Positions 1 to 64,000 of a stretch of DNA of 64,000 nt are shown here, one piece after another (positions within the stretch are counted from its first letter, which is position 1; every line of letters starts with the position of its first letter). This DNA comes from Candidatus Latescibacterota bacterium (GTDB lineage Bacteria > Latescibacterota > UBA2968 > UBA8231). The translations under genes were made by a program, and so were the position numbers. The stretch lies in the NCBI GenBank assembly GCA_965217585.1, contig OZ244561.1, forward strand, positions 3,104,001 through 3,168,000. Direction: 5' to 3'. The notes beneath the pieces were generated by a model. It did not search any database. It was given only the letters and a program-made list of their open reading frames with translations, and was not told the DNA's origin.

Positions 1-252
1 GCGCAGGACCAGCAGAGTCGAGCAGACGGTGAAAAAGCCCATGCCGAGATAGGCTACCCAGGCGAGGGGATCCGTTAGCCAGGCCAGATGCGGGTGAGAC
101 CGCAGGCGAAAGAGGAATAAGGGCGTCAATAGTAAGAACACCAGCGCCAGTGTGGCACCGATATGTACGGGAGGAGGGAGATAGGGGATGAGCCGCCAGC
201 CCGAATAGCCGTAGATTGAGCCGAGCAGCGATAGGAAAATCAGCGCAAACAT
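1..252 (-). CDS. Partial membrane protein (N-terminus only), probably the TM region of a membrane-anchored metallophosphoesterase
   Basis: Hand translation from ATG at 252: MFALIFLSLLGSIYGYSGWRLIP...AWVAYLGMGFFTVCSTLLVLR, open to the window edge; hydrophobic N-terminus typical of YkuE-like metallophosphoesterases. Catalytic domain lies outside the window. Confidence 0.6.
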   Translation of the reverse strand, partial: MFALIFLSLLGSIYGYSGWRLIPYLPPPVHIGATLALVFLLLTPLFLFRLRSHPHLAWLTDPLAWVAYLGMGFFTVCSTLLVLR

Positions 253-426
253 GCCTTAGTCTTTGTTTGAGAGGAAGTGCGGCTTTTATTCTAGGGGCAA
301 TCCAAGACCCTTACAAGTCGAGGTAAAGCAGGCCGACGGGTCTTGTTTCCCGTCGGTCGAGTCGTTATAAAGGACTTGGAGGCAAGACAACAAAACCTAG
401 CTGATTTGAACAGAAGGAGACCAACT

Positions 427-1296
427 GTGAAAGTAACCAGCCAACAGCTCGACTTTTTCGAGGAAGAAGGGTATGTCATCATCAAAGGAGGGCTTACCGA
501 CGACGATCTCGCGCCGCTCATTGAGGATCACAATATCATCGTCGATGAAATCGCCCGCGATCTGCACAGCCAAGGCAAGATCGCCAACCTCTACGAAAAC
601 GAGCCTTTTGAGCGGCGCTTGGCTTGCCTCGCAGAAGAGTGTGACGAAGTCGATGGTTGCCCCGACATCGGGGAAACTCGCCGGCGCGGCACCTTTGCGT
701 TTTTGCGCAACCAGAACCTCGTCGATCTGATTGAGCCTTTCATCGGTCCGGAAATTACCTGTAATGCCGTGTCGCACGTCCGGCCAAAGATGCCGTCAAC
801 AGATGTAATTTTTCATCAGGATGCCGTGTTCACCACCCAACAAGCACAAGGCATTCTGCAGGTGACCGTCTGGGTCCCCCTAGTCGAGGCGTCCGAAGAG
901 AACGGCTGCTTGCAGGTCCAACCCCGGGTCCACCAGCAGCGCATGGTCTATTGGTCGTACGGGCGGGATCTACCCCAGACCGAGCGGATTAGTCTGCCCA
1001 TGCAAAAGGGGGACGTCTTGTTCGTACACAAGCTGACGCCCCACGGATCAGGCCCGAACAACACCAACGCCGTGCGTTGGAGCATGGATCTGCGCTATCA
1101 GAAAACGGGCGAGCCTTCTCCGCGACCGGAGTGGCCCAGTCTCGTCGCCCGCAGCCGGCGCGATCCCGCTGCGGAGACCGCCTATGACGACTGGCACGAC
1201 CAGTGGGCCGCCGCGCTCGAAAAGACGCCCCAACAGATTCACTACGAACGTCCAAACAAGCCTTTGCCCTTCACCGGAGAGATGTTTCTCAAGTAG
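427..1296 (+). CDS. Phytanoyl-CoA dioxygenase (PhyH) family Fe(II)/2-oxoglutarate oxygenase
   Basis: FFEEEGYVII start, HQD iron motif, VWVPL..A..ENGCL, distal H in PHGSGPN, R.SMDLRY. Start moved to GTG 427 after AGAAGGAG. Confidence 0.9.
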   Translation: MKVTSQQLDFFEEEGYVIIKGGLTDDDLAPLIEDHNIIVDEIARDLHSQGKIANLYENEPFERRLACLAEECDEVDGCPDIGETRRRGTFAFLRNQNLVDLIEPFIGPEITCNAVSHVRPKMPSTDVIFHQDAVFTTQQAQGILQVTVWVPLVEASEENGCLQVQPRVHQQRMVYWSYGRDLPQTERISLPMQKGDVLFVHKLTPHGSGPNNTNAVRWSMDLRYQKTGEPSPRPEWPSLVARSRRDPAAETAYDDWHDQWAAALEKTPQQIHYERPNKPLPFTGEMFLK

Positions 1297-1411
1297 CGCA
1301 AACCGACCTGCTGACGGGGCTTGGCTGCAAGTGCGCTGGTGGATGTGGGTGTGGACAGCGCCAGTCGGGCCGCTGCCGCAACCGACGACGGTCTAGACCG
1401 AGGAGGACTTC

Positions 1412-2449
1412 ATGTACGGAGTTGGTGTATTGGGCAATTGCTGCACCCACGGGGCCGGGATTGCCGGGCAGTTCGCCGCGCATCCTCGGACCTGGGTGGT
1501 GACGGGATACGAGCCCAGGGCGCAGCGGGCCGGGGAATTGCAGCGGGCCATGCGAGCGCCCCTCGCCGCCAGTTACGAGGCCGTGGTGGGCCATGCCCAG
1601 GTCGAGATCCTGGCCCTGGCGACCGATCCTTGCGACAAAGCCGAGATGGTCGAATTGGCCGCTCGGGCCGGCAAGGCGCTCTGGATCAACAAACCCCTGT
1701 GCCACAATCCAGCCGCCGCCCGACGCATTGAAGAACAGATCCGGGCCGCGGGGGTCCCCGCTGTCTTCGACGTCCCCATGGTCAAATTCCAACCCGCCTT
1801 TGACAAGCTGCTGCACCAGGTGCGGGCCGGACTATACGGCCAGGTGGTGAGCTACTACCACACCTTTGGCATGACCTTTGCCCCGGACTTCCCGATCCAG
1901 GACACCTGGCCCGAGCGCTTTGATCCAGCAGCCACGGGCGGCGGCGGCGAAATGACCAATATGGGCTGCTACGCCATCGACTACGCCCTGCACCTGCTGG
2001 GCGTGCCCCGCCGGGTGGAAGCGCGCTGGCAGAAGTTCTGGCGACCCTATGTCGAAGCCGATGTGGAGAACTTTGGCCAGATCTGTCTCGACTACGGCCG
2101 CTTCTGGGCCGTGTTGGCAGTGGGCAAACAGGCCGTCGAGGGCCGGCGGGGTCCGCGCAACGCCTTGACCGTTGAATTCGAAGGGGCCAATTTCTTCCTC
2201 GACCCGGGCGCCGGCCTAGTCGTCGAGACCGGTCGGGCCCGCCCGCTCGACCAGTACCTGGACGGCCATCAATGCCCCTCCTCCATCGACCAGTTGCTCG
2301 CGGCCTTGGAAGGGGGCCCTGCACCCCAGAGCGACATAGCCACGGCGGCCAGAGGCGTGGAGGTGCTGTGCGGCGCGTACCAATCCATCCTCGAAGAACG
2401 GCCCGTGGACCTGCCGCTAACCCGGGCGACAAATCCCCTGTTTGAGTAA
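1412..2449 (+). CDS. Gfo/Idh/MocA family oxidoreductase
   Basis: N-terminal GVGVLG Rossmann-like strand, GKALWINKPL motif, GGGEMTNMGCYAIDY; GAGGAGG RBS. Confidence 0.85.
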   Translation: MYGVGVLGNCCTHGAGIAGQFAAHPRTWVVTGYEPRAQRAGELQRAMRAPLAASYEAVVGHAQVEILALATDPCDKAEMVELAARAGKALWINKPLCHNPAAARRIEEQIRAAGVPAVFDVPMVKFQPAFDKLLHQVRAGLYGQVVSYYHTFGMTFAPDFPIQDTWPERFDPAATGGGGEMTNMGCYAIDYALHLLGVPRRVEARWQKFWRPYVEADVENFGQICLDYGRFWAVLAVGKQAVEGRRGPRNALTVEFEGANFFLDPGAGLVVETGRARPLDQYLDGHQCPSSIDQLLAALEGGPAPQSDIATAARGVEVLCGAYQSILEERPVDLPLTRATNPLFE

Positions 2450-2560
2450 AGCTCCTGAGAAGCGGTCTGCTTCACCGCGCCTTTAGGCGTGACAACCCTC
2501 GGCGGCCGGCGCCCACCCTGTAGGCGGCCGACCTCGATCCTTTGAGAAAGAGGGAGGCAG

Positions 2561-3547
2561 ATGTCAATCGACGCAACCGATTCGGACGCACCGAAATTTC
2601 CCGAGAGATTCCTTCGATACGCGACCAGCGGCTTTGGAAAGGAAGGCGAGGCATGGCTTGAGGAACTGCCGTCCATTCTCAAGCGGTGCTGCGCTAAGTG
2701 GGGTCTGACACTCGGCCGGCCGACCGAGGAGATCAAGGCCAACTATATCGCCTACGTCGAGATGGGCAATGGAGCAGAGGCCGTGCTCAAGGTGGGGGTC
2801 CCACACGGTGATTTTAGCTCGGAGATGGAAGCGTTGGCGATCTATGAGGGCCGTGGGATCAACCGGCTCATCGACTGCGACAAAGCGCTTAACGCCATGC
2901 TGCTCGAACGACTGCGTCCTGGCAAGATGCTAGATTCTGTTGAGAACGCGCGCGAGCGGAGTGAGATTACAGCGCGTATTCTCCAAGATTTACACGCGAC
3001 CCCACCGCCGTCGAACCACACACTGCCGCACTTTATGGATTGGATGCGAGGTGCGTTCGCGGACGCCAGAAGCTGCAAGGATCTCGAGAGAGCACGGGGC
3101 TATATCGAGCAGATTCCGCGCGTGGAGTTTATGATGGACATCCTAATGGAAACGGATGAACTCCAAATGCTGCTACACGGCGATCTCCATCACTGGAATA
3201 TTCTGTCTGACGCAGATCGCGGCTGGATGGCGATTGATCCTAAAGGCGTCATCGGGGCCTCGTGTCTGGACGTCGGCCGGTTCATCAACAACGCGATGGG
3301 ATTCAGAGAGACCGCTGCGGAGAAGCGGGAGATTCTGCTTGAGGCGGTGACGATTTTTAGCGACGTGCTGGGGGAAAACGAGGAGCGGATGTTTGCGGGT
3401 GCCTTCTGCGACAAGATTATGGGTTCGTCGTGGGGGCTGAAACAGAAGCCCGATGAGCAAGAGGCGAGCCCGCAAGAGGCGCTTAGAATGATGGTTGAGA
3501 TGGCGAGGGACGTGGATGATCGTCGGCTGCGATGTCGAGCCGTCTAG
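2561..3547 (+). CDS. Aminoglycoside/hydroxyurea phosphotransferase (APH(6)-like) family kinase
   Basis: AVLK, MLLERL.PG, LLHGDLHHWNIL, WMAIDPKGVIG motifs; GGAGG RBS. Confidence 0.85.
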   Translation: MSIDATDSDAPKFPERFLRYATSGFGKEGEAWLEELPSILKRCCAKWGLTLGRPTEEIKANYIAYVEMGNGAEAVLKVGVPHGDFSSEMEALAIYEGRGINRLIDCDKALNAMLLERLRPGKMLDSVENARERSEITARILQDLHATPPPSNHTLPHFMDWMRGAFADARSCKDLERARGYIEQIPRVEFMMDILMETDELQMLLHGDLHHWNILSDADRGWMAIDPKGVIGASCLDVGRFINNAMGFRETAAEKREILLEAVTIFSDVLGENEERMFAGAFCDKIMGSSWGLKQKPDEQEASPQEALRMMVEMARDVDDRRLRCRAV

Positions 3548-3563
3548 CGGTGCAGACACACGC

Positions 3564-3595
3564 CGCGTTGCACCTACTCGCGCAGGTGCAACGCG
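3564..3595. terminator. Strong hairpin between convergent genes (probable bidirectional terminator)
   Basis: Perfect 12-bp inverted repeat cgcgttgcacct-N8-aggtgcaacgcg; no U tract. Confidence 0.5.
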
Positions 3596-3662
3596 CATCG
3601 TGCATGGCTGGTCGGGTATCGAGGCGGACTTGCGCTTGCAGCCACTCATCCGCCTGTCATTG

Positions 3663-4019
3663 TTAACCCTTGAGCCGGTTGATCGTCCTTCTGATGAGGA
3701 TGGTTATGACGCCGGCGTATAGAGCGATGCTGACCTGATCGACGATGGCGTCTAAGTGCATACCAATCGCTGGAATGTGGTTCAGCACACCCTCAAGCTC
3801 GCTGCCTGCATCCATACTTGCGGCAGCGCCGACCGCAATGGTGACTGCCAAGTAGGCTGTCGCGTCCTCGGCATCAATCGCTATCGCCCCGTACACTAGG
3901 CCCAAAACGACTAGCGCGAGCATCAGGATACCCCCTATACCCCCTTCGATTGAGGCACCTGCCAAGCCCTGAATGATGGCCACAAGAGCCGTCAGACCAA
4001 CGATAATTCTGAGTGCCAT
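3663..4019 (-). CDS. Small hypothetical membrane protein (about 4 TM)
   Basis: 118 aa, mostly hydrophobic; GGAGGGAG RBS upstream of the ATG. Confidence 0.75.
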   Translation of the reverse strand: MALRIIVGLTALVAIIQGLAGASIEGGIGGILMLALVVLGLVYGAIAIDAEDATAYLAVTIAVGAAASMDAGSELEGVLNHIPAIGMHLDAIVDQVSIALYAGVITILIRRTINRLKG

Positions 4020-4370
4020 TTCTCCCTCCTAGAGTAAGTTGATAGCGACCAGCGCCCTCAACCTCCCGTGACGATCACCGAAGATATAACGCGGCCGCAG
4101 GGACCACACCGCCAGTGGAGAAAAACTGTCTCGGAAAAAATCGATTTTATATGCCGATATGCCGTTCCGCCGTTGATCGCAATCCGCAGCTCGATGCAGC
4201 TTGGTCAACTCGGTACAGGAATAGCCGAACCATTTAGCGCCGCACCCATAGTTCTGCTGGACAATGTAGAGAGATACGGTATTATCCGGCGCGCATCAAG
4301 AAAATAATGACGCGCTAAGTGTGGGAGGACGCACGTGCGGTTGCGAAAGGATGTTTATAGGACTGCTAGG

Positions 4371-5423
4371 CTAGGCGATGACGCCGCCGCCGAGGCAAAT
4401 TTCACCGTCGTAGAACACTGCGTGCTGGCCCGGGGCAATGCCGGGGTCGGGCGTGGATAAGGCGACGTGGGCGCGGTCCGGCGCGAGTAGCTTTACCTGA
4501 CAGGGGGTTAGGGCTGGCCCATGCCGCAGCTTGACTTGGAGCACGGTGTGCTCCGGTGCTCCAGCGATCCAATGGATTTGTTCGGCGATCAGTTCGCGGC
4601 GTCCGGTTCGCGTCGGCGCGCTGCCATGGGCGATGTACACGATGTTGTTGGCGACGTCTTTGTCGATCACATACCAGGGACCGCCGCCGAGTTGTAGGCC
4701 GTGCCGCTGGCCGATGGTATAGAACCAATAGCCGGGGTGCTCGCCCTTCTTTTGTCCGCTCGCCTGCTCGACGATGTCGCCGCGCACCTCGCCTAGGTGG
4801 AAGCGGACGAATGCCTGATAGTCGATCTTGCCCAAAAAGCACAGGCCTTGGCTGTCCTTGCGGTCCTTGGTCGGCAGGTCGAACTCAGCGGCGTGGGCGC
4901 GCACCTGATGCTTGTGCAAGTGGCCAATGGGGAAGCGGACTCGGGCCAGTTGTGCCTGGCTCAGGTTGGAGAGGAAATAGGTCTGGTCCTTGACCGGGTC
5001 GGGGGCGCGGCGAAGCCGAAAGTCACTGGCGACCGCCTCGACGCGGGCGTAGTGCCCGGAGGCAATTTGGTCGCACTCGTCGGCTACTTTGCGGTAAAAG
5101 GCCCCGAACTTGATGCGCTGATTGCAAAAGATGTCCGGGCTAGGCGTGCGTCCCCGGCGCAATTCGGCGAGGGTGTGCTCGACGATCTGCGCCCGGTACT
5201 CGCTTTGCAGTGGCACGATCTCAAGCGGTACCCCCAGCCGCTCGCAGGTTGCATGTGCGTAGGCCAAGTCCTCCTCCCAAGGGCAATCCCCCAAGAAGGA
5301 TAGCTCCTCTTCGAGCCATATCTTGAGATAGTAGGCTTTGAGCGCGAGACCCTTTTGGCGGCTCAAAAGCGCCAAGGCCACGGAGCTATCGACCCCACCA
5401 GAGAGCAGGACGGCGACGTTCAT
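4371..5423 (-). CDS. mnmA: tRNA-specific 2-thiouridylase MnmA
   Basis: SGGVDS PP-loop, TPSPDIFCNQRIKFG, SGHYA, KDQTYFL, DSQGLCFLG, TIGQRHGL, PGQHAVFY. Confidence 0.97.
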   Translation of the reverse strand: MNVAVLLSGGVDSSVALALLSRQKGLALKAYYLKIWLEEELSFLGDCPWEEDLAYAHATCERLGVPLEIVPLQSEYRAQIVEHTLAELRRGRTPSPDIFCNQRIKFGAFYRKVADECDQIASGHYARVEAVASDFRLRRAPDPVKDQTYFLSNLSQAQLARVRFPIGHLHKHQVRAHAAEFDLPTKDRKDSQGLCFLGKIDYQAFVRFHLGEVRGDIVEQASGQKKGEHPGYWFYTIGQRHGLQLGGGPWYVIDKDVANNIVYIAHGSAPTRTGRRELIAEQIHWIAGAPEHTVLQVKLRHGPALTPCQVKLLAPDRAHVALSTPDPGIAPGQHAVFYDGEICLGGGVIA

Positions 5424-5433
5424 GGGATGCTCG

Positions 5434-6756
<1,323 letters not shown>

Positions 6757-6804
6757 TGATTTCTCCTTATGGGTGATGAACGGTTTTGTTATGTGGCAAA
6801 TTCT

Positions 6805-8382
6805 TCACGCTGGCCCGGCCCGCTTTACGGCCGCCGAAGTCCCGCCCTCGAAGGCGGCGAAGTTCGCCTTGAATAGCTCGGCGAGTTGCCCGGCCCGCTC
6901 GTCGTAGGCTGCCCCGTCGGCCCAAGTCCGCCGCGGCACCATCTGCGCGCTGGGCACGCCTGGACACGCGCATACCACGTCAAAGCCGAAGCGCGGGTCT
7001 CGCTCCACGGGCGCGTCGGCGAGGGCACCGGCGTGGATCGCGCTGATAATCGCCCGGGTGTGCTGGAGCGAGAGGCGCGTGCCCACGCCGTACGGCCCGC
7101 TCGTCCAGCCCGTGTTGACCAGCCAGACCTGCGCGTTGTGGGTGCGGATCTTGTCGGCTAGCAGGGCGGCATACTTGTTCGGATGCCAGACCATAAAGGC
7201 CGCGCCAAAGCAGGCCGAAAACGTGGCCTCTGGTTCGGTGACACCCATCTCGGTGCCGGCGACCTTGGCCGTGTACCCGCTCATAAAGTGGTACATGGCT
7301 TGGTCGGGCGTCAGGCGGCTGACCGGCGGCAGCACGCCGAAGGCATCGCAGGTGAGGAAGATGATGTCGCGAGGATGGCGACCGGTGCAGGGGACCGCCG
7401 CGTTGGGGATGTAGTCGATGGGATAGGCCGCACGGGTGTTTTCGGTGATTGCGCCGTCGGCGTAATCGACTCGGCGGCTCTCCTCGTCGCAGACGACGTT
7501 TTCCAAGACCGTGCCAAAGCGGATGGCGCGAAAAATCTCAGGCTCTTGCTCCGGAGTCAAGTCAATGCACTTGGCGTAGCAGCCGCCCTCAATGTTGAAG
7601 ATTCCCTCCGCGCTCCAGACGTGCTCGTCGTCGCCAATTAACCGCCGCTGTGGATCGGTCGAGAGCGTGGTCTTGCCCGTGCCCGACAAGCCAAAGAACA
7701 GCGCGGTATCGCCGCTGGTTCCCGCATTGGCCGAACAGTGCATGGGCAGCAGGCCGGCTCTGGGCATGAGGAAGTTCATTACCGTGAACACGCCCTTTTT
7801 CATTTCGCCCGCGTACTCGGTTCCCAAAATCACCATTTCCCGGCGCTCGAAGCTCAGGTCGATGCTGGTCGTGGAGGTCATCTCCGTAGTGTAGCGGTTG
7901 GCCGGAAAGCGGCCGGCGTTGTAGATGGTAAAATCCGGCGTCTCGAATTGGGCTAGCTCGGCCTCGGACGGGCGGATGAGCATGTTGTGCATGAAGAGTG
8001 CGTGGTAGGCGCGGGAGCAAATCACGCGGATTTTGAGCCGATATTGGGGATCCCAGCCGGCGAATCCATCTACTATGTACAATCGCTCGCAGGTGTTGAG
8101 ATAGTCGATGGCGCGCTCTAGGTTGATCATAAAGGTGTGCTCTTGGAGCTTGATGTTGACCGCGCCCCACCAGATGTCGGCGCTGCTCTGTGGGTCGAAG
8201 ACGATGCGCTTGTCGCTGGGGCTGCGCCCGGTCTTGTTGCCCGAGGAAACCACGAGCGCGCCTTGGTCGGAAATGGTGGATCCGCGCTCGTGGCGCAGCG
8301 CTTCTTCGTAGAGCCTGGCCGGCGTCATGTTGCGGAGAATCTCGTCGACTGAGATCTCGTCGAGTTGGATGATTTCGCTCAT
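6805..8382 (-). CDS. pckA: Phosphoenolpyruvate carboxykinase (ATP)
   Basis: [62 protein letters not shown]. Confidence 0.98.
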
Positions 8383-8609
8383 GATTTTAGTTCCGCTGTC
8401 GATAAGCCATGTTATACACTTTAGATACGGCCTCCACCGGTCGCGGTTGATGCGCCGACTGCTCCCAAGGGGGGTAATTTAGATATTAGGCAATTAAGAT
8501 ACACACCTGCGAATGGGCAAGCGCGTCCCATCAGGTTGACGGTCTAGCCTCCAAACCCTACCTTGCCCCACCTCCAAAATCTTGCCCACCATGTCATATC
8601 CAACCTATC

Positions 8610-9176
8610 ATGCAATCCCTCGCCACTCCCTCCGTCCTGTACCGGGATAGCTTCCTAGATGGCGCGGCCGAGTTCTTGGTCGAAGGTCGTTTCGACTCGA
8701 CGTACGCCCTGTCCCTCGGCTACGACAGCGACTCCCTCGTCGACCAATTCCCGCAATTCGTGCGCGACCTCAAGGCCCTCGCCGATGCGACGGGTTCGCG
8801 GGCGCGATACCCAGACCGAGTGCTCTGGCTCGTACACGACGGCGAGTATATTGGCCAAACCTCCATAAGACCCGACCTCTGCACCCCGTATTTGCTCACC
8901 TACGGAGGGCACATTGGCTACAGCATCCGACCCTCTCGGCGATGCCGCGGCTACGGCAAGGCCATCCTCGCCCTGACGCTGGTGGTATCGCAGGAGATAG
9001 GGCTGCGCCGCGTGCTGGTCACCTGTGACTCGGACAACATTGGCTCGCGCAAGATCATCGAGCACAACGGCGGCCAATTCGAGAGCGCGATGGCCATGCC
9101 CAGCCAAGCATTTCGCGCCGAGGGCCGCACACCCGTGCAGCGCATTGAGAAGTTGCGCTACTGGATTGACCTATGA
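8610..9176 (+). CDS. GNAT family N-acetyltransferase
   Basis: GGHIGYSIRPSRRCRGYGK acetyl-CoA motif, VLVTCDSDNIGSRKIIEHNGG. Confidence 0.9.
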   Translation: MQSLATPSVLYRDSFLDGAAEFLVEGRFDSTYALSLGYDSDSLVDQFPQFVRDLKALADATGSRARYPDRVLWLVHDGEYIGQTSIRPDLCTPYLLTYGGHIGYSIRPSRRCRGYGKAILALTLVVSQEIGLRRVLVTCDSDNIGSRKIIEHNGGQFESAMAMPSQAFRAEGRTPVQRIEKLRYWIDL

Positions 9177-10123
9177 TTGCCTTAGCCATTGCTTTCTTGC
9201 TGCCCACCGCTGGTTTGGCTCTAGCGGACCAAGGCGACGCAGCGCTGCGTCGCACACTCTATGCCACTCTGCAAGAGCAACTCGCACAACAGGCCAGCTA
9301 TTCGCAAGATCTCCTAAATAGGATCGCGCAAGAAAGTGGCGTCCCCGTAGAAGAGTTGCGCCCCCGGCTCCAGGGAATGCTCGACTCACTAATGGTTCAG
9401 CGCGAAGCCGAGACGGATGCTTGGGGAATGCTGCTTTTGCAGGGCGGACCAAACATTGCGCCCGAGCGCGCAGACAAGCTAACCGCCTACTTGGTCAAGG
9501 AGAGCCGCAACGTGCTCGCTAACGAAAACAACATCCTGCTCGAAAAGAGGATCAAAAAGGTGGCGCGCAAGGCCAAGGTGCCCTTCTTCCAGAGCCGCGC
9601 CTATATCCTCAGAGCCCTCGCATGGGCGGTCGCCAGCAGCGCACCCCAAGAGCAGGAAAAGCAGCCCCTACACTTCTTGGTCGTCGGCCATACCAACCCC
9701 TTTGAGGTCGCGCTTGATCCTCTTTTCCTATTCTTTGACACCGAGGACGAAGCCTTCGTGCGCGAACAGGTCCGCGAAGTCCAGCGATTTCTCGTGCCGG
9801 CACTGGTCCGGCGGCTACCCGAATTAGACGCCATTCGCTGGGCCGTGCGCGAACGCGAGTCTAACGCCCTCGTGATTCCCGACTATCAACTTCGGGTCGG
9901 AATCGACGAACTCCGCTTCGCTGGCTCCAACCTCGACCTCAAGCCCTGTATTGAGACCACCCTCGAAGTGACGCAGTGGGAATCCCAAGTCCGCTTGATG
10001 GAGGAACCGTTCTCCTTCTGTAGCGAAGAGCACGGCTCGGCCACCTCCCGCGAACTGGCTCCTTTCTGGGACGAGGCTGCCGACGCGATTGGGGTACACG
10101 TGCTGGCGCGGCTGGGGCGCTAG
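9173..10123 (+). CDS. Hypothetical exported protein
   Basis: 316-aa ORF, ATGA overlap with the GNAT gene, N-terminal signal peptide (…GLALA|D). Confidence 0.75.
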   Translation: MIALAIAFLLPTAGLALADQGDAALRRTLYATLQEQLAQQASYSQDLLNRIAQESGVPVEELRPRLQGMLDSLMVQREAETDAWGMLLLQGGPNIAPERADKLTAYLVKESRNVLANENNILLEKRIKKVARKAKVPFFQSRAYILRALAWAVASSAPQEQEKQPLHFLVVGHTNPFEVALDPLFLFFDTEDEAFVREQVREVQRFLVPALVRRLPELDAIRWAVRERESNALVIPDYQLRVGIDELRFAGSNLDLKPCIETTLEVTQWESQVRLMEEPFSFCSEEHGSATSRELAPFWDEAADAIGVHVLARLGR

Positions 10124-10170
10124 TGGTCTTAATTTTTCTGCTACTTTTTTCGTTAATATTCTCCTCGCGT

Positions 10171-10198
10171 AAAACTTTTTGTGCTCGACCCTCGTCTT
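10171..10198 (+). promoter_or_regulatory. Candidate ECF-sigma autoregulatory promoter
   Basis: AAAC-17 nt-CGTC just upstream of the ECF sigma gene, matching the general ECF -35 AAC / -10 CGT pattern. Confidence 0.5.
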
Positions 10199-10206
10199 AA
10201 AGGGGT

Positions 10207-10764
10207 ATGAGCGACGCCGATCTCATCCAGCGCTTCAAGGCCGGCCAGCACCAAGCGTTCAATGCCTTGGTCTGGCGCTGGCAGGGCCGCCTCTACCGCT
10301 TTGCGCTTCGCTATAGCGGCGATTCCGAAGAAGCGCGAGACCTCTGCCAGCAGAGCTTTATCCGCGCGTATGGCCAGTTGCACCGACTGCGCGACCCCGA
10401 GCGATTTTCTACGTGGCTCTACCAGATCGCCGCCAATCTGTGCCGCGACCACCTGCGCCAGCGAGCGCAGCACGTTTCGCTCGACGCGTACGAGGAAGCA
10501 AGCGCCCAACCCCATCCAGTGCTATGCCAAGCTGCCGATATCCACAAGGACGAGCTACGCGATCTGCTCAACCGCGCCTTGCAGACCCTGCCCGAGGAAC
10601 AGCGCGTCGTCGTGGTGCTCAAGGAATACGAGGGGCTAAAGTTTCGGGAAATCGCCGAAGTGCTCGACGCCCCGCTCAACACGGTTAAGTCGCGCCTTTA
10701 CTACGGCCTTAAGGCACTGCGAAAAACCTTTAACCAGTGGGACATTGACAGAGATGGACTGTAA
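10207..10764 (+). CDS. ECF RNA polymerase sigma factor
   Basis: Region 2 DLCQQSFIRAY...FSTWLYQIAANLCRD; region 4 LPEEQRVVVVL...EIAEVL...TVKSRLYYG. Confidence 0.95.
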   Translation: MSDADLIQRFKAGQHQAFNALVWRWQGRLYRFALRYSGDSEEARDLCQQSFIRAYGQLHRLRDPERFSTWLYQIAANLCRDHLRQRAQHVSLDAYEEASAQPHPVLCQAADIHKDELRDLLNRALQTLPEEQRVVVVLKEYEGLKFREIAEVLDAPLNTVKSRLYYGLKALRKTFNQWDIDRDGL

Positions 10765-11362
10765 CATCAAAAAAGAAGACTTGCTCACCTTTTTCTACGG
10801 CGAATGCGAGGAAGGTGAACAGGAGCGCATTAAGGAACATGTGGCCACCTGCTCGGCGTGCCGCCGCGAACTCGACGCGCTCGCTAGCACACAGGCATTG
10901 CTCCGGGCTTGGCCGGACGAGGCTCCGCGCCTCGACTTGACGTTTGTCGAGGCCGAGGTGCCGCGTCGGCGCTTTCGGCTGATGGCGGGTTTGGCCGCTG
11001 TAGCGGTGGTTGCGCTGGCTCTCTTTTTGGCGTGGCCGGAGTTTGAACTCAGCTACCGCGCCGGTGAACTCGACCTCAAGTGGGGAGAAGCGCTGGCGGA
11101 CGAACCACTGACTCGGGCGGAAGTGCTGGCCACACAGGAGGGCACCATCGCGTTAATGAACCAACTTCTGCGGGACTCTGAGGTGCGCCAGCAGCGCGTC
11201 TTCGACCATTTGCTGACCGAGATCCAAGCCCAGCGCTATCGAGACTTGCAACTCATCAACCGCCAGTTCGAACAGTTCGACCGCGAGATCTACATCCACT
11301 TGCGTCGCAACGAAGCACCCGTGCTGGAAGTGCTGCCGGCAACGCGCTATACCAACCCATAG
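10754..11362 (+). CDS. Zinc-binding (zf-HC2/ZAS) transmembrane anti-sigma factor
   Basis: HVATCSAC (HxxxCxxC), one TM helix, overlaps the sigma gene. Confidence 0.88.
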   Translation: MDCNIKKEDLLTFFYGECEEGEQERIKEHVATCSACRRELDALASTQALLRAWPDEAPRLDLTFVEAEVPRRRFRLMAGLAAVAVVALALFLAWPEFELSYRAGELDLKWGEALADEPLTRAEVLATQEGTIALMNQLLRDSEVRQQRVFDHLLTEIQAQRYRDLQLINRQFEQFDREIYIHLRRNEAPVLEVLPATRYTNP

Positions 11363-11371
11363 GAGATTGCC

Positions 11372-12553
11372 ATGACCACGCTTTACTGCGCCATCCTAGT
11401 CGCTGGCTTCATGGCCACTGCTAGCCTCGCCGACATTGACTCCCAGCGCATGCAGCGCGACATCCGCATCATGGAGGGGGTACTCTCTAACGAAAACCTG
11501 TATTACGACGTGCCTGATGGTGCTAACTTCCGTGCCCGTGGCCTGTACCTCGACGGCTATGGGGTGCTCTTTGTGGCGGCTGGGCCGGCACCTGGGGCGG
11601 AGAGATGGGACAAATCGCTATCGCAGGGGGAATTGCTGGCTGCAATCCACGACCTGCTCGCCGAGTTTCTGGGCAACTATGCCGGCACCATTGGCCAACT
11701 TGACAAAGACGACCGGATAACGGTCCGCTACCTGCCTAAATGGCCCCTACATGCCTCCTTCGCAGATACCGTGTTCTTCGACCTTACCAAGCAAATTGAA
11801 GCGATTCCTGAACTCAGGGAGAGACGCTTCGATTTTAAGGAGTTAGTCGTGGCGTTTCCTGTTGCTGACTCTTTAACGCTTTATTCAGCCATTGACGACG
11901 AGCAAATCGCAACGATAGCCGAAGCGCGGGAGTTCCTACGGGAGGACCTAGAAAGGCTGGTAGCGGAGGGCAAAATCGACAAGTCGCTAGCGGAGGCAAT
12001 CGGAGAAGCAGACTCCCCAGTCAAGGTTCACGTCCGCGGCTATACTTCATCCCCCGCTGCAATCGCGGCCACCGTCGAAAAATCCGCCATTGACGCCTTT
12101 CGCGAGGGGCGTATCGACTCGGCCACCTTTCGCCAGCGCATCGCTTTTTCCGAGTATAAGGACTCGAGAAAGATGAAGAAAGTCGACGTCATGGCTGGCA
12201 TCCTCGCCCAAGTCTTGGGTAGGTACGACTCGCATCCTTGGTTACGCACCCAACGCACTTTGGGGATGTATCAGCCGGACGTAGGTGCCCTATTTTTTAT
12301 TAGTGACCCGATGCGCGTTTCCAACCCTTTGCCCCGCGCTTCCGCCAAAGCCAGAACCGTCGAAGCCGTCGCCGACTACGGCGCGACCCTCCACCAAGTC
12401 CAGTCCGATGAGCACGTCATCGTCGAATATCGCTCCCCGTTCTCCGCCCGCAGCGCACTGCTCAAAGTGCCTAAGTCCGCCATTGACGCCTACGCTCGCG
12501 GCGACTTGGACCTCGATGCCTTTCGCAAAAAGGCGGTGTGGGAAACGCAGTAG
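11372..12553 (+). CDS. Hypothetical exported protein with a two-fold internal repeat
   Basis: Signal peptide; AGGAG RBS; two similar halves (…RGLYLDGYGVLF…NYAGTIGQL…KSAIDAFREG and …LGMYQPDVGALF…DYGATLHQV…KSAIDAYARG). Confidence 0.8.
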   Translation: MTTLYCAILVAGFMATASLADIDSQRMQRDIRIMEGVLSNENLYYDVPDGANFRARGLYLDGYGVLFVAAGPAPGAERWDKSLSQGELLAAIHDLLAEFLGNYAGTIGQLDKDDRITVRYLPKWPLHASFADTVFFDLTKQIEAIPELRERRFDFKELVVAFPVADSLTLYSAIDDEQIATIAEAREFLREDLERLVAEGKIDKSLAEAIGEADSPVKVHVRGYTSSPAAIAATVEKSAIDAFREGRIDSATFRQRIAFSEYKDSRKMKKVDVMAGILAQVLGRYDSHPWLRTQRTLGMYQPDVGALFFISDPMRVSNPLPRASAKARTVEAVADYGATLHQVQSDEHVIVEYRSPFSARSALLKVPKSAIDAYARGDLDLDAFRKKAVWETQ

Positions 12554-12653
12554 AGATCTTGGTCGTGGGCGTTTCTCTCGCAATGGGGAACTATAGCGAC
12601 AGATCCCACGGATGTCTTTGGCATGGCGGTGGACAATCGCTATATTCGCCGCC

Positions 12654-13652
12654 ATGCCTACCTCAACTGAAGCAGTTCTGCCCGACAAGGACACCTGTCT
12701 GGCGCTCTATCGCCAGATGCTGGTCATCCGACGCTGCGAAGAGCAGCTTGCCCGATCTTATCAAGCCGGTCTGATCCCCGGTGCCTGCCACACGTACGTC
12801 GGCGAGGAAGCCATCGCCACCGGCGTTTGCGCCCACCTCAACGACGACGACGCAGTCTTTAGCACCCATCGCGGCCACGGCCATGCCCTCGCCAAAGGCG
12901 TCCCCCCCAAGGAGCTGATCGCCGAACTTTTCGGCAAAGCCACTGGTTGCTCGCAGGGGCGCGGCGGCTCCATGCACCTATTCTCGCCGCAAGTGGGAAT
13001 GATGGGCACCAGCGGCATCGTCGGTCCCTGCATCCTCCAAGCCGCCGGTGCTGGCTACTCCTTTAAGCTTTTGGGCGTCCCCAAGGTCGGCGTGGCCTTC
13101 TTTGGCGACGGGGCGGTAGCCAACGGAGCCTTCCACGAGGGCATCAATCTAGCGACCAACTGGCAGTTGCCAGCGCTCTTCGTCTGCGAAAACAACCTCT
13201 ACGCCACGGAAGTGGCCTTTGTCGATACCACCCGCAATCCGCAGGTGGCCAACCGCGCCGAAGCCTACGGACTGCCCGGCATTGCCATTGACGGCAACGA
13301 TATAGCTGCGGTGTACGCGGCGGCCGACGAAGCGATAACGCGCGCCCGCCAAGGCGGCGGCCCGACCCTCCTTGAGTGCAAGACCTACCGCACCCGGCCA
13401 CACGCCGAGGGAATGCGCGACGGGGGCTATCGCTCCACCGAAGAAATCGACGAGTGGAAAGAGCGCGACCCCATCCCGGCCTTCGCCCAGAGGCTACTAG
13501 CCGCAGGCCACGCCCGCCAAGAAGAACTCGACGCGATCACAGCGGACGTCACCGCGCTGATCGCCGAGGCCCTGCAATTTGCCCACGACAGCCCGTGGCC
13601 CGACCCAGCCACCGTGGCCGACCACGTCTTTAGCCAAAGGGGCAGCGCGTAA
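12654..13652 (+). CDS. TPP-dependent 2-oxoacid/acetoin dehydrogenase E1 alpha subunit
   Basis: STHRGHGH, GRGGSMH, GDGA...N TPP motif, CENNLYA, KTYR..H; start placed at ATG 12654 behind TTGGCA-17-TATATT. Confidence 0.93.
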   Translation: MPTSTEAVLPDKDTCLALYRQMLVIRRCEEQLARSYQAGLIPGACHTYVGEEAIATGVCAHLNDDDAVFSTHRGHGHALAKGVPPKELIAELFGKATGCSQGRGGSMHLFSPQVGMMGTSGIVGPCILQAAGAGYSFKLLGVPKVGVAFFGDGAVANGAFHEGINLATNWQLPALFVCENNLYATEVAFVDTTRNPQVANRAEAYGLPGIAIDGNDIAAVYAAADEAITRARQGGGPTLLECKTYRTRPHAEGMRDGGYRSTEEIDEWKERDPIPAFAQRLLAAGHARQEELDAITADVTALIAEALQFAHDSPWPDPATVADHVFSQRGSA

Positions 13653-14629
13653 TGCCCGAACTCACGTATGTAGAAGCGGCGCGCCAAGCCCTAGCCGAGG
13701 AGATGGCGCGCGACGGGACCATTTTCGTCGTCGGCGAGGGCGTTGGCCCGCGCGGCGGCAACTTCAATACCACCACCGGCCTCTTCGACCTGTACGGCCC
13801 GGAGCGCCTGCGCGACACCCCGATATGCGAGCGCGGCTTCGTCGGCTTGTGCGCTGGCGCGGCCATGACCGGTACGCGGCCCGTGGTGGATTTCATGTTC
13901 TTGGACTTCATCCTCGATGCGTTCGGCGAACTGATCAACCAGGTCGCCAAGATGCAGTACATGAGCAGTGGTCGTCTGAAAATGCCCATCGTCCTGCGCG
14001 GCTGCATTGGCGTTGGTGGCGCGGCCGCCACGCATCACTCGGGCAATTATTATCCGATCTTTACGCATCTGCCCGGCTTTAAGGTCGCGGTGCCGTCCAA
14101 CCCGTACGATGCCAAGGGCTTGCTCAAGACGGCCCTGCGCGGCGACGACCCAGTGCTCTTCCTCGAACACAAGTCCTTGCTCAACAGTCGCGGCGAAGTG
14201 CCAGAAGAGGAGTACTGCATCCCCTTTGGCCAAGCGACCGTGTGCCGCCGCGGCGAGCACCTGACTGTCGTGGCTTTGACGACCATGGTGCCCGAGACGC
14301 TCCAAGTCGCCGAGGCTCTATCCGGCGAGGGCATCTCGGTCGAAGTTATCGATCCCCGCACTACGTCTCCCCTCGACATCGAGACTGTGCTCGAATCCGT
14401 ACACCGGACGGGCCGCCTGCTGATCGTCGATGAGACCTTTGCCCCCTGCGGCATGGGCGCAGAAATCGCCGCCGCAGTGGTTGACCGGGCCTTCGACGAC
14501 CTCGACGCGCCGGTGCGCCGCCTCAACGGCGTGCATGTGCCCACGCCGTACAGCGCGCCCTTAGAGGCCGCGGTCGCGCCCAATGGGAAGGACGTAGAAC
14601 GGGCCATCCGCGACTTGATGGCTGAGTAG
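13652..14629 (+). CDS. 2-oxoacid/acetoin dehydrogenase E1 beta subunit
   Basis: DTPICE.GF.G, RPVVDFMF.DF, DAKGLLKTA, DPVLFLEHK, LDAPVRR; TAATG coupling. Confidence 0.94.
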   Translation: MPELTYVEAARQALAEEMARDGTIFVVGEGVGPRGGNFNTTTGLFDLYGPERLRDTPICERGFVGLCAGAAMTGTRPVVDFMFLDFILDAFGELINQVAKMQYMSSGRLKMPIVLRGCIGVGGAAATHHSGNYYPIFTHLPGFKVAVPSNPYDAKGLLKTALRGDDPVLFLEHKSLLNSRGEVPEEEYCIPFGQATVCRRGEHLTVVALTTMVPETLQVAEALSGEGISVEVIDPRTTSPLDIETVLESVHRTGRLLIVDETFAPCGMGAEIAAAVVDRAFDDLDAPVRRLNGVHVPTPYSAPLEAAVAPNGKDVERAIRDLMAE

Positions 14630-14639
14630 GAGCAAGCGC

Positions 14640-15719
14640 ATGGCCGAGGCAATCGCGATGCCCCGCCTGGGGTGGACCATGGAGGAGGGCACCCTCGTCG
14701 AGTGGCTCAAAGCCGACGGCGACGCGGTCGAGGTGGGCGAAATCCTCTTTACGGTGGAAAGCGACAAGGCCCTCAACGAGATCGAGACCTTTTCCGGCGG
14801 CATCCTGCGCATCCCCCCGGACGCGCCCCAACCCGGCGATACCGTGCCGGTGGGCACCTTGCTGGGCTATCTGTTGCAGCCCGGCGAGGAAATGCCGACT
14901 GCGCCGGCTCCGACTCCCGCAGCAGAGCCGGTTCCAACTCCTGCGGATCCCGCGCCCGTAGTAAAGCCGGTTCCAACTCCTGCGGCCTCATCCGCAGGGC
15001 CCACCATCAGTCCTCGCGCCCGGCGCGTGGCCTCGGCGCTTGGGGTGGAATGGCGCGTGCTCACCGGCAGCGGGCGCACGGGCCGGATCGTCGAGCGCGA
15101 TGTCCGCGCGGCTGCCGCTCGCAGCGGCCAAACGGCCCCCGCGATCCTGACGACCGAAGCAGACGCCACCGAGCTGGTGACGTTGCGCCCGCTGCTCAAG
15201 GCGGAGGATGCGCCGGCACCTGCCTATCACCACCTGATTGCCAAGCTGGCGGTCGTCGCCTTAACCGAGCATCCTCAGTTGAATGCCACGGGGGCTGAGG
15301 CCGTCCATCTCAGCCTCGCCGTAGATACGGGCGAGGACTTGGCCGTTCCGGTTATCCGCGACGCGCATACCAAGAGCTGGGCCGAACTCGCGGTCGCGGC
15401 GCGCTCCCTAGCGCTGCAGGCGCGGCGGTGCACTTTGGAGCCGGAGGCCGTGCAGGGCGGCACCTTTGCCATCGCCAATCTCGGCATGTACGGCATCGAC
15501 GCCTTTACTCCCATCCTCCGTCCTCCCCACCGCGCCACATTGGGGCTGGGGCGCATTGCCGAGCGCCCGGCCGTGCGCGAGGGCCGCGTGGTGCCACGAG
15601 CGTTGATCGCTTTGAGCTTGACGGTTGAGAGCCGACTGCTCGAAAACGGCGCGGCGGCCCGCTTTCTCGACCGCCTGCGGTCCTTGATTGAGCAGCCTGA
15701 ATTGGGGCTGGAGGAATAG
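14640..15719 (+). CDS. Dihydrolipoamide acyltransferase E2-like protein (lipoyl + E3-binding + degenerate catalytic domain)
   Basis: MPRLGWTMEEG...VESDKA lipoyl Lys; SPRARR...GSGRTGRIVERDV; GGTFAIANLGMYGI; catalytic DHRxxDG replaced by ESRLLENG. Confidence 0.88.
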   Translation: MAEAIAMPRLGWTMEEGTLVEWLKADGDAVEVGEILFTVESDKALNEIETFSGGILRIPPDAPQPGDTVPVGTLLGYLLQPGEEMPTAPAPTPAAEPVPTPADPAPVVKPVPTPAASSAGPTISPRARRVASALGVEWRVLTGSGRTGRIVERDVRAAAARSGQTAPAILTTEADATELVTLRPLLKAEDAPAPAYHHLIAKLAVVALTEHPQLNATGAEAVHLSLAVDTGEDLAVPVIRDAHTKSWAELAVAARSLALQARRCTLEPEAVQGGTFAIANLGMYGIDAFTPILRPPHRATLGLGRIAERPAVREGRVVPRALIALSLTVESRLLENGAAARFLDRLRSLIEQPELGLEE

Positions 15720-15728
15720 GCGCGTCCC

Positions 15729-18128
15729 TCACTCCAGCATCGTCTGCACGACCATGCCCGCGCCGTCAATCCGCACTTGCACCGCGCCGGTATAGTCGGT
15801 GCGCAGCACCCGCGCCCCCTGCGCTACATAGCGCGCGACGACCTCGGGGGCTGGGTGCTTGAACTTGTTGCCCTCCCCCAGCGACATCACTGCCACCGCG
15901 GGCGCGACCGCTGCGATAAAAAGCGGCTGCGACGAGGTGCGCGAGCCGTGGTGAGCCACCTTGAGCAAGCGCGCCTGCAGCCGCGGTCCCCAAGCGAGGA
16001 TCGCCGGATCGGTCTCTTGCTCTACGTCGCCGGTAAAGAGCACCCGCACCGTTCCGTGCTGCAAGCTAAAGGCCACCGAGCCGTTATTGAGGCCAAAAGG
16101 GGCGCCGCCGTCTGCATCGACAAAGTCCGCAGTCGGATGCAGGACGAGTCCCGCGACCCCGCCCAATCCCGCCAAGCTGTCGCCCGCCGCGACCCGGTGG
16201 TAGCGTACCCCCCGCTCGGCGATGAGTTCCCGCAAACGCTGCGCCGTCCACGAGCCATAGACTTGTCCGCTGTCGAGAAAGTGGCCGACTTCCATTTGCT
16301 CCAACAGGGCTACTAACCCGCCGATGTGGTCGTTGTGTGGATGCGAGGCCACGACGATATCGACCCGCCGGACGCCCATGTAGCGCAAGAAAGGCAACAG
16401 CACCTGTTCGCCGTAGTCGAAGTATTCGCTACGCTCGCCGCCATCGACGACCATGGTTTTGCCGTCGGGGAAGCGCACAAAAGCCGCGTCGCCTTGGCCC
16501 ACGTCCAAGAAGACGATCTCCAAGTCGCGGGAGCGGAGCGCGTAGGTCCACACCGCGACATTGAGCCAGACGAGCGCCGTGAAAATGGCCGTCTTGCGCG
16601 CCCACGCTCGGTGGGGCAGGAGCGGGCCGAGCAGGCAGAGTGCGGCGGCCACTGCGACGAAGAGCACCCCCGGGCGCGGCACGGCCACAGACGCAAAGGG
16701 CAGCGAGGCCCACCACGAGACTAGCTCGATCAGCCCCACGAGGACCAAGTAATTGGCGGCGTTGAACGCAGTGGCGATCCAAGGCAAAATCCAACCCGTC
16801 AACGCGGCCAGCAAGCCCAAGCCTACGGCGACCGCCAAGAGTGGCACTACCACTATATTGGCCACCACGGCCCCGAGTGCTAGCTGCTGAAAGGAATAGG
16901 CGATCAAAGGCCCAGTGCCGAGCTGGGCCGCCAGCGAGGCGCACAGCGGGCTGACGACCCAGCGGCCGACCCGGCTGTCGGCGCGTTGATAGGCTGCGGG
17001 GAAAAGCGAGGCGAGCGGTCCGTGCAAGGCGACGATGGCCCACGTCGCGCCAAAGGAGAGCTGGAAGCTCAGGCTCCACGGACTCTCCGGCCATATCACC
17101 AAGATCGCTAGCGCCGCCAGCCCAAGGGTGTTGTAGATGTCGCCCTGCCGCCGGAGCACCCGCCCCAACAGCACCACCGTCCCCATCAGCACCGCCCGCA
17201 CCACCGGCACCTGCGCCCCGGTTGCGAGGGCATAGAGCGCCAGCGCGGCGATGGTGGCCGCGGAACTCGGCCGGTCGGCGAGCCGCAGGAGCCGGAACCC
17301 GAAGAAGAAAAACCCGCCCACCATTCCGACGTGGAGTCCGCTGACCACGAGCGCGTGCGCCAGCCCGGTGCCGCGAAACGCAGCGCGCACCTCTTCGGGA
17401 ATCCGCTGCTTCTCTCCTAAGAGTACGCCCAACAGTAGTCCGGCCGGCGCTCCTGAGAGGTTGCGCTCAATGCTCTGGCGCACGGCGCGTCTGAGGGGGA
17501 GCACCACGCCTTCGTACAACCAGTGCCCGGGCAAGCGCTCTACGGACCCGACCTGTTCGGGTTTGCCGACGAAGAGCGTGCCGTAGATGTCCTGCTCGGC
17601 CAAAAAGGCTCGGTAGTCGAAGCCGCCTAAATTGCGGACTGGTCGGGGCCGTTGCAGCTTCCCGCGCAGGGACACGCGGTCGCCGTAATCGGCGGGCAAG
17701 TACACGTCTTTTACCGTGACTAGCACCTGCCCGCTCAAGTGGTAAATGGCGCTGTCGGCGACCACCTGTTCCAGCTCTATGGCAAAGCGCACTCGCTCGT
17801 CGCCGCGCTCCGGTTCTTGGACGATGCGCCCGGTGACCACGCCGCGCTGGCCAAATACCTCGAGCGCGACTAAGTGCGGCAAAGGGGACAGGGCTGTGTC
17901 GATGTGGTAACGCAGCGCGCCTAACAGGACGACGACCACCCACAGCAACCAACCCGCCCAGCGCGCCTGGCGGTAGAAGCCTGCGGCCGCGCCGACAAGT
18001 GCCAACCCGCTCAGGGCCGCCGATGCAACCAAGCCCATCTCCACAGTCCGCCCCAAGAAAATGCCAATTCCGAATCCGAGGGCCGTCCACAGCGCGGGCC
18101 GTCGGCGCGTCTTTTTGCTCGCGGACAT
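15729..18128 (-). CDS. comEC: DNA internalization competence protein ComEC/Rec2
   Basis: DUF4131 region, GLAHALVVSGLHVG, SFQLSFGAT, C-terminal MBL domain LDVGQGDA, SHPHNDHIGG, LFTGD, KVAHHGS. Confidence 0.95.
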   Translation of the reverse strand: MSASKKTRRRPALWTALGFGIGIFLGRTVEMGLVASAALSGLALVGAAAGFYRQARWAGWLLWVVVVLLGALRYHIDTALSPLPHLVALEVFGQRGVVTGRIVQEPERGDERVRFAIELEQVVADSAIYHLSGQVLVTVKDVYLPADYGDRVSLRGKLQRPRPVRNLGGFDYRAFLAEQDIYGTLFVGKPEQVGSVERLPGHWLYEGVVLPLRRAVRQSIERNLSGAPAGLLLGVLLGEKQRIPEEVRAAFRGTGLAHALVVSGLHVGMVGGFFFFGFRLLRLADRPSSAATIAALALYALATGAQVPVVRAVLMGTVVLLGRVLRRQGDIYNTLGLAALAILVIWPESPWSLSFQLSFGATWAIVALHGPLASLFPAAYQRADSRVGRWVVSPLCASLAAQLGTGPLIAYSFQQLALGAVVANIVVVPLLAVAVGLGLLAALTGWILPWIATAFNAANYLVLVGLIELVSWWASLPFASVAVPRPGVLFVAVAAALCLLGPLLPHRAWARKTAIFTALVWLNVAVWTYALRSRDLEIVFLDVGQGDAAFVRFPDGKTMVVDGGERSEYFDYGEQVLLPFLRYMGVRRVDIVVASHPHNDHIGGLVALLEQMEVGHFLDSGQVYGSWTAQRLRELIAERGVRYHRVAAGDSLAGLGGVAGLVLHPTADFVDADGGAPFGLNNGSVAFSLQHGTVRVLFTGDVEQETDPAILAWGPRLQARLLKVAHHGSRTSSQPLFIAAVAPAVAVMSLGEGNKFKHPAPEVVARYVAQGARVLRTDYTGAVQVRIDGAGMVVQTMLE

Positions 18129-18241
18129 ACCAAGTCCAACCGCAAAAATCGTTCCAACTCGACAGGACGGCGGGCACGTCTATATTCAATACCTAGGCTA
18201 TCGCAATTTGCACTTCAGCCTTAGAAACGGAGGTTCAACCT

Positions 18242-18454
18242 ATGAAAAAGGCAATTGTCTCCCGCAATCCGGCGGTTATGAACGGCACCTTAGTTTTTGC
18301 CGGAACCCGCGTTCCCGTTGAAATTTTGATTCAGCATATTGTCGCTGGAGATTCGCTCGACAAATTCCTTGAAGACTTCCCCACTGTATCACGTGAGCAA
18401 GCCATCGCCTATCTAGAGATGACGCTGGAAGTAGCGGATGCGCGTGCTGCTTGA
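18242..18454 (+). CDS. DUF433 family antitoxin
   Basis: P.VMNG..VFAGTRVPV...FLEDFPTVSREQA pattern; GGAGG RBS. Confidence 0.9.
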   Translation: MKKAIVSRNPAVMNGTLVFAGTRVPVEILIQHIVAGDSLDKFLEDFPTVSREQAIAYLEMTLEVADARAA

Positions 18455-18761
18455 CGAGAATCTACCGTACAAACTGAGGCCACTTTTTGAGGCAGGGGTC
18501 GAAGTTATTACGGTTGGCTATCGGGGTTGGAAGGGAAGGGAGAATGGAGAATTGTTAAAGAGCGCGGAGAGCGAATTCGATGTCTTGGTCACAATGGACC
18601 AAGGCATTCCGCAGCAGCAAAACCTCAGCGAGATTAAGATGGGCATTGTGTTATTGGAAGCGACGGGCAATCGTTACGAAGATCTCGCGCCACTGATGGA
18701 TCAAGTCAATACCGCACTGAGAACAATCGAGAAAGGGCAAGTCATATCTGTCAGGGTTTAA
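18438..18761 (+). CDS. DUF5615 PIN-like toxin
   Basis: MRVLLDENLP, GW.G.ENGELL, FDVLVTMDQ; overlaps the DUF433 gene. Confidence 0.88.
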   Translation: MRVLLDENLPYKLRPLFEAGVEVITVGYRGWKGRENGELLKSAESEFDVLVTMDQGIPQQQNLSEIKMGIVLLEATGNRYEDLAPLMDQVNTALRTIEKGQVISVRV

Positions 18762-18790
18762 CAAGCCGCTACAGATAGAGCCGATAGATC

Positions 18791-19102
18791 ATGACAGACT
18801 CCACACCTATGCTCCGAGGCAAAGACCGCCGCTACTTGCGCGGCTTAGGCAACGCGCTGCGCCCGACTGTGTATTTGGGCAAAGAAGGGCTTTCCGCCGC
18901 CGTTATCCGCTCGCTCAACGAAGCCTACGCCAATAGCGAGTTGGTCAAGGTGCGCTGCGAGCGCAATAGCCCCCTCGACCGCCGCGAAGCCGGCGCACAG
19001 CTTGCCGCCGCTACTGAGGCACATCTTGTGCAGGTCTTAGGCAACACCCTGCTCCTCTATCGCCCCGACCCCGACGATCCCCGAATCGTGCTGCCCGAAT
19101 AG
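18791..19102 (+). CDS. yhbY: YhbY (CRM domain) RNA-binding protein
   Basis: RRYLRGLGNALRP.V.LGKEGL, ELVKV, VQVLGNTLLLYRP. Confidence 0.9.
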   Translation: MTDSTPMLRGKDRRYLRGLGNALRPTVYLGKEGLSAAVIRSLNEAYANSELVKVRCERNSPLDRREAGAQLAAATEAHLVQVLGNTLLLYRPDPDDPRIVLPE

Positions 19103-19171
19103 AGGCAACGCGGCGCTGACGGCAATCGGCGATCGGGTGATTTCCTACTGCTGCTAACGAGGACCACTATC

Positions 19172-20302
19172 GTGAAAATTCAGCAAATCCAGGCCTTCCC
19201 CCTGGCCTACCCCGAGCCCCACTACAAGGGCATCGAACGCTATATCACCCTCGTCCGCATCGAGGGCGAAGACGGCCAGGTCGGCTGGGGCGAGTGTATC
19301 TCGCAATTTCGCGAGGCGACCTTGGCGAGCAAGCTCATCGTCGAACAAGGCCTAGCGCCTCTCTTAATCGGCGCAAACGCCCTCGATGTCGAGCGCCACT
19401 GGCATGCAATGCGCGACCGCGTCTGGTGGTACGGTCCCGAAGGCATCGCCGCCTTCGCCATCAGCGCCATCGACATGGCGCTGTGGGACCTCGCCGGCAG
19501 AGCACTCGGACAACCCGTCTGTCGGCTGCTCGGCGGCCAGCTCCACGACAAGGTCGTGGCCATGGCCTCCTTTATCTTCGACATGGAAGACGTCGACTGG
19601 ACCCTCGACGAGTTTCGCTGGCTCAAAGCGCAAGGCTACGAGGTGGTCAAAGCGGGTTGGGGCATGCGGCCCGAAGCCGTCTTCGGGCTCGACCGCAATA
19701 AAGACATCGACATGGTCCGCCGGGTCCGCGAAGTCATCGGCGACGAACTCGAACTCATCGTCGACACCCCCGGTGCGCGCAATATTTGGGACCTCAATAC
19801 CGCGATCCAGCGCTTCCGCGACTTGGAACCCTACCGCCTGCGCTGGATCGAGCAGCCCCTGCTGCCCTCGGACCTCGACGCCCACGCCCGGCTGCGCGAC
19901 GCGACCTCGACGCCGATCGGCACTGGCGAGGACGAGTGGGACCTCGACAGCTATCGCCGCCTGATCCATTCGGGCGGCGTCGACGTGATCCAAATGGATC
20001 CGGGCCGCTGTCACGGCATCACCGGCTGCCGCCAGTATATCAAGCTGATCGAGGCCGAGAATCTACAGTGGAGCGCCCATACCTGGAGCAGCGCGCTCAA
20101 CACCGCCGCCAGCCTGCACCTGATGGCCAACTCGACTCACGGGGTCGCCCTCGACTTCAAACCGCACGAGTCCCCGATGCAACACGAACTCGTCGCCGAC
20201 CCCTGGGTACAAGAAGCGGGCTATCTCGCCGTCCGCGACAAACCCGGTCTCGGCGTCGAAGTCAACGAAGACATCGTCGAGAAATATCACTTTGAAGCCT
20301 AG
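19172..20302 (+). CDS. Mandelate racemase/muconate lactonizing enzyme family (probable sugar-acid dehydratase)
   Basis: G.VGWGE, AISAIDMALWDLAG, LIVD, WIEQP, GEDE, QMD, H in SAHTW, PGLGVEV. Confidence 0.9.
   Translation: MKIQQIQAFPLAYPEPHYKGIERYITLVRIEGEDGQVGWGECISQFREATLASKLIVEQGLAPLLIGANALDVERHWHAMRDRVWWYGPEGIAAFAISAIDMALWDLAGRALGQPVCRLLGGQLHDKVVAMASFIFDMEDVDWTLDEFRWLKAQGYEVVKAGWGMRPEAVFGLDRNKDIDMVRRVREVIGDELELIVDTPGARNIWDLNTAIQRFRDLEPYRLRWIEQPLLPSDLDAHARLRDATSTPIGTGEDEWDLDSYRRLIHSGGVDVIQMDPGRCHGITGCRQYIKLIEAENLQWSAHTWSSALNTAASLHLMANSTHGVALDFKPHESPMQHELVADPWVQEAGYLAVRDKPGLGVEVNEDIVEKYHFEA
20219..20262 (+). repeat. 44-bp direct repeat, copy 1 (inside the 3' end of the enolase-family gene)
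   Basis: ggctatctcgccgtccgcgacaaacccggtctcggcgtcgaagt; 42/44 identical to 22783-22826. Confidence 0.9.
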
Positions 20303-21092
20303 ACGCGCGCTGATCACCGGCGGGGCCAGCGGCTTCGGCCTGAGCACCGCCAAGGCCCTGCTCGCCCAGGGTGCCCAGGTCGCCATCGCCGATATCGACG
20401 GCGAAAAACTACGGGCGGCCGACGACGAATTGCACAGCGACCGCGTGCTGGCCCTAGTGCTCGATGTCACCTCGCCGACATCTGTCCAGCAGACCGTAGC
20501 CGCCTGCCAGACGCGCTTTGGGGGCTTGGACGCCCTCGTCAATTCCGCCGGTGTCATCCACTTCGGCTCCTTGGCAGAGACCACCGAGGCGGATTGGGAT
20601 CGGGTCATCGACATTGACCTCAAGGGTGTTTTCCTCTGCTGTCAGGCCGCCGCTCCGCTCCTGCGCCAAAGCGGTGAGCACGGCCGCATCGTCAATATCG
20701 GCTCGGACGTGTCCAAGATCGGCTGCGCGCTGATTGCCTCCTATTGCGCCGCCAAGTTCGGCGTCGTCGGCCTGAGTAAGGCGCTGGCCGGCGAACTAGC
20801 CCCCGCCGGCGTCACCGTCAACTGCGTCTGTCCGGTCGGCGTCTCGACCACCGGCATGGGCCAAGACGTGCTCGCCTACAAACGACAGGCGACCGGTGCG
20901 GCCAACCAAGCGATCCTCGCCGCGACGGCGGTGGACATCCCGCTTGGCCGCAACCCCACCGAGGACGATGTCGTCAACGCCATTCTGTTTTTCCTCGCCG
21001 AAGAATCGTCCTTTTTGACAGGAGTCGCGCTCGATGTCGATGGCGGTCTGCTCAGCACCTCGATCCTGCCCGGTGTTGCCGATGGCCAGTAA
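20292..21092 (+). CDS. SDR family NAD(P)-dependent oxidoreductase
   Basis: TGGASGFG, NSAG, YCAAK (YxxxK), VTVNCVCP, FLTG..L.VDGG. Confidence 0.93.
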   Translation: MKPRRALITGGASGFGLSTAKALLAQGAQVAIADIDGEKLRAADDELHSDRVLALVLDVTSPTSVQQTVAACQTRFGGLDALVNSAGVIHFGSLAETTEADWDRVIDIDLKGVFLCCQAAAPLLRQSGEHGRIVNIGSDVSKIGCALIASYCAAKFGVVGLSKALAGELAPAGVTVNCVCPVGVSTTGMGQDVLAYKRQATGAANQAILAATAVDIPLGRNPTEDDVVNAILFFLAEESSFLTGVALDVDGGLLSTSILPGVADGQ

Positions 21093-21107
21093 ACCAAATC
21101 CGAACGG

Positions 21108-22166
21108 TCATACCGTTGGGGAAGTGCCCCTTCGCCATTCTAAGAAGCTGCCTATAACTATCCCCAAAACCGTCCCAATCCCCACTCCCATTACAAAACC
21201 TTTTACGGTCCCGCCTTCTACGAGAATAAGAACGCCGAATAATAGACCTAGAGCTAGACCTACCCATAGACCCACGCTGGCAAGATTGTGGGCACTCGCC
21301 GCATAGTTCCGTATTTCAGTTCTTTCCTCGGCAGGGTCTTCTTTATACACCGCAAAATTTATGTTGTCTATGCGCAGGGCCCGCAAGCAGACCACGGCTA
21401 TTAACTGAAAATACAGACTCATCGCCGTAGGCTGGAGATCGCGCAGATCCAGACTGGCTAGGACCACTTCTATTGCTATAAACGTCGTCGCCGCAATACT
21501 CATAAAAACCATCTGTTGCACGACGAGTTCTATCTGCCTTTTGCGATCTTCATAGGCCTGGTACGGGTCCAGTCTTTTCCCATACATGTTCCAGGCCACT
21601 ATTGCCGCAAAAAAGACATTACCCGCGGTCACTCCGACGATATTCCAATATCCGCCAAACCAGGGGAAGTCGAATTGTCGGATATAGAGAATGAGCGCTA
21701 TAAAGGCGAAATACACGAGTAGCGCTAGGCCGATCATTGTAGGTGAAATAAAATCACACAAACGGCGGGGTTGCAGCTCGGCCTTGCGAGTGGTGCGCGA
21801 ATCGGCTTTTCTCATCAGCCTATAATATTTGAAAGCCCTCACTTCCAGGAGCATCATAGGGAAAAACTGGACCATAAAATACGGAAATACGAAATTGCCT
21901 ATGTCCCATTCACCACTACGCGAATCGCCTAAGAGTACCGCCAGCAACGACAAGCCAACTAGCAGTACACCCACGTTTAAATTTCGGTAATTGCGCCGCG
22001 CTTTCTCGTAATATTCGATCGGTTCTGGGTAGAGCCGGGGATATTGCGATGGTGGGTACGTTGCGAGCACGTAACTTATCCGCTTGAGCATTTTTCTAGG
22101 AAAATAAAAAGAAATAAGAAGAATCTGACTCAGAAATACGGCGTAAAATAAGATATTGTCTGGCAT
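21108..22166 (-). CDS. Multi-pass membrane protein co-transcribed with the GntR regulator
   Basis: 352 aa with many TM segments and a Gly-rich C-terminal hairpin; GAGGAG RBS; visibly lower GC. Confidence 0.85.
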   Translation of the reverse strand: MPDNILFYAVFLSQILLISFYFPRKMLKRISYVLATYPPSQYPRLYPEPIEYYEKARRNYRNLNVGVLLVGLSLLAVLLGDSRSGEWDIGNFVFPYFMVQFFPMMLLEVRAFKYYRLMRKADSRTTRKAELQPRRLCDFISPTMIGLALLVYFAFIALILYIRQFDFPWFGGYWNIVGVTAGNVFFAAIVAWNMYGKRLDPYQAYEDRKRQIELVVQQMVFMSIAATTFIAIEVVLASLDLRDLQPTAMSLYFQLIAVVCLRALRIDNINFAVYKEDPAEERTEIRNYAASAHNLASVGLWVGLALGLLFGVLILVEGGTVKGFVMGVGIGTVLGIVIGSFLEWRRGTSPTV

Positions 22167-22176
22167 CGCTAGCTCC

Positions 22177-22557
22177 TCATAGGTCTCGGTTATTCAGGAC
22201 ATTCCCGAATGCAATCCGGATTTCGGAATCCGTTACGCCGGATCCTCTTAATGTCTTGATTGTTTCGCTTAATGTGGACGTCACCCATGCGTTTAAATCG
22301 ACAGCACTATTGGCCTTGGCGTCCGGGTGGATGAACGTACCGCGATAGCCTTTGGTTTCAATGACCGCATCGCGTTCCAAGAGCCGATAAGCCTTGGCCA
22401 CCGTGTTGTGGTTCAGGCCCATGTCGTTTGCAAGTTGCCGAATGGAAGGCAAGGTAGCTCCTGAGCTAAGCTCGCCGCTGAGAACGGCCTTTTTGATTTG
22501 ATCGATCAATTGAGCAAACACCGGTACTGAATCGCTGGTGTCGATGACTATTTCCAT
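22177..22557 (-). CDS. GntR family (YtrA subfamily) transcriptional regulator
   Basis: PVFAQLIDQIK, LPSIRQLA, NHNTVAKAYRLLE, GYRGTFI; short C-terminal domain. Confidence 0.93.
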   Translation of the reverse strand: MEIVIDTSDSVPVFAQLIDQIKKAVLSGELSSGATLPSIRQLANDMGLNHNTVAKAYRLLERDAVIETKGYRGTFIHPDAKANSAVDLNAWVTSTLSETIKTLRGSGVTDSEIRIAFGNVLNNRDL

Positions 22558-22574
22558 AAATATGATCCTTATAT

Positions 22575-22598
22575 TGTACTACTTGAACTAATAATACA
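22575..22598. promoter_or_regulatory. Probable GntR/YtrA operator
   Basis: Imperfect inverted repeat TGTACTA-N10-TAATACA, 18 bp upstream of the gntR start in AT-rich DNA. Confidence 0.6.
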
Positions 22599-22680
22599 TA
22601 TATTGCATATAAAGTGCAAATAAAAAATGATATTTTTCAAAAATTGCAGGAGAATGGGGTAGAGTATGGGCTCAAAAGAC

Positions 22681-22715
22681 AAGCGGCGCGGCTCCCGATT
22701 AGAGCCGCGCCGCTT
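22681..22715. terminator. Hairpin, probable terminator of the lysS-DUF72 transcript
   Basis: Perfect 14-bp stem aagcggcgcggctc-N7-gagccgcgccgctt. Confidence 0.65.
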
Positions 22716-22782
22716 CACCTATATGTTCGCACATTTACATTAACCGTGCATAGCCCGTTCCATCCTCGCTAACTCATCTTAT

Positions 22783-22826
22783 GGCTAGCTCGCCGTCCGC
22801 GACAAATCCGGTCTCGGCGTCGAAGT
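22783..22826 (+). repeat. 44-bp direct repeat, copy 2 (intergenic)
   Basis: ggctagctcgccgtccgcgacaaatccggtctcggcgtcgaagt; matches 20219-20262 with 2 mismatches. Confidence 0.9.
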
Positions 22827-22832
22827 TGTTGC

Positions 22833-23768
22833 TCACGTCTTCCATGCCTGAGCAAAAATGCCGAGTGAACCGGGCGCGTATCCGGCGTAGTGGTTGTTGA
22901 AAAATACGTACACGGGCCGCTCCGGTGCGGCCTCCGACAGTTCCTGCACCTGTTGTGCCCAGTGCTGGGTCTCGGCGGCACGGTCCCAGACGAGGCGGTC
23001 CCAATGCCGCTCCTGCTCGCCGCGGCGAATCCGCTCCTCGACGCAGGCGTCCATCTTTTTGCGGTCGCCCAAAAAGCGCACGTAGAGAAAGTCGGCCGTT
23101 GCTGGATTGACGCGCTTGGCGGTGTCTGCTAAGCTCGGCATGGTGTAGTAGTTGTTCAGCACTAGCGCCACTCCGTGTTCGCGCAGCAAGTCCAGGAGTT
23201 CCGCCCGCAGCCAGCTCCCGTTGCGCACCTCTACCGCAAAGTGGAACTCGCCCGTAGGTAGCTGCGGCAAAAATTCCGCTAGGCGCTCGGTGAACGCGCT
23301 GCCGTACTCGTTTTCGTGCGCGTCCTGTCCCCGCGCAATGTATGGAAACTGCATCAGCAGCGGCCCCAACCGCTCGCCGAGTGGGGCCATCGCGTCGAGG
23401 AAGGATTCCATTTCCCCCATGCAGTCCATGAGCATTTTCTCGTGGCTGATCACGCGGGGAATTTTGGCGGTAAAGCGAAAGTGTGGCGGCGTCCGCCGCA
23501 GCCATCCTTCGATCGCCTTGGGCGTCGGCACTCGATACCAAGTCGAGTCGATCTCCACACTCCTAAACACTTTAGCATAGTGCTCGATGTAATCGGCCGC
23601 GGCGCAGCCCTCTGGATAGATCAACCCTTCCCAATCCTCATTCGACCAACTCGTCGTCCCTAAAAAGAGCTGCGCGGGCAGCCCTTCTTGCACCTGCTGC
23701 ATCCGCTCGACGTGCCGAGGCTTGGCCGGCGGCATGATCTCGGAAAAAAGGTCCTGTTGCTCTTCCAC
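22833..23768 (-). CDS. DUF72 (YecE/YunF) family TIM-barrel protein
   Basis: LGTTSW, VEIDSTWY, FTAKIPRVISH, LGPLLMQFP, AVEVRN.SW, YVRFLG, YVFFNNHYAG. Confidence 0.92.
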   Translation of the reverse strand: MEEQQDLFSEIMPPAKPRHVERMQQVQEGLPAQLFLGTTSWSNEDWEGLIYPEGCAAADYIEHYAKVFRSVEIDSTWYRVPTPKAIEGWLRRTPPHFRFTAKIPRVISHEKMLMDCMGEMESFLDAMAPLGERLGPLLMQFPYIARGQDAHENEYGSAFTERLAEFLPQLPTGEFHFAVEVRNGSWLRAELLDLLREHGVALVLNNYYTMPSLADTAKRVNPATADFLYVRFLGDRKKMDACVEERIRRGEQERHWDRLVWDRAAETQHWAQQVQELSEAAPERPVYVFFNNHYAGYAPGSLGIFAQAWKT

Positions 23769-23780
23769 GGTTCACTCCAT

Positions 23781-23812
23781 AAAAAAGAGGGCGCGGCATC
23801 TACCGCACCCTC
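23781..23812 (-). terminator. Intrinsic terminator after lysS
   Basis: Minus strand gagggtgcgg-tagatg-ccgcgccctc followed by TTTTTT. Confidence 0.7.
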
Positions 23813-23839
23813 GCAATTCCGGCGAATATCCTGTATGCG

Positions 23840-25414
23840 CTACGCTTTCTCCCGCACCATCTTCACCACCTGCTCCTTCCCCACTAGCTGCACAAGCGAC
23901 CCAAATCGCGGCCCTTGCTCCTGCCCCAGCACCACCTCGTAAAACGTCCGAAACAGTGCCTTGGGGGGGACTCCGGCCTCGCGGGCCAAGTCGAACGGAA
24001 TGGCCTGCAACTCCTCCTCGGTGGCCCCATTAGTCGCGTTCAGCCGCTCGGCCAACTGCCCTAGGATTGCCCGCTCCTCGTCCGTGGGTGGACGAAAATG
24101 CTTGTTGGGAAGCACCACGTCTCGGTAGTAGTTAAGCCCCTTCTCCACCAGCGCCTGCGTTACTTGCGGATAAGTAGAAGCCTGTGCGTCGTAGCGCGCC
24201 AGATAGTCACCCAATACCTCGACCGAATCCACTCCCAAGGACGCGATCAGATTGTTGACTGTCGAGAAGTTGACCTGGGACTCGTATTTGGGTACGTCCT
24301 TGCCGCAGTCGCCGATATGCCACACGGCCTGCTCGGGCTGCTTCTCCGTTGCCATTTCGGGATAGCGCCGCAGCGCATCGAGATAGTCATCAACGCACTT
24401 GGGGACGATATCCCAGTGCAGACGCTTGGCCCGCTTGGGATTTTGGAACAAGAAAAAGAGCAGGGATTCTATCGGCGCGTACGCCTTCCACATATCTACT
24501 GTCACCCCCATGCGGCCGGCGCTGCTCGCCAATCCCCGCCCTTCCTCGTCGAGAAAAAACTCGTAGCACAAGCCGACCGGCTGCTGCTTGCCCATCAGGC
24601 GCACGATGCGGGAGGACTGGCGAACCGAGTCGACGAGGTCTTTGCCGTACATTTCATAATCGACCTCGTAGGCGTACCAGCGCAGCGCCCAATCGACTTT
24701 CCAGCCCACCTTGGCGTTGCCGCCGAGCACCGACTGCTCGCCGTTCTCGCCACACCCGGTGTAGGGGCCGGTATCGAGGTCGCAAGTAAAGCTCACGCTG
24801 CCCCGGCTGGGATGGTAGGCGGTGACGCGCGTGGCCATGATCGAGCCACAGTTGGAACAAATCGGGAAGAAGGGCGACCAGTGCTGGCGGTTTTGTTCCC
24901 GCAGCGTGGGTACAATGATCTGGCGGACTTCCTCGGCTTTATCTAGGAGAACCGAAAGTCCTTCGTCGAAGTCACCGCGCACGTAGGCTTCGCGCGAGCT
25001 TTGGAACTCGTAGTCGAAGCCGGAGGCATCGAAAAACTCGCACAGCTTGGCGTTCATGTGGTCGCTGAAACTCGCACAGCAACCAAAGGGATCTGGGACG
25101 GCGTGTAGGGGTTTGCCGAGGTGAGCGGTGAGCATGTCGGGCTGCGGCAAGTTGCCAGGCACCTTGCGCAGCCCATCCATGTCGTCGCTGAAGCAGAGTA
25201 GGCGGGTCTTTAGCCCGTAGAGGTATTCGCAGGCGTTGCGCACCCAAGAGGTGCGGACGCCTTCTGAAAAGTGCCCCAGATGGGGGAAGCCGCTAGGGCC
25301 AAAGCCGGTCTCGAATAGTACCGGGCGATTACTGTCGGGCCGGCGCCGCTTGGCGATCTGCTCCGCCTCTTGGAAGGGCCAAGCCCGATGCGTACTGGTC
25401 TGGTTCCTCTCCAT
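23840..25414 (-). CDS. lysS: Class I lysine--tRNA ligase (divergent motifs)
   Basis: AWPFQEA, ETGFGPSGFPHLGH (HIGH), SDDMDGLRKVP, WKVDWALRW, DYEMYGKDL, GPRFGS anticodon domain. Confidence 0.88.
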   Translation of the reverse strand: MERNQTSTHRAWPFQEAEQIAKRRRPDSNRPVLFETGFGPSGFPHLGHFSEGVRTSWVRNACEYLYGLKTRLLCFSDDMDGLRKVPGNLPQPDMLTAHLGKPLHAVPDPFGCCASFSDHMNAKLCEFFDASGFDYEFQSSREAYVRGDFDEGLSVLLDKAEEVRQIIVPTLREQNRQHWSPFFPICSNCGSIMATRVTAYHPSRGSVSFTCDLDTGPYTGCGENGEQSVLGGNAKVGWKVDWALRWYAYEVDYEMYGKDLVDSVRQSSRIVRLMGKQQPVGLCYEFFLDEEGRGLASSAGRMGVTVDMWKAYAPIESLLFFLFQNPKRAKRLHWDIVPKCVDDYLDALRRYPEMATEKQPEQAVWHIGDCGKDVPKYESQVNFSTVNNLIASLGVDSVEVLGDYLARYDAQASTYPQVTQALVEKGLNYYRDVVLPNKHFRPPTDEERAILGQLAERLNATNGATEEELQAIPFDLAREAGVPPKALFRTFYEVVLGQEQGPRFGSLVQLVGKEQVVKMVREKA

Positions 25415-25471
25415 GTAACTTCGTCAGGTGTGAGGCTAGTAGAGACGGCGCTTGGGTGGTCTTGCGGCGTC

Positions 25472-25690
25472 TCAGCGGTTGCGGAAAGTGATGCGTCCGC
25501 GGCTCAAGTCGTAGGGCGAAAGGGCCACGGTGACTTGGTCGCCCGGAAGTACGCGAATGTAGTACTTGCGCATCTTGCCGGAGACATGGGCCATAATCTC
25601 GTGGCTATTCTCCATTTCGCACTTGAAGTAGCCGTTGGGCAGGGCCTCTTTGACCACTGCTTGGACTTCGATCGCTTCTTCTTTGGCCAT
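25472..25690 (-). CDS. infA: Translation initiation factor IF-1
   Basis: MAKEEAIEV...ALPN...[34 protein letters not shown]. Confidence 0.98.
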
Positions 25691-25808
25691 TGCTCTCGCC
25701 TAAAAAGGATAGAATGATAGCGGCGTTTTTCGCGCCACGGAAAAAGCCGCCGCTAAAGCGGCTCGCAAAAAGCGCAAAGTGTACGCGTTAGACGAGCAAA
25801 AGTCAAAC

Positions 25809-26744
25809 TCACTCGATCAGGTAATTCACGTTGTACGAGGCGTGTTTGACCGCTTCGATCGTCGCTAGATGCGGAGCTAGTTGCTGGACCTTGCCGTAGT
25901 ATTGGATCGCTTCCGCAAATCGCTCGGTCTTTTCGCAGATCGCGCCGAGGTTGTGCAGGGCTGGGATGTGATCGCCGGTCAGCGCGATGACCTGCTTGAA
26001 GGCCGCTTCGGCCCCGGCGAGATCGCCGCTGTCGAGGTGGGCAAGGCCCTTGGCGAAGAACATGCTCTCGTTGTCTTGCTCGTACTGGACGGCCTTGTCC
26101 AGCACGGCGAGTGCCAACTCGGGCTGTTGGGCTTGCAGCCGCAAGACCCCGAGGCTGTAGTAAGCGCGGGCCAGCGCGCGGCGCGCACCGCGATACTTGA
26201 AATCGACCTGCAACAAGGTCTCTAGGTGTTCGATGGACTTTTTGAAGTCGCCGACCTTGTGGTACGCCACGGCCATGTTGAAGCGGGCGCCGACGTGGTC
26301 GGGCTGGATCGCGATGACTTTTTCGAGGTATTCGAGGCCCTCGGCCTGCCGCTCGGTGCGGCAGAGCAAGGTCCCCAGCCCGGCCATGGCTTCGACCATC
26401 AGCGAATCCAGCCGCAGGGCTTCTTCGTAGTGGTGCTTGGCCTCGCGGTCGTATCCCTGGCCGTGGAGCATGACCGCGAGGTTGCAATGTGCCTCGGCGT
26501 AGTTGGGGTCGAGTTGCAATGCCTCGCGCAGCAGCCTTTTGGCCTCGTACTTTTGCCCGTCGTCAAAGTAGGCGTTGGCGAGGAGGACGCGCAGCTGCGG
26601 GTTGTAGGGTTCGATGGTGACCTTGGCGTTGAGGTAGCGGATCTTCTCTTTGGCCCAGAGGTTGTACCCCCGCTTGTCTTGGAGCTGGGCCTGGCCCTCG
26701 CTGCACAGCAAGGCCAGCAATAGAAACGCGAGTGAGGCCCTCAT
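25809..26744 (-). CDS. Exported tetratricopeptide repeat protein
   Basis: Signal peptide and repeated TPR units (AEAHCNLA, ARFNMAVAY, ALHNLGAI). Confidence 0.9.
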   Translation of the reverse strand: MRASLAFLLLALLCSEGQAQLQDKRGYNLWAKEKIRYLNAKVTIEPYNPQLRVLLANAYFDDGQKYEAKRLLREALQLDPNYAEAHCNLAVMLHGQGYDREAKHHYEEALRLDSLMVEAMAGLGTLLCRTERQAEGLEYLEKVIAIQPDHVGARFNMAVAYHKVGDFKKSIEHLETLLQVDFKYRGARRALARAYYSLGVLRLQAQQPELALAVLDKAVQYEQDNESMFFAKGLAHLDSGDLAGAEAAFKQVIALTGDHIPALHNLGAICEKTERFAEAIQYYGKVQQLAPHLATIEAVKHASYNVNYLIE

Positions 26745-28030
26745 GGTTGGAACTTCTGAATCCGATCATTGAACGTATCAGCCACATAAATGAACCCCTC
26801 GGCGTCGCGGGCGATGCCGCCGGCCGCCACCTCGCGCTCGCCCTCTTTGCCAGTGGCCATATCGACGACGACTTGGATGCGGCCTGTGAAGCGGAACTGA
26901 TCGTCCCCCTCGCCCTCCTCGCCCCAGCGCGTCAGGTAGTGCCCCCGATGGAACACCTCGATGCGGCTGTGGCCGGCGTTGATCACAAAAACCCGGTCGG
27001 CCGCTTCATCGACGGCAAAGTCGGTGGGCCGCAGCAAAAGCCCGTTGCCACGGTCCTGATTCGATTTGGGATCGCGGCCGATGACGCGGCTGGCCGCGGC
27101 GCGCTGCGGGTCGTCGTACACGACTAGCCGAGGTGCCTGCCAATCGCCGGCGCGTAGGGCCAACGGCTCGATCAGCGCGGCGAAACGCCCTTGCCAAAGC
27201 CGCAGACTGGCCACCAGCAGGGCCGGTATGGCGTACTGGACTTGCTGCTCGCCGGCTCGGTCGAATAGCTGCAATTGGCTGATGCTCTCGATGTAGATGG
27301 CATCGCCGTCGATGACGATGTGGCGGGCGAACAGCCCAGCTAGTGGACGCGTCCACAGCAGCCGACCATCCGGGGCGAATTTCGCCCAAAAGGCCTCTGG
27401 CTTCTGGCTCGGGCGGTGCAAGTTGTACACCACGTAGAGGTGGTCGGCGTCGTCGAGGGCCAGCGCCGGCCCGTCCAGCGCGCTCGTTTCCAGACAGGCC
27501 AGTGGCTCAGTGGTATAAACCCATCCGCCCAAGGCGCGGCCCGCGCGGTCGAAGCGCTCGACGCGCCCCTCACCCGCGCCGACGACAAAGATCGTGCCGT
27601 TGCGGCTGATGGCCAGCCGCGTGGGGGTCGTGCCCTCGGCCAGTGCCCAGCTTGCGACGCGGCGGTGGAACCCCCCCGCGGCTGTCGTGCTGACCAGCTC
27701 GTGTACGCTCTCGTCCTCGCCGAAGAAGCTGACGACCCGGTAGCTGTAATGCGTGTTGGCCAACAGGCCGGTGTCTGTAAAGGTGGTGTCGGCCGTGGAT
27801 TCCACGCGCACTATGGCTGCGAACTCGCCCCCTACGGCGCGCTGGATTTCACCGTAGAGAAAGCCCGCTGAAGACACCGGGTGCCAGACCAGATGCGCGG
27901 CGGCCTCCTCGCTGGAGAAGGTCGCTGTGAGCACGGGGGAGGGCGCAAGATAGGGCGGAACCTTCTTGCCGGCGAAGGGACCGACGCAGGCGACGAGTGC
28001 TGCGACGAGGAAAAAGACGAGTCGGTTCAT
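26741..28030 (-). CDS. Lipoprotein with a fibronectin-III-like domain and NHL beta-propeller repeats
   Basis: MNRLVFFLVAALVAC lipobox; FTDTGLLANTHYSYRVVS (Fn3); GFIYVADTFNDRIQKF (NHL). Start moved to 28030. Confidence 0.82.
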   Translation of the reverse strand: MNRLVFFLVAALVACVGPFAGKKVPPYLAPSPVLTATFSSEEAAAHLVWHPVSSAGFLYGEIQRAVGGEFAAIVRVESTADTTFTDTGLLANTHYSYRVVSFFGEDESVHELVSTTAAGGFHRRVASWALAEGTTPTRLAISRNGTIFVVGAGEGRVERFDRAGRALGGWVYTTEPLACLETSALDGPALALDDADHLYVVYNLHRPSQKPEAFWAKFAPDGRLLWTRPLAGLFARHIVIDGDAIYIESISQLQLFDRAGEQQVQYAIPALLVASLRLWQGRFAALIEPLALRAGDWQAPRLVVYDDPQRAAASRVIGRDPKSNQDRGNGLLLRPTDFAVDEAADRVFVINAGHSRIEVFHRGHYLTRWGEEGEGDDQFRFTGRIQVVVDMATGKEGEREVAAGGIARDAEGFIYVADTFNDRIQKFQP

Positions 28031-28062
28031 AGGGCAAAAGAGATAGGCCCGCCCTCCCGCAA

Positions 28063-28160
28063 TGTCAAGGAATATGGGATCACCCCAGAATAAAGACGCA
28101 AGAGTTGACGCTGGTAGTTCCACTCGTACAGGGCTGTCAAGGAATATGGGATCACCCCAG
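28063..28160. repeat. Two perfect 26-bp direct repeats (28063-28088 and 28135-28160) carrying a minus-strand TTGACA
   Basis: tgtcaaggaatatgggatcaccccag twice, 72 bp apart. Confidence 0.9.
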
Positions 28161-28257
28161 TAATGAAGACGGCGTTGCCGATCTTGCCGGTGAAGTAGTC
28201 GATGACCAGCCACAGCCCGTTGCACAGGGCCTCGCCCATAATCAGGCCCATGAAGAC
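28152..28257 (-). pseudogene. C-terminal remnant of a membrane protein gene
   Basis: Minus strand reads VFMGLIMGEALCNGLWLVIDYFTGKIGNAVFI(LG*), a TM-protein tail with no upstream body; directly abuts the stop of the 28261 gene. Confidence 0.5.
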
Positions 28258-28260
28258 TAT

Positions 28261-30906
28261 TCACCGCGCGGCTTGGGGCTTGACAGTGCAAGTGGGACAG
28301 ACGCGCCGCAGGTGTTCGCGCCGCACCTGCCACAGGTCGAGGGCCTTCACTAATTCGCATTCGGCCTGCCCCACCTTGCCCCGCCGCTGCAACTTCCTCC
28401 GGTCGAGCGTTGAATCCAGTTTGTGGGTTGGGACCGGGCAGGGGCCGCTGCGAAAGGCCAGCCCCAAGACCTCCTCCACAGCCCCGTCTTGGCGCACGAT
28501 CCGGTCCTTGAGGGCAAAGGACTCGATGCAGCCGCAGGGCACGGACAGCTCGGCTACGTGATAAGCCGTGCTGGTGTCGTGCGTCGTGCCCAGCGCGAGG
28601 ATGTAGCCGCCGCCGTGTACCAATTTGCCGATCGGGCTATCTGCGGCCCAGATGCCGGCTTCGAGATGACCGTGGCAGTAGTGGCGGGCCCGCGGCCCAA
28701 TCGCCGCCACCGCATGGGTCGGATGCATGCTGCGCTCGGCCTCGGCGCGCCGCCACAGCGCGTCCGGGATCGAGCCGTTGGTGGTGGGGGTGGTCAGTGG
28801 GTTGAAGACCGCCGCCGCGCGGTGATTGAACGAAGGGGCCAGCAGGGTTCCCCGCTTGCCGACGGCTTGCAAGAGCGCGTCAACGACGGTCTCGGCACCG
28901 CCCTCGACAAAGCCGATGGCCGATAGGGAGCTGTGTACCATCAGGTCCATGCCTGGGGCGACGCCCAAGTTGCGCAAATCCGCCACCAGCGCCCGGCGGC
29001 TGACCATCTCCGCCGGGTTGATCAACTCGGCATAGCCCAATTCGGCGTGGGCCGCAAAGTAGGCGTGGACCCGGTCGATGGCGATAGGCTCTGTTGCTTG
29101 CTTTCGCGGTCCTGCGCTGGAGTCGGCCTCCTCGCAGGCGATGCGCTCGGCGATTTCGCCCAAGCTGCGGCGGCCATCGGCCCAAAACAGGGACCAAGGG
29201 GTAAACTGCGCGGCGGCGATGCGCTCGCTTATGGCCACAGGCGCGTTCTCCGCCGTCGGCGAGAGCACAGCCGTGCGCCGGGGTACCAGCCGCGCCTCGG
29301 CAGGTCGGCGCGGACGCTTTACCGGCGGTATGTCCTCGGCGGCGGCCGCAATTTGTCGCTCGCCGTCGGCGATGGCTCCCAAGACCTCGCTGCGCCCGCC
29401 GCCCCAGAGCCAGCGCGTTAGCCGCTGCACACTGCGGCTGTGCGCGTCGCGGGTGTACTCGGCTTCAACGCGGGAGCCTTTTTGGCGTTTTAGCACCCCG
29501 AGAAAGTACTCGTTCTCGGTGCGGACCAATTCTCCCACCTCCGCACTACCGAGGTCGGCCAAGTAGTGCACATAGGCCGCTATAGCGGCGGCGCAGGTCT
29601 CCAGCCCCTTGGGACTGAGCAGTTTTTCCACGTCGGCCGAAGAGTGATAGGCATCAAAGCCGCGCCCGCTCTTTTGGTGGTGCGTCGTCAGCCAGGGACA
29701 GGGGAATCCGTATTGCGGGTCGCCGATCAGGGTGTCGGAAGTGGACATAAAGTGCGCTGGATATACGCGGTAGCCGGGTTGGTGCTGCCGCACCCCGGCG
29801 CGCAGGATCGCCGCGCCGACGCGATCGACAAAACTGGCCGACATTGGGATCGTCCCGTGCCACTCCAAGCGGCCGTCGCAGACTTCGGGCCGGGATCCGA
29901 CCGTGTCGATACACGCACCGGCCAACGGCGTCTGGAATCTCCGCATCCGCTCTAGGTAAGCAAAAAACCCGTAGCACTCGTACGCGTTGAGCAGGCGGAT
30001 GGTGCGCTTAGGCCGCGCGATCTCGCCGGCTTGGATAAGCCCTTCGATTATCCGGGCGATCTCCAAGGTCACAGCTACGCCCGACGCGTTATCTACGGCC
30101 CCCGGCTCGGCGCTATGGGCAATGACCCAAACTTCGTCTTGGGGGTCGTCGGCTCCGGCGATGATCCCGCTAACCACATCGTGGCTGCCCACGTATTTGC
30201 GGACATCGGCCACCACCTGTACCGTCAGCGCCCCATGCTGCTGCGCCAGCCGCCTGAGCTGTTCTCCTTGGCTGGCAGAGATCGCAAAGCCCACTAGGCG
30301 CGCCGTTCCCTGCTGCGGGGGGATCGCGCCCCACCCGAACTTGGTCCAGGCCACTGCATCTGGCAGGTTGGGGACCTGTTGGTCGGAGATGACCGCAGCA
30401 GCGCCCTTATCGGCGAGCAGCTTGAGGTGAGTGCGCGGGTCTAGTTTCGTCAGCACGAGCGCCCCGGCGAGTCCATCGGCCGGCTGCCGCTCGATTTCTT
30501 CAGCGTGGTCGAGGATAAATAGCCGCAGCCGCAAGCCACCCGGTGGCGTCGCCGCGCTCCATTGGATGAGGTGCCAGGGGTTGACCTGCCAATCCAGTAC
30601 CCGCTCCGCGACTGGATGCACCACATCGACGGTCGCTCCTTGGACATCGGCCGCCTCCTGGATGATCCACCGCCCAGAGCCGATCCGCCCTCCCGTCTGA
30701 ATCGCCTCGACCTCGGCGCGCGCCCCGGCGGCCTCGTACCGCCGCACCAGCGTCGCGGTCGTCTCGTGAAAGCGGTCAAACGAATTCCAGCGATCGGTAG
30801 CGACCACTTCCCGCACCGCCCCCATCATTTCTCGTCCATTCGCCGCCTGCAACATCAGCGGCAAGGTTTGGCGGCAGAGCCGCTGCAACGATTTCGCGCT
30901 AGCCAT
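28261..30906 (-). CDS. Fusion of an M28/DUF4910-like metallopeptidase domain and an AAC(3)-family N-acetyltransferase
   Basis: AHSAEPGAVDNASG, YHSSAD, wHTH-like WADGRRSLGEIA, then LGV..G..LMVHSSLS.IG, RS.HPTH, T.YHVAE; AAGGAGGAG RBS. Confidence 0.85.
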   Translation of the reverse strand: MASAKSLQRLCRQTLPLMLQAANGREMMGAVREVVATDRWNSFDRFHETTATLVRRYEAAGARAEVEAIQTGGRIGSGRWIIQEAADVQGATVDVVHPVAERVLDWQVNPWHLIQWSAATPPGGLRLRLFILDHAEEIERQPADGLAGALVLTKLDPRTHLKLLADKGAAAVISDQQVPNLPDAVAWTKFGWGAIPPQQGTARLVGFAISASQGEQLRRLAQQHGALTVQVVADVRKYVGSHDVVSGIIAGADDPQDEVWVIAHSAEPGAVDNASGVAVTLEIARIIEGLIQAGEIARPKRTIRLLNAYECYGFFAYLERMRRFQTPLAGACIDTVGSRPEVCDGRLEWHGTIPMSASFVDRVGAAILRAGVRQHQPGYRVYPAHFMSTSDTLIGDPQYGFPCPWLTTHHQKSGRGFDAYHSSADVEKLLSPKGLETCAAAIAAYVHYLADLGSAEVGELVRTENEYFLGVLKRQKGSRVEAEYTRDAHSRSVQRLTRWLWGGGRSEVLGAIADGERQIAAAAEDIPPVKRPRRPAEARLVPRRTAVLSPTAENAPVAISERIAAAQFTPWSLFWADGRRSLGEIAERIACEEADSSAGPRKQATEPIAIDRVHAYFAAHAELGYAELINPAEMVSRRALVADLRNLGVAPGMDLMVHSSLSAIGFVEGGAETVVDALLQAVGKRGTLLAPSFNHRAAAVFNPLTTPTTNGSIPDALWRRAEAERSMHPTHAVAAIGPRARHYCHGHLEAGIWAADSPIGKLVHGGGYILALGTTHDTSTAYHVAELSVPCGCIESFALKDRIVRQDGAVEEVLGLAFRSGPCPVPTHKLDSTLDRRKLQRRGKVGQAECELVKALDLWQVRREHLRRVCPTCTVKPQAAR

Positions 30907-30957
30907 GATCTCCTCCTTGTTTTGGCATCTAATAAAGGTCAGCGCTTGGATTGTAAC

Positions 30958-31004
30958 AAAAAAGCGGGGAGCTAGCGGACGAAAACGTCCACGAACTCCC
31001 CGCT
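30958..31004 (-). terminator. Intrinsic terminator after the small HTH gene
   Basis: agcggggag...ctccccgct outer stem, ggacg-aaaa-cgtcc inner stem, U tract on the minus strand. Confidence 0.65.
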
Positions 31005-31029
31005 GGTCGAGCGCGATATGTGATGCCTA

Positions 31030-31284
31030 TTAATTGAGGTCGAGTACCTCTTCTATCGCCTCCATCTCTTGCAAGTCGATGTCGATGTCTAAGAGATCAG
31101 CGTCGCGCTGGCGGAAGAACTCCTCGCGCCGCCGGCGCTTGCGCGCATAGGGCGTCTCGATGTTGTAGAGCCGGCAAAGCCGGCTGAAACTGCCCGGGGC
31201 GATACCCAGTGCACGGCTGGCTTCTTGGTTGCTCGCGTAGATGCGCGCCGCGCGCTTGATGCGTTCTGGCTCGATTTTGCGCAT
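31030..31284 (-). CDS. Small basic protein with a Fis-like HTH and acidic tail
   Basis: SNQEASRALGIAPGSFSRLCRLYNI HTH-like segment, RKRRRR, acidic C-terminus; GGAGAG RBS. Confidence 0.75.
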   Translation of the reverse strand: MRKIEPERIKRAARIYASNQEASRALGIAPGSFSRLCRLYNIETPYARKRRRREEFFRQRDADLLDIDIDLQEMEAIEEVLDLN

Positions 31285-31372
31285 GAGTTGTGTTCTCTCC
31301 AGATCTTCAATTGGTGCAAAGTTCGACGAAATTCAACGAAAAAAGCCGCAGCATTTTTGCGCCGCAGCCATT

Positions 31373-31395
31373 AAAAAAGCCGCTGGAAAGCGGCT
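31373..31395 (-). terminator. Intrinsic terminator about 90 nt upstream of the HTH gene (attenuator or ncRNA end)
   Basis: Minus strand agccgct-ttcc-agcggct-TTTTT. Confidence 0.65.
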
Positions 31396-31941
31396 ATATC
31401 GAGTTCGATGTATCGCCGGTTTCCGGGACGCAAAAGTGCCCTCCTTATCGAAAGCGCTGTCCCGAAAACCCCGTGGGAAAGCCCTTGCACGCGCGGTCAA
31501 TCGCCTGAGACGATTACATTGCGAATGCGAGGTGAATTCCCGATTCGGCTGGGCGTTTTAGCCAGCCGATGCACGCAACCTGAAGAGTCGTGCGTGTATT
31601 CTAGGGATTGGGACGAACGCGCAACGCGCGGATGCTGTTCGTAGCCCGCATATTTGGGACCGTATGGCCGCCCCCGCCGGGGAGCTGGCTCCTAATACTA
31701 CACGAGGATTGATGTGCGAAGAGAATCATTACTTTTGCCCTCCTCTCCATGGTGATGTGCAATTTGCTTTGCACGGTTTTTGATTGCCTTTTAGTTTCAC
31801 TTTTAAGGTGATATATTGTCAAGGAAAAAATGCCTAAGAATAGAAAAAAAAGAACTTTACGTCATTTTCTGAATATCTCTTAATTAATCCGCATATTTAT
31901 CAATCAACCCGCATCGCGCCCTCCTCGCAGGAGCTTGTGCC

Positions 31942-33423
31942 ATGGCCATTAGCATCCACCCCCGCAACCCCAAGCTGTTCCAATTTCGCGGCCAGCCCTT
32001 GGCGTTGGTCTGCGCCACCGAACACTACGGAGCAGTGCTCAACCGCCCCTTCCGCTTCGAGCGCTACTTGGCCGATGCGGCCGGCCGGGGCCAGACCCTG
32101 ACCCGCCTCTTCACCCTCTTCCGCGAGCTCCAGTCCGCAGTCAATCCCTACTCGACCTGCAAGCCCGAATCGACCGACTACATCGCTCCCTTTGCGCGCA
32201 CTGGGCCGGGCAAAGCCCTCGACGGCGAGCCGCGCTACGATCTAGAGATTTGGAACCCCGAGTATTTTCAACGCCTCCACGCCTTCCTATCCAAGGCGTC
32301 CGCTCTAGGCGTCATCGTCGAGGTGGTCCTATTTTCCAACACCTATGCCGACAACGTGTGGGCGCTCAATCCACTCAACCCGGCTAATAATATCTCGATG
32401 GATGCGACCGAGCCGATCCCTTGGCATCACTACCTAACCTGTCGCCGCGCCGCGCTGCTCAAGTGGCAGGAGGCGCACGTCCGCCGCATCGTCGAAGAGA
32501 CCAACTGCTATGACAATATATTTTACGAGATATGCAATGAGCCTGGGGGCTTTCGGTCGGCGGGCGACGAGGACCGGCCCGCTGTCGATGAAGTAAACGC
32601 TTGGCAGAGCCATTTCATTCGGCTGATCCGCAGTCTCGAAGAGGAGTTGCCGCAACGCCACCTCATTGCCGGCCAGGAGGCGTTTACCTACGACCCCTTT
32701 GAGCAGCCCGCCGACGCGACCTTTTCCGGACTCGACTTCGACGTGGTCAATATCCACCCCCTGCCCAACACCTGCTGGGGAGGTCAGCACTACGACATGG
32801 GCACCTTCATGTCCAAAGAGCTGAAGCTGCGGCCGCTGCGCGACTTCGCGCTGGCCACGTACGCCCTGTCCAAGCCCCTCAATTACGACGAAGACAATGT
32901 CGCCACGCGCTACCGCGACTTGGATGGGTGGACGATTCACCGCAAGCGCGCTTGGACGGCGCTGTTTTGCGGCGCTCACTACGACATGATCGATTTCTCG
33001 ATCGCCCCGTACCTAGAGGCGGGCACCTCGGAATCGCGCCGCGGCATCCGCCGCTGGATGGGCCACCTGTCGTCGTTTGTACACGCGCTCGACTTGGCGC
33101 GGGCGCGGCCTTTAACGGATTTTTTGCAGGAGCAACCTCCGCACACCATTGGGTCGGTGCTGGCCGTGGCGGGAGAGGACTACTGCATATACCTCGCCGA
33201 CGAGCGGGAGTTGACCGCGGCTGGCTGCGGCGAAACGATCGTTGGTAGTCTCGCATTCGACCTGCCCGAGGGGCAGTACGAAATCAGTTGTTACTCACCG
33301 GTCGTAGGCGGGTTTTCGCCCGCCCTGACGTGCGCGGGCGGGCCAGCGCAAAAAGTGGCCGTGCCCGCCTTTCACCACGATATTGTCGTTCGCGTCAAGC
33401 GACGCGAACTCTCTAACGACTAA
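31942..33423 (+). CDS. Clan GH-A-like (GH5/cellulase-type) glycoside hydrolase, cytoplasmic
   Basis: YEICNEP acid/base motif, KPLNYDE nucleophile-like motif, WNPEYFQRL; no signal peptide. Confidence 0.7.
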   Translation: MAISIHPRNPKLFQFRGQPLALVCATEHYGAVLNRPFRFERYLADAAGRGQTLTRLFTLFRELQSAVNPYSTCKPESTDYIAPFARTGPGKALDGEPRYDLEIWNPEYFQRLHAFLSKASALGVIVEVVLFSNTYADNVWALNPLNPANNISMDATEPIPWHHYLTCRRAALLKWQEAHVRRIVEETNCYDNIFYEICNEPGGFRSAGDEDRPAVDEVNAWQSHFIRLIRSLEEELPQRHLIAGQEAFTYDPFEQPADATFSGLDFDVVNIHPLPNTCWGGQHYDMGTFMSKELKLRPLRDFALATYALSKPLNYDEDNVATRYRDLDGWTIHRKRAWTALFCGAHYDMIDFSIAPYLEAGTSESRRGIRRWMGHLSSFVHALDLARARPLTDFLQEQPPHTIGSVLAVAGEDYCIYLADERELTAAGCGETIVGSLAFDLPEGQYEISCYSPVVGGFSPALTCAGGPAQKVAVPAFHHDIVVRVKRRELSND

Positions 33424-33433
33424 GGAGACGATT

Positions 33434-33754
33434 ATGTATTCGATTGGCTTGGGCATGCGGCTGCGCCCCAATGCGTACGCCGAGTACAAACAGGCCCACG
33501 ACGACCTGTGGCCCGAAATCGCCGAGAGCATGACCGACAACGAGGTCAGCATGGCCATCTACCGCTTGGGCGAACACCTCGTCATCCACGCGGTGGCCCC
33601 TACCGAGGAAGACTGGCTCAAGAGCCGCCAAGTTCCCATTCTAGAAAAGTGGTACGACTACATGGCGCAGTTGTTGGAGACCGACGACGAGGGGCAGATC
33701 ATCTTCGAGGAGTTACCCGAAGCCTTTGCCTTCGGAATGTTCAAAGAAGCGTGA
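33434..33754 (+). CDS. rhaM: L-rhamnose mutarotase family protein
   Basis: MRLRP...EYKQAHDDLWPE...W..YMA.L; TAAGGAG RBS before ATG 33434. Confidence 0.8.
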   Translation: MYSIGLGMRLRPNAYAEYKQAHDDLWPEIAESMTDNEVSMAIYRLGEHLVIHAVAPTEEDWLKSRQVPILEKWYDYMAQLLETDDEGQIIFEELPEAFAFGMFKEA

Positions 33755-33757
33755 ACC

Positions 33758-34561
33758 CTAGGCCGCGTCCACTGGGTTTTGCAGCCGGCCGATCTGGTCT
33801 ATTTCCACGATTACCTCGTCGCCGGCCGCGAGCCACACGGGCGGTTTGCGCGCAAAACCCACGCCCTGCGGGGTGCCGGTGAGGATGACTGTGCCTGGCA
33901 GCAAGGTCGTATCTTGGCTGAGGAACTCGATCAGTTCGGCGACCGTGAAGATCATGTCGCCGGTGGTGTGGTCCTGCATGATCGCGCCGTTGAGAATCGT
34001 GCGGATGCCGAGGGTTTGTGGGTCGGGAATTTCGTCGGCTGTGACCAGCACCGGCCCCAAAGGGCAGAAGGTGTCAAAGCCCTTGCCGCGAATCCACTGG
34101 CCGCCGCCGCCGTGGAGCTGCCACTTGCGGGCCGAGACGTCGTTGGCGCACGTGTATCCGAGTACGTAGCTGAGGGCGTCGGCCTGCGCCACGTTGCGGG
34201 CGGCCTTGCCGATCACCACTGCGAGCTCGCACTCGTAGTCAACTTCCGGCCCGCGGCGACAGCAGGCCGGCAGCAGGATCGGGTCGCCCGGGCCGCAGAC
34301 CGCGCTCGTGGGCTTGGCAAAGACTACGGGCTGCTCGGGTGGCTCGAGGCCAGATTCGGCTGCGTGTTCTCGGTAGTTTAGCCCGATGCAGAAAATGTTG
34401 GTTGGGGCGAGCGGGGCGAGCCGCCTTTTGACGGCCACTTGTTCGCCCATGGGCACTAGTTCTGCGAAGAGATCGCCGGTGAGGACGGAGGCTTGGCCCT
34501 CCTCGGCTTCGAGGCCCCAACGGACGGTGTCACCAGCGTCGATAAAGCGGATGATGCGCAT
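33758..34561 (-). CDS. Fumarylacetoacetate hydrolase family protein
   Basis: CIGLNY.EH, VDYECELAVVIGK, GYTCANDVSAR, GKGFDTFCPLGP, ILTGTP.GVG; AAGGAG RBS before ATG 34561. Confidence 0.93.
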   Translation of the reverse strand: MRIIRFIDAGDTVRWGLEAEEGQASVLTGDLFAELVPMGEQVAVKRRLAPLAPTNIFCIGLNYREHAAESGLEPPEQPVVFAKPTSAVCGPGDPILLPACCRRGPEVDYECELAVVIGKAARNVAQADALSYVLGYTCANDVSARKWQLHGGGGQWIRGKGFDTFCPLGPVLVTADEIPDPQTLGIRTILNGAIMQDHTTGDMIFTVAELIEFLSQDTTLLPGTVILTGTPQGVGFARKPPVWLAAGDEVIVEIDQIGRLQNPVDAA

Positions 34562-34630
34562 GTCTTTCTCCTTTGTTTTTCCAGCACTTGCACAAACCTT
34601 AAGGCAGGGCTGGCAGCCCGTCAAATAACC

Positions 34631-34659
34631 TTGACGCTTGAGGTGGGGCCGCCTATTTT
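34631..34659 (+). promoter_or_regulatory. Candidate sigma70 promoter of the BMC operon
   Basis: TTGACG-17 nt-TATTTT, 40 nt upstream of the aldehyde dehydrogenase start. Confidence 0.6.
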
Positions 34660-34698
34660 CCCCTTCTTAAAATTAAACTCAACGCGAGGGTAAAGAGA

Positions 34699-36111
34699 GT
34701 GCCCCAAAACGTCAGCGAAGAACACGTACGCAAAATAGTCGAAGAAGTGGTGCAGCGCGTCGTCAGCGGCGGGGACGGCAGCGAGGGCGGGGACACTGGT
34801 GTCTTCGCGACGGTCGACGCGGCTGTCCAAGGCGCGACCCGCGCCCAGCAGCAGTTGGTGGCCTTGTCGCTAGAGGAGCGCAAAAAGATCGTCGAGGCCC
34901 TCCGGCAGACGGCGCACGTCCACGCCGAGGAGTTTTCGCGGCGGGCCTTGGCCGAGACGGGCATGGGGCGGTTGGAAGACAAGATCATCAAGCACCAAGT
35001 CGCGGCCGACACCACGCCCGGTGTCGAAGACCTAGAGGCCACTTCGTGGACCGGCGACCACGGGCTGACCGTAGTCGAAATGGCTCCCTACGGGGTCATC
35101 GGCGCGGTCACCCCATCTACACATCCCGTGCCGACGATGGTCAACAACGCCATTTGCATTGTCGCCGCGGGCAACTCGGTCGTCTTCAACGTACATCCGG
35201 CGGGCAGAAAGGTCTCCATGTTCGCGGTGGGCTTGATCAATCAAGCCATCGTCGCAGCCGGCGGGCCGGCCAACTTGGTGACCGCGGTTGAGACGCCGAC
35301 GATTGAGACGGCCAACGAATTGTTCAACCACCCGGATGTCCGCCTGCTGCTGGTAACCGGCGGGCCGGGCGTGGCCAAGGCCGCACTGGGTAGCCCCAAG
35401 AAGGCCATTGTCGCTGGTCCGGGCAATCCGCCCGCGGTGGTCGATGAAACCGCCGATTTGGCCAAGGCCGCGCGCGATATAATCGACGGGGGGGGCTTCG
35501 ACAACAACATTCTCTGCATCGGCGAGAAGCAGGTCTTTGCCGTCGCCTCCATTGCCGACGAGCTCAAGCGGCTGATGGTCCAGTACAATGCATATGAGCT
35601 CGATGCGCGGCAGATCGAGGCCCTCGCGCAGGTGGCCTTTGTCGAAGGGCCGGACGGGCATCTCGCAGCCAACCGCGAGCTGGTAGGACGCGACGCTGCC
35701 GTGCTGGGCGAGCGCATCGACCTCCGGCTCGACTCGTCGCTGCGCGTGCTCATTGGCGAAACCGACGCCAACCACGTTTTTGTGCGCGAGGAGCAGATGA
35801 TGCCCTTTCTGCCGATCGTGCGGGTTCCCAACATCGACCAAGCCATCCGCGAGGCCGTCATCTCCGAGCACGGCTACGGGCACACGGCCGTGATCCATTC
35901 GCGCAACATCGAAAACATGCACAACATGGCCCGCGCCGTAGATACCACTATTTTCGTCAAGAACGGCCCTTCCTACGCTGGGGTTGGCTTGGGCGGCGAG
36001 GGCTTTGGGACGTACTCCATCGCCGGGCCTACGGGCGAGGGCCTGACTTCACCGCGGACTTTTACCCGCCAGCGCCGCTGCGCCCTCGTCGACTACTTCC
36101 GCATCACCTGA
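34699..36111 (+). CDS. CoA-acylating aldehyde dehydrogenase (EutE/PduP family) with N-terminal encapsulation peptide
   Basis: AETGMGR.EDK..K, PYGVIGAVTPSTHP, TGGPGV, AGPGNPP, FDNNILCIGEK (catalytic Cys), EQMMP, HTAVIHS; SEEHVRKIVEEVVQRV peptide. Confidence 0.95.
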   Translation: MPQNVSEEHVRKIVEEVVQRVVSGGDGSEGGDTGVFATVDAAVQGATRAQQQLVALSLEERKKIVEALRQTAHVHAEEFSRRALAETGMGRLEDKIIKHQVAADTTPGVEDLEATSWTGDHGLTVVEMAPYGVIGAVTPSTHPVPTMVNNAICIVAAGNSVVFNVHPAGRKVSMFAVGLINQAIVAAGGPANLVTAVETPTIETANELFNHPDVRLLLVTGGPGVAKAALGSPKKAIVAGPGNPPAVVDETADLAKAARDIIDGGGFDNNILCIGEKQVFAVASIADELKRLMVQYNAYELDARQIEALAQVAFVEGPDGHLAANRELVGRDAAVLGERIDLRLDSSLRVLIGETDANHVFVREEQMMPFLPIVRVPNIDQAIREAVISEHGYGHTAVIHSRNIENMHNMARAVDTTIFVKNGPSYAGVGLGGEGFGTYSIAGPTGEGLTSPRTFTRQRRCALVDYFRIT

Positions 36112-36425
36112 TGCTCTTGGGCCAAGTCAAAGGGCATTTGGTTTCCACGGCCAAGGTCCCGAGCCTCAACGGCAAGAAGCTCTTAGTCGTCGAAATCGCG
36201 TCGGTGCGCGAGCATGGTCTGGTGCTGACGGGGCGGGATATGGTCTGCATCGATGCGGTGCAAGCGGGCAAGGGCGAGCTGGTGATTTTGGTGCAGGGCA
36301 GCTCGTCGCGGATCGCCCCGGACTTGGCCGACGTGCCAGCCGACGCGGTAATCGTCGGGATCGTCGATTCGCTACAGGCCATGGGCAAAGACTTCGACTG
36401 TCGGCAACTGAGCCGCGAAGGATAG
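36111..36425 (+). CDS. BMC vertex (pentamer) protein, EutN/CcmL family
   Basis: MLLGQVKG.LVST.K...L.G.KLL, D.VQAG.GE.V, GSSSR, PADAVIVGIVD. Confidence 0.95.
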   Translation: MLLGQVKGHLVSTAKVPSLNGKKLLVVEIASVREHGLVLTGRDMVCIDAVQAGKGELVILVQGSSSRIAPDLADVPADAVIVGIVDSLQAMGKDFDCRQLSREG

Positions 36426-36428
36426 GCG

Positions 36429-37109
36429 ATGGACGTTGCACCAGCGGCTGGATTGGACCGCAAGCAGATTGAGGCGTTGGTGCGCCGGGTGGTGTACGAT
36501 CACCTGCCCGACGCTCAGCTAGAGCAGGCACCCCCAGCCCCGAGGCTGGTAGTCAATATGTCCGCCCGCCACGTCCACCTCAATCAAGAGGCGCTGGACG
36601 CGCTTTTCGGCGCGGGTGCCGAGCTAACCGTGCAGAAGGCCCTGTATCAGGAAGGAGCTTTTGCCGCCGAGCAGACGGTGTCGGTTTTCGGCCCGCGCAA
36701 GCAGGTGATTCCCAATGTCCGCATCCTCGGCCCATTGCGCGAGTACAACCAAGTGGAGCTGGCCTTTACGGACGCCCGCTTTTTGGGCATTAACGCGCCG
36801 GTGCGGCTCAGCGGTAACATAGAGGGGACGCCGGGCTGCTACTTGGTGGGGCCGGCTGGGGGACTAGAGTTGGATCACGGGGTGATTCGGGCCGCCCGCC
36901 ATGTACATCTAAACCCGGCAGAGGCCGCGTACTATGGGGTCGGCCCGGGGGACTTGCTGCGGCTGGTAGTAGAAGGTGACCAGGGCGGGGTGCTGGAAGG
37001 GCTGATCTGTCGAGTCAGCGAGCGCGAGCGCCTAGAAGTTCACATCGACACGGACGAGGGCAATGCGATTGATTTGGTCCATGCCCGCAAGGTATATTTG
37101 GAGCGTTGA
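36429..37109 (+). CDS. pduL: Phosphate propanoyltransferase PduL with N-terminal encapsulation peptide
   Basis: SARHVHL, VRILGPLR..QVEL..TDA, AARHVHL, HIDTDEGNA; DRKQIEALVRRVV peptide. Confidence 0.95.
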   Translation: MDVAPAAGLDRKQIEALVRRVVYDHLPDAQLEQAPPAPRLVVNMSARHVHLNQEALDALFGAGAELTVQKALYQEGAFAAEQTVSVFGPRKQVIPNVRILGPLREYNQVELAFTDARFLGINAPVRLSGNIEGTPGCYLVGPAGGLELDHGVIRAARHVHLNPAEAAYYGVGPGDLLRLVVEGDQGGVLEGLICRVSERERLEVHIDTDEGNAIDLVHARKVYLER

Positions 37110-37146
37110 ACGCAAAAATCCGCACAATTACTTCAGGAGGTAAGGG

Positions 37147-37707
37147 ATGTCGGATGCAATAGGCATGGTAGAAACGGTGGGGCTGGTCGGGGTCGTCGAG
37201 GCCGGCGACGCCATGGCCAAGGCCGCCAGCGTACAGCTTTTGGGCTGGGACAGAGTCGGCTCCGGCTTGGTGACCGTGTTTTGCTCGGGCGATGTGGCGG
37301 CCGTCAAGTCGGCCGTGGATGCCGGCTCGGCCGCTGCGGCCAAGGTTGGGGAGGTGCATTCGGTGCATGTGATTCCCCGCCCGCACAGCGAGTTGACGGC
37401 CGTCGTGCCCGAGCGCGGCGACAGCGACGACAGCGATGGTCGCGTCCGCGCCTTGGGTCTCATTGAGACGAAGGGGGCCATCGGCGTGATCGAAGCAGCC
37501 GACGCCATGAGCAAGGCCGCCGATGTGGAGGTCGTCAAGCTCCAGGACATCGGTGGCGGGTACATTACCGTCATGGTCAGCGGCGACGTAGGCTCGGTGC
37601 AGGCTTCGGTCAGCGCTGGTGCCGAGGCGGCCGAGCGCGTGGGCGAGCTTGTGTCGCAGCACGTGATTCCCCGTCCCCACGACGATCTCGTCGCGTTGTA
37701 CTTGTAG
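37147..37707 (+). CDS. BMC shell protein with two tandem non-permuted domains
   Basis: Two AxGxxET..DAM.KAA..GDV..V..HVIPRPH units; pore loops RVGSG and DIGGG. Confidence 0.95.
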   Translation: MSDAIGMVETVGLVGVVEAGDAMAKAASVQLLGWDRVGSGLVTVFCSGDVAAVKSAVDAGSAAAAKVGEVHSVHVIPRPHSELTAVVPERGDSDDSDGRVRALGLIETKGAIGVIEAADAMSKAADVEVVKLQDIGGGYITVMVSGDVGSVQASVSAGAEAAERVGELVSQHVIPRPHDDLVALYL

Positions 37708-37723
37708 GTAGAGGAGAGAAATA

Positions 37724-37987
37724 ATGAAAGCATTGGGTATGGTCGAGACCCGCGGTTTGGTCTGCGTCGTCGAAGCCCTCGACGCCATGTTGAAAACCGC
37801 CGACGTGAGCTATGCGGGCCAAAAGCGCGTGGGTAGTGGCCTAATTACCGTGCTAGTCGAAGGCGACGTAGCGGCCGTCAAAGCGGCCGTAGATGCGGGA
37901 GCGCAAGCCGCCCAGCGCATCGGCGAGCTGCGCAGCGTCCACGTGATTCCCCGCCCTACTGAGGGGCTGACAGACCACATTGGTTAG
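37724..37987 (+). CDS. BMC-H hexamer shell protein (EutM/PduA-like)
   Basis: [36 protein letters not shown]. Confidence 0.96.
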
Positions 37988-37991
37988 CTAA

Positions 37992-38441
37992 GTGGCCGAG
38001 GCTTTGCACATCGACGCCCCGGTAGTCACCGGCGATTTGCTCGGGCGCGAGCACAAGGGCGAGCGGACGCTCAGCGTGGCTCCCAGCGCCATCTTGACGC
38101 CGACGGCTTGGGATTACATCCGCCAGCACCGGTTGCAGCTAAGTCGCGGCGAGGCCGTTGCGGCAGCCGCCGACGGCGTTGCGGACGCGGGCCGTTGCGA
38201 GCATCCCGACCGCGCCTGCGGCTGCCAGCACGAGGAATTTGGCTCGGGGTACGTCGAGCCGTCGCGCTGCGGCGATTGCGCCGTCCACCAGCGCAAGAAG
38301 GCGGGGGATCCCGAGGCGAGTTGCGAGGGTTGCAACCGCTACAAGACGCTGTTGCAACAAATCGAGCAGGGCCAAGCCACCGATCCAGAAGCCTTAATTG
38401 AGCAGATCACCGAGCTAGTAATTCACCGGCTGGCAGACTAA
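37992..38441 (+). CDS. BMC-associated Cys-rich hypothetical protein with C-terminal encapsulation-peptide-like helix
   Basis: N-terminal ILTPTAWDYIR domain, 7 Cys (CEHPDRACGC, CGDC, CEGC), DPEALIEQITELVIHRL tail. Confidence 0.82.
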   Translation: MAEALHIDAPVVTGDLLGREHKGERTLSVAPSAILTPTAWDYIRQHRLQLSRGEAVAAAADGVADAGRCEHPDRACGCQHEEFGSGYVEPSRCGDCAVHQRKKAGDPEASCEGCNRYKTLLQQIEQGQATDPEALIEQITELVIHRLAD

Positions 38442-38444
38442 GCT

Positions 38445-39029
38445 ATGGCGGGCGACCCAGCAGTTGGCATGATCGAAGTGCAGGGCGTGGCCGCCGCCAT
38501 TGTGGGTGCGGATGCGGCCTGCAAGGCCGCGGATGTGCAGCTCGCGGGTTGGGCGTCAATCGGCGGCTATACCACGGCCTTTTTCACCGGGTCGATCAGC
38601 GATGTGGCCGCCGCGCTGCAAAGCGGCGAAGAAGCGGCCCGCGGCGTGGTAGAACACGTGGTGGCCGTGCCTCTAAACCAACCCGTTCCCGCCTGCTTCC
38701 ATTTCGTCGATTTTCCGGTCCGTGCCCACAGCGACTTTCCCGCCGGTGCCTTGGGGTTGGTCGAGACGCGCGGCTATGGGGCCCATATTCACACGAACGA
38801 TCAGATGGTCAAGACGGCTGCTGTCGAGGTAATCAACGTGCTGACGGTCCACGACCGCGTGGTGTGTTCGCTGGTCTTGGGAGACGTAGGAGCCGTCACC
38901 GAAGCCATCGCCGTCGCGCAAAAGCTGCTCGCGGGGTGCGAGCGCTTGCTAGGCACGGCACTGATTCCGCAGCCGCGACCAGAGGTTTTGGCTGCATACG
39001 CCGTGCCGATGGGAGGTGGCGGTGTCTAG
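38445..39029 (+). CDS. Divergent two-domain BMC shell protein
   Basis: AVGMIEVQG..DAACKAA and ALGLVETRG..DQMVKTA..GDVGAV..IPQPRP. Confidence 0.9.
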   Translation: MAGDPAVGMIEVQGVAAAIVGADAACKAADVQLAGWASIGGYTTAFFTGSISDVAAALQSGEEAARGVVEHVVAVPLNQPVPACFHFVDFPVRAHSDFPAGALGLVETRGYGAHIHTNDQMVKTAAVEVINVLTVHDRVVCSLVLGDVGAVTEAIAVAQKLLAGCERLLGTALIPQPRPEVLAAYAVPMGGGGV

Positions 39030-40170
39030 CGGGGCGATCGGCATGTTGGAGACGCGCGGCATGGCGTCGCTGATGGCTTCCACCGACGCCATGCTCAAGG
39101 CCGCTGAGGTACACCTCTGTGGTCGGCACGGCATTGGCTCGGGTTGGCTCACCGTAGTAATTGCCGGCCAAGTAGCTGACGTGGAGGCGGCCATTCGCGT
39201 CGGCGAGGTCGAGGCGAACCGCACCGGCGAATTGATTGGCGCGCGAGTGGTGCCGAGGCCGGACACGCGCGCCATGGACGCCATGCCCCACGCAACTGGC
39301 CTCGGTGCCGAACAGGTACGGCCGCAGGCGATTGGCCTGTTGGAGACGCAGGGCCTGACGCCGCTAGTGGCTGGCGTCGATGCCATGCTCAAGGCCGCCC
39401 AAGTGGAGCTAGGGGGTTGGGCTTTCATCGGCGGCGCGCTGTGTCACGCGCCGATCTTTGGCGATGTGGCGGCTGTGCAGACGGCGCTAGAAGTCGGCCG
39501 ACAAGCAGCCGAGCGGATTGGCACTGTGTACGCGACCCTCGTTTTGCCCCAGCCCAGCGAGGGGCTAGGCCCTCTGCTGCCGCCCGCGCCACCGGTCACA
39601 CCGCGCTCCACGGGTGCCTTGGGCCTCATAGAGACCATTGGTTACTCCGCGGTCGTGGGCAGCGCCGACGCCATGCTCAAGGCCGCGGATGTCCAAATCG
39701 AGCGCTTGAGCATCGGCAGCGGCGGGCGGATTGCCGCGCTGGCTACCGGCCAGCTCGACGACGTGCAGGCCGCCCTGCGCGCTGGTGCTGAGGCGGCCAC
39801 GGGCTTGGGGCAGCTCGAAGCCTCGGCTGTAGTCTCTCGGCCCGATCCCGCGCTAGTCGCTCGTTTTGCCACTGCGGCCGAGGGCCTTGGGCCGGGTGCG
39901 CGGCAGGCTATGGGGCTGATTGAGACGCGCAGCACCGTGGCCTTGGTGCGGGCCGTCGATCGGATGCTCAAAGCCGCGGCCGTCGAATACGAAGGGGCCT
40001 ATAAGGTGGGGTACTACTTGACGGCCGCCGTCGTCCGCGGCGATGTCGGTGCCGTGCAGGTCGCCATAGAGGCGGGCCGGCAGGAGGCCGTCGCACACGG
40101 AGAACTGGTCTCGGCCTACGCCATTCCGCAGCCCTACAGCGGCCTCGAAGGCCGCCTGCCGCACGTTTAG
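39022..40170 (+). CDS. Four-domain BMC shell protein
   Basis: Four consecutive BMC domains, each with AxGxxET and D(A/R)MLKAA; GGAGG at 39012-39016 supports GTG 39022 (the ORF track starts at 39016). Confidence 0.92.
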   Translation: MSSGAIGMLETRGMASLMASTDAMLKAAEVHLCGRHGIGSGWLTVVIAGQVADVEAAIRVGEVEANRTGELIGARVVPRPDTRAMDAMPHATGLGAEQVRPQAIGLLETQGLTPLVAGVDAMLKAAQVELGGWAFIGGALCHAPIFGDVAAVQTALEVGRQAAERIGTVYATLVLPQPSEGLGPLLPPAPPVTPRSTGALGLIETIGYSAVVGSADAMLKAADVQIERLSIGSGGRIAALATGQLDDVQAALRAGAEAATGLGQLEASAVVSRPDPALVARFATAAEGLGPGARQAMGLIETRSTVALVRAVDRMLKAAAVEYEGAYKVGYYLTAAVVRGDVGAVQVAIEAGRQEAVAHGELVSAYAIPQPYSGLEGRLPHV

Positions 40171-40184
40171 CGAGGACGCGAAAA

Positions 40185-41357
40185 ATGATTCGGATTGACG
40201 ATGCAGTAATTACCGCTCAGACCTTGGAGGGCCGCCTGTCTGGCGAACGGCAGGTCGAGCTCGGCCCGGGGGCCAAGCTGACGCCCTCGGCGCAGGACTT
40301 TTTGCGCGCTCAAGGCGTTGAGGTTGTGCGTCGATCGGACGGGGAGCCAGCACCTGCCGCGCCCGCCGCGCCCCGGGTCCCGGCCGCTAACGTGGGGGGC
40401 CGCAAGGCATTTGCTGGCATCTTCTGCCCCAACGTCGTCCTTTTCGACCGCGAGAACGAGATCAACCACGCCGAGATGGAGCGCTACATCAACTGGCTGG
40501 TCGAGGTTGGGATCCACGGGCTGTATCCCAATGGCAGCACTGGCGAGTTCGCGCGCTTGTCGCGGGAGGAGCGCCAAGACGTGGTGCGGCTGGTCTGCGA
40601 GGTCAACGCGGGGCGCGTACCTGTACTGGCCGGAGCCAGCGAGGCCAACTTGCGCGACGTGCTCAAGATGGCTGAATACTACGCCTCGCTCGGCGTGGAT
40701 GCCATTGCGCTGATGCCCCCCTATTACTATGAGATTTCCACTGAAAGCCTCTTCGAGTACTTCGCTGAAATCGCCGAAGAATCGCCGCTGGACATCTTGC
40801 TATACAATATCCCGCGATTTACCCAAGAGCTGTCGATAGATCTGATGGAGCGACTCTTGCCCTACGAGCGGATCTTCGGCACCAAGGACTCCAGCCGCGA
40901 CCTGCCGCGGCTGCTCAACACCATGAATCGCTTGCGCCAACAGCGCCCCGAATACGTGGTAATGACCGGTTGCGAGGAGATCGTGTTCCCCTCGGTGCTC
41001 ATGGGCGCCAGTGGGGGCACCATCGCCACCTCGGGCATCGTCCCAGAGGTGATTGTCGAGCTTTATGAAAAGGCCAAAAGCGGCGACATTGAGCGGGCCC
41101 GCGAACTGCAATACCGCATCCTCGATCTCATCAACCTCATGCTCTTAGGCGTCAACTTCCCAGAGGGCTTCAAGACCGGCGTGGCGGCTCGTGGCTTTGA
41201 CGTAGGCCCAGCGCGGGCATCTACTACTGCCGCCGAGCAGGAGTACCTGCTCAAGCTAGAGGCCCAAATCAACTGCGTCCTCGCGGATATGGGCTATCCG
41301 GTGAGCGGCCCCCGCGCCTGCCCGACGACCAACCTGCCGCCGATCGTCGGCCGTTAG
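40185..41357 (+). CDS. DHDPS/NAL-family class I aldolase with an N-terminal BMC-associated extension
   Basis: NGSTGEF, GRVPVLAG, PPYY, LYNIP, GTKDSS (Schiff-base Lys); about 70-aa extension with LTPSAQDFLR and a Pro/Ala linker. Confidence 0.92.
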   Translation: MIRIDDAVITAQTLEGRLSGERQVELGPGAKLTPSAQDFLRAQGVEVVRRSDGEPAPAAPAAPRVPAANVGGRKAFAGIFCPNVVLFDRENEINHAEMERYINWLVEVGIHGLYPNGSTGEFARLSREERQDVVRLVCEVNAGRVPVLAGASEANLRDVLKMAEYYASLGVDAIALMPPYYYEISTESLFEYFAEIAEESPLDILLYNIPRFTQELSIDLMERLLPYERIFGTKDSSRDLPRLLNTMNRLRQQRPEYVVMTGCEEIVFPSVLMGASGGTIATSGIVPEVIVELYEKAKSGDIERARELQYRILDLINLMLLGVNFPEGFKTGVAARGFDVGPARASTTAAEQEYLLKLEAQINCVLADMGYPVSGPRACPTTNLPPIVGR

Positions 41358-42434
41358 ATGGCCCTTGCGGGCGCGCGTGTGTTGGTGGTCGGGGCCGGTA
41401 TCATTGGCCGCTCGACGGCCTACTTCCTCGCGCGGCAAGGCGCGAAGATCGTCCTGCTCGACGAGGGAATCCCCGCTGGCTCGCCCACGAGCCGGGCCTC
41501 TTTGGGCGTCCTCACCCACTGCAACGGCGGCGACAATCCCTACGCCCAGCTTTTCCGCGACGGTCACGCTCTGCACGCTCGGCTGGCCCGCGACTTAGAA
41601 GAAGATATAGACGCAGATGTGGGCTGGCGTCCCCTCGGCGGCATCGAGCTTTTTGCCGACGCATCCCAGATAGAGGAGGTCTGGCGCTTCAACCGCGCGC
41701 GCGGCTGTCGGGTCGAACGGCTCGACGAGCGGGCCTTGCGCGGTGCGGAGCCGGCGTTGGACGGCGGTTGCGAGGGTCTGTATTTTGCCGACGATCACCG
41801 GGTGGATCCCCTCAAGTTGGGCGCGGCGCTTTGGGCGGCGGCCGTACAGCGTGGCGCGTCCGCCGCTTGGGGTGAGCGCGTCTGGCGCATTGCCCAAGAG
41901 GGCGAGGCCGTCGAGGTCGCCACCAGTCGCGGAACCCACCGCGCTGACTTTGCGGTCTTGGCGGCTGGAGCGTGGACCGGCGGCTTGGCTGCGCAACTCG
42001 GTGCCCGCGTCGCGTTGCGCCCGGTGCGGGGCCAACAAGCGCGATTTGCCGGTGCCCCGCTGCGCCACCTAGTGAAGGTAAACGGACGCCACCTAATTCC
42101 AGACGGCGGCGAAACGGTCGTGGGATCGACGATGGAAGAGGTCGGCTTTCGGTTGGAAACGACCCGCGCGGCCGCGGCGGAGTTTGCCTCGGAGGTACGC
42201 TCCGCGCTGGGGAGGTGCTTGCCGCTGTCGCGCCAGCAGGCTGGTCTGCGGCCCAAGCCCCGAGGCGGGCGTCCGCTCATCGGCCCGCTGACGGATGCGC
42301 CGAGGGTTTTCGTGGCCTCTGGGCACTACAAAAACGGCGTCTTATTAGGCCCGATTACCGGCCAGATCGTCGCTCACTGGATCGCCGAGGGAACCCCAGG
42401 GCGCGACATGCGCCGCTTCGCACCCGAGCGTTGA
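41358..42434 (+). CDS. FAD-dependent oxidoreductase, DAO/glycine oxidase (ThiO-like) family
   Basis: VVGAGIIG, LAAGAW, PVRGQ, VGST.E, AGLRP, GHYKNGVLLGP; starts at the base after the aldolase stop. Confidence 0.9.
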   Translation: MALAGARVLVVGAGIIGRSTAYFLARQGAKIVLLDEGIPAGSPTSRASLGVLTHCNGGDNPYAQLFRDGHALHARLARDLEEDIDADVGWRPLGGIELFADASQIEEVWRFNRARGCRVERLDERALRGAEPALDGGCEGLYFADDHRVDPLKLGAALWAAAVQRGASAAWGERVWRIAQEGEAVEVATSRGTHRADFAVLAAGAWTGGLAAQLGARVALRPVRGQQARFAGAPLRHLVKVNGRHLIPDGGETVVGSTMEEVGFRLETTRAAAAEFASEVRSALGRCLPLSRQQAGLRPKPRGGRPLIGPLTDAPRVFVASGHYKNGVLLGPITGQIVAHWIAEGTPGRDMRRFAPER

Positions 42435-42467
42435 ATTCATTGCCACCTAACACAGTTGAGGTTAAAC

Positions 42468-43409
42468 ATGCCATTGCAAAAAGAAGACCTACTCGCCGCG
42501 CTAAACTCGGTTACCTCCATCCCGGTGGTCCCTTTTCGCGGCGGGCAAATCGACTACGAGGCCCACGCCAAGAACATCAACTACTTAATGGAGAACAATC
42601 ACTTAGACGGTGATCGGCCCCGGGTGATTGGTATCGCTGGCACTAGCTTGATCCACCACATTAGCGCGGACGAGCGAGTGCGGCTGTTGGGCTTTACCGG
42701 CGAGCAGATGGGGGGGCGCGGGGTGCTGATGTCCGGGATTGCTCCCAATCCAGTTGGGGATGCCGAGCGGTTGATCGAGCGGGAGGCCGCGCTGGAATAT
42801 CCCCCGGATGTCTATCTCGTCATGCCGCTTACTGGCGTGGCCAATCCAGAGGGCATTTTCGCGTACTACGTGGATTTTGCCGAGCGGTTGGGGCGTTCGT
42901 GCGGGGCCAAGTTGCTCTACTACCTGCGCAACCAAGCCGAGCGCGAGATAGCCGTGCGACTGATGAACGAATCCGAGCACTTCGTGGGGCTGAAGATCGG
43001 CACTACGGTCGAGGACGTTGAGCCGATTGTCGCCGACGTACAGGAGGGAGCTGCGCTGGTGATATGGGGTGTGGGGGACCGTTCGACTGGGCCGGCCGAG
43101 CGCGGCACCAAAGGGCATACGTCGGGGATCAACGTGGCCTTCGCCCGCGCTTCAGACGAGATCAACAACGCCCAGCGCCGAGGCGATTTTGCGACCTCGC
43201 AGCAGATCGAAAACCAGCTCGCGGCCCTAGAGGAAATTCGCTTCCGCAACGGCCGCATGTACAACTACTCGGCTGTGGTCGAGGCCATGCACTTGGGGGG
43301 ATTCAGCGATGTGGATGGCGGCGAGGGCGGTCCGTTCAATCCGCGGGTGTCGGCGGAAGTGGCCGAGGAAGTAGCCGCGGCCATAGCCGACATTGTGGAC
43401 TATCACTAG
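42468..43409 (+). CDS. Divergent DHDPS/NAL-family protein (KdgD-like dehydratase or aldolase)
   Basis: IPVVPF..G.ID, LLYY, FVGLKIG (Schiff-base Lys), GHTSGI; GxxGE loop altered to GIAGTS. Confidence 0.75.
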   Translation: MPLQKEDLLAALNSVTSIPVVPFRGGQIDYEAHAKNINYLMENNHLDGDRPRVIGIAGTSLIHHISADERVRLLGFTGEQMGGRGVLMSGIAPNPVGDAERLIEREAALEYPPDVYLVMPLTGVANPEGIFAYYVDFAERLGRSCGAKLLYYLRNQAEREIAVRLMNESEHFVGLKIGTTVEDVEPIVADVQEGAALVIWGVGDRSTGPAERGTKGHTSGINVAFARASDEINNAQRRGDFATSQQIENQLAALEEIRFRNGRMYNYSAVVEAMHLGGFSDVDGGEGGPFNPRVSAEVAEEVAAAIADIVDYH

Positions 43410-43708
43410 CCTTCGTCGCGCAGCCGCTCTAGATAGGCCGTCCATTCGACGGGGAGCAGGTGCTGCTTTTGGCTGTTGCAGTGCTTGCAGCAAGGCACCA
43501 CGTTGGACTTGGTGGTGCGGCCGCCGCGGATGAGCGGCACGACGTGGTCCATGGTTAGCTCATCGGGCGCAAACGACTGCTGGCAGTAGTGGCATTGGCC
43601 GGCGGCCCGTTTGCGCTTCCACCACTGGGAGCGGCGCAGCATCTTGGCCTTGTTCTTTTCTCGGGCAACGTGTTCGGTGTCGGCTGGGACGAAGTATGTG
43701 TTTTCCAT
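43406..43708 (-). CDS. HNH endonuclease family protein
   Basis: CHYC...LTMDHVVPLIRGG....NVVPCCKHCN..K. Confidence 0.9.
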   Translation of the reverse strand: MENTYFVPADTEHVAREKNKAKMLRRSQWWKRKRAAGQCHYCQQSFAPDELTMDHVVPLIRGGRTTKSNVVPCCKHCNSQKQHLLPVEWTAYLERLRDEG

Positions 43709-43878
43709 GCGAAAGCAAGATAGCGCAGAATGGGCGCAGGACAAATGAACCTTAGCGAAGCCGATACCGGGGCTAAGCTCATAGAAGGATATTCGCCGCA
43801 TGACGAAATACCAGCTTTATATTGCCGAAGTGGGAGAACCTGACCAGAAAGGTGAGGATACCTGAGAGAAGTTGATAT

Positions 43879-44820
43879 ATGACAGACAATGCAAACAAGA
43901 AAATACTAGACCGGGATAAAGCAGCAAACCTCGGAGAAATGATCACAGAGCCACTTGATAGCCTACAAGTCTTAGTAAATTACGGCACTAATCTTGTCCT
44001 CCGATGCTACTATTATGGTTCCAATAAGTCCCTCAAAGACGTCGTAGCATTATTTTCGCTGTTCAAAAATGCCCTCTCGATGGCTGACGCTATCGAAGTC
44101 ATGATGAGACAAGGAGTAATTCGTCCCAGCCAACTGCAACTTCGGTCATTGTTCGAAGTGTCTGTCACGCTTCAGTGGGTCCTGCAGGAATCGGGCGATG
44201 AGCGTGCTAGGGCATATCACGTTGCCAATCTCCGAAGACAACGTCTCTCGGCTCGCCGCGACCTTCCTGGCACAGAAGAGAATGAGGCTTTCCAATACTT
44301 TTGGGATACAGTAGGAGATAGAACCCCCTCGCCGGAGAGGGTGAAGGAAGTACGTGCCCAAATCGCCAATTTGGACAAAGAGCTGTCTGGACCTTCCTTA
44401 TGCGATCTCAATGAAAAATTTGAAACTTTTTATCAAAAGAACGAACGTGAGGAGGATTGGTACAAAATACTCGGTGTACGATCATTCTGGAAGATCGCCA
44501 AGGATATCGGTCGTACTGCGGAGTATGCCAAGATTTACACTTCTGGTTCCGAAGTCATGCACGGCTCTACGTACAGCGGTCAATTAGCTTTTGATGACTC
44601 AGAAATAATCATAGATCTGCTGAGATCGCCTAGAGAAATAGGCTACTCGCTGAGGCTAGCTATGGCGCTGACACTCAAGATGACACGGTCAACGCTTGAT
44701 TACTACAGGCCTGCTGAGGTGGAGAATTTGAAACGGAAGTACCGTGAAGATTGGGCTTCTCCTTTGAGGAGGATACCCGACATCAGGGCAGAAGAATTCA
44801 CGGTCATTTTAGATAGATAG
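43879..44820 (+). CDS. DUF5677-like hypothetical protein (helical, conserved RS.FE and Y..S...H)
   Basis: LRSLFE, IYTSGSEVMHG; markedly lower GC than flanking genes. Confidence 0.65.
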   Translation: MTDNANKKILDRDKAANLGEMITEPLDSLQVLVNYGTNLVLRCYYYGSNKSLKDVVALFSLFKNALSMADAIEVMMRQGVIRPSQLQLRSLFEVSVTLQWVLQESGDERARAYHVANLRRQRLSARRDLPGTEENEAFQYFWDTVGDRTPSPERVKEVRAQIANLDKELSGPSLCDLNEKFETFYQKNEREEDWYKILGVRSFWKIAKDIGRTAEYAKIYTSGSEVMHGSTYSGQLAFDDSEIIIDLLRSPREIGYSLRLAMALTLKMTRSTLDYYRPAEVENLKRKYREDWASPLRRIPDIRAEEFTVILDR

Positions 44821-44850
44821 GCTCTCGTCTAGCTATATAGCACCTGTCGG

Positions 44851-45156
44851 TCAGACGGGTTCATAACGCTGGACGCTGATCTCATTTGCGCGGGCGCGCA
44901 TCTGCGAGGCGTCATACCAAGCCTGCATCCTCAACAGCATGTCCATGCCTACGCCAAATGCCTTCTCTATACGTAGTGCCATCTCCGGTGATAGCGCGGC
45001 GTTGCCATTCAGCAAGTCCGAAAGCGTTGCCCGCCGAACTCCCAGAATCTCGGCTGCTCTCGTCACGTTCAGGCCCAACTCCTCGATGACTTCCGTGCGA
45101 ATAAAGTCGCCTGGATGCGAAGGGGTCATGTTCACTTTGATGCCGTCGGTAGCCAT
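44851..45156 (-). CDS. higA: HigA family antitoxin
   Basis: HPGDFIR, AAEILGVRRATLSDLLNG, SPEMALRIEKAFG, MQAWYD; coupled to higB by TAATG. Confidence 0.93.
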   Translation of the reverse strand: MATDGIKVNMTPSHPGDFIRTEVIEELGLNVTRAAEILGVRRATLSDLLNGNAALSPEMALRIEKAFGVGMDMLLRMQAWYDASQMRARANEISVQRYEPV

Positions 45157-45446
45157 TAGTGGTAGTCCTCCAAGTTCAAGCGGTCTATGTAGCCGTCCTC
45201 TTCTGCAAAGGTGATCCGCCAATTGCCGGATACCGAAATGCTCCATTCGTCCTGCCGGTCACCTGAGAGTCTATGGACGCGCCAGCCACGAGGCGCATCG
45301 GCGATGAATCTGTCCAACTCCTCTGCCAAGATCAGGGCTGTCAAGATCTTGCGCACTCGGTCAACCAAATTGTGTTGCAGGAACCGGGGGTTGTCGTCTT
45401 CGATCAACCGGCGCAATCCTCGGTGGTGGACAGAGCGAATAATCAT
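45156..45446 (-). CDS. higB: HigB (RelE/ParE-fold) toxin
   Basis: MIIRSVHHRGL, PRGWRVHRLSGDR, WSISVSGNWRITF, LNLEDYH. Confidence 0.93.
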   Translation of the reverse strand: MIIRSVHHRGLRRLIEDDNPRFLQHNLVDRVRKILTALILAEELDRFIADAPRGWRVHRLSGDRQDEWSISVSGNWRITFAEEDGYIDRLNLEDYH

Positions 45447-45452
45447 GCTCTA

Positions 45453-45481
45453 AGTGTACGGTAATACCGTTCACCCTACAA
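45453..45481 (-). promoter_or_regulatory. higBA promoter with overlapping palindromic operator
   Basis: Minus strand TTGTAG-17-TACACT, 6 nt before the ATG; palindrome GTGtACGGTA-A-TACCGTtCAC at 45454-45474. Confidence 0.7.
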
Positions 45482-45537
45482 GTCTTCCCACGGATTGTCA
45501 GGAGGTCACCGGGCGTTGGCCGGCTTGCGGGATGGAG

Positions 45538-46566
45538 TCAGCAGCGCTTGCTGATGAATTCGCGGCTCATCCACTGCCCGAGCACTTTCTGCGAGCGGAG
45601 CAGCATCTTCTGGTAAGCGCGCTCTAGGTTCTTTTTGTTTTTTGCGTTGGGCAGGACGTTATAGCGGCCGCGGATTTGGGTGATGGCGCGGCTGCGTGGA
45701 TCGACGGCGAGGGTGAGGATGCGGTGGCGGTGACCTTTGCCGTCTTCTACGCCGAGGGACCAGATCGAGGTACTGCCGTTGCGGCAGCTCTTGGCGTAGG
45801 TATAGACGCAGTGGCCCATTTCGCCGCCCTCGGCCCCAGTTCGTGGTTGGAGAGCAACTCCTTGATGCTCCAGGTGAGGGTCTCGCCGAGTTGCTTGTCC
45901 TCCTGCTTCTGCTCGAATTCGCCGATACTCGAAGCTCCCCAAGACATGGGCCGGACGCGGCTCTTTTTGCCACCAGCTCTGTCTGGCTCGGCGTCTGCAT
46001 CGGGCGGCAGCACCTGCCGAGCCAGCGCTTCGTGCCACTCGTCAACTTGGCGCAACAGCTTGGGGATGCTGCGGCTCTTCATTGAAAAGTTCGGCTGCGC
46101 AGGTGGCCTTTGCTCGACGCCACCGCCGGGCAGGACGATTTGCTGCGGCACGTATTTCTGATCGTGGATAAAATCGACGATGGGGCCGACGTGGGCCGGA
46201 TCGAGCATGGGATTGTTAGCAAAAAACAGGATCGCGGTGGACCAAAAATCCTCGTTTTCAAACGACTGGCCCAGCCGGGTGCCAAGCACCGCCCGCGCCA
46301 ACGCCGGACTACCTCCTTGCCCCAAGACTTGACCCCAGCGCAAGGCGTGGGCTATGGAGAGGTCGTCGGGGGCCGCGAGGAAGCAGTGGGCCGACTTCTT
46401 GTTCAAGGCAACGGGGAGGTCGGCGGTGCGGATATTCTGCCCCGAGCCGATGTATTTGAACCACGCTTGGTGCAAACCGGCTTCTGGCATCTGCGAGGTA
46501 AAAAAGGTTGGCGCGGTTGTGGGCTCGCTCTATCTCGCTGCGGACATTTCTTTTGCGGTGCGCCAT
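45538..46566 (-). pseudogene. Frameshifted PcfJ-like domain gene
   Basis: ORF 45747-46490 (…W.IKELLS..EL) continues in another frame as AEG.EMGHCV.TY...QIRGRYN (PcfJ motif); one base missing in a G run near 45835; a likely original N-terminus (MAHRKRN…) is out of frame at 46566. Confidence 0.7.
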
Positions 46567-46768
46567 AGCCAAGTCCCGGTTTTGGGGCATCCTCTAATGA
46601 GTCGCGCAGCTAGTATAATGTCAACAGTACTGCCAACTCCAGCCGCGACCAGCGTCGCAGCAGATCGAAGACCCATAGAAGGGACAAGGCCTCCATCGCC
46701 GACGAGCCGCTTGCCTGCGCCGGTATCGGCGGTTTAATTTGCTCTTACCAACCCAACACGACGTGCCC

Positions 46769-47422
46769 ATGCTAGATTGCAATCCGATCCCACTCTTTCC
46801 CTTGCCGGTGGTCGTCTTCCCCGGCCAAATCGTGCCCCTGCACATATTTGAGCCGCGCTACAAGCAGATGCTCGCCGATGTGCGGGCCGCTGACGAGCGC
46901 GGCGAGACTCTGCCCATTGGCATGATTCTGGGGGAAGACCGCGAGGTGCAGGGCGGGGTGGGCTGCGCGATGCTGTTGGCCAAAGTGCTCGACGAGTTCG
47001 ACGATGGCCGACTCAACATCATCGTCCGCGGCGCGCGACGCTTTCGCATTGCTCGCATCGCCGAGGGCAAGCCCTACTTAGAGGCGTGGGTAGAGTACGT
47101 AGATGACGCCGAGGAGCCGATAGATCCAGTGCTCTTGGCCAAGGCCGTTGCGGCCCTAGAGAAATTGGTGGGGCAACTCGAAGAAGTGACCGGCGCGCGG
47201 GCCGAAGTAGGGCCGCTGCAAAGCGCCTTTCAAATCGCCCAAGTGACGGGCCTCGACTTGGAGATTAGGCAACAACTGCTGGAAATGACGACCGAAAATG
47301 GCCGCCTGCACGCGCTCTGCGAGTACTTTGATCAAATGATCCCCCTGCTAGAGGCGGAAAGCAAGCTCCATCGCCTCTCGTCCTCCAATGGGCACACCGA
47401 GGGCCATGAAGAAGGCTCTTAG
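46769..47422 (+). CDS. LON peptidase substrate-binding domain protein
   Basis: IPLFPL.VVVFPG...PLHIFEPRYKQM, DGRLNI...G..RFRI, RQQLLE. Confidence 0.92.
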   Translation: MLDCNPIPLFPLPVVVFPGQIVPLHIFEPRYKQMLADVRAADERGETLPIGMILGEDREVQGGVGCAMLLAKVLDEFDDGRLNIIVRGARRFRIARIAEGKPYLEAWVEYVDDAEEPIDPVLLAKAVAALEKLVGQLEEVTGARAEVGPLQSAFQIAQVTGLDLEIRQQLLEMTTENGRLHALCEYFDQMIPLLEAESKLHRLSSSNGHTEGHEEGS

Positions 47423-48099
47423 TCGGCTTCGACGAAGATACTACCGGCCACTTCCAACCCCAGCGACACCTCCTTGGCAGCATCGATCTTCAATTGCAGC
47501 GGGCCGTTAAAGGGTGCCCTAGCGGTGACTTCGACCCGGGTGCCCAAGAGCAAGTGCAAATTTTCCATATAGCGCAGCATCTGGGGGTTGCGGTCGCTGA
47601 CTCGGCGGATGACCGCGGATTGGCCGTCTTGTAGCTCGGAGAGACGGCGGTACTTCGGGTGCTCGATCTGGCCTTGCTTGGTGGGGATCGGCTCGCCGTG
47701 AGCGCCGACGGTCGGATAGCCCAAAGCCTCGTCGATGCGATCCTCAAACTCCTCGGAAATAGCGTGCTCTAGGCGATCGGCCTCAGCGTCTATTTGGTCC
47801 CAAGAATAGCCCAACGCTTGGCTGAGATACAGCTCAATCAAGCGGTGATGGCGGATGGTCTCCAAGGCGATCTTCTCGCCGCTGGCCGTTAGCTCGACCC
47901 CTCGGTACGGCGTGTACATGAGCAAATTCATCTCGGCGAGTTTCTTGATCATATTGGTCGCCGAGGCCGCGGCCACTTCCATGCGGCTGGCAATCACCGA
48001 GGTGGTGACGCGCCCGCCGGGCTCGTCGCTGTGCTGCAGTTTGTAGATCGTCTTGAGATAGTCCTCAATAGCCTGAGTAAGCAATCCCCTTACCTCCAA
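47419..48099 (-). CDS. mntR: DtxR/MntR family metal-dependent repressor with C-terminal FeoA domain
   Basis: EDYLKTIY, SATNMIKKL, PYRGVELT, RHHRLIELYL, EADRLEHAIS, HGEPIP. Confidence 0.93.
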   Translation of the reverse strand: MEVRGLLTQAIEDYLKTIYKLQHSDEPGGRVTTSVIASRMEVAAASATNMIKKLAEMNLLMYTPYRGVELTASGEKIALETIRHHRLIELYLSQALGYSWDQIDAEADRLEHAISEEFEDRIDEALGYPTVGAHGEPIPTKQGQIEHPKYRRLSELQDGQSAVIRRVSDRNPQMLRYMENLHLLLGTRVEVTARAPFNGPLQLKIDAAKEVSLGLEVAGSIFVEAD

Positions 48100-48142
48100 G
48101 ATTACGTGCCTTACCTCGTTTTTAAGATAGGGCCAAAAGCAG

Positions 48143-48206
48143 ATTTAGCAATGACCTTGACAAATTTTTAGCCATGACTAAATTTTATTTTTGTATGCAA
48201 CTAAAA
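48143..48206. promoter_or_regulatory. Tandem DtxR/MntR-type boxes overlapping the ABC operon promoter
   Basis: TTTAG-CCATGA-CTAAA at 48167-48182 with weaker flanking copies (tttagcaatgaccttg; ttttgtatgcaactaaaa); TTGACA at 48157-48162. Confidence 0.7.
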
Positions 48207-48224
48207 TTAGATAAGCAAGGGACT

Positions 48225-49121
48225 ATGCTCTGGATTTTTATTTTGTTGTGCGCTTTGGGTTGCGATGCTCCCGAGCGCGGAGACGGGCGGATTGAGGTGG
48301 TGTGTACTACCGGAATGGTGGCGGACCTCGCTCGCAATATCGGTGGCGACCGCATCGCGGTTGTCGGGATGATGGGTCCGGGCGTCGATCCTCATTACTA
48401 CAAGGCATCGCAAGGCGATTTGGCCAAGCTGACGGGTGCAGATTTGATTCTCTTCAACGGCCTTTTTCTCGAAGGCAAGATGGAAAACATCTTCGCCAAA
48501 ATGGCCCGCAGCAAACAGGTGTTGGCCGTTGCCGAGAAAATACCAGAGGAGCGCTTGCTGCGTCCTCCGGAATTCGAGGGCAACTTCGATCCCCATATAT
48601 GGTTCGACGTATCGCTGTGGGCGCAGACGATCGAGCCGGTCGTGGCTCGCCTGAGCGCACTGGACCCGGACGGGGCGTCGGTCTATCGCCAGAACGGCAC
48701 CCGCTACCGAGCGCGCCTCGACTCGCTGCACCAATGGGTCGTCGAGCAGGTCGAGCTGCTGCCGGAGGCTAGCCGCGTGCTGATTACGGCCCACGACGCC
48801 TTTGGCTATTTTGGCCGGGCCTACGGAGTGGAGGTCATCGGCCTGCAAGGCATTTCCACGGTGGCCGATTACGGGGTCAACGACGTCACCCGGCTAGTCG
48901 ATCTAATCGTGGAGCGCGAGGTCAAGGCCATATTCGTCGAGAGCAGCGTACCCGTGCGCTCGATTGAGGCCGTGCGCGAAGGGTGCTTGGGCCGCGGCTT
49001 CCAAGTGAAAATAGGTGGCACCCTATACTCGGATGCGATGGGGGCCGCCGGCAGCGGTGCCGACACCTATGTGGGCATGGTCGAAAGCAACGTCAACACC
49101 ATGGTGGGAGCCTTGCAATGA
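48225..49121 (+). CDS. Mn/Zn ABC transporter substrate-binding lipoprotein (TroA-like)
   Basis: LGC lipobox, GPGVDPH.Y, NGLFLEG, DPHIWFD, TAHDAFGYF, LYSDAMG. Confidence 0.95.
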   Translation: MLWIFILLCALGCDAPERGDGRIEVVCTTGMVADLARNIGGDRIAVVGMMGPGVDPHYYKASQGDLAKLTGADLILFNGLFLEGKMENIFAKMARSKQVLAVAEKIPEERLLRPPEFEGNFDPHIWFDVSLWAQTIEPVVARLSALDPDGASVYRQNGTRYRARLDSLHQWVVEQVELLPEASRVLITAHDAFGYFGRAYGVEVIGLQGISTVADYGVNDVTRLVDLIVEREVKAIFVESSVPVRSIEAVREGCLGRGFQVKIGGTLYSDAMGAAGSGADTYVGMVESNVNTMVGALQ

Positions 49122-49888
49122 GCGTACCCCATCCCATCCAGATCCACGACATGACCATTGCCTACCACAAGAAGCCGGTGCTGTGGGACGTCGATCTCGA
49201 TGTGCCCGAAGGGCAGCTCGTGGGCATCATCGGTCCCAACGGCTCGGGCAAAAGCACCATGATCAAGGCCGTTATGGATCTCGTACCCAAGGCGTCGGGA
49301 TGGGTCAAAATCTACGGCGAGGACTACCGCCAGATGCGCAAGATCATCGGCTATGTACCGCAGCGCGAGTCCGTGGATTGGGACTTCCCCATCAGCGCGC
49401 TCGACGTGGTGCTGATGGGCCGCTACGGCCACGTGGGATGGATGCGGCGGCCGCGCAAGGAAGATCGCCGCTTGGCTTGGGCGGCCCTCGACGAGGTGGG
49501 CATGGCCTCCTTTGCCGAGCGGCAAATAAGCCAGCTATCGGGCGGCCAGCAGCAGCGGGTCTTTCTCGCCCGCGCCTTGGCCCAAGAGGCCCGCATCTAC
49601 ATCATGGACGAGCCGCTTGCCGGCGTGGATGCGGCGACCGAGCGCGCGATTATCGCCAGCTTGATCGCCCTGCGCCAGCAGGGAAAAACCATCTTGGTCG
49701 TACACCACGACTTGCAAACCGTAACCGAATACTTCGATTGGGTCATCATGCTCAATATGCGGGTCGTGGCGTCCGGCCCAACCCGCGAGGTCTTTACCGA
49801 CGCCAACCTGCAAAAAACCTATGGAGGCCGGCTGACCGTGCTCTCGCAGGCCGCCCAAGCCATGGCTGAGCAGCGGCGCGAGGGCTGA
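49118..49888 (+). CDS. Mn/Zn ABC transporter ATP-binding protein (TroB-like)
   Basis: GPNGSGKST, YVPQR.SVDWDFP, LSGGQQQRVFLARAL, MDEP, VHHDL. Confidence 0.96.
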   Translation: MSVPHPIQIHDMTIAYHKKPVLWDVDLDVPEGQLVGIIGPNGSGKSTMIKAVMDLVPKASGWVKIYGEDYRQMRKIIGYVPQRESVDWDFPISALDVVLMGRYGHVGWMRRPRKEDRRLAWAALDEVGMASFAERQISQLSGGQQQRVFLARALAQEARIYIMDEPLAGVDAATERAIIASLIALRQQGKTILVVHHDLQTVTEYFDWVIMLNMRVVASGPTREVFTDANLQKTYGGRLTVLSQAAQAMAEQRREG

Positions 49889-49890
49889 CG

Positions 49891-51219
49891 ATGCTAGTCG
49901 AAAATGCCCTGCGCTTTTTGAGCTTGGCCGACGCCAACGTGCGCTTCGTGCTGATCGGCTCCCTGCTGATCGGCGCGACCGGGGGGTTGCTGGGGTCGTT
50001 TGCGGTGTTGCGGCGGCGCAGCCTCGTCGGCGACGCGCTGGCGCACGCGGCCCTGCCCGGGGTGGCGTTGGCCTATCTGTGGACTGGGAGCAAGGCCCTG
50101 CCGGTGCTGCTGACGGGCGCGGCGATTTCCGGGGTGCTCGGCGTGTTGGTGATGCAGTTCATCATCAACTTTACCCGCATCAAAGCGGATGCGGCCATCG
50201 GCATTGTGCTGTCGGTATTTTTTGGCGTGGGGATCGTGCTGTTGACCCACGTTCAGCGGGTCGGCACGGGCAATCAGAGCGGCTTGGACAAGTTCCTCTT
50301 TGGGCAAGCCGCCTCACTGGTGGATGACGACCTGCGCGTAATGAGCGTGCTGGCGGGCTTCATCATCCTCGCGGTGGCCTTGTTTTTTAAGGAGTTCAAG
50401 GCGCTGATTTTCGACGCAGACTTTTTGCAGACGCTCGGCTACTCGTCCCGCTGGATCGACGCCTTGCTGATGGGGTTGATTGCGCTGACGGTGATCGTGG
50501 GCTTGCAGGCTGTCGGCGTGGTGCTGATTGCGGCCATGCTCATCACGCCCGCCGTGGCGGCCCGCTTTTGGACCGAGCAGTTGCACAAGATGGTGCTGCT
50601 CGCCGCTGCTTTCGGGGGGTTGTCGGGGGCCGTCGGCACCTTCATCAGCTCCTTGGTGCCGCGGATTCCCACCGGCCCGGTGATGGTACTCATCGCCACC
50701 TTGTGCTTTGTGGTCTCGGCTCTTTTTGCGCCTCGGCGAGGGGTGTTGGCGCGGTGGCGCAGGCAGCGGCACAACAGCCGCCGCGAGAGCCGACAGCACT
50801 TTTTGCGCGCCTGCATCGAGCTGCAAGAGAAGCTGGGGACGGGCCGCTCCTTGGCCGTGGAAGAGCTGGCCATTGAGATGGGCCTGTCGCCGGACCGGGT
50901 CAAACGCCTTGGGCGGCGGCTCGCCGAGAAGGGACTAGTCTCCGATCAAAGTGGGCATTTCACCCTGACGGCCCTAGGCGCGGAGGAAGGGCTTTTCGTG
51001 GTCAAATCACACCGTTTGTGGGAGCACTATTTGTATTATCGGGCCATACTCGACGCCGATCACGTGGATCGGCCCGCCGACGAAGTCGAGCACTTGCTGA
51101 CGCCGGAAATCATCGCCCAGCTAGAGGACATCCTCCAGCGCGAGCAAGGGCTGGACCCGGCCCGGATCGTCAATATCCACGGCACCGGCAGCCACTACCG
51201 CCGGGGAGGCCGCGAATGA
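49891..51219 (+). CDS. Metal ABC permease (TroC-like) fused to a C-terminal DtxR-like domain
   Basis: GDALAHAALPG, ADAAIG, LFGQAA, GLQAVGVVL; C-terminal wHTH plus HRLWEHYL...ADEVEH. Confidence 0.92.
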   Translation: MLVENALRFLSLADANVRFVLIGSLLIGATGGLLGSFAVLRRRSLVGDALAHAALPGVALAYLWTGSKALPVLLTGAAISGVLGVLVMQFIINFTRIKADAAIGIVLSVFFGVGIVLLTHVQRVGTGNQSGLDKFLFGQAASLVDDDLRVMSVLAGFIILAVALFFKEFKALIFDADFLQTLGYSSRWIDALLMGLIALTVIVGLQAVGVVLIAAMLITPAVAARFWTEQLHKMVLLAAAFGGLSGAVGTFISSLVPRIPTGPVMVLIATLCFVVSALFAPRRGVLARWRRQRHNSRRESRQHFLRACIELQEKLGTGRSLAVEELAIEMGLSPDRVKRLGRRLAEKGLVSDQSGHFTLTALGAEEGLFVVKSHRLWEHYLYYRAILDADHVDRPADEVEHLLTPEIIAQLEDILQREQGLDPARIVNIHGTGSHYRRGGRE

Positions 51220-52493
51220 TCGAAGGCGCTTTCTGGATCGTACTTACCGGTGTGTTGGTTACCGCGTCCTGCGCCCTGTTGGGCACCTTCTTAGTGCTGC
51301 GCAAGATGTCGCTATTGGGCGACGCTTTGAGCCACGCCGTGCTGCCTGGGATCGCCGTGGCCTTCCTGCTGTCGGGCAGCCGCGCGGTGCTGCCGATGTT
51401 TTTGGGGGCAGCCGCCTTCGGCTTGTTGACCGCGCTGTTAGTCGAGGCATTTCACCGGCGGTGGCGCGTGCAAGAGGACGCGGCCATCGGCATTGTGTTT
51501 ACCGCGCTTTTCGCGCTGGGCGTGGTGATCATCACCGCGTATGCCGGTCAAGTGGATCTCGATCAGGAGTGCGTGCTCTACGGCGAGATCGCCTATACCC
51601 CTTGGGATCTGCTGCTGTGGGGAGACGAGTCGCTGGGGCCGCGGCCAGTGTGGATATTGGGCGCGGTGCTGGCGATTAACCTGATTGTGATCGCGCTCTT
51701 GTACAAGGAATTCAAGATCTCCGCGTTCGATCCGGCCATGGCCATGTCGGTGGGGATCAACGCCGCGCTGATGCACTATCTGTTGATGGGGTTGGTGGCG
51801 CTGACCACGGTGGCGTCGTTTGAGTCCGTGGGCGCGATTTTGGTCGTGGCCATGCTGATCGTGCCCGGGGCAGCCGCCTACCTGTGGAGCGACCGGCTCA
51901 TCGCGGTGCTGGGGTTGGCCGTGTTCTTTGGGATGGCCTCGGCCGTGGCGGGTTATTTTTTGGCCAGCTTCTGGAATAGCTCCATCGCCGGCGCTATGGT
52001 GGTGGTCATCGGCGGGATATTCCTCTTTTCTTTGCTTTTTTCACCCAATCAGGGCGTGCTGGCGCGGGTCTATCAGCGCGTGCGGCTGTCGCTACAAGTG
52101 GCGCAAGATCACATGCTGCTCGCGCTAGTGCGGCGCAAGGAGAAGGAGGCCGAGCGCGCTGGGCTGCGGCCCGCCGAGCTGGTGGCGGCCGCGGCCGTTT
52201 GGAACCTGCTGGCGCGGCTGGCGTTTGGCAATCTGCGGCGGCGGCAACTGCTGGTACAGGCGAATGGCGTGGTCGAATTGTCGGCAAAGGGCCAACAAAC
52301 CGCGCTGCGCCTGTTGCGCAATCACCGGCTTTGGGAGACCTATATGAGTCATTTGGGCCTGCCCGAAGATCACGTCCACGACCCGGCCGACGCGATTGAG
52401 CACTTTATCGGCGGCGAGCTGGCAGCCGAGTTGGACGCGCAGATCAGCGACGAACAAGATCCGCAAGGCAAGCAAATCCCGCCCTCTCATTGA
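51216..52493 (+). CDS. Metal ABC permease (TroD-like) fused to a C-terminal DtxR-like domain
   Basis: GDALSHAVLPG, EDAAIG, DLDQECVLYGE, FESVGAILV; HRLWETYM...HVHDPADAIEH...DPQGKQIP. Confidence 0.92.
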   Translation: MIEGAFWIVLTGVLVTASCALLGTFLVLRKMSLLGDALSHAVLPGIAVAFLLSGSRAVLPMFLGAAAFGLLTALLVEAFHRRWRVQEDAAIGIVFTALFALGVVIITAYAGQVDLDQECVLYGEIAYTPWDLLLWGDESLGPRPVWILGAVLAINLIVIALLYKEFKISAFDPAMAMSVGINAALMHYLLMGLVALTTVASFESVGAILVVAMLIVPGAAAYLWSDRLIAVLGLAVFFGMASAVAGYFLASFWNSSIAGAMVVVIGGIFLFSLLFSPNQGVLARVYQRVRLSLQVAQDHMLLALVRRKEKEAERAGLRPAELVAAAAVWNLLARLAFGNLRRRQLLVQANGVVELSAKGQQTALRLLRNHRLWETYMSHLGLPEDHVHDPADAIEHFIGGELAAELDAQISDEQDPQGKQIPPSH

Positions 52494-52506
52494 TGCAGAG
52501 GCCAGC

Positions 52507-53109
52507 ATGATCCGGCTGAAGAGCAAAGATGCAGACCTCAAGCGAACCTACGCGCGGGACCTGTGGGCTTCGGTGGGGTTTGCGGTCCTGTTGCTCGCTG
52601 CGGTGGTGGCGATTGATCCGCAGATTGTATTCGATGCGAGCAGGCCCATGAAGCGTCCCGTGATTATCGAGATAGAACCCGTTCCTGCGACCGAGATGCG
52701 GCTGCCCTTGCCGCCGCCGCCGGTCCGGCGCATCGAGCCAGTGGCGTACGCGCCGCCCGTGCGCGAGCATAAACTGCCGCCACCCGTAGTGGTGACCGAG
52801 TTTCCTTTGGAGACGGAAGAGGAGGTTGCGGAGTTGTGGATGGTGGAGCAGCCGCCGAAAGTGCTTAAGAAGGTTATGCCGGCCTATCCCGACAGTGCGC
52901 GGAGAGCATTGGTGGAGGGCAAGGTCTTTGTGCGGGTGTTGGTGGGGCGAGAGGGGCGGGTCGAGCACATCGACCGCATCGAGGGGCCGCAGGTCTTTCA
53001 GCGCGTGGTGGCGCAGGCCGCCAAGGCTTGGGAGTTTGCGCCGGCTGTGCAAAACGACCGCGCCGTCCCAGTGTGGGTCAGTTTGCCGTTTGTGTTTGAG
53101 CTGGAGTAA
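52507..53109 (+). CDS. tonB: Energy transducer TonB family protein
   Basis: N-terminal TM, Pro-rich linker, P.YP..AR...VEGKV.V..LV...G.V, W.F.PA. Confidence 0.85.
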   Translation: MIRLKSKDADLKRTYARDLWASVGFAVLLLAAVVAIDPQIVFDASRPMKRPVIIEIEPVPATEMRLPLPPPPVRRIEPVAYAPPVREHKLPPPVVVTEFPLETEEEVAELWMVEQPPKVLKKVMPAYPDSARRALVEGKVFVRVLVGREGRVEHIDRIEGPQVFQRVVAQAAKAWEFAPAVQNDRAVPVWVSLPFVFELE

Positions 53110-53430
53110 TCAGCCGCCAGCGCGCTTGGCCTGATAGCCGCGCTTGGCTAGCTCGGCGAGTACGACTTCCACTTTATCCCCCTGAATTTCTATTACGCGA
53201 TCGACGACCGACCCACCGCTGCCGCATTTGCGCTTGAGTTCAGAGGCGAAGGCTTTCAGTTCGGCTGCGGACAACCGCAGGCCCGAGACCGTGGTGACAG
53301 TCTTGCCGCCGCGGCCCTTTTTCTCGCGGCGCACGCGGGCGATACCGTCGCCAGTGGGTGCCGCATCTTGCTTTTTCGGCGGCGGTACGCGGCCGGTATC
53401 AGAGGAATACACAAGGCGGCTTTTAGCCAT
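53110..53430 (-). CDS. yciH: SUI1/YciH translation factor
   Basis: RLVYSSDTG, GDG..RV.RE.KGRGGK.VT, LKRKCGSGG, IEIQGD, KRAGG. Confidence 0.95.
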   Translation of the reverse strand: MAKSRLVYSSDTGRVPPPKKQDAAPTGDGIARVRREKKGRGGKTVTTVSGLRLSAAELKAFASELKRKCGSGGSVVDRVIEIQGDKVEVVLAELAKRGYQAKRAGG

Positions 53431-54235
53431 GATTGGGATTCTCCATCCCGTGTCCTGCCGCCCGCCGTTCTTGGACTAGGCGCAAGGTCTCGTCGCGCCA
53501 CGCTGCAAACCCGTCGGTATCCACTGCGTCGTGCAGGGTCGCCCTTTTGGCGTAGGGCACGTAGTTGCCGATGTGCCATAGCGTATTGCGGTAGAGGCAG
53601 AAGTCGCCGGCGTCGAGGAAGAGCTGCCGGGCACCGGGCATACTCTGTACATAGCTGAGGCAGGTCCGCTCGCGTTCGGTAGCGGATTGTCCTTCGAGAT
53701 CGGGCGTGGCAATGGGGCGCTCGGGGAAACGAGTGCGCTCGCACGGCAGGTCGCGGCGCAGGTGGCTGCCGGGGACGACCCACGTGCATGAGTCGGCGTA
53801 CAGGGCGCAGTTGACTTGGTTGAAGTAGCGGTCGTCGGCAAAGTGCTCGTCCCAGCGCGCCAGTTCCAAGCCGGGCATATTGTCGCGCCAGTCGCGGTGC
53901 CAGTGGGTACACCACGGCCACTCGGCCGGCTCGAAGAGTACGCCCATGATCTGCGGGCCGCCGACGCGAAACGCCGGCGAGAGTAAGCGGTGCAGAGCGT
54001 CGTTGAGCGCCGGGAGCGCGACGTAGTCGGCGAAGGGCTGCTGGTCGAGCGGAAAGTCGGCCATCGGCTGCAAGCGCTGGGCTTGGGGGCCACGCTGTTG
54101 ACGAGCCAAGTCCCGCGCCTTGTCGCAGACTCGGCGTAGGTCGGCGACGAGGGAAGGCGGCAGGATTTGGCGGAAGACCGTGTAGCCCTGCGTGCGGTAC
54201 TCGTCGATGTGGCGGTCGGAAAAGGCGAAGGCCAT
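53423..54235 (-). CDS. Phytanoyl-CoA dioxygenase (PhyH) family protein
   Basis: YRTQGYTVFR, WHRD, VVPGSH, LWH.G.Y, R.TLH. Confidence 0.87.
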   Translation of the reverse strand: MAFAFSDRHIDEYRTQGYTVFRQILPPSLVADLRRVCDKARDLARQQRGPQAQRLQPMADFPLDQQPFADYVALPALNDALHRLLSPAFRVGGPQIMGVLFEPAEWPWCTHWHRDWRDNMPGLELARWDEHFADDRYFNQVNCALYADSCTWVVPGSHLRRDLPCERTRFPERPIATPDLEGQSATERERTCLSYVQSMPGARQLFLDAGDFCLYRNTLWHIGNYVPYAKRATLHDAVDTDGFAAWRDETLRLVQERRAAGHGMENPNHG

Positions 54236-54244
54236 GGCGGGGTC

Positions 54245-54955
54245 TCAGACGTGCGCCACGTGAAAGCCTTGGGGCGGCTCGAAGTGCTCGGCGCGTTTGC
54301 CGATATAGTGGCAGATGAAACTGCGCCGCCAGCGGTCGGCGGTCTGGTTGGGGTAGGAGCCGTGGATGGTCTTGCCGGCGAAGAAGAGGCCGTCGCCCGG
54401 AGCCATGTCGAGACCGACGATTGCCGCCCCGGGAGGTAGCTGGCTCTGCGCGCGGGTAAAAGAAACATTCGTGTCGGCTTTTTCAACGGGCCGGAGTTGG
54501 CCGTGCGAGCCGGGGACGACGACCATCTGACCCACGGCGTCGTCGGACGGGTCTAGGGCGATCCACAGGCCGATCAGTGGTTTGGTAGTGATGTACTGCT
54601 CGTCTTGGTGCAGGCCCTGACCACGGCCGCCGGGCGGCTTGAAGTAGAGCATAGTCTGGCGCAGGACAGGCTCGTCGTTGATGAGCTGTTCGACCGCGGC
54701 GAGCAGATCGGGGCGGGTAGCCCAAGTGGCGCTGGCGGGGTCCCAGTCGTGCATGTTGATCATGCGCGGGTAGGTGTGGTTGGGATCGTCGGGTCGGTCG
54801 TCGGTACCGCCGCTGTCGCCCGGATGGGGGCCTTGGGCACGCAGTTCCATGTAGTGGTCAATCATGGCTTCGGCTTGGTCGGGTGCGAACACCTTGGGCA
54901 CGGTGAGGTAGCCTTGGTCGCGGTAGGATTGTACTTGGGCGGCGTTGAGCTTCAC
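54245..54955 (-). CDS. Phytanoyl-CoA dioxygenase (PhyH) family protein
   Basis: Y.DQGYL, YFKPPGG, HQD, WIALD, VPGSH, IHGS.PN, RRSFICHY. Confidence 0.92.
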   Translation of the reverse strand: MKLNAAQVQSYRDQGYLTVPKVFAPDQAEAMIDHYMELRAQGPHPGDSGGTDDRPDDPNHTYPRMINMHDWDPASATWATRPDLLAAVEQLINDEPVLRQTMLYFKPPGGRGQGLHQDEQYITTKPLIGLWIALDPSDDAVGQMVVVPGSHGQLRPVEKADTNVSFTRAQSQLPPGAAIVGLDMAPGDGLFFAGKTIHGSYPNQTADRWRRSFICHYIGKRAEHFEPPQGFHVAHV

Positions 54956-55032
54956 GGTGGGTTACTCCCTAAGTGATGGGTATCTGCTCCGTAACTTAGT
55001 GAACAGGGTCACGGGCTTCAACCAATGGCGAT

Positions 55033-56172
55033 TTACCATTCGGTTACGCGCTTCTTGGCGAAATAAGCCCGGTCCCACTCGGCTCCCCAGCCGGGGCCAG
55101 CCGGTGGCGCAATGTGACCATCGACGGGCAGTGGGGGATTGAGTAGGCCGATCTCGCGGCCGATCTCGTCGCGGCTACCACCGGGGAAGTACTCGTAATA
55201 AGTGGTGTTTTGCAGGGCGCAGACTAGGTGGGCGTGGACTAGGCCAAAAAGGCCGCCCGGACCGTTGAATTCGATGGTGGTGCGATAGGCAGCGGCCATC
55301 GCGGCGAGTTTGAGGGTGGCCGTGGTGCCGTGGCGGGCATTGGCGCGGACGAGATCCGTGGCATTGGCGCGGACCCAAGCGGTGCAGATCTCGTAATCGT
55401 GCATCAGGGTCTCAAGGGCCATGACTGGGATGTCGAGTTCGGCGCACAGCGTTTGCAAGCCCTGGAGGTCGCGGTCGGAAATGGCCTCCTCGAACCAGCC
55501 GTAGTTGAGTTCTTCCAGCGCACGGCCAACGCGCAGGGCTTCGCGCAGGGTATAGGGGCTGCCGGCCGCGTCGTGTAACAGATCAATGTCGGGACCGACG
55601 TGATCGCGGATGGCACGCGACCAAGCGATATTGGTGTCGGGGGGGCCGGACCAATGGTCTTTGAGCGCCACAAAGCCCGCTGCGAGCGCCTTATCTGCGC
55701 CTTCTAGGGCGGCGTCGAGACTGCCGGAAGGGAAGTTGTAATAAGCCCGGCAACGCGGACGCGCCCGGCCGATTAGGGCGCAGATCGGGAGGCCGGCGGC
55801 TTGCCCGGCGATGTCCCAGAGGCAATTGTCGAAAGCCCCGTGCCAGCCCGGGCGCGAAAACAGCGAACGGGTGGCCCAGCGCAGCTTGTCGTCGAGCTGC
55901 TCGCGGTCGAGCGGGTCTTGGCCGATGGCCATGATTCGCAGGGCCTCTAGTTCCTCGCGGCGCATGGTCTGGTAGCGGGCGTCGCCGACCGTGCAGATGC
56001 CCTCCAAGCCTTCGTCGGTCAGCACGTGCAGCACGTGGATGGGGGCCTCGGCGCGGTGGTGGCCGTGGGGCTGCCAGCGGGTGCGATGGCCGTAGGGGAC
56101 TTGTTCTAGATCGAAGAGGGGAGTGGTGGCTGGAAGCTCGAAAACCGAGAGTTTGATGGCCGTGATTTTCAC
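55033..56172 (-). CDS. Mandelate racemase/muconate lactonizing enzyme family protein
   Basis: DNCLWDIAG, ALKDH, LLHD, WFEE, ALET, YYEY, PGWGAE. Confidence 0.87.
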   Translation of the reverse strand: MKITAIKLSVFELPATTPLFDLEQVPYGHRTRWQPHGHHRAEAPIHVLHVLTDEGLEGICTVGDARYQTMRREELEALRIMAIGQDPLDREQLDDKLRWATRSLFSRPGWHGAFDNCLWDIAGQAAGLPICALIGRARPRCRAYYNFPSGSLDAALEGADKALAAGFVALKDHWSGPPDTNIAWSRAIRDHVGPDIDLLHDAAGSPYTLREALRVGRALEELNYGWFEEAISDRDLQGLQTLCAELDIPVMALETLMHDYEICTAWVRANATDLVRANARHGTTATLKLAAMAAAYRTTIEFNGPGGLFGLVHAHLVCALQNTTYYEYFPGGSRDEIGREIGLLNPPLPVDGHIAPPAGPGWGAEWDRAYFAKKRVTEW

Positions 56173-56286
56173 AAGTTTTGCGCAGGTTGAGGTGGAAATG
56201 GGCCACCAGCGGGCCGATATAGTGCGCCGAGCGTGGCGCTATCTGTTGAATCCATTTTCCCCATGAAAGAGTCCTTGAATCCACCG

Positions 56287-56604
56287 CTAGCGAACGGCTT
56301 GGACTTTGAAGTGTAATCCTTCGCGCTTTTGAAGGCATCCGATAATCTCAAATAGGTTCCGAGCTTGGGGGTTGCCGTTGGGGCTGAACATGCGCATCAA
56401 GCTCTTGGGCGACTTCGCGGTCAACCCGCCTAGCTCCTGAAAACCAATGGTCGCGTTGATGTAGTCGCGCAATACCGCCTTGCCGGTGTCCATATCGCCC
56501 GAAAGCAGGCTCTCGACCCCTTCCTTGAGCAGTTCCTCGCGGAAGGTCGGATCGCGCGCTATGCGCGCTTGGATCGTTTCCTTGAAATTTCGCGTCAGAA
56601 CCAT
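56287..56604 (-). CDS. Addiction-module antidote (HTH antitoxin)
   Basis: LTRNFKETI, GKAVLRDYINATIGF, KSLMRM..P.GNP.A.NLF; GGAGG RBS. Confidence 0.88.
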   Translation of the reverse strand: MVLTRNFKETIQARIARDPTFREELLKEGVESLLSGDMDTGKAVLRDYINATIGFQELGGLTAKSPKSLMRMFSPNGNPQARNLFEIIGCLQKREGLHFKVQAVR

Positions 56605-56609
56605 AGTTT

Positions 56610-56939
56610 TCAAACCTCCCGTCGCTTGCGTCGCTTATATTCCCGCCAGAATTCTCGGGCGGTCTCAATATCTTGTTGCTGGGACCTCTTGGTTCCACCG
56701 CCCAAGAGGATGACCAGGGTATCGCCTTCCTTGCCGAAGTAGACCCGGTAGCCAGGACCAAAGTCTATCCGGCATTCGAGGACACCGCCACCCACGCCCT
56801 TAGCGTTGGAAAGATTTCCTTGCTCCATCCGGATCAGCGCCATCGCTACTTTGGCCGCGGCTTGAGCGTTGAGTCGATTGAACCATCTAGCGTAGGGGCT
56901 ACGTCCTTTGGGGTCGATGTATTCCCTGATCTCGGTCAT
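56610..56939 (-). CDS. RelE/ParE family addiction-module toxin
   Basis: G.SPY..WF..L, GNLS..K.VG.GV.E.RIDFGPGYRVYFG, LL.GG.K..Q..DI..A. Confidence 0.92.
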   Translation of the reverse strand: MTEIREYIDPKGRSPYARWFNRLNAQAAAKVAMALIRMEQGNLSNAKGVGGGVLECRIDFGPGYRVYFGKEGDTLVILLGGGTKRSQQQDIETAREFWREYKRRKRREV

Positions 56940-57019
56940 CGACAATAGGTAACGGATATGGCACCATTTGGCAAGCCCTGTCCTCGACCTACCGGAACCT
57001 TATGCGGAGGTGCTTCTGT

Positions 57020-58009
57020 TCACGCCTTCTCGCCGCGCACAAATTGCTCCAACGTGGCCACGTCGTCTCTGCTGCCGATGAATAGCGGCGTCCGTTGGTG
57101 TAGCTCGGTCGCTTGCAAGTCCATAATGGGCTGGGTTCCGTTGGAGGCTGCGCCGCCGGCTTGTTCGACGACAAAGGCCAAGGGCGCGGCTTCGTACAAG
57201 AGGCGCAGCTTGCCGTTGGGCGACTTGCTGTCGCTGGGGTAGAGGAAGATGCCGCCCTTGAGCAGATTGCGGTGGAAGTCGGCCACGAGCGAGCCGATGT
57301 AGCGCGCCGAGTAGGATTGCGGACCTTCTTTGAGCTGATCGACGTAGCGGCGCACCGGCGCATCCCACCTGGGATAATTGCCCTCGTTGGCGCTGTAGTA
57401 CTGACCTTTCCTGGGGATTTCGATGTGCTCGTTGGAAAGCAGAAATTCGCCGAGGCTTGGGTCGAGGGTGAAGCCGTGGCTGCCGCGGCCGGTGGTATAG
57501 ACCAGCATAGTGCTGGAGCCGTAGATGATGTAGCCGGCGCAGACTTGCTCGTGGCCGCAGCGGAGAAAATCTGCGCGGGTTACGCTGCCGGTGCTTTTCT
57601 TGCGGTAGATGGAGAAGATGGTGCCGATGGAGACGTTCACGTCTATATTGGACGAGCCGTCAACCGGATCGAAGACGAGGATGTAGTTGCCGCGCGGGTG
57701 TCTTTCCGGGATAGGATAAATGTCGTCCATCTCTTCGGAAGCCATGCCGGCCAGCCGCCCGGTGTGGTCGGTGGTGCTGATGATGAGCGCATTGGCGAAC
57801 TCGTCGAGTTTTTGCACCTCTTCGCCGTGGACGTTGGTGCGGCCGGTCAGGCCCATTACTTCGGCGAGACCGGCCTTGTTGACGTCGCGGGCGATGATTT
57901 TGGCGGCAATGCTCAGGTCGGTGAGCAGGCCGGTGAATTCGCCGGTGGCCTCGGGGTGCTGCCGCTCTTCTTCGATGATGAAGCGAGTGAGGGTGGTGCC
58001 GATTTGCAT
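57020..58009 (-). CDS. fbp: Class 1 fructose-1,6-bisphosphatase
   Basis: [43 protein letters not shown]; start at MQIGTTL. Confidence 0.97.
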
Positions 58010-58123
58010 GAGGGGCCTTGCATCAATTGAGGGTGTTTGACATGGGATAGGATAAAACAATAAAATCCCGTCTCTTCTGTCCATTCATTAAATTCGCAAC
58101 GCTACTGAGGAGAACGAGAGACA

Positions 58124-58942
58124 ATGATCAAATTGGCGACTATGAGCAGCGCGTGTCCAGACTGGACCTTGGACGAGGTCGTCGCCGGTATGAAGCGGCA
58201 CGGCTATCAGGGGTTTGAGCCGCGCGTCGAATGGGATCATGCCTGCGGCATTGAGGCTGCGCTTGCGGCCGCAGAGCGGCGAGAAATTCGCCGGCGGATG
58301 GAGGACGAGGGGCTGGAAATTTGTTGTATTGCTACGGGTGCGCGGATGGCTGCGCCCGACGCGGCAGAGCAGGCCGGGCACGTGGAGAACGTGAAAAAGT
58401 ACATTGACTTGGCGGCTGATTTGGGCTGTGGCTTGGTGCGGGTTTTCGGCGGCCAGCGCGACCGGAGCCGCGAGTGGACTGCGGTTGTCGATTACGTGGT
58501 GGAGGGTTTTGCGCAGGTATTGCCCGCAGCGGCTGGACGCGGTGTGACGTTGCTGCTGGAGACGCATGACGATTGGTGCTGCTCGGCCCCGGTACGCGCG
58601 GTTGTCGAGCGGGCCGGGCACCCGAGTTTGCAGGTACTGTGGGACTTTATGCACACGCAGCGGATGCTGGAAGAGCCAGCCGAGAGCTTCCGGCTGCTGG
58701 GCGCGCACACGCGCCACATTCATGCCCACGACGGGATGATTGTCGATGGCAGGGTGCAGGTCAGCGATGTGCTGGGCACGGGTGTCTTCGATCACGCCGA
58801 GCCGCTGCGTTTACTCGCTGAGGCTGGATTTGCTGGGTATTGCTCGGTGGAAGTGATCTACAAGCGAGGCAGCGGAGATCGGGCCGATGCGGTGCTTGGG
58901 CAATATGCCGAGGGGCTGCGGGGGATTGTGGCTGGTTTTTGA
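58124..58942 (+). CDS. Sugar phosphate isomerase/epimerase (xylose isomerase-like TIM barrel)
   Basis: GYQGFE, VRVFGG, LLETHD, LWD..H, HIHAHD, GYCSVE. Confidence 0.88.
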   Translation: MIKLATMSSACPDWTLDEVVAGMKRHGYQGFEPRVEWDHACGIEAALAAAERREIRRRMEDEGLEICCIATGARMAAPDAAEQAGHVENVKKYIDLAADLGCGLVRVFGGQRDRSREWTAVVDYVVEGFAQVLPAAAGRGVTLLLETHDDWCCSAPVRAVVERAGHPSLQVLWDFMHTQRMLEEPAESFRLLGAHTRHIHAHDGMIVDGRVQVSDVLGTGVFDHAEPLRLLAEAGFAGYCSVEVIYKRGSGDRADAVLGQYAEGLRGIVAGF

Positions 58943-59030
58943 GTGGCCAACGGTTAGTAAGTCCCTATCTTAAAGCCGCTTTTGCGGGCGAGACGCTCGC
59001 GTCCCCAAACGACAAAACGGAGCGCAATAC

Positions 59031-60368
59031 ATGGATAGCGCGCAAAGCAGCATCCGCGAGGCCCCGACTCATTTTGGTGGCTTCTTACGCAATATCGGCC
59101 CCGGCGTCGTTGTCTCTGGGTCGGTGGTTGGCTCAGGCGAGTTGTTGGTGACGACGCGGATGGGAGCCGAGGTCGGCTTTGTCTTCCTCTGGGGCGTGAT
59201 CTTGGCCTGTTTGGTCAAATTTGTGATTCAGCTCGAATTGGGCCGACAGTGCCTGTTGCGCAAGAGCAGTACCGTGCAGATCCTCGACCAAGTGCCGGGC
59301 ACGCGCTGGCGCGACACTTCGTGGATCGCGTGGCTGTGCGTGGTAGGCTACTTCTCGGTGACGGTGGCCGTCATCGGCATCTTGGGGTCGGTGGCGGGGC
59401 TGATGGTCGCGGTGTTCCCCTTTGCGTCCGAACAGATATGGGCGGTAGCAGTATTTCTCGCCATGTCGGTTTTGCTCTGGCGGGGGCTATACGGCGACTT
59501 GGAGAAAATGGTCTCTGTGCTGGTGGCGACCTTCAGCTTGGTCGTCGTCGGATCGGTGCTCGCACTGCAAGGCACCAGCTACGCAATCGGCAGCGCGCAA
59601 ATCGCCTCGGGCTTCCGCTTTGCCATGCCAGCCGAAGGCGCGTTTGTGGCCCTTGCGGTGATGGGATCGGTGGGCGCAACCGCAGTCGAGCTTTTCATGT
59701 ATCCCTATTGGATCGTGGAAAAAGGCTACCCGGATTTTGTCGGACCAAAAGACGATAGCCCCGAATGGCAGGCGCGCTACCGGGGCTGGATGCGGGTCTT
59801 GGTCACAGATGCGGGCGTGTGTACGGGCATTGCGCTGGTGGTCACGTGCGCGTATTACCTGCTGGGCGCGTCGGTGCTCAATCAGCTACAAGTCCTGCCC
59901 GAAGGCATGAAGGTCGTCGAGCAAGTCTCGCTAATTTTCACCGAGAGCCTCGGCGGCGGGGCGTATTATCTCTTTATGTTCGGGGGATTTTGCACGCTTT
60001 TTTCCACGCTGCTGGTCTTCGCTGCTTCTTCGGGGCGGATCGGTGCCGACTTTCTGCGACAACTAGGGGTGAGCGCGCTCGCCGAAGAAGAGGGCTACCG
60101 CCGCTGGATTCGCATTTTCCAGATCGGCTTCCCGTTTGGCTGGCTGCTTTTCATATTGTTCGACCCGCGCACCCTCGACTTTGTGCTCAAAGGTGCCAAC
60201 GCTAACAATCTGTTGCTGATCCCGATGGCCTACGCGGTGCTGCATCTGGCGATGCGGGTGCCCAAAGACGAGCGGATGTCGCTGTGGACCGAGTTGGCAC
60301 TGCTGTTTACGATCTGGGCCATCATCAACTTTACGGCGGTCAATTTGTTTAAGCTGTCCGGGCACTAG
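59031..60368 (+). CDS. Nramp-like (APC superfamily) transporter
   Basis: IGPG.V......GSGEL, G..FLW, ELGR, YPYW..EKG, TLFSTLL; about 11 TM segments. Confidence 0.8.
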   Translation: MDSAQSSIREAPTHFGGFLRNIGPGVVVSGSVVGSGELLVTTRMGAEVGFVFLWGVILACLVKFVIQLELGRQCLLRKSSTVQILDQVPGTRWRDTSWIAWLCVVGYFSVTVAVIGILGSVAGLMVAVFPFASEQIWAVAVFLAMSVLLWRGLYGDLEKMVSVLVATFSLVVVGSVLALQGTSYAIGSAQIASGFRFAMPAEGAFVALAVMGSVGATAVELFMYPYWIVEKGYPDFVGPKDDSPEWQARYRGWMRVLVTDAGVCTGIALVVTCAYYLLGASVLNQLQVLPEGMKVVEQVSLIFTESLGGGAYYLFMFGGFCTLFSTLLVFAASSGRIGADFLRQLGVSALAEEEGYRRWIRIFQIGFPFGWLLFILFDPRTLDFVLKGANANNLLLIPMAYAVLHLAMRVPKDERMSLWTELALLFTIWAIINFTAVNLFKLSGH

Positions 60369-60383
60369 CGGCTTTCTTTCAAT

Positions 60384-63300
60384 ATGACCGGCCAGCTATT
60401 CACTCACTATTTCCTCACCGACGGCATAAAGACCACGCCCGAGTGGCAAGCGTCTGTTGACCAGCCGGAAGCGTTTGCTGCGTTTAGGAACGGCGTTGCT
60501 CGACATCACAGCGCCCTCAGCCGTTCCCGAAATCCCAACGAAGCTCGCACGGAGGAAGAGCTGATTCGTCCGGTTCTGGAGCTATTGGGATGGACCGAGT
60601 ACGTGCCTCAGCCAAGCGCCGCCGGCCATGAGGACATTCCCGACCACCTGCTTTTTGCCGACGCCGAATCCAAGGCGCGGGCCGGGAATCCCTTCCAGAA
60701 CGCGACAGTAGTTGAAGAGAGTAAGCGCTTTGAGCTTGCGCTCGACAGTCGGGACCGGAATGATCGGGCGCAACGTGGGACGCCGCACGGTCAGATTCTT
60801 CGATATTTGGCGACGGCTGAGATCGAGTCGGAGGGGCACATTCGCTGGGGCATCCTCACCAATGGCAGTGTATGGCGGCTGTACGACTACCGCGCTCGAC
60901 CGCGTGCTAGCGGCTACTTTGAAGCCGACTTGACAGAACTGCTCCAGCCCGGCAACGAGGATGGTTTGCGCGTCTTTCATCTGCTGTTCCGCCGCGAGTC
61001 CTTCACGCTTCGGGACGGGGCCACGAGTACGTTTCTCGAAGAGGCGCTGGCTGAGGGTCGGCGCTATGAGGAACAGGTCGCACAAGACCTGTCGGGGGTG
61101 GTGTTCGAGCGGGTGTTTCCCAACCTCGTCAATGCGCTTGTGCAGAAGTCGGAGGAAAGCCTCGCCGAGAGTCGGGATGCGGCGTTGATCTTTCTCTATC
61201 GGCTGCTGTTTGTGCTCTACGCCGAGGATCGAGGTCTGCTGCCTGTTAATGATGAGCGATACGACGACTATGGTTTGCGAAAGCCTGTCCGCGACGAGAT
61301 TGCGAGCAGAATGGCGGCTGACGACACGTATTCGGCGATTGCTACCAATTATTACGACCACCTGACAACGTTGTTCAAGCTCATCGACAAGGGCGACGAG
61401 TCCATTGGTTTGCCACCGTATAACGGTGGGCTGTTCGCGGCGGAAGCTGCTCCATTGTTAGAAACGGTCCGTCTGGCCGACAAAGACATCGCGCCGATCA
61501 TCTACGACCTGAGCCACGCCGAGGATTTGCAGGGCGTGCACCACTTTGTCAACTACCGCGACATGTCGGTGCAGCAGCTTGGCTCGATCTACGAGCGGCT
61601 GCTGGAGCACGAGCCGGTGCGCGATGACGACGGCAACATTTCTATCCGTCCCAATCCGTATGCCCGCAAGGACAGCGGCAGTTTTTATACCTCTCAGGAA
61701 CTCGTCGATCTGATTGTCGAACGGACTTTGAAGCCGCTGGCCGAAGAGCGGCTACAAGCCTTTGAGGACAAGGCCGCCGAACTTAAGAGCGACCGTCGAT
61801 CCAAGCAGGAACGGCGAGAGGAACTTGAGCAGCTTGATCCGGCAGCGGCTGTGTTGGACCTCAAAGTTTTGGACCCGGCGATGGGCAGCGGGCACTTCCT
61901 CGTCACGGCGGTGGATTTTCTGTCGGACTACATCGCCGAGTTAATTGAGCGCGTCCCCTCGGTTCCGGAGTGGTTGGACGGCGAGTATGCGTCGCCGCTG
62001 GTGGGGCGCGTGGCGGCGATTCGGGATGACATTCGCAAACGGGCTAAAGAATCAAACTGGGTTTTGGCCGAGGCGCAGCTTACCGACCAAGCCATTATTC
62101 GTCGCATGGTGCTCAAGCGCTGCATTTACGGGGTGGATAAGAATCGGCTGACGGTCGAGTTGGCTAAGGTGTCGCTGTGGCTGCACAGTTTTACGGTGGG
62201 TGCGCCGTTGTCTTTTCTCGATCATCATCTGCGTTGCGGCGACTCGCTGGTTGGTCTGCGGGTGCGGGACGCTACGGATGAGTTGCACCGGCTCGGCGGG
62301 ATGTTTGCCAGTAGCGCCATTGCCGGGGCGGAGACGGCCACTGACGGGATGCAGCGGATTGAGGAGATGTCCGACGCCGACGTTGCGGAGGTGCAGGAAT
62401 CGGCGGTGCTGTTTGACGGAGTGGAGGAGACGACTGCTGACCTGCGCGGCTTGCTCGACTTTCTGTGCGGCTGGCGTTGGCTGACGGCTGGGATGAAAAA
62501 GAAAGAACGCGATGAATTTGAGGGGCCGTTGGTTACGACGCTCGGTCAGCATACGGCGGATGCTTACGAGCTTTTGGCGCGAGGGCCGGAGGAAATGGGC
62601 GTTGCCGACGACACGCGGTTTGCCGAGTTGTGGCGTGAGGCTCGAACCATTGCCAACCGCGAGGGCTTTCTGCATTGGGAAGTGGCCTTTCCGGGAGTGT
62701 GGCATCGGTGGCAGGAAAGTCGTCCGCAAGGCGGCTTTGACGCGGTTATTGGCAACCCGCCGTGGGACCAGATTGAACAGCCGGAAGTGGAATGGTTCGC
62801 AATCCGCGACGAAGAGATAGCCCACGCAGCAACTGGAGCCAAGCGAAAGTCACTGATAAAAAAGAAAAAAGAGGCAGGCGATAAACTCGTCTTGGAGTAC
62901 GAAACGGTGCGGAACCAAGCTACGGCGATGCGCGAGTTCATTCGATCATCGGATGAGTATCCGCTTCTAAGTGGCGGTCGCATCAATCTGTACTCGCTGT
63001 TCGTTGAGCGGGCCATGAGTCTGATTAAGCCGGATGGCTTTGTCGGCCTGCTGACACCGTCGGGTATTTGTGCCGACAAGACTGCGGCTCGATTCTTCAA
63101 GTCCGTTTCGACCAGTGGACGGGTGAGTGGCCTATTCGATTTTGAGAACAAGAGAATTTTCTTCAAGGACATCCATGCTTCGTTCAAATTCTGCGCCCTC
63201 ATCTTTGGCGGCGAGGAGCGACGATTCGACCAGACTGAATGCGCGTTCTTCCTGCATGATACGAAAACGATCAACGACGAGGACCGCTGCTTTCCATTGA

Positions 63301-64000
63301 CGCCGGACGACTTCGCCCGCGTAAATCCGAATACCGGCACGGCACCCGTCTTTCGCACCCGCCGTGACGCCGACATCACTCGTGGAATCTACGAGCGGCA
63401 TCCGGTTATGGTGGATAGCTCAGGGAGTAAGAAACGCCGCGCTTGGCGAGTGCAGTTCATGCAGGGACTGTTTAACATGACCTCCGACTCCCACCTCTTT
63501 CGCACCGCCGCGCAACTCGATGAGGAAGGTTTCTATCCTATCGAGGGCAACCGCTGGAAACGGGGCGAGGAACTGTATTTACCGCTATATGAAGGGAAGA
63601 TGGTGCAGGCATTTGACCATCGTGCCGCTAGCATCACCAACCGAGAAGGCAACTTATTCCGACCGGGGCAACCGGACAGAACCCTTGACGAAGAATACCT
63701 CGATCCGGCTTTCTCACCTCGTCCTCGATATTGGGTTAGCCAGCAGGAGAGTGATGTTGTCCAGAGTTTGCAATGGCTCTTGTCGTTCAAAGACATTACG
63801 GCGTCAACCAATGTCCGCACCATGATCGCCGCTGTCGTTCCGCAAGTTGGATGCGGGCACACATTGCCAGTCCTCATTCCGGCCAAATGCGACTTCGATG
63901 GCGAGAGCGCAGCCTGCCTGCTGGCCAATCTCAACAGCTTCTGTTTTGATTACGTTGCGCGTCAGAAGGTTCAGGCGACCCACCTCATGTGGTACATCGT
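60384..64000 (+). CDS. Type IIG (Eco57I-like) fused restriction endonuclease/N6-adenine methyltransferase, 3'-partial
   Basis: Hand translation, absent from the ORF track because it has no stop in the window: PD...EESK nuclease, ILTNG..WRLY, RKDSGSFYT, LDPAMGSGHFL (motif I, 61872), IGNPPW (motif IV, 62751), all in one frame to the edge. Confidence 0.92.
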   Translation, partial: MTGQLFTHYFLTDGIKTTPEWQASVDQPEAFAAFRNGVARHHSALSRSRNPNEARTEEELIRPVLELLGWTEYVPQPSAAGHEDIPDHLLFADAESKARAGNPFQNATVVEESKRFELALDSRDRNDRAQRGTPHGQILRYLATAEIESEGHIRWGILTNGSVWRLYDYRARPRASGYFEADLTELLQPGNEDGLRVFHLLFRRESFTLRDGATSTFLEEALAEGRRYEEQVAQDLSGVVFERVFPNLVNALVQKSEESLAESRDAALIFLYRLLFVLYAEDRGLLPVNDERYDDYGLRKPVRDEIASRMAADDTYSAIATNYYDHLTTLFKLIDKGDESIGLPPYNGGLFAAEAAPLLETVRLADKDIAPIIYDLSHAEDLQGVHHFVNYRDMSVQQLGSIYERLLEHEPVRDDDGNISIRPNPYARKDSGSFYTSQELVDLIVERTLKPLAEERLQAFEDKAAELKSDRRSKQERREELEQLDPAAAVLDLKVLDPAMGSGHFLVTAVDFLSDYIAELIERVPSVPEWLDGEYASPLVGRVAAIRDDIRKRAKESNWVLAEAQLTDQAIIRRMVLKRCIYGVDKNRLTVELAKVSLWLHSFTVGAPLSFLDHHLRCGDSLVGLRVRDATDELHRLGGMFASSAIAGAETATDGMQRIEEMSDADVAEVQESAVLFDGVEETTADLRGLLDFLCGWRWLTAGMKKKERDEFEGPLVTTLGQHTADAYELLARGPEEMGVADDTRFAELWREARTIANREGFLHWEVAFPGVWHRWQESRPQGGFDAVIGNPPWDQIEQPEVEWFAIRDEEIAHAATGAKRKSLIKKKKEAGDKLVLEYETVRNQATAMREFIRSSDEYPLLSGGRINLYSLFVERAMSLIKPDGFVGLLTPSGICADKTAARFFKSVSTSGRVSGLFDFENKRIFFKDIHASFKFCALIFGGEERRFDQTECAFFLHDTKTINDEDRCFPLTPDDFARVNPNTGTAPVFRTRRDADITRGIYERHPVMVDSSGSKKRRAWRVQFMQGLFNMTSDSHLFRTAAQLDEEGFYPIEGNRWKRGEELYLPLYEGKMVQAFDHRAASITNREGNLFRPGQPDRTLDEEYLDPAFSPRPRYWVSQQESDVVQSLQWLLSFKDITASTNVRTMIAAVVPQVGCGHTLPVLIPAKCDFDGESAACLLANLNSFCFDYVARQKVQATHLMWYI

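Follow-up and report, generated by a model that had tools for sequence, protein, structure and literature searches.

A metabolosome operon of a Latescibacterota bacterium with a class I aldolase as its proposed cargo

The described metabolosomes to which the present locus is related are those of the PVM type, a relationship seen in one homologous locus (L083) that joins a homologue of its class I aldolase with PduL, BMC-H, BMC-P, AldDH, and a class II aldolase. The operon described here lies in a window of 64,000 nucleotides (the whole stretch of DNA that was analysed) from a Latescibacterota bacterium and forms the principal locus of a metabolosome that oxidises aldehydes and whose genes are fragmented across the genome. 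The initial annotation had recognized a metabolosome operon, which was borne out, and had found no match to a characterised BMC type, which the kinship with PVM-type loci does not support; its interpretation as a whole was supported in part.

Gene calls and Pfam and NCBIfam matches confirmed the observation of 11 tightly packed genes (Table 1), all on the plus strand and separated by gaps of − 14 to + 37 nt. A search for the same gene order in other genomes had been proposed; of 39 related loci, 27 show it, with protein identities of 44–100%, and because it recurs in this way the operon represents more than a chance arrangement. Nine of the genes, from AldDH through aldolase 1, make up the organelle module. 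Reading the sequence directly, we found an EP-type helix at the N-terminus of both AldDH, where it precedes a Gly/Ser linker, and PduL, where it is accompanied by a Pro/Ala linker. Within the window, the 186-aa BMC-T is the closest relative of the BMC-T encoded after the aldolase in other phyla, sharing 32–64% identity (tblastn) with the BMC-T proteins adjoining aldolase homologues. The second BMC-T (T194) travels with the four-domain protein (Q384) and aldolase 1, and this trio forms a stand-alone satellite in 7 of the 39 loci. Among the clusters listed for homologues of the four-domain protein (at least 120 exist), most are about 370–396 aa long and match nearly the whole query, with a few shorter; were the start used by these homologues taken, the protein would measure 382 aa.

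Table 1 Features of the operon, its flanks, and associated genes (C1 coordinates refer to genes elsewhere in the genome)
Feature	Position	Strand	Evidence or remark
MR_MLE acid-sugar dehydratase and SDR	19172..21092	+	Pfam MR_MLE_C 183.9 bits; adh_short 187.1 bits
FAH-family hydrolase	33758..34624	-	Pfam FAA_hydrolase 257.9 bits; divergent from operon
Sigma-70-like promoter match	34631..34659	+	9/12 consensus positions, ahead of operon
Acylating (CoA-dependent) AldDH	34699..36111	+	NCBIfam PRK15398 653 bits, cut-off 403
BMC-P vertex protein	36111..36425	+	Pfam EutN_CcmL 84.1 bits
PduL-type phosphotransacylase	36429..37109	+	Pfam PTAC 222.7 bits; NCBIfam PRK15070 225.4 bits, cut-off 209
Tandem-domain BMC-T, 186 aa	37147..37707	+	Pfam BMC, 2 stretches
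BMC-H shell hexamer protein, 87 aa	37724..37987	+	Pfam BMC 94.2 bits
Cys-rich protein, 149 aa	37992..38441	+	No Pfam family
Tandem-domain BMC-T (T194), 194 aa	38445..39029	+	Pfam BMC, 2 stretches
Four-BMC-domain shell protein (Q384), 384 aa	39016..40170	+	Pfam BMC, 4 stretches, 255.5 bits
Aldolase 1, DHDPS/NAL-family class I aldolase	40185..41357	+	Pfam DHDPS 199.5 bits, residues 76-362
DAO-family FAD oxidoreductase, ThiO-like	41358..42434	+	Pfam DAO 193.7 bits
Divergent DHDPS-like protein 2	42456..43409	+	Pfam DHDPS 39.7 bits (weak)
HNH endonuclease	43406..43801	-	Pfam HNH_5 54.6 bits; convergent with operon
Acetate kinase	C1:4691984
Class II aldolase with C-terminal EP	C1:6431076-6431798		About 0.8 kb from BMC-H gene

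A promoter had been claimed ahead of the operon; three sigma-70-like matches were seen in the region versus 1.8 expected by chance, so the match there is no evidence of function. Contigs from an RNA library cover the operon and the opposite-strand flanking genes alike, so this coverage does not count as a sign of transcription. The flanks themselves are conserved, with the FAH gene present in 23 of the 27 full loci and the HNH gene, the right boundary, in all 27, such that FAH forms the left flank of a neighbourhood running FAH, DAO–DHDPS2, HNH. In NCBIfam the FAH protein scores best against 2,4-didehydro-3-deoxy-L-rhamnonate hydrolase, reaching 223.8 bits where the cut-off is 500.

The remaining organelle genes lie at other sites in the genome and include a BMC-P triplet, two BMC-H genes, one of which lies behind rpsR, a class II aldolase near a BMC-H gene, and an acetate kinase. 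The earlier statement that a class II aldolase is missing thus holds for the operon but not for the genome, which carries an EP-bearing one at a satellite site. In this genome and three other BMC-bearing genomes the class II aldolase ends in an EP-type helix, and its orthologues in genus g9, which lacks BMC genes, are 60–62% identical and end without such a helix, a pattern that speaks for the class II aldolase as a further cargo enzyme. That the locus holds neither acetate kinase nor alcohol dehydrogenase was correctly noted, and no NAD-recycling alcohol dehydrogenase was identified.

In aldolase 1, a 50-aa N-terminal domain is joined by a Pro/Ala linker to a catalytic barrel in which G117-S-T-G-E121, Y207, and K234 are invariant; the best solved relatives of the enzyme are the KDG/KDPG aldolase 4uxd and YagE. 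It belongs to a clade of class I aldolases that is linked to BMCs and crosses phyla. Of 48 homologous loci in other phyla, mostly Verrucomicrobiota and Planctomycetota, 45 encode an EP-type helix at the C-terminus of the aldolase (scored over its final 26 residues), and in 32 a BMC-domain gene lies no more than 600 bp away. Unlike most of these clade members, aldolase 1 bears its N-terminal domain in place of a C-terminal EP. In the Latescibacterota families f13 and f14, the aldolase homologues are roughly 50% identical to it, lack the N-terminal domain, possess a linker and an amphipathic C-terminal helix, and each directly adjoin a BMC-T gene. Among 168 genomes of the phylum, 85 have an orthologue (E ≤ 1e-86), and 84 of these also contain BMC domains, the single exception being a 58%-complete MAG. 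Aldolase 1 is not universal in BMC operons, being absent from most BMC-bearing genomes of family f4 and from both genomes of genus g11 (family f1), which likewise have neither DHDPS-like 2 nor the class II aldolase (0/2 each); the g11 BMC operon still encodes DAO along with the Cys-rich and four-domain proteins, and in three further loci (L163, L173, and L179) the four-domain gene runs straight into DAO.

The N-terminal domain, which matched no known family, is present in exactly two copies in the genome, the other being in the Cys-rich protein (35% identity over 48 aa, E 5e-9). The latter has three parts, namely this domain, a conserved Cys motif in which C78, C93, C96, C111, and C114 are invariant and C69 nearly so, and a conserved C-terminal EP-type helix; full-length orthologues were found in family f1 only, in 65 of 75 genomes.

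The role proposed for aldolase 1 in the initial annotation, that of an aldehyde-generating cargo enzyme, is credible given the invariant Lys, Tyr, and GSTGE motif and a clade that carries EPs and shell-gene neighbours across phyla, and the protein looks like organelle cargo producing a trapped aldehyde. The substrate and direction of the reaction are inferred from sequence. The commonest neighbours of aldolase homologues are sugar-acid dehydratases and SDRs, an MR_MLE dehydratase cluster occurring in 14 and an SDR cluster in 10 of 51 loci, with 5 loci each for GlcD-like and GlcF-like genes; a 2-keto-3-deoxy sugar acid, already suggested as a substrate, fits these recurrent neighbours. The window contains its own MR_MLE and SDR pair 14 kb upstream of the operon, which could possibly supply such a compound, albeit through a weak link; galactonate and gluconate dehydratase models match this MR_MLE protein with scores below their cut-offs. 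The dehydratase beside the aldolase homologues has the unannotated structure 2hzg as its best solved match, and its solved relatives ruled out L-fuconate dehydratase, so lactaldehyde is not singled out as the product.

We consider it probable, though well short of certain, that the locus belongs to a fragmented PVM-related metabolosome with aldolase 1 as cargo, and that DAO, DHDPS-like 2, and FAH form a separate cassette. Were aldolase 1 instead cytosolic, its adjacency to shell genes would be synteny only and the role of its N-terminal domain would be regulation or oligomerisation, with no bearing on the organelle, as the domain's lack of family matches and the existence of BMC operons without the aldolase might suggest. 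This is very unlikely, however, since the clade carries classical EP-type tails both in other phyla and in f13 and f14, the only other copy of the domain sits on a protein encoded within the shell-gene block and itself terminating in an EP-type helix, and orthologues are nearly confined to BMC-bearing genomes. The initial annotation had instead placed all three enzymes in the service of the organelle, with DAO producing a 4-hydroxy-2-oxo acid by oxidation of an amino or hydroxy acid, and aldolase 1, DHDPS-like 2, or both cleaving this product to pyruvate and an encapsulated aldehyde. The three genes do indeed adjoin one another in the same orientation, separated by 0 and 21 nt, the DAO start codon directly following the aldolase 1 stop; DAO–DHDPS2 follows aldolase 1 in 23 of the 29 Latescibacterota-type loci that hold the pair; and the DAO family is one of amine or amino-acid oxidases. 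Such a chain is nevertheless unlikely. No targeting extension could be read in DAO or DHDPS-like 2, and five genomes of families f3, f13, and f14 keep the aldolase and BMC genes without DHDPS-like 2 (0/5) and with only 32–34% identical DAO paralogues (2/5). Neither gene was matched in the 48 aldolase loci of other phyla, and both are kept with FAH in genus g9, where BMC domains were found in none of three genomes and DHDPS-like 2 in all three. Two BMC-less loci, which we take to belong to this genus (L171, L183), read FAH-DAO-DHDPS2-HNH with FAH directly beside DAO, a finding at odds with the claimed organelle role.

In all BMC-bearing versions of the locus seen in family f1, DAO comes directly after the shell genes, and this holds even for genus g11, where aldolase 1, DHDPS-like 2, and the class II aldolase are missing; together with the zero intergenic gap here, this constant position could mean a functional link to the organelle. 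The aldehyde might then come from DAO, as an enzyme resembling ThiO or sarcosine oxidase that would act on glycine, sarcosine, or another secondary amine and release glyoxylate or formaldehyde for the organelle to trap, with the aldolases optional. In g11, moreover, the gene 3 kb upstream of the operon encodes a dimethylglycine oxidase (792 bits to 1pj5), but this adjacency comes from one g11 locus only. DAO has no EP, its score against the ThiO family TIGR02352 (174.3 bits) is below the cut-off of 250.8, it persists at 49–52% identity beside FAH and DHDPS-like 2 in BMC-less loci, and it is absent, paralogues aside, from the other BMC lineages tested; we regard this reading as unlikely. Very unlikely is a hydroxyproline-type route, to our knowledge the sole well-known pathway in which a DAO-family flavoenzyme works alongside a DHDPS-family enzyme and an aldehyde results. 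Here DAO would be a D-hydroxyproline dehydrogenase and DHDPS-like 2 a pyrroline-4-hydroxy-2-carboxylate deaminase, and the resulting alpha-ketoglutarate semialdehyde would be oxidised by AldDH. DHDPS-like 2, which likely starts at 42468 to give 313 aa (the length of most of the matches listed among at least 120 homologues), retains invariant K180 and Y155/Y156 and has an A-G-T-S-L-x-H-H motif in place of GxxGE, an alteration that would suit non-aldolase chemistry. Against this, the genome (94.6% completeness) has no match to the proline-racemase-family epimerase PF05544, the best solved relatives of DAO are glycine oxidases (about 106 bits), and both genes dissociate from BMC genes as described above. 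In Poribacteria, moreover, DHDPS-like 2 homologues about 60% identical are accompanied by a canonical DHDPS gene and one of the EPSP-synthase family, and have a DAO or BMC neighbour in 0 of 25 loci. DAO and DHDPS-like 2 thus look like neighbours independent of the organelle, presumably co-transcribed with it and dispensable to it.

In the metabolosome that we favour, a sugar dehydrogenase and an enolase-superfamily dehydratase would make a 2-keto-3-deoxy sugar acid outside the shell, and encapsulated aldolase 1 would cleave it to pyruvate and an aldehyde, most likely L-lactaldehyde or glycolaldehyde. AldDH would convert the aldehyde to an acyl-CoA and PduL would convert this to an acyl-phosphate, from which a kinase would generate ATP, and the class II aldolase may provide a second feed into the same organelle core. 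The pairing of aldolase and BMC-T may have originated as an add-on satellite module, the common form in Verrucomicrobiota and Planctomycetota, which in this lineage would have become part of the main locus. The C-terminal EP of the aldolase would have been swapped for the 50-residue N-terminal domain, always travelling with T194 and the four-domain protein, and the organelle module would sit within a separate cassette of DAO, DHDPS-like 2, and the divergently oriented FAH gene.

The gene block proved to be a genuine metabolosome operon that is conserved in relatives, and all 11 genes that the initial annotation had placed in it were recovered as listed, all on the forward strand and separated by gaps of −14 to +37 nt. 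Both shell folds of bacterial microcompartments (BMCs) are encoded, PF00936 in five of the genes and PF03319 in one, and a direct reading of the protein sequences revealed, at the N-termini of the acylating AldDH and of PduL, an amphipathic helix followed by a Gly/Ser or Pro/Ala linker, which is the classical layout of an encapsulation peptide (EP). Pfam and NCBIfam searches found no alcohol dehydrogenase or other NAD-recycling enzyme among the 11 genes.

Genes of the operon, its flanks, and shell genes located elsewhere in the genome (window positions unless prefixed by C1, the contig OZ244561.1)
Feature	Position	Strand	Family match or remark
FAH-family gene	33758-34624	-	divergent; left flank of block
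Acylating AldDH	34699-36111	+	NCBIfam PRK15398, 653 bits (cut-off 403)
BMC-P	36111-36425	+	PF03319; sole such gene within operon
PduL	36429-37109	+	PRK15070, 225.4 bits, over cut-off
Tandem BMC-T	37147-37707	+	PF00936
BMC-H	37724-37987	+	PF00936
Cys-rich protein, 149 aa	37992-38441	+	without Pfam family
Second tandem BMC-T (T194)	38445-39029	+	PF00936
Four-BMC-domain protein	39016-40170	+	PF00936
Aldolase 1, DHDPS family	40185-41357	+	Pfam DHDPS, 199.5 bits; 75-residue N-terminal extension
DAO-family flavoprotein	41358-42434	+	Pfam/NCBIfam
DHDPS-like 2	42456-43409	+	weak Pfam DHDPS match, 39.7 bits
HNH gene	43406-43801	-	convergent; right flank of block
Tandem BMC-P triplet	C1:5126021-5126816		three genes, besides the one BMC-P in operon
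Satellite BMC-H, 149 aa	C1:1549528-1550268 (L049:6529-7269)		basic Rho_N/HeH-like C-terminal tail; directly behind rpsR

The promoter proposed at 34631 did not hold up, being a 9/12 match that is no better than chance, and a scan for promoters and terminators returned nothing beyond the chance level. In three studies, RNA libraries gave contigs that cover relatives of the entire locus at 90-99% identity; these extend over FAH and HNH on the opposite strand as well, which leaves DNA carry-over a possibility, and none of them bridges the aldolase 1/DAO junction with 31 letters on both sides. Just past the operon, a patch at 43879-46490 has a G+C of 0.537 against about 0.60-0.65, contains genes for a DUF5677 protein and an Xre-type HTH protein as well as an unassigned ORF of 247 aa, and could represent a small islet of mobile or defence genes. 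Elsewhere in the window, an unusual fusion at 28261-30906 on the reverse strand joins Peptidase_M28/DUF4910 to a C-terminal aminoglycoside 3-N-acetyltransferase-family domain (881 aa; 147 bits for the latter), and at 49891-52493 on the forward strand lie two adjacent ABC-3 metal-transporter permeases, each with a C-terminal DtxR-type metal-binding/dimerisation domain (Fe_dep_repr_C), adjoining a ZnuA-family binding protein and a DtxR/FeoA regulator.

The same gene order was sought in other genomes, a check suggested in the initial annotation, and all 11 genes were collinear and on the same strand in 27 of the 39 fetched loci that contain aldolase 1 (full-locus thresholds of at least 44% identity and at least 70% coverage); a 28th locus, L027, fell below threshold for the Cys-rich gene only. 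Seven loci hold just the trio of T194, four-domain protein, and aldolase 1, and the remaining four are short contigs, each with part of the gene set. All 27 full loci carry HNH, and 23 of them FAH. The closest relatives are metagenome-assembled genomes (MAGs) titled Latescibacterota or, in some cases, Gemmatimonadota. In two relatives, an insertion of ~4.3 kb mid-operon separates the Cys-rich gene from T194 (L003:3900-8260 and L025:4290-6965), and the insert of L025 encodes an 891-aa leucine-rich-repeat (internalin-like) protein.

From its distribution and its termini we infer that aldolase 1 is organelle cargo, and this class I aldolase is the likeliest candidate for an added signature enzyme. 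BMC domains were detected in 152 of the 168 genomes of the phylum, and an aldolase 1 orthologue (E ≤ 1e-86) in 85, including the present genome, of which 84 are BMC-positive; the sole BMC-negative one is a MAG that is 58% complete. The form with an N-terminal domain occurs in families f1, f3, and f4 (79 genomes), and that of families f13 and f14 (six genomes) has no such domain and ends in a C-terminal linker and amphipathic helix (alignment A1), with a BMC-T gene directly 3' of the aldolase in 4/4 of the fetched loci. A profile scan recovered homologues of 44-53% identity in Verrucomicrobiota, Planctomycetota, Omnitrophota, and Armatimonadota, and a few of the records carry the titles Bifidobacteriaceae or Dongiaceae. 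Among 48 loci of other phyla, the last 26 residues matched a C-terminal helix pattern in 45 (46 by eye), a fixed pattern of low specificity that the C-terminus of DHDPS-like 2 would match too; EP-type tails are told apart by a poorly conserved linker ahead of the helix. The C-terminal extension is at least 20 residues long in 45 of these loci, a BMC-domain gene lies within 600 bp in 32, and the two that are tail-less (L112 and L121) both have no shell neighbour. At L083 the homologue sits in a single string with BMC-T, PduL, BMC-H, BMC-P, AldDH, and class II aldolase genes.

The aldolase 1 of the window has no terminal EP-type helix, and thus departs from the classical EP of a terminal amphipathic helix with a flexible linker; a 50-residue N-terminal domain and a Pro/Ala linker stand in its place. 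The class II aldolase serves as a natural control, as its EP is kept in four BMC-bearing genomes, whereas the orthologues in genus g9 of the same family (60-62% identity), in which BMC domains were found in none of three genomes, end right after the catalytic domain. The loss of EPs along with the organelle and the exchange of a C-terminal EP for an N-terminal domain make up natural experiments.

An enzyme gene paired with a dedicated BMC-T gene, apart from the main locus and sometimes merged into it, resembles the satellite EUT modules described in section 10 of Sutter 2021 (PMC8217296), in which EutABC and EutL extend another BMC type. In both, the pair brings an extra substrate to an existing organelle, and aldolase and BMC-T are so arranged in 32 of the 48 loci; the differences are that a class I aldolase takes the place of ethanolamine ammonia-lyase and that the BMC-T is of the plain tandem type. 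We found no published description of an aldolase and BMC-T module in open full texts, nor of any DHDPS-family enzyme in a BMC in such texts, as distinct from the catalogue supplements, which possibly show this gene.

Aldolase 1 and the Cys-rich protein share homology at their N-termini, where the 50-residue domain of the former matches the latter with 35% identity (E 5e-9); within this genome the domain is found in these two genes only. Pfam searches at E up to 10 assigned neither the domain nor the Cys-rich protein to a family, giving just a 15-bit Zn-ribbon hint, and protein-atlas scores of 0.84 or less serve as leads only. Five cysteines of the Cys-rich protein are invariant and a sixth is nearly so, and the protein ends in an EP-type helix at its C-terminus. 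An adaptor role, in which aldolase 1 would enter by N-terminal pairing with the EP-bearing Cys-rich protein, was considered and set aside, since co-occurrence does not support it: in f3, each of the 13 profile matches falls on the N-terminus of the aldolase itself and a Cys-rich gene apart from it was not found, and in genus g11 the Cys-rich gene is present without aldolase 1. A complex prediction for the two N-terminal domains scored 0.00, which counts neither way. In every complete locus examined, proteins with the N-terminal domain adjoin the T194 and four-domain pair, and this constant adjacency suggests the two shell proteins as docking partners of the domain. The four-domain protein forms a family of stable architecture: among the 120 clusters listed, most are ~370-396 aa with a near-full query match and a few are shorter, and four BMC domains on one shell protein would be of interest to shell engineering.

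The two genes at the 3' end of the operon behave differently, and the initial annotation's view of DAO and DHDPS-like 2 as organelle enzymes is not supported, given their retention without BMC genes in g9 and their absence from the aldolase- and BMC-bearing genomes of f3, f13, and f14. Neither protein, as read, has a terminal extension. DHDPS-like 2 was found in 0/5 of the f3, f13, and f14 genomes having both aldolase and BMC, and DAO was represented there merely by paralogues of 32-34% identity in two of the five; the 48 other-phylum aldolase loci yielded zero matches to either. DHDPS-like 2 was surveyed in the 54 most divergent loci (L154-L207) of 80 returned, of which 23 have the arrangement aldolase 1-DAO-DHDPS-like 2, three (L163, L173, L179) have the four-domain gene followed directly by DAO and DHDPS-like 2, two (L171, L183) run FAH-DAO-DHDPS-like 2-HNH without a BMC gene, one has the gene at a contig edge, and 25 are of a Poribacteria type with neither DAO nor a BMC gene. 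L183 maps to g9, where DHDPS-like 2 is present in three of three genomes. In Poribacteria (L170-L207), the homologue is ~60% identical and has a fixed neighbourhood, found in 16-17 of 23 clustered loci, that comprises genes for an amidohydrolase, a phosphoribosyltransferase, and an HD-domain protein and, divergently, DHDPS-like 2, a canonical DHDPS, and an EPSP-synthase-family gene. On gene order, the simplest reading would be that a nine-gene organelle module is nested in an older FAH / DAO-DHDPS-like 2 / HNH neighbourhood, with DAO and DHDPS-like 2, the genes that gave the locus its most exotic appearance, probably bystanders outside the organelle.

As for what the two proteins do, DHDPS-like 2 keeps K180 and Y155/Y156 invariant, has the GxxGE motif replaced by an invariant A-G-T-S-L-x-H-H, and scores only weakly in Pfam (see table). 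Glycine oxidase ThiO is both the top family and the top structural-sequence match of the DAO protein, but the latter scores 174.3 bits, under the equivalog cut-off of 250.8 (TIGR02352), and its gene lies outside a thiamin context. Bacterial hydroxyproline clusters combine a proline-racemase-family 2-epimerase with a DAO-type dehydrogenase and a DHDPS-type deaminase; no match to the epimerase family (PF05544) was found genome-wide (94.6% complete), which leaves such a cluster without its epimerase here.

The rival to the bystander reading is that DAO is the true signature enzyme, which would supply the AldDH-PduL core with glyoxylate or formaldehyde made by oxidation of glycine, sarcosine, or another secondary amine. 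It draws on g11 (G107 and G108), the operon of which includes AldDH, PduL, the Cys-rich protein, BMC-T, the four-domain protein, and DAO, with aldolase 1, DHDPS-like 2, and the class II aldolase all absent. Because this operon retains DAO, all BMC-bearing versions seen in f1 have the gene behind their shell genes, and an amine-fed organelle would account for the keeping of DAO, the lack of aldolases, and a dimethylglycine oxidase gene that precedes the BMC operon of G107 by 3 kb (L208:422-2977; 792 bits to 1pj5). No aldehyde source could be named for g11, which keeps the amine-oxidase reading alive as a long shot, set against the dissociation of DAO from the organelle described for g9, f3, f13, and f14. 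If true, it would mean an amine-fed, oxygen-dependent metabolosome of an undescribed kind, one that would also employ a novel targeting domain at the N-terminus and a shell protein with four BMC domains.

Returning to the class I aldolase as the likeliest added signature enzyme, aldolase 1 has the Lys, Tyr, and G-x-x-G-E on a TIM barrel that mark the DHDPS/NAL class I aldolases, and its Schiff-base K234, Y207, and G117-S-T-G-E121 were invariant in 8/8 aligned homologues. The best solved relatives are the Picrophilus KDG/KDPG aldolase 4uxd and E. coli YagE (2v8z, 3n2x) at 126-128 bits, with which the Lys, Tyr, and GSTGE are shared; unlike these, aldolase 1 has its 75-residue N-terminal extension and its homologues have a C-terminal EP, which the top-scoring solved chains (289-343 residues) lack. 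No NCBIfam subfamily model matched aldolase 1 up to its cut-off. Among the neighbour clusters of 51 homologous loci, the commonest were an enolase-superfamily dehydratase (14) and an SDR (10), followed by GlcD-like (5) and GlcF/LdhH-like (5) oxidase subunits. One f3 neighbour exceeds the galactonate dehydratase cut-off, and the window itself holds an MR_MLE and SDR pair 14 kb upstream of the operon. L-fuconate dehydratase was tried as the identity of the neighbour dehydratase and found unsupported by the solved relatives of the f14 enzyme. In the present genome, the genes orthologous to the f14 and f3 neighbours lie scattered, with none close to BMC genes. MR_MLE paralogues are many in this genome, where tblastn with three relatives' dehydratases matched ten or more separate sites (E ≤ 1e-20), and this abundance fits a sugar-acid-based lifestyle.

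In the pathway we propose, a sugar would be oxidised to a sugar acid and then converted to a 2-keto-3-deoxy sugar acid, which aldolase 1 would cleave inside the shell to pyruvate and an aldehyde, the latter passing to acyl-CoA and acyl-phosphate. The leading candidates for the aldehyde are lactaldehyde, as both aldolases would then yield one product, and glycolaldehyde, as it would suit the glycolate-oxidase-like neighbours.

The organelle to which this enzyme would belong is fragmented over the genome (7.32 Mb) and PVM-related. Genome-wide there are 11 BMC-domain and four BMC-P matches, and the sole class II aldolase (PF00596) lies 3.29 Mb from the operon and ~0.8 kb from a 97-aa BMC-H, and ends in a C-terminal linker and EP-type helix. 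The claim in the initial annotation that a class II aldolase is missing is therefore true of the operon and not of the organelle. The single acetate kinase gene is likewise away from the operon. Two relatives encode aldolase 1 at a satellite site; their main loci contain acetate kinase, BMC-P, AldDH, BMC-H, PduL, and an EP-bearing class II aldolase (G054) or a class II aldolase adjoining BMC-P and AldDH (G031).

PVM and PVM-like metabolosomes serve Planctomycetes and Verrucomicrobia as their fucose/rhamnose organelle. The present organelle has in common with them the AldDH and PduL core, several BMC-P genes (here 1 + 3, with the triplet), a genomic class II aldolase with a C-terminal EP and an acetate kinase sited elsewhere, and aldolase 1 homologues that occur within or adjoining PVM-type loci in Verrucomicrobiota and Planctomycetota. 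It differs in that the class II aldolase is outside the main locus, so that the PVM signature enzyme is found at the genome level only, in that a class I DHDPS-type aldolase holds the signature position, in its extra four-domain BMC protein and Cys-rich protein, and in its phylum. The class II aldolase is the only signature enzyme named for PVM in the accessible parts of Axen 2014 (PMC4207490) and Sutter 2021 (PMC8217296), and the sole aldolase named for Latescibacteria or PVM BMCs in those of Kamke 2014, Youssef 2015, Orellana 2021, and the preprint of Sutter 2021. Sutter 2021 (PMC8217296) groups MUF2 ("metabolosome of unknown function") with the types without an obvious signature enzyme; the naming rule in Axen 2014 (PMC4207490), by which a BMC locus without alcohol dehydrogenase is MIC rather than MUF, would make the present operon a MIC.

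Many catalogued metabolosome types have "no obvious signature enzyme" according to Sutter 2021 (PMC8217296), and a DHDPS-type class I aldolase with targeting devices is a concrete candidate for the signature enzyme of such a type. The aldolase and BMC-T gene pair is common beside PVM-type organelles in Verrucomicrobiota and Planctomycetota, and the organelle may therefore import oxidised, non-phosphorylated sugar acids besides sugar phosphates, in phyla that are major degraders of algal polysaccharides.

Follow-up and report, generated by a model that had tools for sequence, protein, structure and literature searches.

In the window (the whole stretch of DNA analysed here, 64,000 nucleotides from a genome of Candidatus Latescibacterota), two proteins of a microcompartment (BMC) operon, a small Cys-rich protein and an aldolase of the DHDPS/NAL family, begin with copies of the same domain of about 50 residues. 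Tentatively, we read the shared stretch as a small alpha/beta domain specific to microcompartment-linked proteins, which would serve protein association and would not be a handshake private to this pair; each client would join the organelle alone, by docking to a tile of BMC-T and four-domain BMC (4xBMC) shell proteins. The domain is already in print, in supplementary file 4 of Sutter et al. (2021, Nat Commun; PMC8217296), for loci of the MUF2 type, which makes the value of the present finding more modest. New relative to the MUF2 description are the wider domain family, the separability of its carriers and the strict linkage to the BMC-T/4xBMC shell genes. The features of the operon are listed in Table 1.

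Table 1. Features of the operon and of its two domain-bearing proteins (positions in the window).
Feature	Position	Strand	Basis
L-rhamnose mutarotase and FAH-family hydrolase, flanking the operon	33383..34624	+ (mutarotase), - (hydrolase)	PF05336, PF01557
Upstream part of the operon: AldDH (N-terminal EP), BMC-P, PduL (N-terminal EP), BMC-T, BMC-H	34699..37987	+	Pfam
Cys-rich protein, 149 aa: N-terminal shared domain, variable linker, six-Cys module, C-terminal EP-like helix	37992..38441	+	ORF
Shared domain copy 1, residues 1-55 of the Cys-rich protein	37992..38156	+	BLASTP, profile alignment, pLDDT 83-95
Six-cysteine module, residues 69-115	38196..38336	+	invariant Cys columns
C-terminal EP-like amphipathic helix, residues 132-148	38385..38435	+	predicted helix
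Two-domain BMC shell protein (BMC-T2), 14-nt overlap with the next gene	38445..39029	+	Pfam BMC x2
Four-domain BMC shell protein (4xBMC), 384 aa	39016..40170	+	PF00936 x4, 255.5 bits
DHDPS/NAL-family class I aldolase, 390 aa: shared domain, disordered linker, conserved C-terminal tail	40185..41357	+	
Shared domain copy 2, residues 1-52 of the aldolase	40185..40340	+	BLASTP, genome search, alignment, pLDDT 84-87
Pro/Ala-rich disordered linker, ~22 residues (53-75)	40341..40409	+	pLDDT <50, residues 53-74
DAO-family FAD oxidoreductase	41358..42434	+	PF01266, 193.7 bits; ThiO-like, below cut-off
Second, divergent DHDPS-family protein	42456..43409	+	PF00701, 39.7 bits

The MUF2 description covers a protein encoded between BMC-H and BMC-T, with a C-terminal encapsulation peptide (EP), six conserved Cys and an N-terminal domain in common with a pfam00701 aldolase (PMC8217296). 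The traits listed there further include N-terminal EPs on AldDH and PTAC, a C-terminal EP on the pfam00596 aldolase of a satellite locus that also has a BMC-H gene next to it, quadruple BMC fusions and a BMC-P triplet, and the AldDH is placed closest to the PVM clade. The catalogue holds 13 such loci, 5 of them with the uncharacterized protein, mainly from Gemmatimonadetes, whereas the present genome belongs to Latescibacterota; in its MUF2 entry, no role is proposed for the shared domain and no link is drawn to PVM or Eut proteins. The present operon resembles these loci in the AldDH and PduL-type PTAC with N-terminal EPs, the Cys-rich protein and the quadruple BMC fusion. The N-termini of AldDH and PduL (PF00171 and PF06130 matches) contain amphipathic stretches, as read from the sequence, and the gene order from AldDH to BMC-H is kept across the compared related loci. 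A satellite locus (L070), 3.3 Mb away, holds the sole PF00596 gene of the genome (158.7 bits), a 240-aa ORF for a class II aldolase with an amphipathic helix-like C-terminus, 0.8 kb from a 97-aa BMC-H ORF. The BMC-P triplet is represented by three adjacent PF03319 genes at 5.126 Mb, and one more PF03319 gene is found in the operon.

BLASTP comparison of the Cys-rich protein with the aldolase yielded one gapless segment, residues 5-52 against 2-49, with 17 of the 48 positions identical and 27 positive (E 2e-7, single comparison). When the own 7.3-Mb genome was searched in six frames with residues 1-55 of the Cys-rich protein, the only matches were the protein itself and the aldolase N-terminus (E 2.1e-4). 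Each copy is kept in its own orthologue series (132 homologues of the Cys-rich protein and 52 of the aldolase), and 34 copies were aligned without internal gaps, with T12, T35, P36 and D40 invariant. The AlphaFold2 models place the same strand-helix-strand-strand-helix-strand order in both copies, each followed by a linker with pLDDT below 50. In Pfam, the domain matched nothing at E<=10, and the best 150 carriers have no recurrent family for it; Co_AT_N, a short Pfam family with an 'ARD' motif, was not reported in any scan of the domain. A Foldseek search of PDB with the model of the Cys-rich protein returned nothing at E<=0.001, and comparison of this model with 48,161 chains by VIA-align reached a best Z of 6.1 (Cas1 N-terminal domain, 55 residues, rmsd 2.2), which is within the background of the tool and gives no evidence of a new fold. 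The domain profile matched PDB sequences at chance level only, the best row (E 0.011) being a designed repeat.

In a 16-sequence alignment of the Cys-rich protein, C69, C78, C93, C96, C111 and C114 are invariant, and an EEFGSG motif is present. No family scored above the cut-off in the Pfam scan of this protein; the six-Cys module gave a weak Zn-ribbon match below it (E 0.015) and no usable match in an ESM Atlas search. This module, which probably binds metal, has low pLDDT in the model, which was built without metal. An EP is defined as a terminal amphipathic helix of ~15-20 residues that a linker of low conservation separates from the folded part (Aussignargues 2015), and the Cys-rich protein is predicted to end in such a helix beyond a variable linker. 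Among the 16 homologues, the segment preceding the helix varies in length, the alternating hydrophobic pairs of the helix are kept in all 16, and L135 is nearly invariant; the hydrophobic pattern resembles those of the AldDH and PduL N-termini and of the C-terminus of the satellite class II aldolase.

By its sequence, the aldolase is a member of the DHDPS/NAL class I aldolase family (PF00701, 199.5 bits against a gathering cut-off of 22.1; residues 76-362 on profile positions 2-286 of 289), and it falls below every equivalog cut-off of NCBIfam. Across 21 aldolase sequences, the linker varies in length and sequence, whereas conservation reaches 90% or more at K234, the putative Schiff-base lysine, and in N116-F122, the putative GSTGE-type motif of DHDPS/NAL enzymes. 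No terminal amphipathic helix was found outside the fold in the aldolase model, in which the tail (residues 381-390) is non-helical with pLDDT below 50. The flanking rhaM and FAH genes suggest cleavage of 2-keto-3-deoxy-L-rhamnonate/fuconate to lactaldehyde as a candidate reaction; the best NCBIfam match of the FAH-family hydrolase is 2,4-didehydro-3-deoxy-L-rhamnonate hydrolase, at 223.8 bits against a cut-off of 500. The alternative candidate is a hydroxyproline-type DAO/DHDPS pair; for both candidates, all NCBIfam matches are below cut-off. In all 56 aldolase-bearing loci with enough flank, the aldolase gene lies directly 3' of 4xBMC, and because it adjoins the shell genes in this manner, we assign the aldolase to the microcompartment. 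A preliminary description of this stretch had already reported the gapless common domain, the membership of the aldolase in the microcompartment, an EP-like helix in the small protein resembling those of AldDH and PduL, and an aldolase with no obvious one; the first two claims are borne out by the comparisons above, and the models agree with the other two.

The domain is far from restricted to these two proteins. A profile of the 34 copies matched 1153 cluster representatives at E<=1e-3 and 180 at E<=1e-10. Among the best 150 representatives, Cys-rich proteins and aldolases are joined by many chains of ~215-285 aa that start with an EP-like helix, continue with the domain and end in an RpiB-like part; PF02502 is matched in 34 and PF00701 in 7 of the 150. 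PVM-type loci supply the main carriers, EP-domain-RpiB(-like) proteins. A classical PVM gene set surrounds the carrier in four Planctomycete loci, and the PVM loci contain one domain carrier only. Overall, the domain is fused to three enzyme folds (DHDPS, RpiB and an EutT/PduO-like segment), and two copies per chain occur in 2 of the best 150 representatives, one of which is TIGR02536-like, with the copies flanking the EutT-like segment.

TIGR02536 is a family of the B12-dependent Eut system, and its C-terminal ~40 positions were matched by 27 of the 34 domain copies (best E 2.9e-6), the copy of the Cys-rich protein matching weakly at positions 169-204 of 207. The scores of 13-25 bits, with the small protein at 19.1-22 and the aldolase N-terminus at 13.1, lie far below the cut-off of 152.6 that marks full-length members, and therefore only the domain is in common. 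The likeness to PduM and EutQ suggested in the preliminary description shrinks to a marginal one for PduM (TIGR04493 in 1 of 34 copies, E 0.014; PF15953 in 1 of 150, E 0.0051) and, for EutQ, to 1 of 34 copies at E 0.23. PduM is described as a structural protein of low abundance that begins with a signal sequence and whose body is required for the core-shell connection (PMC12108088), the same linking role that we propose for proteins combining an EP with the domain. As for the RpiB-like carriers, the EP-bearing RPI of SPU6 co-purifies with the DERA aldolase of the compartment, and a packaging role is proposed to have been retained (PMC11585597). With the N-terminal EP, the same domain and an RpiB(-like) body, the RPI of SPU/PVM type correspond to the main carriers, to which the SPU6 protein itself may belong; they differ from the Cys-rich protein in the body, and the account of the RPI in that paper speaks of a typical EP and makes no mention of this domain.

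The preliminary description had cast the small protein as the adaptor of the aldolase: the two N-terminal domains would heterodimerize, and the EP of the small protein would carry the untagged aldolase into the microcompartment. This layout recalls the beta-carboxysome, where the small protein CcmN binds its partner CcmM by an N-terminal domain and, beyond a variable linker, recruits the shell through a C-terminal EP, linking an EP-less core component to it (PMC4594438). Several observations fit such a role. In both present proteins, the homologous domain sits on a flexible linker, and the EP-like helix is found in the small protein only; in 50 of the 60 loci with enough flank, one operon contains both genes at a distance of four genes; each copy has conserved residues of its own, as expected of a specialized hetero-pair (the Cys-rich copy has an invariant H21 and mostly W39, where the aldolase copy has L and a variable residue); and the EP-plus-domain layout recurs in the unrelated RpiB-like family of PVM type, CcmN/CcmM and the EP-bearing RPI with DERA providing precedents. 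However, the folds of CcmN and the small protein are unrelated, and CcmN is essential and co-occurs with CcmM (PMC4594438), whereas here the carriers are found separately. Our survey covered 168 genomes of the phylum, 85 of them with the MUF2-type domain; both carriers are present in 59 of the 85, the aldolase alone in 20 and the Cys-rich protein alone in 6 (by locus, 50, 6 and 4 of the 60), counts that lack independence, the genomes being related (17 genera with 4xBMC). The 20 aldolase-only genomes (16 from family f3, 2 from f4 and 2 incomplete assemblies from f1) have no other detectable copy of the domain and include five single-contig genomes that are 97-100% complete; closed assemblies are present in both single-carrier groups, and the domain stays conserved where either carrier stands alone. 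In the f3 genomes, the aldolase lies in a satellite module, BMC-T2 - 4xBMC - aldolase, and the main locus (PduL, BMC-H, BMC-P, AldDH, class II aldolase, acetate kinase) encodes no domain protein at E<=10 with filters off. In favour of the adaptor, two aldolase copies from the one lineage without the small protein have lost the otherwise nearly invariant R43. Against it, the presence of the Cys-rich protein follows the DAO-family oxidoreductase (present in 54 of 54 loci with the Cys-rich protein and in none of the 6 without it, a pattern from few lineages), not the aldolase, and the PVM loci have a single carrier. Since the carriers occur separately, a dedicated, obligate adaptor pair is unlikely, and the adaptor role as originally stated is not supported; we consider the adaptor model improbable. 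Complex prediction for residues 1-56 of the Cys-rich protein (16-row alignment) with residues 1-53 of the aldolase (20 rows) scored 0.00 twice, which counts neither way on binding.

A constant companion of the domain in this phylum is the shell pair. Full-length relatives of 4xBMC were identified in 83 of the 168 genomes, and all 83 also carry a MUF2-type domain protein, always adjoining 4xBMC; conversely, of the 85 genomes that encode a domain protein of this type, 83 have 4xBMC, the two exceptions being 58% and 85% complete. The BMC-T2 gene adjoins the 4xBMC gene in 69 of 69 loci with a 4xBMC match, and the Cys-rich gene lies directly 5' of BMC-T2 in all Cys-rich loci except two, where ~4 kb intervenes. 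This strict linkage may reflect joint inheritance of one mobile block. Under docking, the reading that we prefer, each of the two clients would join the organelle by its own domain, with the tile built from the overlapping BMC-T and 4xBMC genes as the best candidate site, and the aldolase would be loaded with no need of the small protein. Having both the domain and an EP, the Cys-rich protein could bridge the tile site to the EP-organized enzyme core, and it is probably a metal or redox partner of the FAD oxidoreductase encoded next to it. For this reading we count the width of the family, the separable carriers, the shell-pair linkage, the tracking of DAO by the Cys-rich protein, and a large-scale structure prediction in which a Listeria TIGR02536 trimer is stacked on the BMC-T protein EutL (PMC13181095). 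The latter complex is itself a prediction, and its interface may lie elsewhere than in the domain; moreover, proteins with an EP and the domain would be targeted in two ways, a combination that suits an adaptor of the binder-plus-anchor kind no less well. PVM-type carriers are also encoded in loci that have neither BMC-T nor 4xBMC within 10 kb, and one carrier with a full-length RpiB domain is encoded far from any shell gene, so the tile is not the universal partner of the family.

In another reading, the domain would associate with itself or bind the amphipathic EP helices of other cargo, such that multivalent carriers (the tetrameric aldolase and the EP-plus-domain proteins) would knit the enzyme core together and hetero-pairs would form only where carriers coexist. 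Every observed configuration (either carrier alone, both, or a PVM-type carrier alone) is compatible with such cross-linking; chains with two domain copies would be expected of a self-pairing domain, T12, T35, P36 and D40 are retained across the MUF2 and PVM contexts, which have AldDH, PduL and EP-bearing cargo in common and differ in shell types, and aggregation of cargo through EPs is an accepted model (PMC4594438). Cross-linking by itself leaves the strict linkage to BMC-T2/4xBMC unexplained, however, and we rate it slightly below even the adaptor. A small-molecule ligand (substrate, cofactor or effector), by which the domain would regulate or feed its hosts with no part in assembly, appears very improbable: the invariant residues are polar (Thr, Thr-Pro, Asp and mostly Arg) and not hydrophobic, and the domain is fused to enzymes of three folds, but no known ligand-binding fold or family was matched in the Pfam, PDB and fold searches, the domain of the Cys-rich protein is joined to no recognizable enzyme, and long disordered tethers suit docking better than allostery.

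Our understanding of how EP-less cargo enters microcompartments is incomplete, and engineering at present depends on EPs, which often render proteins insoluble. A broader and more doubtful extension of the docking reading is that the domain represents a second, EP-independent class of assembly handle across MUF2, PVM/SPU-like and Eut organelles, which docks to BMC-T-type tiles or receives EPs; in that case, the EP-plus-domain proteins would supply the missing links between core and shell or within the core, and the MUF2 aldolase would be the first case of an enzyme whose loading depends on the domain alone, within a portable three-gene module of tile plus cargo. A small, well-folded, portable association domain that sits on an EP-less enzyme would be useful as a second loading tag, and it would open an approach to the little-understood "structural" proteins of PVM, SPU and Eut compartments.

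The microcompartment (BMC) genes of the window, delineated from open reading frames and Pfam matches, form one operon between 33.3 and 43.4 kb (see the table), and near-identical loci are present in MAGs labelled Latescibacterota and Gemmatimonadota. Just downstream, in a stretch of lower GC content (0.537), lie two small overlapping ORFs which we take to resemble a HigB/HigA-type toxin-antitoxin pair.

Genes of the operon and other features discussed (window coordinates unless a locus or contig is named)
Feature	Position	Remarks
L-rhamnose mutarotase		start of the operon gene list
FAH-family hydrolase		follows the mutarotase, opposite strand
AldDH, BMC-P, PduL, two-domain BMC protein, BMC-H		in this order, 5' of the Cys-rich gene
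Cys-rich protein	37992-38441	149 aa; after BMC-H
Second two-domain BMC protein (BMC-T2)	38445-39029	
Four-domain BMC protein (4xBMC)	39016-40170	14-nt overlap with the BMC-T2 gene
DHDPS-family aldolase	40185-41357	390 aa; PF00701 over residues 76-362
Proline-rich tail of the aldolase	41271-41357	residues 363-390
DAO-family FAD oxidoreductase (DAO)	41358-42434	after the aldolase gene
Second, divergent DHDPS-family protein		last gene of the operon, after DAO
ORF with HNH-like Cys/His pattern (by eye)	43406-43801 (-)	131 aa; directly 3' of the last operon gene
Two overlapping ORFs	44851-45446 (-)	96 and 131 aa
Satellite BMC-P triplet, same genome	C1:5126021-5126816	L071, L073, L074
RpiB-type carrier, another genus of the phylum	L082 9325-10053 (-)	
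Cys-rich gene about 4 kb from BMC-T2	L005 10451-14452	
Cys-rich gene about 4 kb from BMC-T2	L028 10451-14788	
Aldolase with R43 lost, family f3	L079 12163-13332	
Aldolase with R43 lost, family f3	L084 9906-11069	

The Cys-rich protein and the aldolase share an N-terminal domain, as proposed in the preliminary description: residues 5-52 of the former align without gaps to residues 2-49 of the latter in BLASTP (17/48 identical, E = 2e-7), and AlphaFold2 predicts a common strand-helix-strand-strand-helix-strand fold (pLDDT 83-95 and 84-87 for the two copies), followed in each case by a linker with pLDDT below 50. A six-frame search of the 7.3-Mb genome with residues 1-55 of the Cys-rich protein matched these two proteins only, and each copy is retained in its orthologue series (132 Cys-rich proteins and 52 aldolases). 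In a clean alignment of 34 copies from three protein contexts, T12, T35, P36 and D40 do not vary, and L16 and R43 are almost invariant.

Outside the domain, the alignment of its homologues shows an EEFGSG motif and six cysteines without variation in the Cys-rich protein, which also has a predicted C-terminal helix (residues 132-148), the hydrophobic spacing of which resembles that of the AldDH and PduL N-termini. This helix also resembles the C-terminus of the only class II aldolase of the genome, which is encoded beside a BMC-H gene at a distance of 3.3 Mb. In the predicted model of the DHDPS-family aldolase, there is no terminal amphipathic helix outside the fold; the models and the hydrophobic pattern agree with the earlier observation that the small protein ends in a helix like an encapsulation peptide (EP) and the aldolase lacks an obvious one. 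Beyond its DHDPS domain, the aldolase carries a conserved, non-helical, proline-rich tail in which Cys379 is invariant and Cys364 nearly so. All NCBIfam matches of this enzyme fell below their cut-offs; from the rhamnose mutarotase and the rhamnonate-pathway-like hydrolase encoded nearby, it may be a deoxy-sugar-acid aldolase that yields lactaldehyde. That the N-terminal extension is good evidence for assigning the aldolase to the compartment holds: the great majority of proteins with the domain are linked to microcompartments, and in each of the loci examined the aldolase gene lies beside shell genes.

The sharing of this domain is already described for the MUF2 locus type, in the relevant passage of the supplement (file 4) of Sutter et al. 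2021 (PMC8217296), where this type is defined. The features listed there include quadruple BMC fusions, a triplet of BMC-P genes and, in a satellite locus, a pfam00596 aldolase that ends in an EP, and all are found in the present genome: the satellite class II aldolase with its EP-like C-terminus, a quadruple fusion, and a satellite triplet, beside an unrelated 356-aa ORF, that together with the operon copy accounts for the four BMC-P genes. This makes the locus another example of the catalogued kind, from a phylum that is absent from those named for MUF2 in that passage (PMC8217296), and the same passage proposes no role for the domain. In open-access full text, “MUF2” was found only in Sutter et al. 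2021 and its preprint, and we found no statement there that ties the domain of MUF2 loci to TIGR02536 or to RpiB-like proteins of the PVM type.

A profile built from the 34 copies was searched against 1.84 billion cluster representatives and recovered a large family, with 1153 proteins at E<=1e-3, of which 180 reach E<=1e-10. By a rough motif sort, the best 150 of the 1153 comprise 52 proteins with an RpiB-like C-terminal motif, 23 Cys-rich proteins, 10 aldolases, 2 two-copy proteins, 14 short fragments and 49 others, most of the latter 210-265 aa long and carrying the domain between about residues 35 and 130; in one relative, two domain copies flank a EutT-like segment. A Pfam scan of these 150 carriers matched PF02502 (RpiB/LacAB) in 34 and PF00701 in 7, and no Pfam family covered the domain itself. 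An EP-like amphipathic helix stands at the start of 22 of the 25 RpiB-like carriers with listed N-termini, and the remaining three have the domain at or close to their start. Four Planctomycete loci have a classical PVM gene set (DeoR, PduL, BMC-H, acetate kinase, BMC-P, AldDH, lactate/malate dehydrogenase) in which the carrier gene is flanked by BMC-P and the class II aldolase. Another genus of the phylum combines an EP, the domain and a full-length RpiB (PF02502, E = 8.7e-45) in a single protein, encoded among unrelated genes far from the three BMC-H genes of that genome; its RpiB domain contains a GGGTG sequence, presumably at the position of the RpiB catalytic Cys. Of the 34 domain copies, 27 match the Eut family TIGR02536 over its final ~40 positions (best E = 2.9e-6), and the comparison with PduM raised in the preliminary description came down to a single copy of the 34, at E = 0.014.

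Across 168 genomes of the phylum searched with the domain profile, 59 contain two copies (a small frame and an aldolase-size frame), 20 only the aldolase copy (16 in f3, 2 in f4 and 2 in f1, all families of this phylum) and 6 only the Cys-rich copy, counts that are not independent because the genomes are relatives, the single-carrier states representing roughly three to five lineages. The aldolase-only f3 genomes include five single-contig ones, 97-100% complete; of the f1 pair, one has a contig that begins within the locus, and the other is 58% complete. The genomes with the Cys-rich copy only include two assembled as single contigs and one as two contigs, as well as two with a completeness of 81% and 85%. 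In f3, the aldolase belongs to a satellite module, BMC-T2 - 4xBMC - aldolase (6/6 loci retrieved), separate from a main locus (PduL, BMC-H, BMC-P, AldDH, class II aldolase, acetate kinase) in which no domain protein was detected even with filters off at E<=10. The invariant residues are kept in both single-carrier situations, except that R43 is replaced by Ala or Gln in two f3 aldolases, from a lineage without the Cys-rich protein.

At the level of loci, 60 of 69 had sufficient flanking DNA (the other 9 were left out for short flanks): 50 encode the Cys-rich protein, the aldolase and DAO, 6 the aldolase only, and 4 the Cys-rich protein and DAO without the aldolase. The Cys-rich protein is thus present in 54/54 loci with DAO and 0/6 without it and, therefore, follows DAO rather than the aldolase. 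This perfect co-occurrence suggests, from gene content, a flavoenzyme with a small metal-protein partner.

Both carriers track the BMC-T2/4xBMC pair. Full-length 4xBMC is found in 83/168 genomes, all 83 of which encode a MUF2-type domain protein; such proteins occur in 85 genomes, two of which, 58% and 85% complete, gave no match to 4xBMC. BMC-T2 adjoins 4xBMC in 69/69 loci with a 4xBMC match, the aldolase gene, where present, is the next after 4xBMC, and the Cys-rich gene, where present, is the one before BMC-T2; in two related loci (table), an insertion of about 4 kb separates these two genes. A published proteome-scale prediction has the Listeria TIGR02536 protein forming a trimer that stacks onto EutL, a BMC-T protein (PMC13181095).

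The preliminary description had the Cys-rich protein tether the aldolase to the shell through paired N-domains. There are precedents: CcmN, in which a variable linker separates an N-terminal domain from a C-terminal EP, joins CcmM to the shell (PMC4594438), and the EP-bearing RPI, an RpiB-like protein of SPU compartments, co-purifies with DERA aldolase (PMC11585597). A binder-plus-anchor design would also fit the fact that two unrelated proteins combine an EP with this domain. However, each carrier occurs without the other, which contradicts the obligate form of such tethering, and we consider the adaptor role as a whole doubtful. That the domain is a general cross-linker, binding itself or EPs, appears unlikely, and a ligand-binding role quite improbable.

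Given that the carriers are separable, we prefer, tentatively, an autonomous association domain; in MUF2, the leading candidate for its partner is the tile, a putative shell unit of BMC-T2 and 4xBMC. The main weakness of this reading is that there are PVM-type carriers with no BMC-T or 4xBMC genes nearby, and the domain family as a whole therefore cannot share a single partner. If the domain associates autonomously, each client would join the organelle on its own, in MUF2 by docking to the tile, with the Cys-rich protein as another such client, linked to the FAD oxidoreductase and possibly bridging the tile and the EP-organized core.

Follow-up and report, generated by a model that had tools for sequence, protein, structure and literature searches.

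A four-domain shell protein and its two-domain neighbor as a likely 4+2 hetero-pseudohexamer in a Latescibacterota microcompartment locus

The textbook forms of bacterial microcompartment (BMC) shell tiles are built from 6x1 or 3x2 domains. How would a shell protein that carries four BMC domains in a single chain take its place in such a tile? This question is raised by a 64,000-nucleotide stretch of DNA from a Candidatus Latescibacterota bacterium (contig OZ244561.1, positions 3,104,001 to 3,168,000), referred to here as the window, in which a two-domain shell gene, T194, is followed by a four-domain shell gene, Q384. An earlier, sequence-only reading of the window had inferred that the two products form a 1:1 tile of six different domains. 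This inference fits all the computational evidence gathered here, which includes no measurement. We consider an obligate 4+2 hetero-pseudohexamer of T194 and Q384 to be likely but unproven, with a probability of roughly 0.7.

The domain architecture of the pair was observed directly. The sequence-only reading had described four complete, non-permuted BMC domains between 39022 and 40170, and we found four PF00936 matches there. Since all four span positions 1-75 of the 75-position profile, the Q384 domains are complete and colinear with PF00936 (Table 1). Q384 and T194 scored 255.5 and 109.7 bits against this family, for which the curated cut-off is 24.5. The domain coordinates were obtained from a whole-genome PF00936 scan, a window position being the genome coordinate minus 3104000. 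The T194 stop codon (TAG, 39027-39029) gives an 8-nt overlap with Q384 when the latter is read from GTG 39022; both this overlap and the separate GGAGG of Q384 had been noted before and were found again. The start at 39022, which was also the earlier choice, is likelier because the alternative GTG 39016 falls within the Shine-Dalgarno sequence. Most Q384 homologues in the database have the resulting length of 382 aa. Residue numbers of Q384 follow the 384-aa open reading frame that begins at GTG 39016. The scan for promoters and terminators revealed nothing above shuffled sequences (3 sites compared to 2.0 expected, and 9 compared to 9.8, respectively).

Table 1. Shell genes, their domains and neighboring genes, in window positions.
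Feature	Position	Strand	Length and matches	Pore loop	Clade support
Acylating aldehyde dehydrogenase	34699-36111	+	PF00171; NF011927, E 2e-196		
BMC-P	36111-36425	+	PF03319		
PduL	36429-37109	+	PF06130		
Ordinary BMC-T	37147-37707	+	PF00936 x2		
BMC-H	37724-37987	+	PF00936 x1		
Cys-rich protein	37992-38441	+	149 aa; no Pfam family at E<=0.01; weak TIGR02536 match, E 8e-4		
T194, two-domain BMC shell gene (proposed partner)	38445-39029	+	194 aa; PF00936 in 2 stretches, E 6.9e-32		
TD1 (T194 domain 1)	38460-38663	+	profile 1-71/75; D23 and K27 invariant, 34/34	SIGGY	100/100
TD2 (T194 domain 2)	38748-38975	+	profile 1-75/75	TVH(D/N)RVVC	
GGAGG ribosome-binding site of Q384	39012-39016	+	within T194 3' end; 5 nt before GTG 39022; read from sequence		
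Q384, four-domain BMC shell gene	39022-40170	+	382 aa from GTG 39022; PF00936 in 4 stretches, E 2.1e-77		
QD1 (Q384 domain 1)	39034-39261	+	profile 1-75/75	GIGSG	99/93
QD2 (Q384 domain 2)	39328-39555	+	profile 1-75/75	FIGGA	100/98
QD3 (Q384 domain 3)	39616-39843	+	profile 1-75/75	SIGSGGR	99/94
QD4 (Q384 domain 4)	39907-40134	+	profile 1-75/75	KVGY(Y/F)	100/100
DHDPS-family (class I pyruvate-aldolase-like) gene	40185-41357	+	PF00701, E 6.4e-59, residues 76-362; ~70-aa N-terminal extension		
FAD-dependent oxidase (DAO family)	41358-42434	+	PF01266, E 8.5e-57; ThiO-like, E 3.6e-51, below family cut-off		
Second, divergent DHDPS-family protein	42456-43409	+	PF00701, E 3.1e-10		

All six domains of the pair align almost gap-free to the BMC-H protein of the locus, with 20-47% pairwise identity among themselves. 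Circular permutation is absent, as five domains follow the profile in order over positions 1-75 and TD1 does so over positions 1-71. The edge lysine that had been assigned to a D(A/R)MLK motif in every Q384 domain was borne out. The four motifs are DAMLK, DAMLK, DAMLK and DRMLK, and the Asp and Lys of D-x-x-x-K are conserved without exception in the 34 aligned sequences at all six positions, including both T194 domains. In PduA and other BMC-H proteins, this lysine acts in tile-tile contacts. In four of the six domains Gln replaces Arg in the canonical P-R-P edge motif, and the behavior of the tile edge may therefore be unusual.

The six pore loops all differ from one another (SIGGY, TVHDR, GIGSG, FIGGA, SIGSG, KVGYY), exactly as listed in the sequence-only reading, and across the 34 aligned sequences each position has its own conserved loop. 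Within TD2, R138 and C141 are invariant (34/34) and H136 is present in 31/34. The domain tree places each position in one clade, with support of 99-100 and stems of 0.43-1.57 changes per site. Of the six positions, the two in T194 have diverged furthest, with stems of 1.35 and 1.57, the latter (TD2) being the longest in the tree. With regard to an A/B alternation, in which the six domains would stem from a triplicated two-domain protein, the tree leaves the relations between positions unresolved. We also found that the pore-tip residues Q384 334, T194 137 and T194 42 covary across the two chains, reading Y/D/Y in 28 and F/N/F in 33 of 67 loci. This covariation rests on only ~2-3 evolutionary events.

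Genomic coupling and conservation of the pair were likewise observed. T194 lies directly upstream of Q384 in 66/66 loci that include upstream DNA, a recurrence indicating that the arrangement is more than chance; the remaining 3 of the 69 Q384 loci begin within Q384 at a contig end. With our choice of start codons, 43 of the 66 loci have an overlap of 1-14 nt between the two genes, 22 have a gap of 1-12 nt, and one has a gap of 175 nt. A strong match to Q384 was found in 83 of 168 genomes of the phylum. T194 was present in 84 genomes, namely the same 83 and one more (G096), which is cut at a contig end. Homologues occurring without the partner would have counted against the sequence-only reading, and none were found in these genomes. 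Q384 homologues down to ~50% identity retain all four domains. Adjacent co-inherited genes need not, as a general point, bind each other.

The genes at 34699-37987 on the forward strand are the rest of the metabolosome core, and the aldehyde dehydrogenase, BMC-P, PduL, BMC-T and BMC-H share a forward-strand block with T194 and Q384. Three further BMC-P genes lie elsewhere in the genome. The DHDPS-family aldolase gene is located directly 3' of Q384 in 62 of the 67 loci whose downstream DNA extends far enough. It is also the sole other locus gene near the pair in 16 satellite loci, where only T194, Q384 and the aldolase occur within ~8 kb. Upstream, the gene for the Cys-rich protein adjoins T194 in 48 of 66 loci by a script count, and two more loci also list it. 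The first ~48 aa of this protein resemble the N-terminus of the aldolase (BLASTP, 35% identity over 48 aa, E 2e-7). Searching the ESM Atlas with it returned only scores below 0.9, which are leads only.

The AlphaFold2 monomer model of T194 (pLDDT 92.2, pTM 0.90) folds as a normal tandem BMC protein, and that of Q384 was of similar quality (pLDDT 91.7, pTM 0.90). For T194, the best fold match was 6NER, a tandem BMC-H fusion (TMq 0.83). The best PDB match of the Q384 model was the in-ring tandem chain of the same entry (TMt 0.90), aligned over about the length of two domains, and 6NER was the best match by sequence as well (E 2.1e-33). The linkers between the Q384 domains are alike in length, at ~19-22 residues, and each follows a short C-terminal helix.

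A structure prediction of the 1:1 heterodimer, which the sequence-only reading had put forward as a check, was run and gave a confident model that closes the ring, with T194 bridging QD1 and QD4. Three runs gave ipSAE values of 0.84, 0.86 and 0.85, compared to 0.00 for the best of three controls. Of 80 solved complexes, 58 reach the mark used with this tool, as do 2 of 110 mismatched pairs. At least 92% of contacts are shared between the runs, with a partner pLDDT of at least 88. At one modeled junction, Q384 residues 8-92 (QD1) touch T194 residues 110-143 (TD2), and at the other, Q384 residues 305-362 (QD4) touch T194 residues 7-87 (TD1). The surface pair and the rotational sense are the same at the two junctions.

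The controls were three unrelated proteins and included no BMC decoy (BMC-T, BMC-H, three T194 or three Q384 chains). Since predictors set any BMC domains side by side in rings, many such rings having been solved, the modeled complex may reflect a general likeness to BMC hexamers and not this specific pairing. Covariation across the interface was underpowered because in 22 of the 25 best contact pairs one column does not vary or hardly does; the 3 testable pairs fell at the 92nd, 97th and 53rd percentiles. By a hand count, invariant residues were not enriched at the T194 interface (~12 of 38 observed, ~11 expected).

We propose that T194 and Q384, made from overlapping genes that would be translationally coupled, most likely join in a 1:1 ratio to form one flat pseudohexamer with six non-equivalent domains, in the predicted cyclic order TD1-TD2-QD1-QD2-QD3-QD4. 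This physical assembly is inferred, and so is its incorporation into the shell. Given the canonical edge lysine on all six edges, the tile should fit shell facets in the manner of a BMC-H hexamer or a BMC-T trimer. As each pore loop would be present in a single copy, the central pore would have no symmetry. On one side of it, the neighbors QD1-QD3 would contribute small Gly/Ser tips. The other side would be lined by Tyr-Tyr/Phe from QD4, Tyr/Phe from TD1 and His-Asp/Asn-Arg from TD2. Any pore or docking function is also an inference; the tile could be a specialized, low-copy conduit or docking tile for the co-inherited DHDPS-family aldolase.

A more far-reaching version of this proposal remains speculative, and we regard it as doubtful. 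It holds that the obligate 4+2 tile, beyond the 6x1 and 3x2 forms, uses its six single-copy loops as a gate or docking site that is substrate-specific, wholly asymmetric and dedicated to the co-inherited aldolase, with the His-Asp/Asn-Arg, Tyr-Tyr/Phe and Tyr/Phe cluster opposite the three Gly/Ser loops. It further holds that the tile belongs to a broader and as yet undescribed series of higher-order BMC fusions, including natural three-domain proteins (2x3 or 3+3 tiles). Natural three-domain BMC proteins were seen in the protein library. The idea of a 3+3 tile made of such proteins rests on shared contig counts alone. A metagenome scan with one three-domain protein (P0128) returned only generic matches at 40-52% identity and one 29-residue fragment at 69%.

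Other assemblies have to be weighed. Q384 may fill four of the six positions while the ring is completed promiscuously by two BMC-H chains or by the ordinary BMC-T (37147-37707); T194 would then form homotrimers, and the pair would be co-inherited as serving one organelle. Candidates for such a role are available, as five of the 11 PF00936 matches in the genome lie outside T194 and Q384, and T194 alone folds confidently as an ordinary tandem BMC protein. Mixed hetero-hexamers of BMC-H paralogues have also been reported for CcmK3/CcmK4, according to the part of PMC6788708 that was available. However, the 16 satellite loci hold the pair and the aldolase away from other shell genes, and 83 of the 84 genomes with T194 also have Q384, the exception being at a contig end. 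The T194 domains are moreover the most derived, as expected of a dedicated partner. On this indirect evidence, without decoy complexes, we regard promiscuous completion as unlikely.

It is also conceivable, if rather improbable, that Q384 does not lie within one tile. Three chains could distribute twelve domains over two rings, stacked or side by side, or one chain could staple two neighboring tiles. Three times four domains also obeys the rule of six, and with linkers of ~19-22 residues, crossing to a neighboring tile cannot be excluded by length alone. The permuted BMC-T(dp) proteins are known to stack as double rings (Sutter 2021, PMC8217296, available portion), whereas the Q384 domains are non-permuted. 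The three linkers are alike and, in the manner of in-plane tandem proteins, each comes after a short C-terminal helix; the rigid monomer model (pTM 0.90) has an in-ring tandem chain as its best PDB match. A two-ring arrangement would also leave the obligate two-domain partner without a reason. The double ring of three Q384 chains is thus disfavored, but only indirectly, with no model of the 1152-residue homotrimer.

Fused or differently split forms of the pair, which the sequence-only reading had suggested looking for, were searched. No genuine six-domain T194-Q384 fusion was found in the homologue lists, in the protein library, or in a T194 search for longer proteins, and the phylum search revealed no split forms of Q384, all partial matches being at contig ends or in fragmented assemblies. 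None of the 120 near-length Q384 homologues listed exceeds 404 aa. The best 150 library representatives include no six-domain protein, and one 569-aa match has just 2 BMC stretches. The T194 search gave only three matches of 341-2000 aa at E<=1e-20, among them P0284, which was rejected as a six-domain fusion, being a single sequence on one contig and a T194-Q384 frameshift chimera. Open reading frames of 603-808 aa at three loci (L046, L050, L070) were rejected as over-extended frames of GC-rich DNA.

Q384 is full-length and without a stop in 77 of the 83 genomes; in the remaining 6, whose assemblies comprise 320-820 contigs, the match is partial. Contigs assembled in three studies of RNA libraries, and from one further run, span 38445-40170, including the gene junction and all linkers, with 0 gaps; RNA-library contigs show presence in the libraries, and neither transcription nor a single transcript is proven by them. 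The concern that the fusion is an assembly error was not realized, as independent DNA and RNA-library assemblies agree. Errors of this kind do occur, as the chimera P0284 demonstrates, but the possibilities that Q384 is an artefact, through misassembly or a frameshift joining two BMC-T genes, or that it is a gene in decay, are refuted for practical purposes by the uninterrupted frame in 77 genomes, many of them single-contig assemblies, by four-domain homologues at ~50% identity, and by the agreement of contigs from four runs.

Discussions of shell permeability and of how cargo is attached deal almost exclusively with symmetric pores, those of six-fold hexamers and three-fold trimers. If the 4+2 tile is real, six separately evolvable domains would allow evolution to place single residues in the pore or on the tile face, which so far has only been approached by engineers through designed tandem fusions. 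The tile would also offer a ready-made asymmetric scaffold with six addressable positions in fixed order, and the shell-protein catalogue that is used to call and classify microcompartment loci would gain a class. In the literature searched, we found no paper on shell proteins with four (or three) BMC (PF00936) domains, and no paper that describes a 4+2 tile design. In the available portions of PMC8217296, PMC4207490, PMC3909097 and PMC11626177, shell proteins of more than two BMC domains go unmentioned. The T194 and Q384 proteins, or loci of this type, may well be included among the trees and locus tables of Supplementary Data 1-2 of PMC8217296.

The catalogue of shell proteins, as far as the accessible part of PMC8217296 describes it, has six types, and two domains is the most that any of them carries. 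BMC-H proteins have a single domain per chain and form homohexamers, whereas the chains here have four and two domains. BMC-T(s) proteins, of the PduT and CcmO type, share with the pair tandem non-permuted PF00936 domains and ~20-residue linkers, and T194 and each half of Q384 are similar to them in fold. They form a flat pseudohexamer of alternating non-equivalent domains, as the pair is proposed to do with its six different ones. Their feature of exactly two tandem non-permuted domains is met by T194 alone; Q384 fails it with four. They are also homotrimers of a two-domain chain, with three-fold symmetry and pore loops of two kinds, whereas the proposed tile would combine chains of two and four domains and have six kinds of loop without symmetry.

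BMC-T(dp) proteins (CsoS1D, CcmP) form a tile of twelve BMC domains, as would three Q384 chains. Their domains are circularly permuted and their two separate trimers are stacked face to face (PMC8217296, portion available), unlike Q384, whose domains are colinear with the Pfam model. The synthetic BMC-H tandem fusion 6NER, from the Haliangium ochraceum shell, demonstrates that covalently linked canonical BMC-H domains at adjacent ring positions still build shells. It is an engineered homotrimer with two identical domains, whereas T194/Q384 is natural, has six diverged domains and is proposed to be heteromeric. The beta-carboxysome paralogues CcmK3 and CcmK4 can each occur apart from the other, whereas the T194 and Q384 genes were never found apart. 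As is proposed for T194/Q384, CcmK3/CcmK4 form a hexagonal tile from more than one gene product, in which the six-fold symmetry of the pore is broken (PMC6788708, available part). Their single-domain chains mix, whereas in T194/Q384 the order and stoichiometry would be fixed by covalent linkage.

The window carries a compact microcompartment locus with all genes on the forward strand (see table), including T194, which encodes a two-domain BMC shell protein (domains TD1 and TD2), and Q384, which encodes a four-domain one (QD1 to QD4). The stop codon of T194 (TAG, 39027-39029) falls within Q384. Since a GGAGG (39012-39016) is positioned 5 nt before GTG 39022, this codon is the likely start of Q384, giving 382 aa; the alternative GTG 39016 lies within the Shine-Dalgarno sequence. 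Both the gene overlap and the separate GGAGG had been noticed in the sequence-only reading. Q384 residue numbers follow the 384-aa ORF.

Genes of the microcompartment locus (window coordinates)
Feature	Coordinates	Strand	PF00936 match
Acylating aldehyde dehydrogenase	34699-36111	+	
BMC-P	36111-36425	+	
PduL phosphotransacylase	36429-37109	+	
Ordinary tandem BMC-T	37147-37707	+	
BMC-H	37724-37987	+	
Cys-rich protein, 149 aa, without Pfam family	37992-38441	+	
T194, two-domain BMC gene	38445-39029	+	two stretches, E 6.9e-32
Q384, four-domain BMC gene	39016/39022-40170	+	four stretches, E 2.1e-77
DHDPS-family aldolase-like protein with N-terminal extension	40185-41357	+	
DAO-family FAD oxidase	41358-42434	+	
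Second DHDPS-family protein, divergent	42456-43409	+	

The enzymes encoded between 34699 and 43409 are an acylating aldehyde dehydrogenase, PduL, two DHDPS-family proteins and a glycine/D-amino-acid-oxidase-like flavoprotein. Such a set points to a metabolosome that oxidises an amino acid to a 2-oxo acid, which an aldolase then cleaves to pyruvate and an aldehyde; the substrate is unidentified. The pairing of DAO and DHDPS proteins raises a hydroxyproline-type route as a speculative possibility. Far from the main locus, the same genome has a satellite BMC-P triplet (C1:5126021-5126816, reverse strand) and two lone BMC-H genes (C1:1549825-1550052, forward; C1:6432676-6432903, reverse), and such scattered shell genes with a BMC-P triplet match the pattern given for FRAG-type loci in the available portion of a shell-protein catalogue (PMC8217296). 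Elsewhere in the window, an 881-aa ORF on the reverse strand (28261-30906) joins an M28-peptidase-like/DUF4910 region to a C-terminal aminoglycoside 3-N-acetyltransferase domain (PF02522, E 7.9e-43), an unusual fusion unrelated to the T194-Q384 finding.

A whole-genome scan found that five of the six domains, including all four of Q384, span PF00936 profile positions 1-75 and that TD1 spans 1-71; therefore, all six are complete and not circularly permuted. Their pairwise identity is 20-47%, and they align with the BMC-H of the locus nearly without gaps. For a domain tree, we took every third row of the alignment, giving 12 of the 34 loci, and added the ordinary BMC-T and BMC-H of the window. 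All six positions were recovered as single clades, with ultrafast bootstrap of 99-100 and stems of 0.43-1.57 changes per site; the two T194 domains had the longest stems, and relations among the positions were unresolved. The D and K of the D-x-x-x-K motif are invariant in all six domains of 34/34 sequences. The Arg of the P-R-P edge motif is retained mainly in QD1 (25/34) and QD3 (30/34), and its position is mostly Gln in QD2, QD4, TD1 and TD2. Each position has its own conserved pore loop: RHGIGSGW in QD1, GWAFIGGALCH in QD2, RLSIGSGGR in QD3, YKVGY(Y/F)LT in QD4, GWxSIGG(F/Y)TT in TD1 and VLTVH(N/D)RVVC in TD2, where R138 and C141 occur in 34/34 sequences. Thus, the complete, non-permuted domains and edge lysines of Q384 and the six differing pore loops described in the sequence-only reading were all borne out, and the lysine extends to both T194 domains. 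Q384 also has invariant or near-invariant histidines outside the usual BMC motifs, namely in MPH after QD1 (39286-39291; P91-H92), in LPH at the C-terminus (40162-40167; H383), at H38 in QD1 and at H144 in QD2.

The near-length homologue search for Q384 returned 755 proteins at E<=0.001 (8000 candidates scored), and the 120 listed were 285-404 aa long with identity down to 54%. A scan with one genome per species gave 69 loci with Q384, the relatives being named as Latescibacterota or Gemmatimonadota MAGs. Within the window's phylum, the Q384 profile matched 104 of 168 genomes at E<=1e-30: 77 have a full-length match without internal stop (profile 2-5 to 384/385, 479-630 bits), 6, assembled in 320-820 contigs, match only in part, and 21 have only cross-hits (~1e-44 to 1e-48) to ordinary two-domain proteins. 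When contigs of four public runs were aligned to 37900-40400, the sole indel was a 3-nt deletion at 38166 in one contig, and no insertion, deletion or joint fell within 38445-40170. Two RNA-library contigs of 3747 and 4400 nt, from two studies and ~95% identical, extend from 37900 through the T194/Q384 junction to 39262 and 39191, a 1219-nt contig covers 39280-40334, spanning the D2-D3 and D3-D4 linkers and reaching into the aldolase gene, and a third study gave shorter contigs over 39029-39458 and other parts. An assembly error as the source of the four-domain gene, which would have refuted the tile, is excluded for practical purposes by the uninterrupted frames in 77 genomes and these contigs, gap-free over 38445-40170. 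The sequence is present in RNA libraries; neither transcription nor a single transcript is proven. An RNA run with part of the stretch (X17, share 0.24) is labelled 'sponge metagenome'; so is X22, which has a minor share (0.14) and was left out of the alignment. A host association of the clade is possible.

We found a T194 homologue directly upstream of Q384 on the same strand in 66/66 loci with upstream DNA; the other 3 of 69 begin within Q384 at a contig end and were left out. With heuristic start codons, 43 loci show an overlap of 1-14 nt, whereas the genes are separated by 1-12 nt in 22 and by 175 nt in one (L057). The T194 profile at E<=1e-45 matches 84 of 168 genomes, namely 83 that also carry Q384 and one 980-contig assembly (G096) in which the T194 match itself ends at profile position 161. 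The two matches abut in the genomes compared, for example at 3142457-3143023 and 3143025-3144164 in the window's own genome. The T194 and Q384 genes are inseparable. This adjacency and the domain scans confirm the original observation of a four-domain gene with a two-domain partner, and homologues without the partner, another possible refutation, did not appear among these 66 loci. The DHDPS-family aldolase gene directly follows Q384 in 62 of 67 loci with sufficient downstream DNA, and in 16 loci the three genes stand alone, the other locus genes being absent within ~8 kb.

The sequence-only reading had proposed a search for other arrangements of the domains. No genuine six-domain fusion was found in homologue, profile and long-protein searches, and no other split was seen in the T194-Q384 family. 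None of the 120 listed homologues (of 755) exceeds 404 aa. A profile search of 1.84 billion representatives gave 63 proteins at E<=1e-30, only one of which (P0121, 387 aa) covers the whole profile in one stretch, and the only long protein among the best 150 library matches listed (569 aa) has two BMC stretches, not six. Searching proteins of 341-2000 aa with T194 yielded three matches at E<=1e-20. The fusion candidate P0284 (411 aa, a single sequence on one contig) was rejected as a frameshift chimera, in which T194 residues 4-146 are followed by ~50 out-of-frame residues and QD1; the probable cause is faulty sequencing or assembly in a single metagenome.

Natural three-domain BMC proteins do exist in public data, making up seven of ten library matches tested (P0127, P0128, P0130, P0135, P0141, P0147 and P0170; 286-330 aa, three PF00936 stretches each). 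For one cluster member, the named source is a Dehalococcoidia MAG. P0128 and P0130 each occur on 5 contigs; they share their longest contig (520,993 bp), and a 5,151-bp contig has members of both. Because of these common contigs they may be a 3+3 pair. We found no paper on natural three-domain BMC proteins.

The 1:1 complex of T194 and Q384, a check put forward with the original proposal, was predicted with paired alignments A4 and A5 (34 rows each; L032 omitted for X residues). The ipSAE was around 0.85 (0.84, 0.86 and 0.85 in three runs) versus 0.00 for the best of three controls with unrelated proteins; the score mark is reached by 58/80 solved complexes and 2/110 mismatched pairs. At least 92% of contacts are common to the runs, and partner pLDDT is at least 88. 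In the model, Q 8-92 (QD1 strand 1, pore loop, strand 4 and C-terminal helix) contacts T 110-143 (TD2 helix A and pore-side strands), and Q 305-362 (QD4 helix A and pore-side strands) contacts T 7-87 (TD1 strand 1, pore loop, strand 4 and C-terminal helix); Q139 in the QD2 pore loop is also among the contacts. Since both heterotypic junctions use the same two surfaces with the same rotational sense, the predicted contacts bear the signature of one closed ring, TD1-TD2-QD1-QD2-QD3-QD4. Gene order equals ring order, and T 188-189 near the T194 C-terminus appear in the contact list, which holds contacts only, without coordinates or a distance to the Q384 N-terminus. AF2 predicts the whole Q384 monomer with confidence (pLDDT 91.7, pTM 0.90). 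Its best PDB match is 6NER (TMt 0.90), a designed tandem BMC-H chain occupying two adjacent positions of one tile within an assembled shell, and no PDB chain was found to cover more than two Q384 domains. The T194 monomer is also confident (pLDDT 92.2) and matches 6NER too.

Many BMC hexamers and trimers have been solved, so a predictor will arrange any BMC domains as a ring. Because, in addition, the controls were unrelated proteins with no BMC decoy, the model supports the ability to form a BMC-type ring more than exclusive pairing. The case for pairing specificity rests on genomics, not on the model. Covariation across the modelled interface has low power because most positions do not vary: only 3 of the 25 best contact pairs have two variable columns, with corrected mutual information at the 92nd, 97th and 53rd percentiles. 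One of the strongest inter-chain signals links the pore tips of QD4 (Q334) and TD2 (T137). With the TD1 pore tip (T42) as third residue, the combination reads Y/D/Y in 28 and F/N/F in 33 of 67 loci, with a few intermediates. This fits three residues lining one pore and is suggestive only, since it reflects perhaps two or three evolutionary events.

Taken together, the ring model and gene linkage give computational support to a 1:1 six-domain tile, to which we assign a probability of roughly 70%; it remains unproven. In the most likely working, translational coupling would supply the two chains 1:1, and these would close one flat pseudohexamer whose six edge lysines could allow tiling with BMC-H. 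The pore would hold one copy of each loop, with three consecutive small Gly/Ser tips facing a bulky polar cluster (Y333, Y/F334, F/Y42, H136, D/N137 and R138). The aldolase gene accompanies the pair even where all other shell and enzyme genes lie elsewhere, so the tile may serve this enzyme as a conduit for an anionic 2-oxo-acid substrate or product, or as a docking site; this is inference only. The Cys-rich protein and the aldolase have a common N-terminal domain of ~48 aa (at 37992-38135 and 40185-40330, respectively; 35% identity, E 2e-7) with the motif GER-x-hydrophobic-x3-P-x-A-x-LTP-x-A-x-D; in the aldolase, a Pro/Ala-rich linker comes next. The common domain has weak similarity to the C-terminal end of TIGR02536, a family of ethanolamine-utilisation loci (E 8e-4), and may be a shell-targeting module unlike the usual short encapsulation helix.

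Full-text literature searches turned up no paper on BMC proteins with three or four domains; supplementary tables, which lay outside the search, may list them. The available text of the shell-protein catalogue describes six types of shell protein, each made of one or two BMC domains or of a pentamer domain (PMC8217296), and a 2014 taxonomy agrees as far as its accessible portion goes (PMC4207490). Heteromeric tiles are reported for CcmK3/CcmK4 in the part of that paper available (PMC6788708), but those are built of single-domain chains. Thus, fold, tile geometry and organelle are all of a known type, whereas the proposed 4+2 obligate heteromer with a fully asymmetric pore has no counterpart in the literature consulted.
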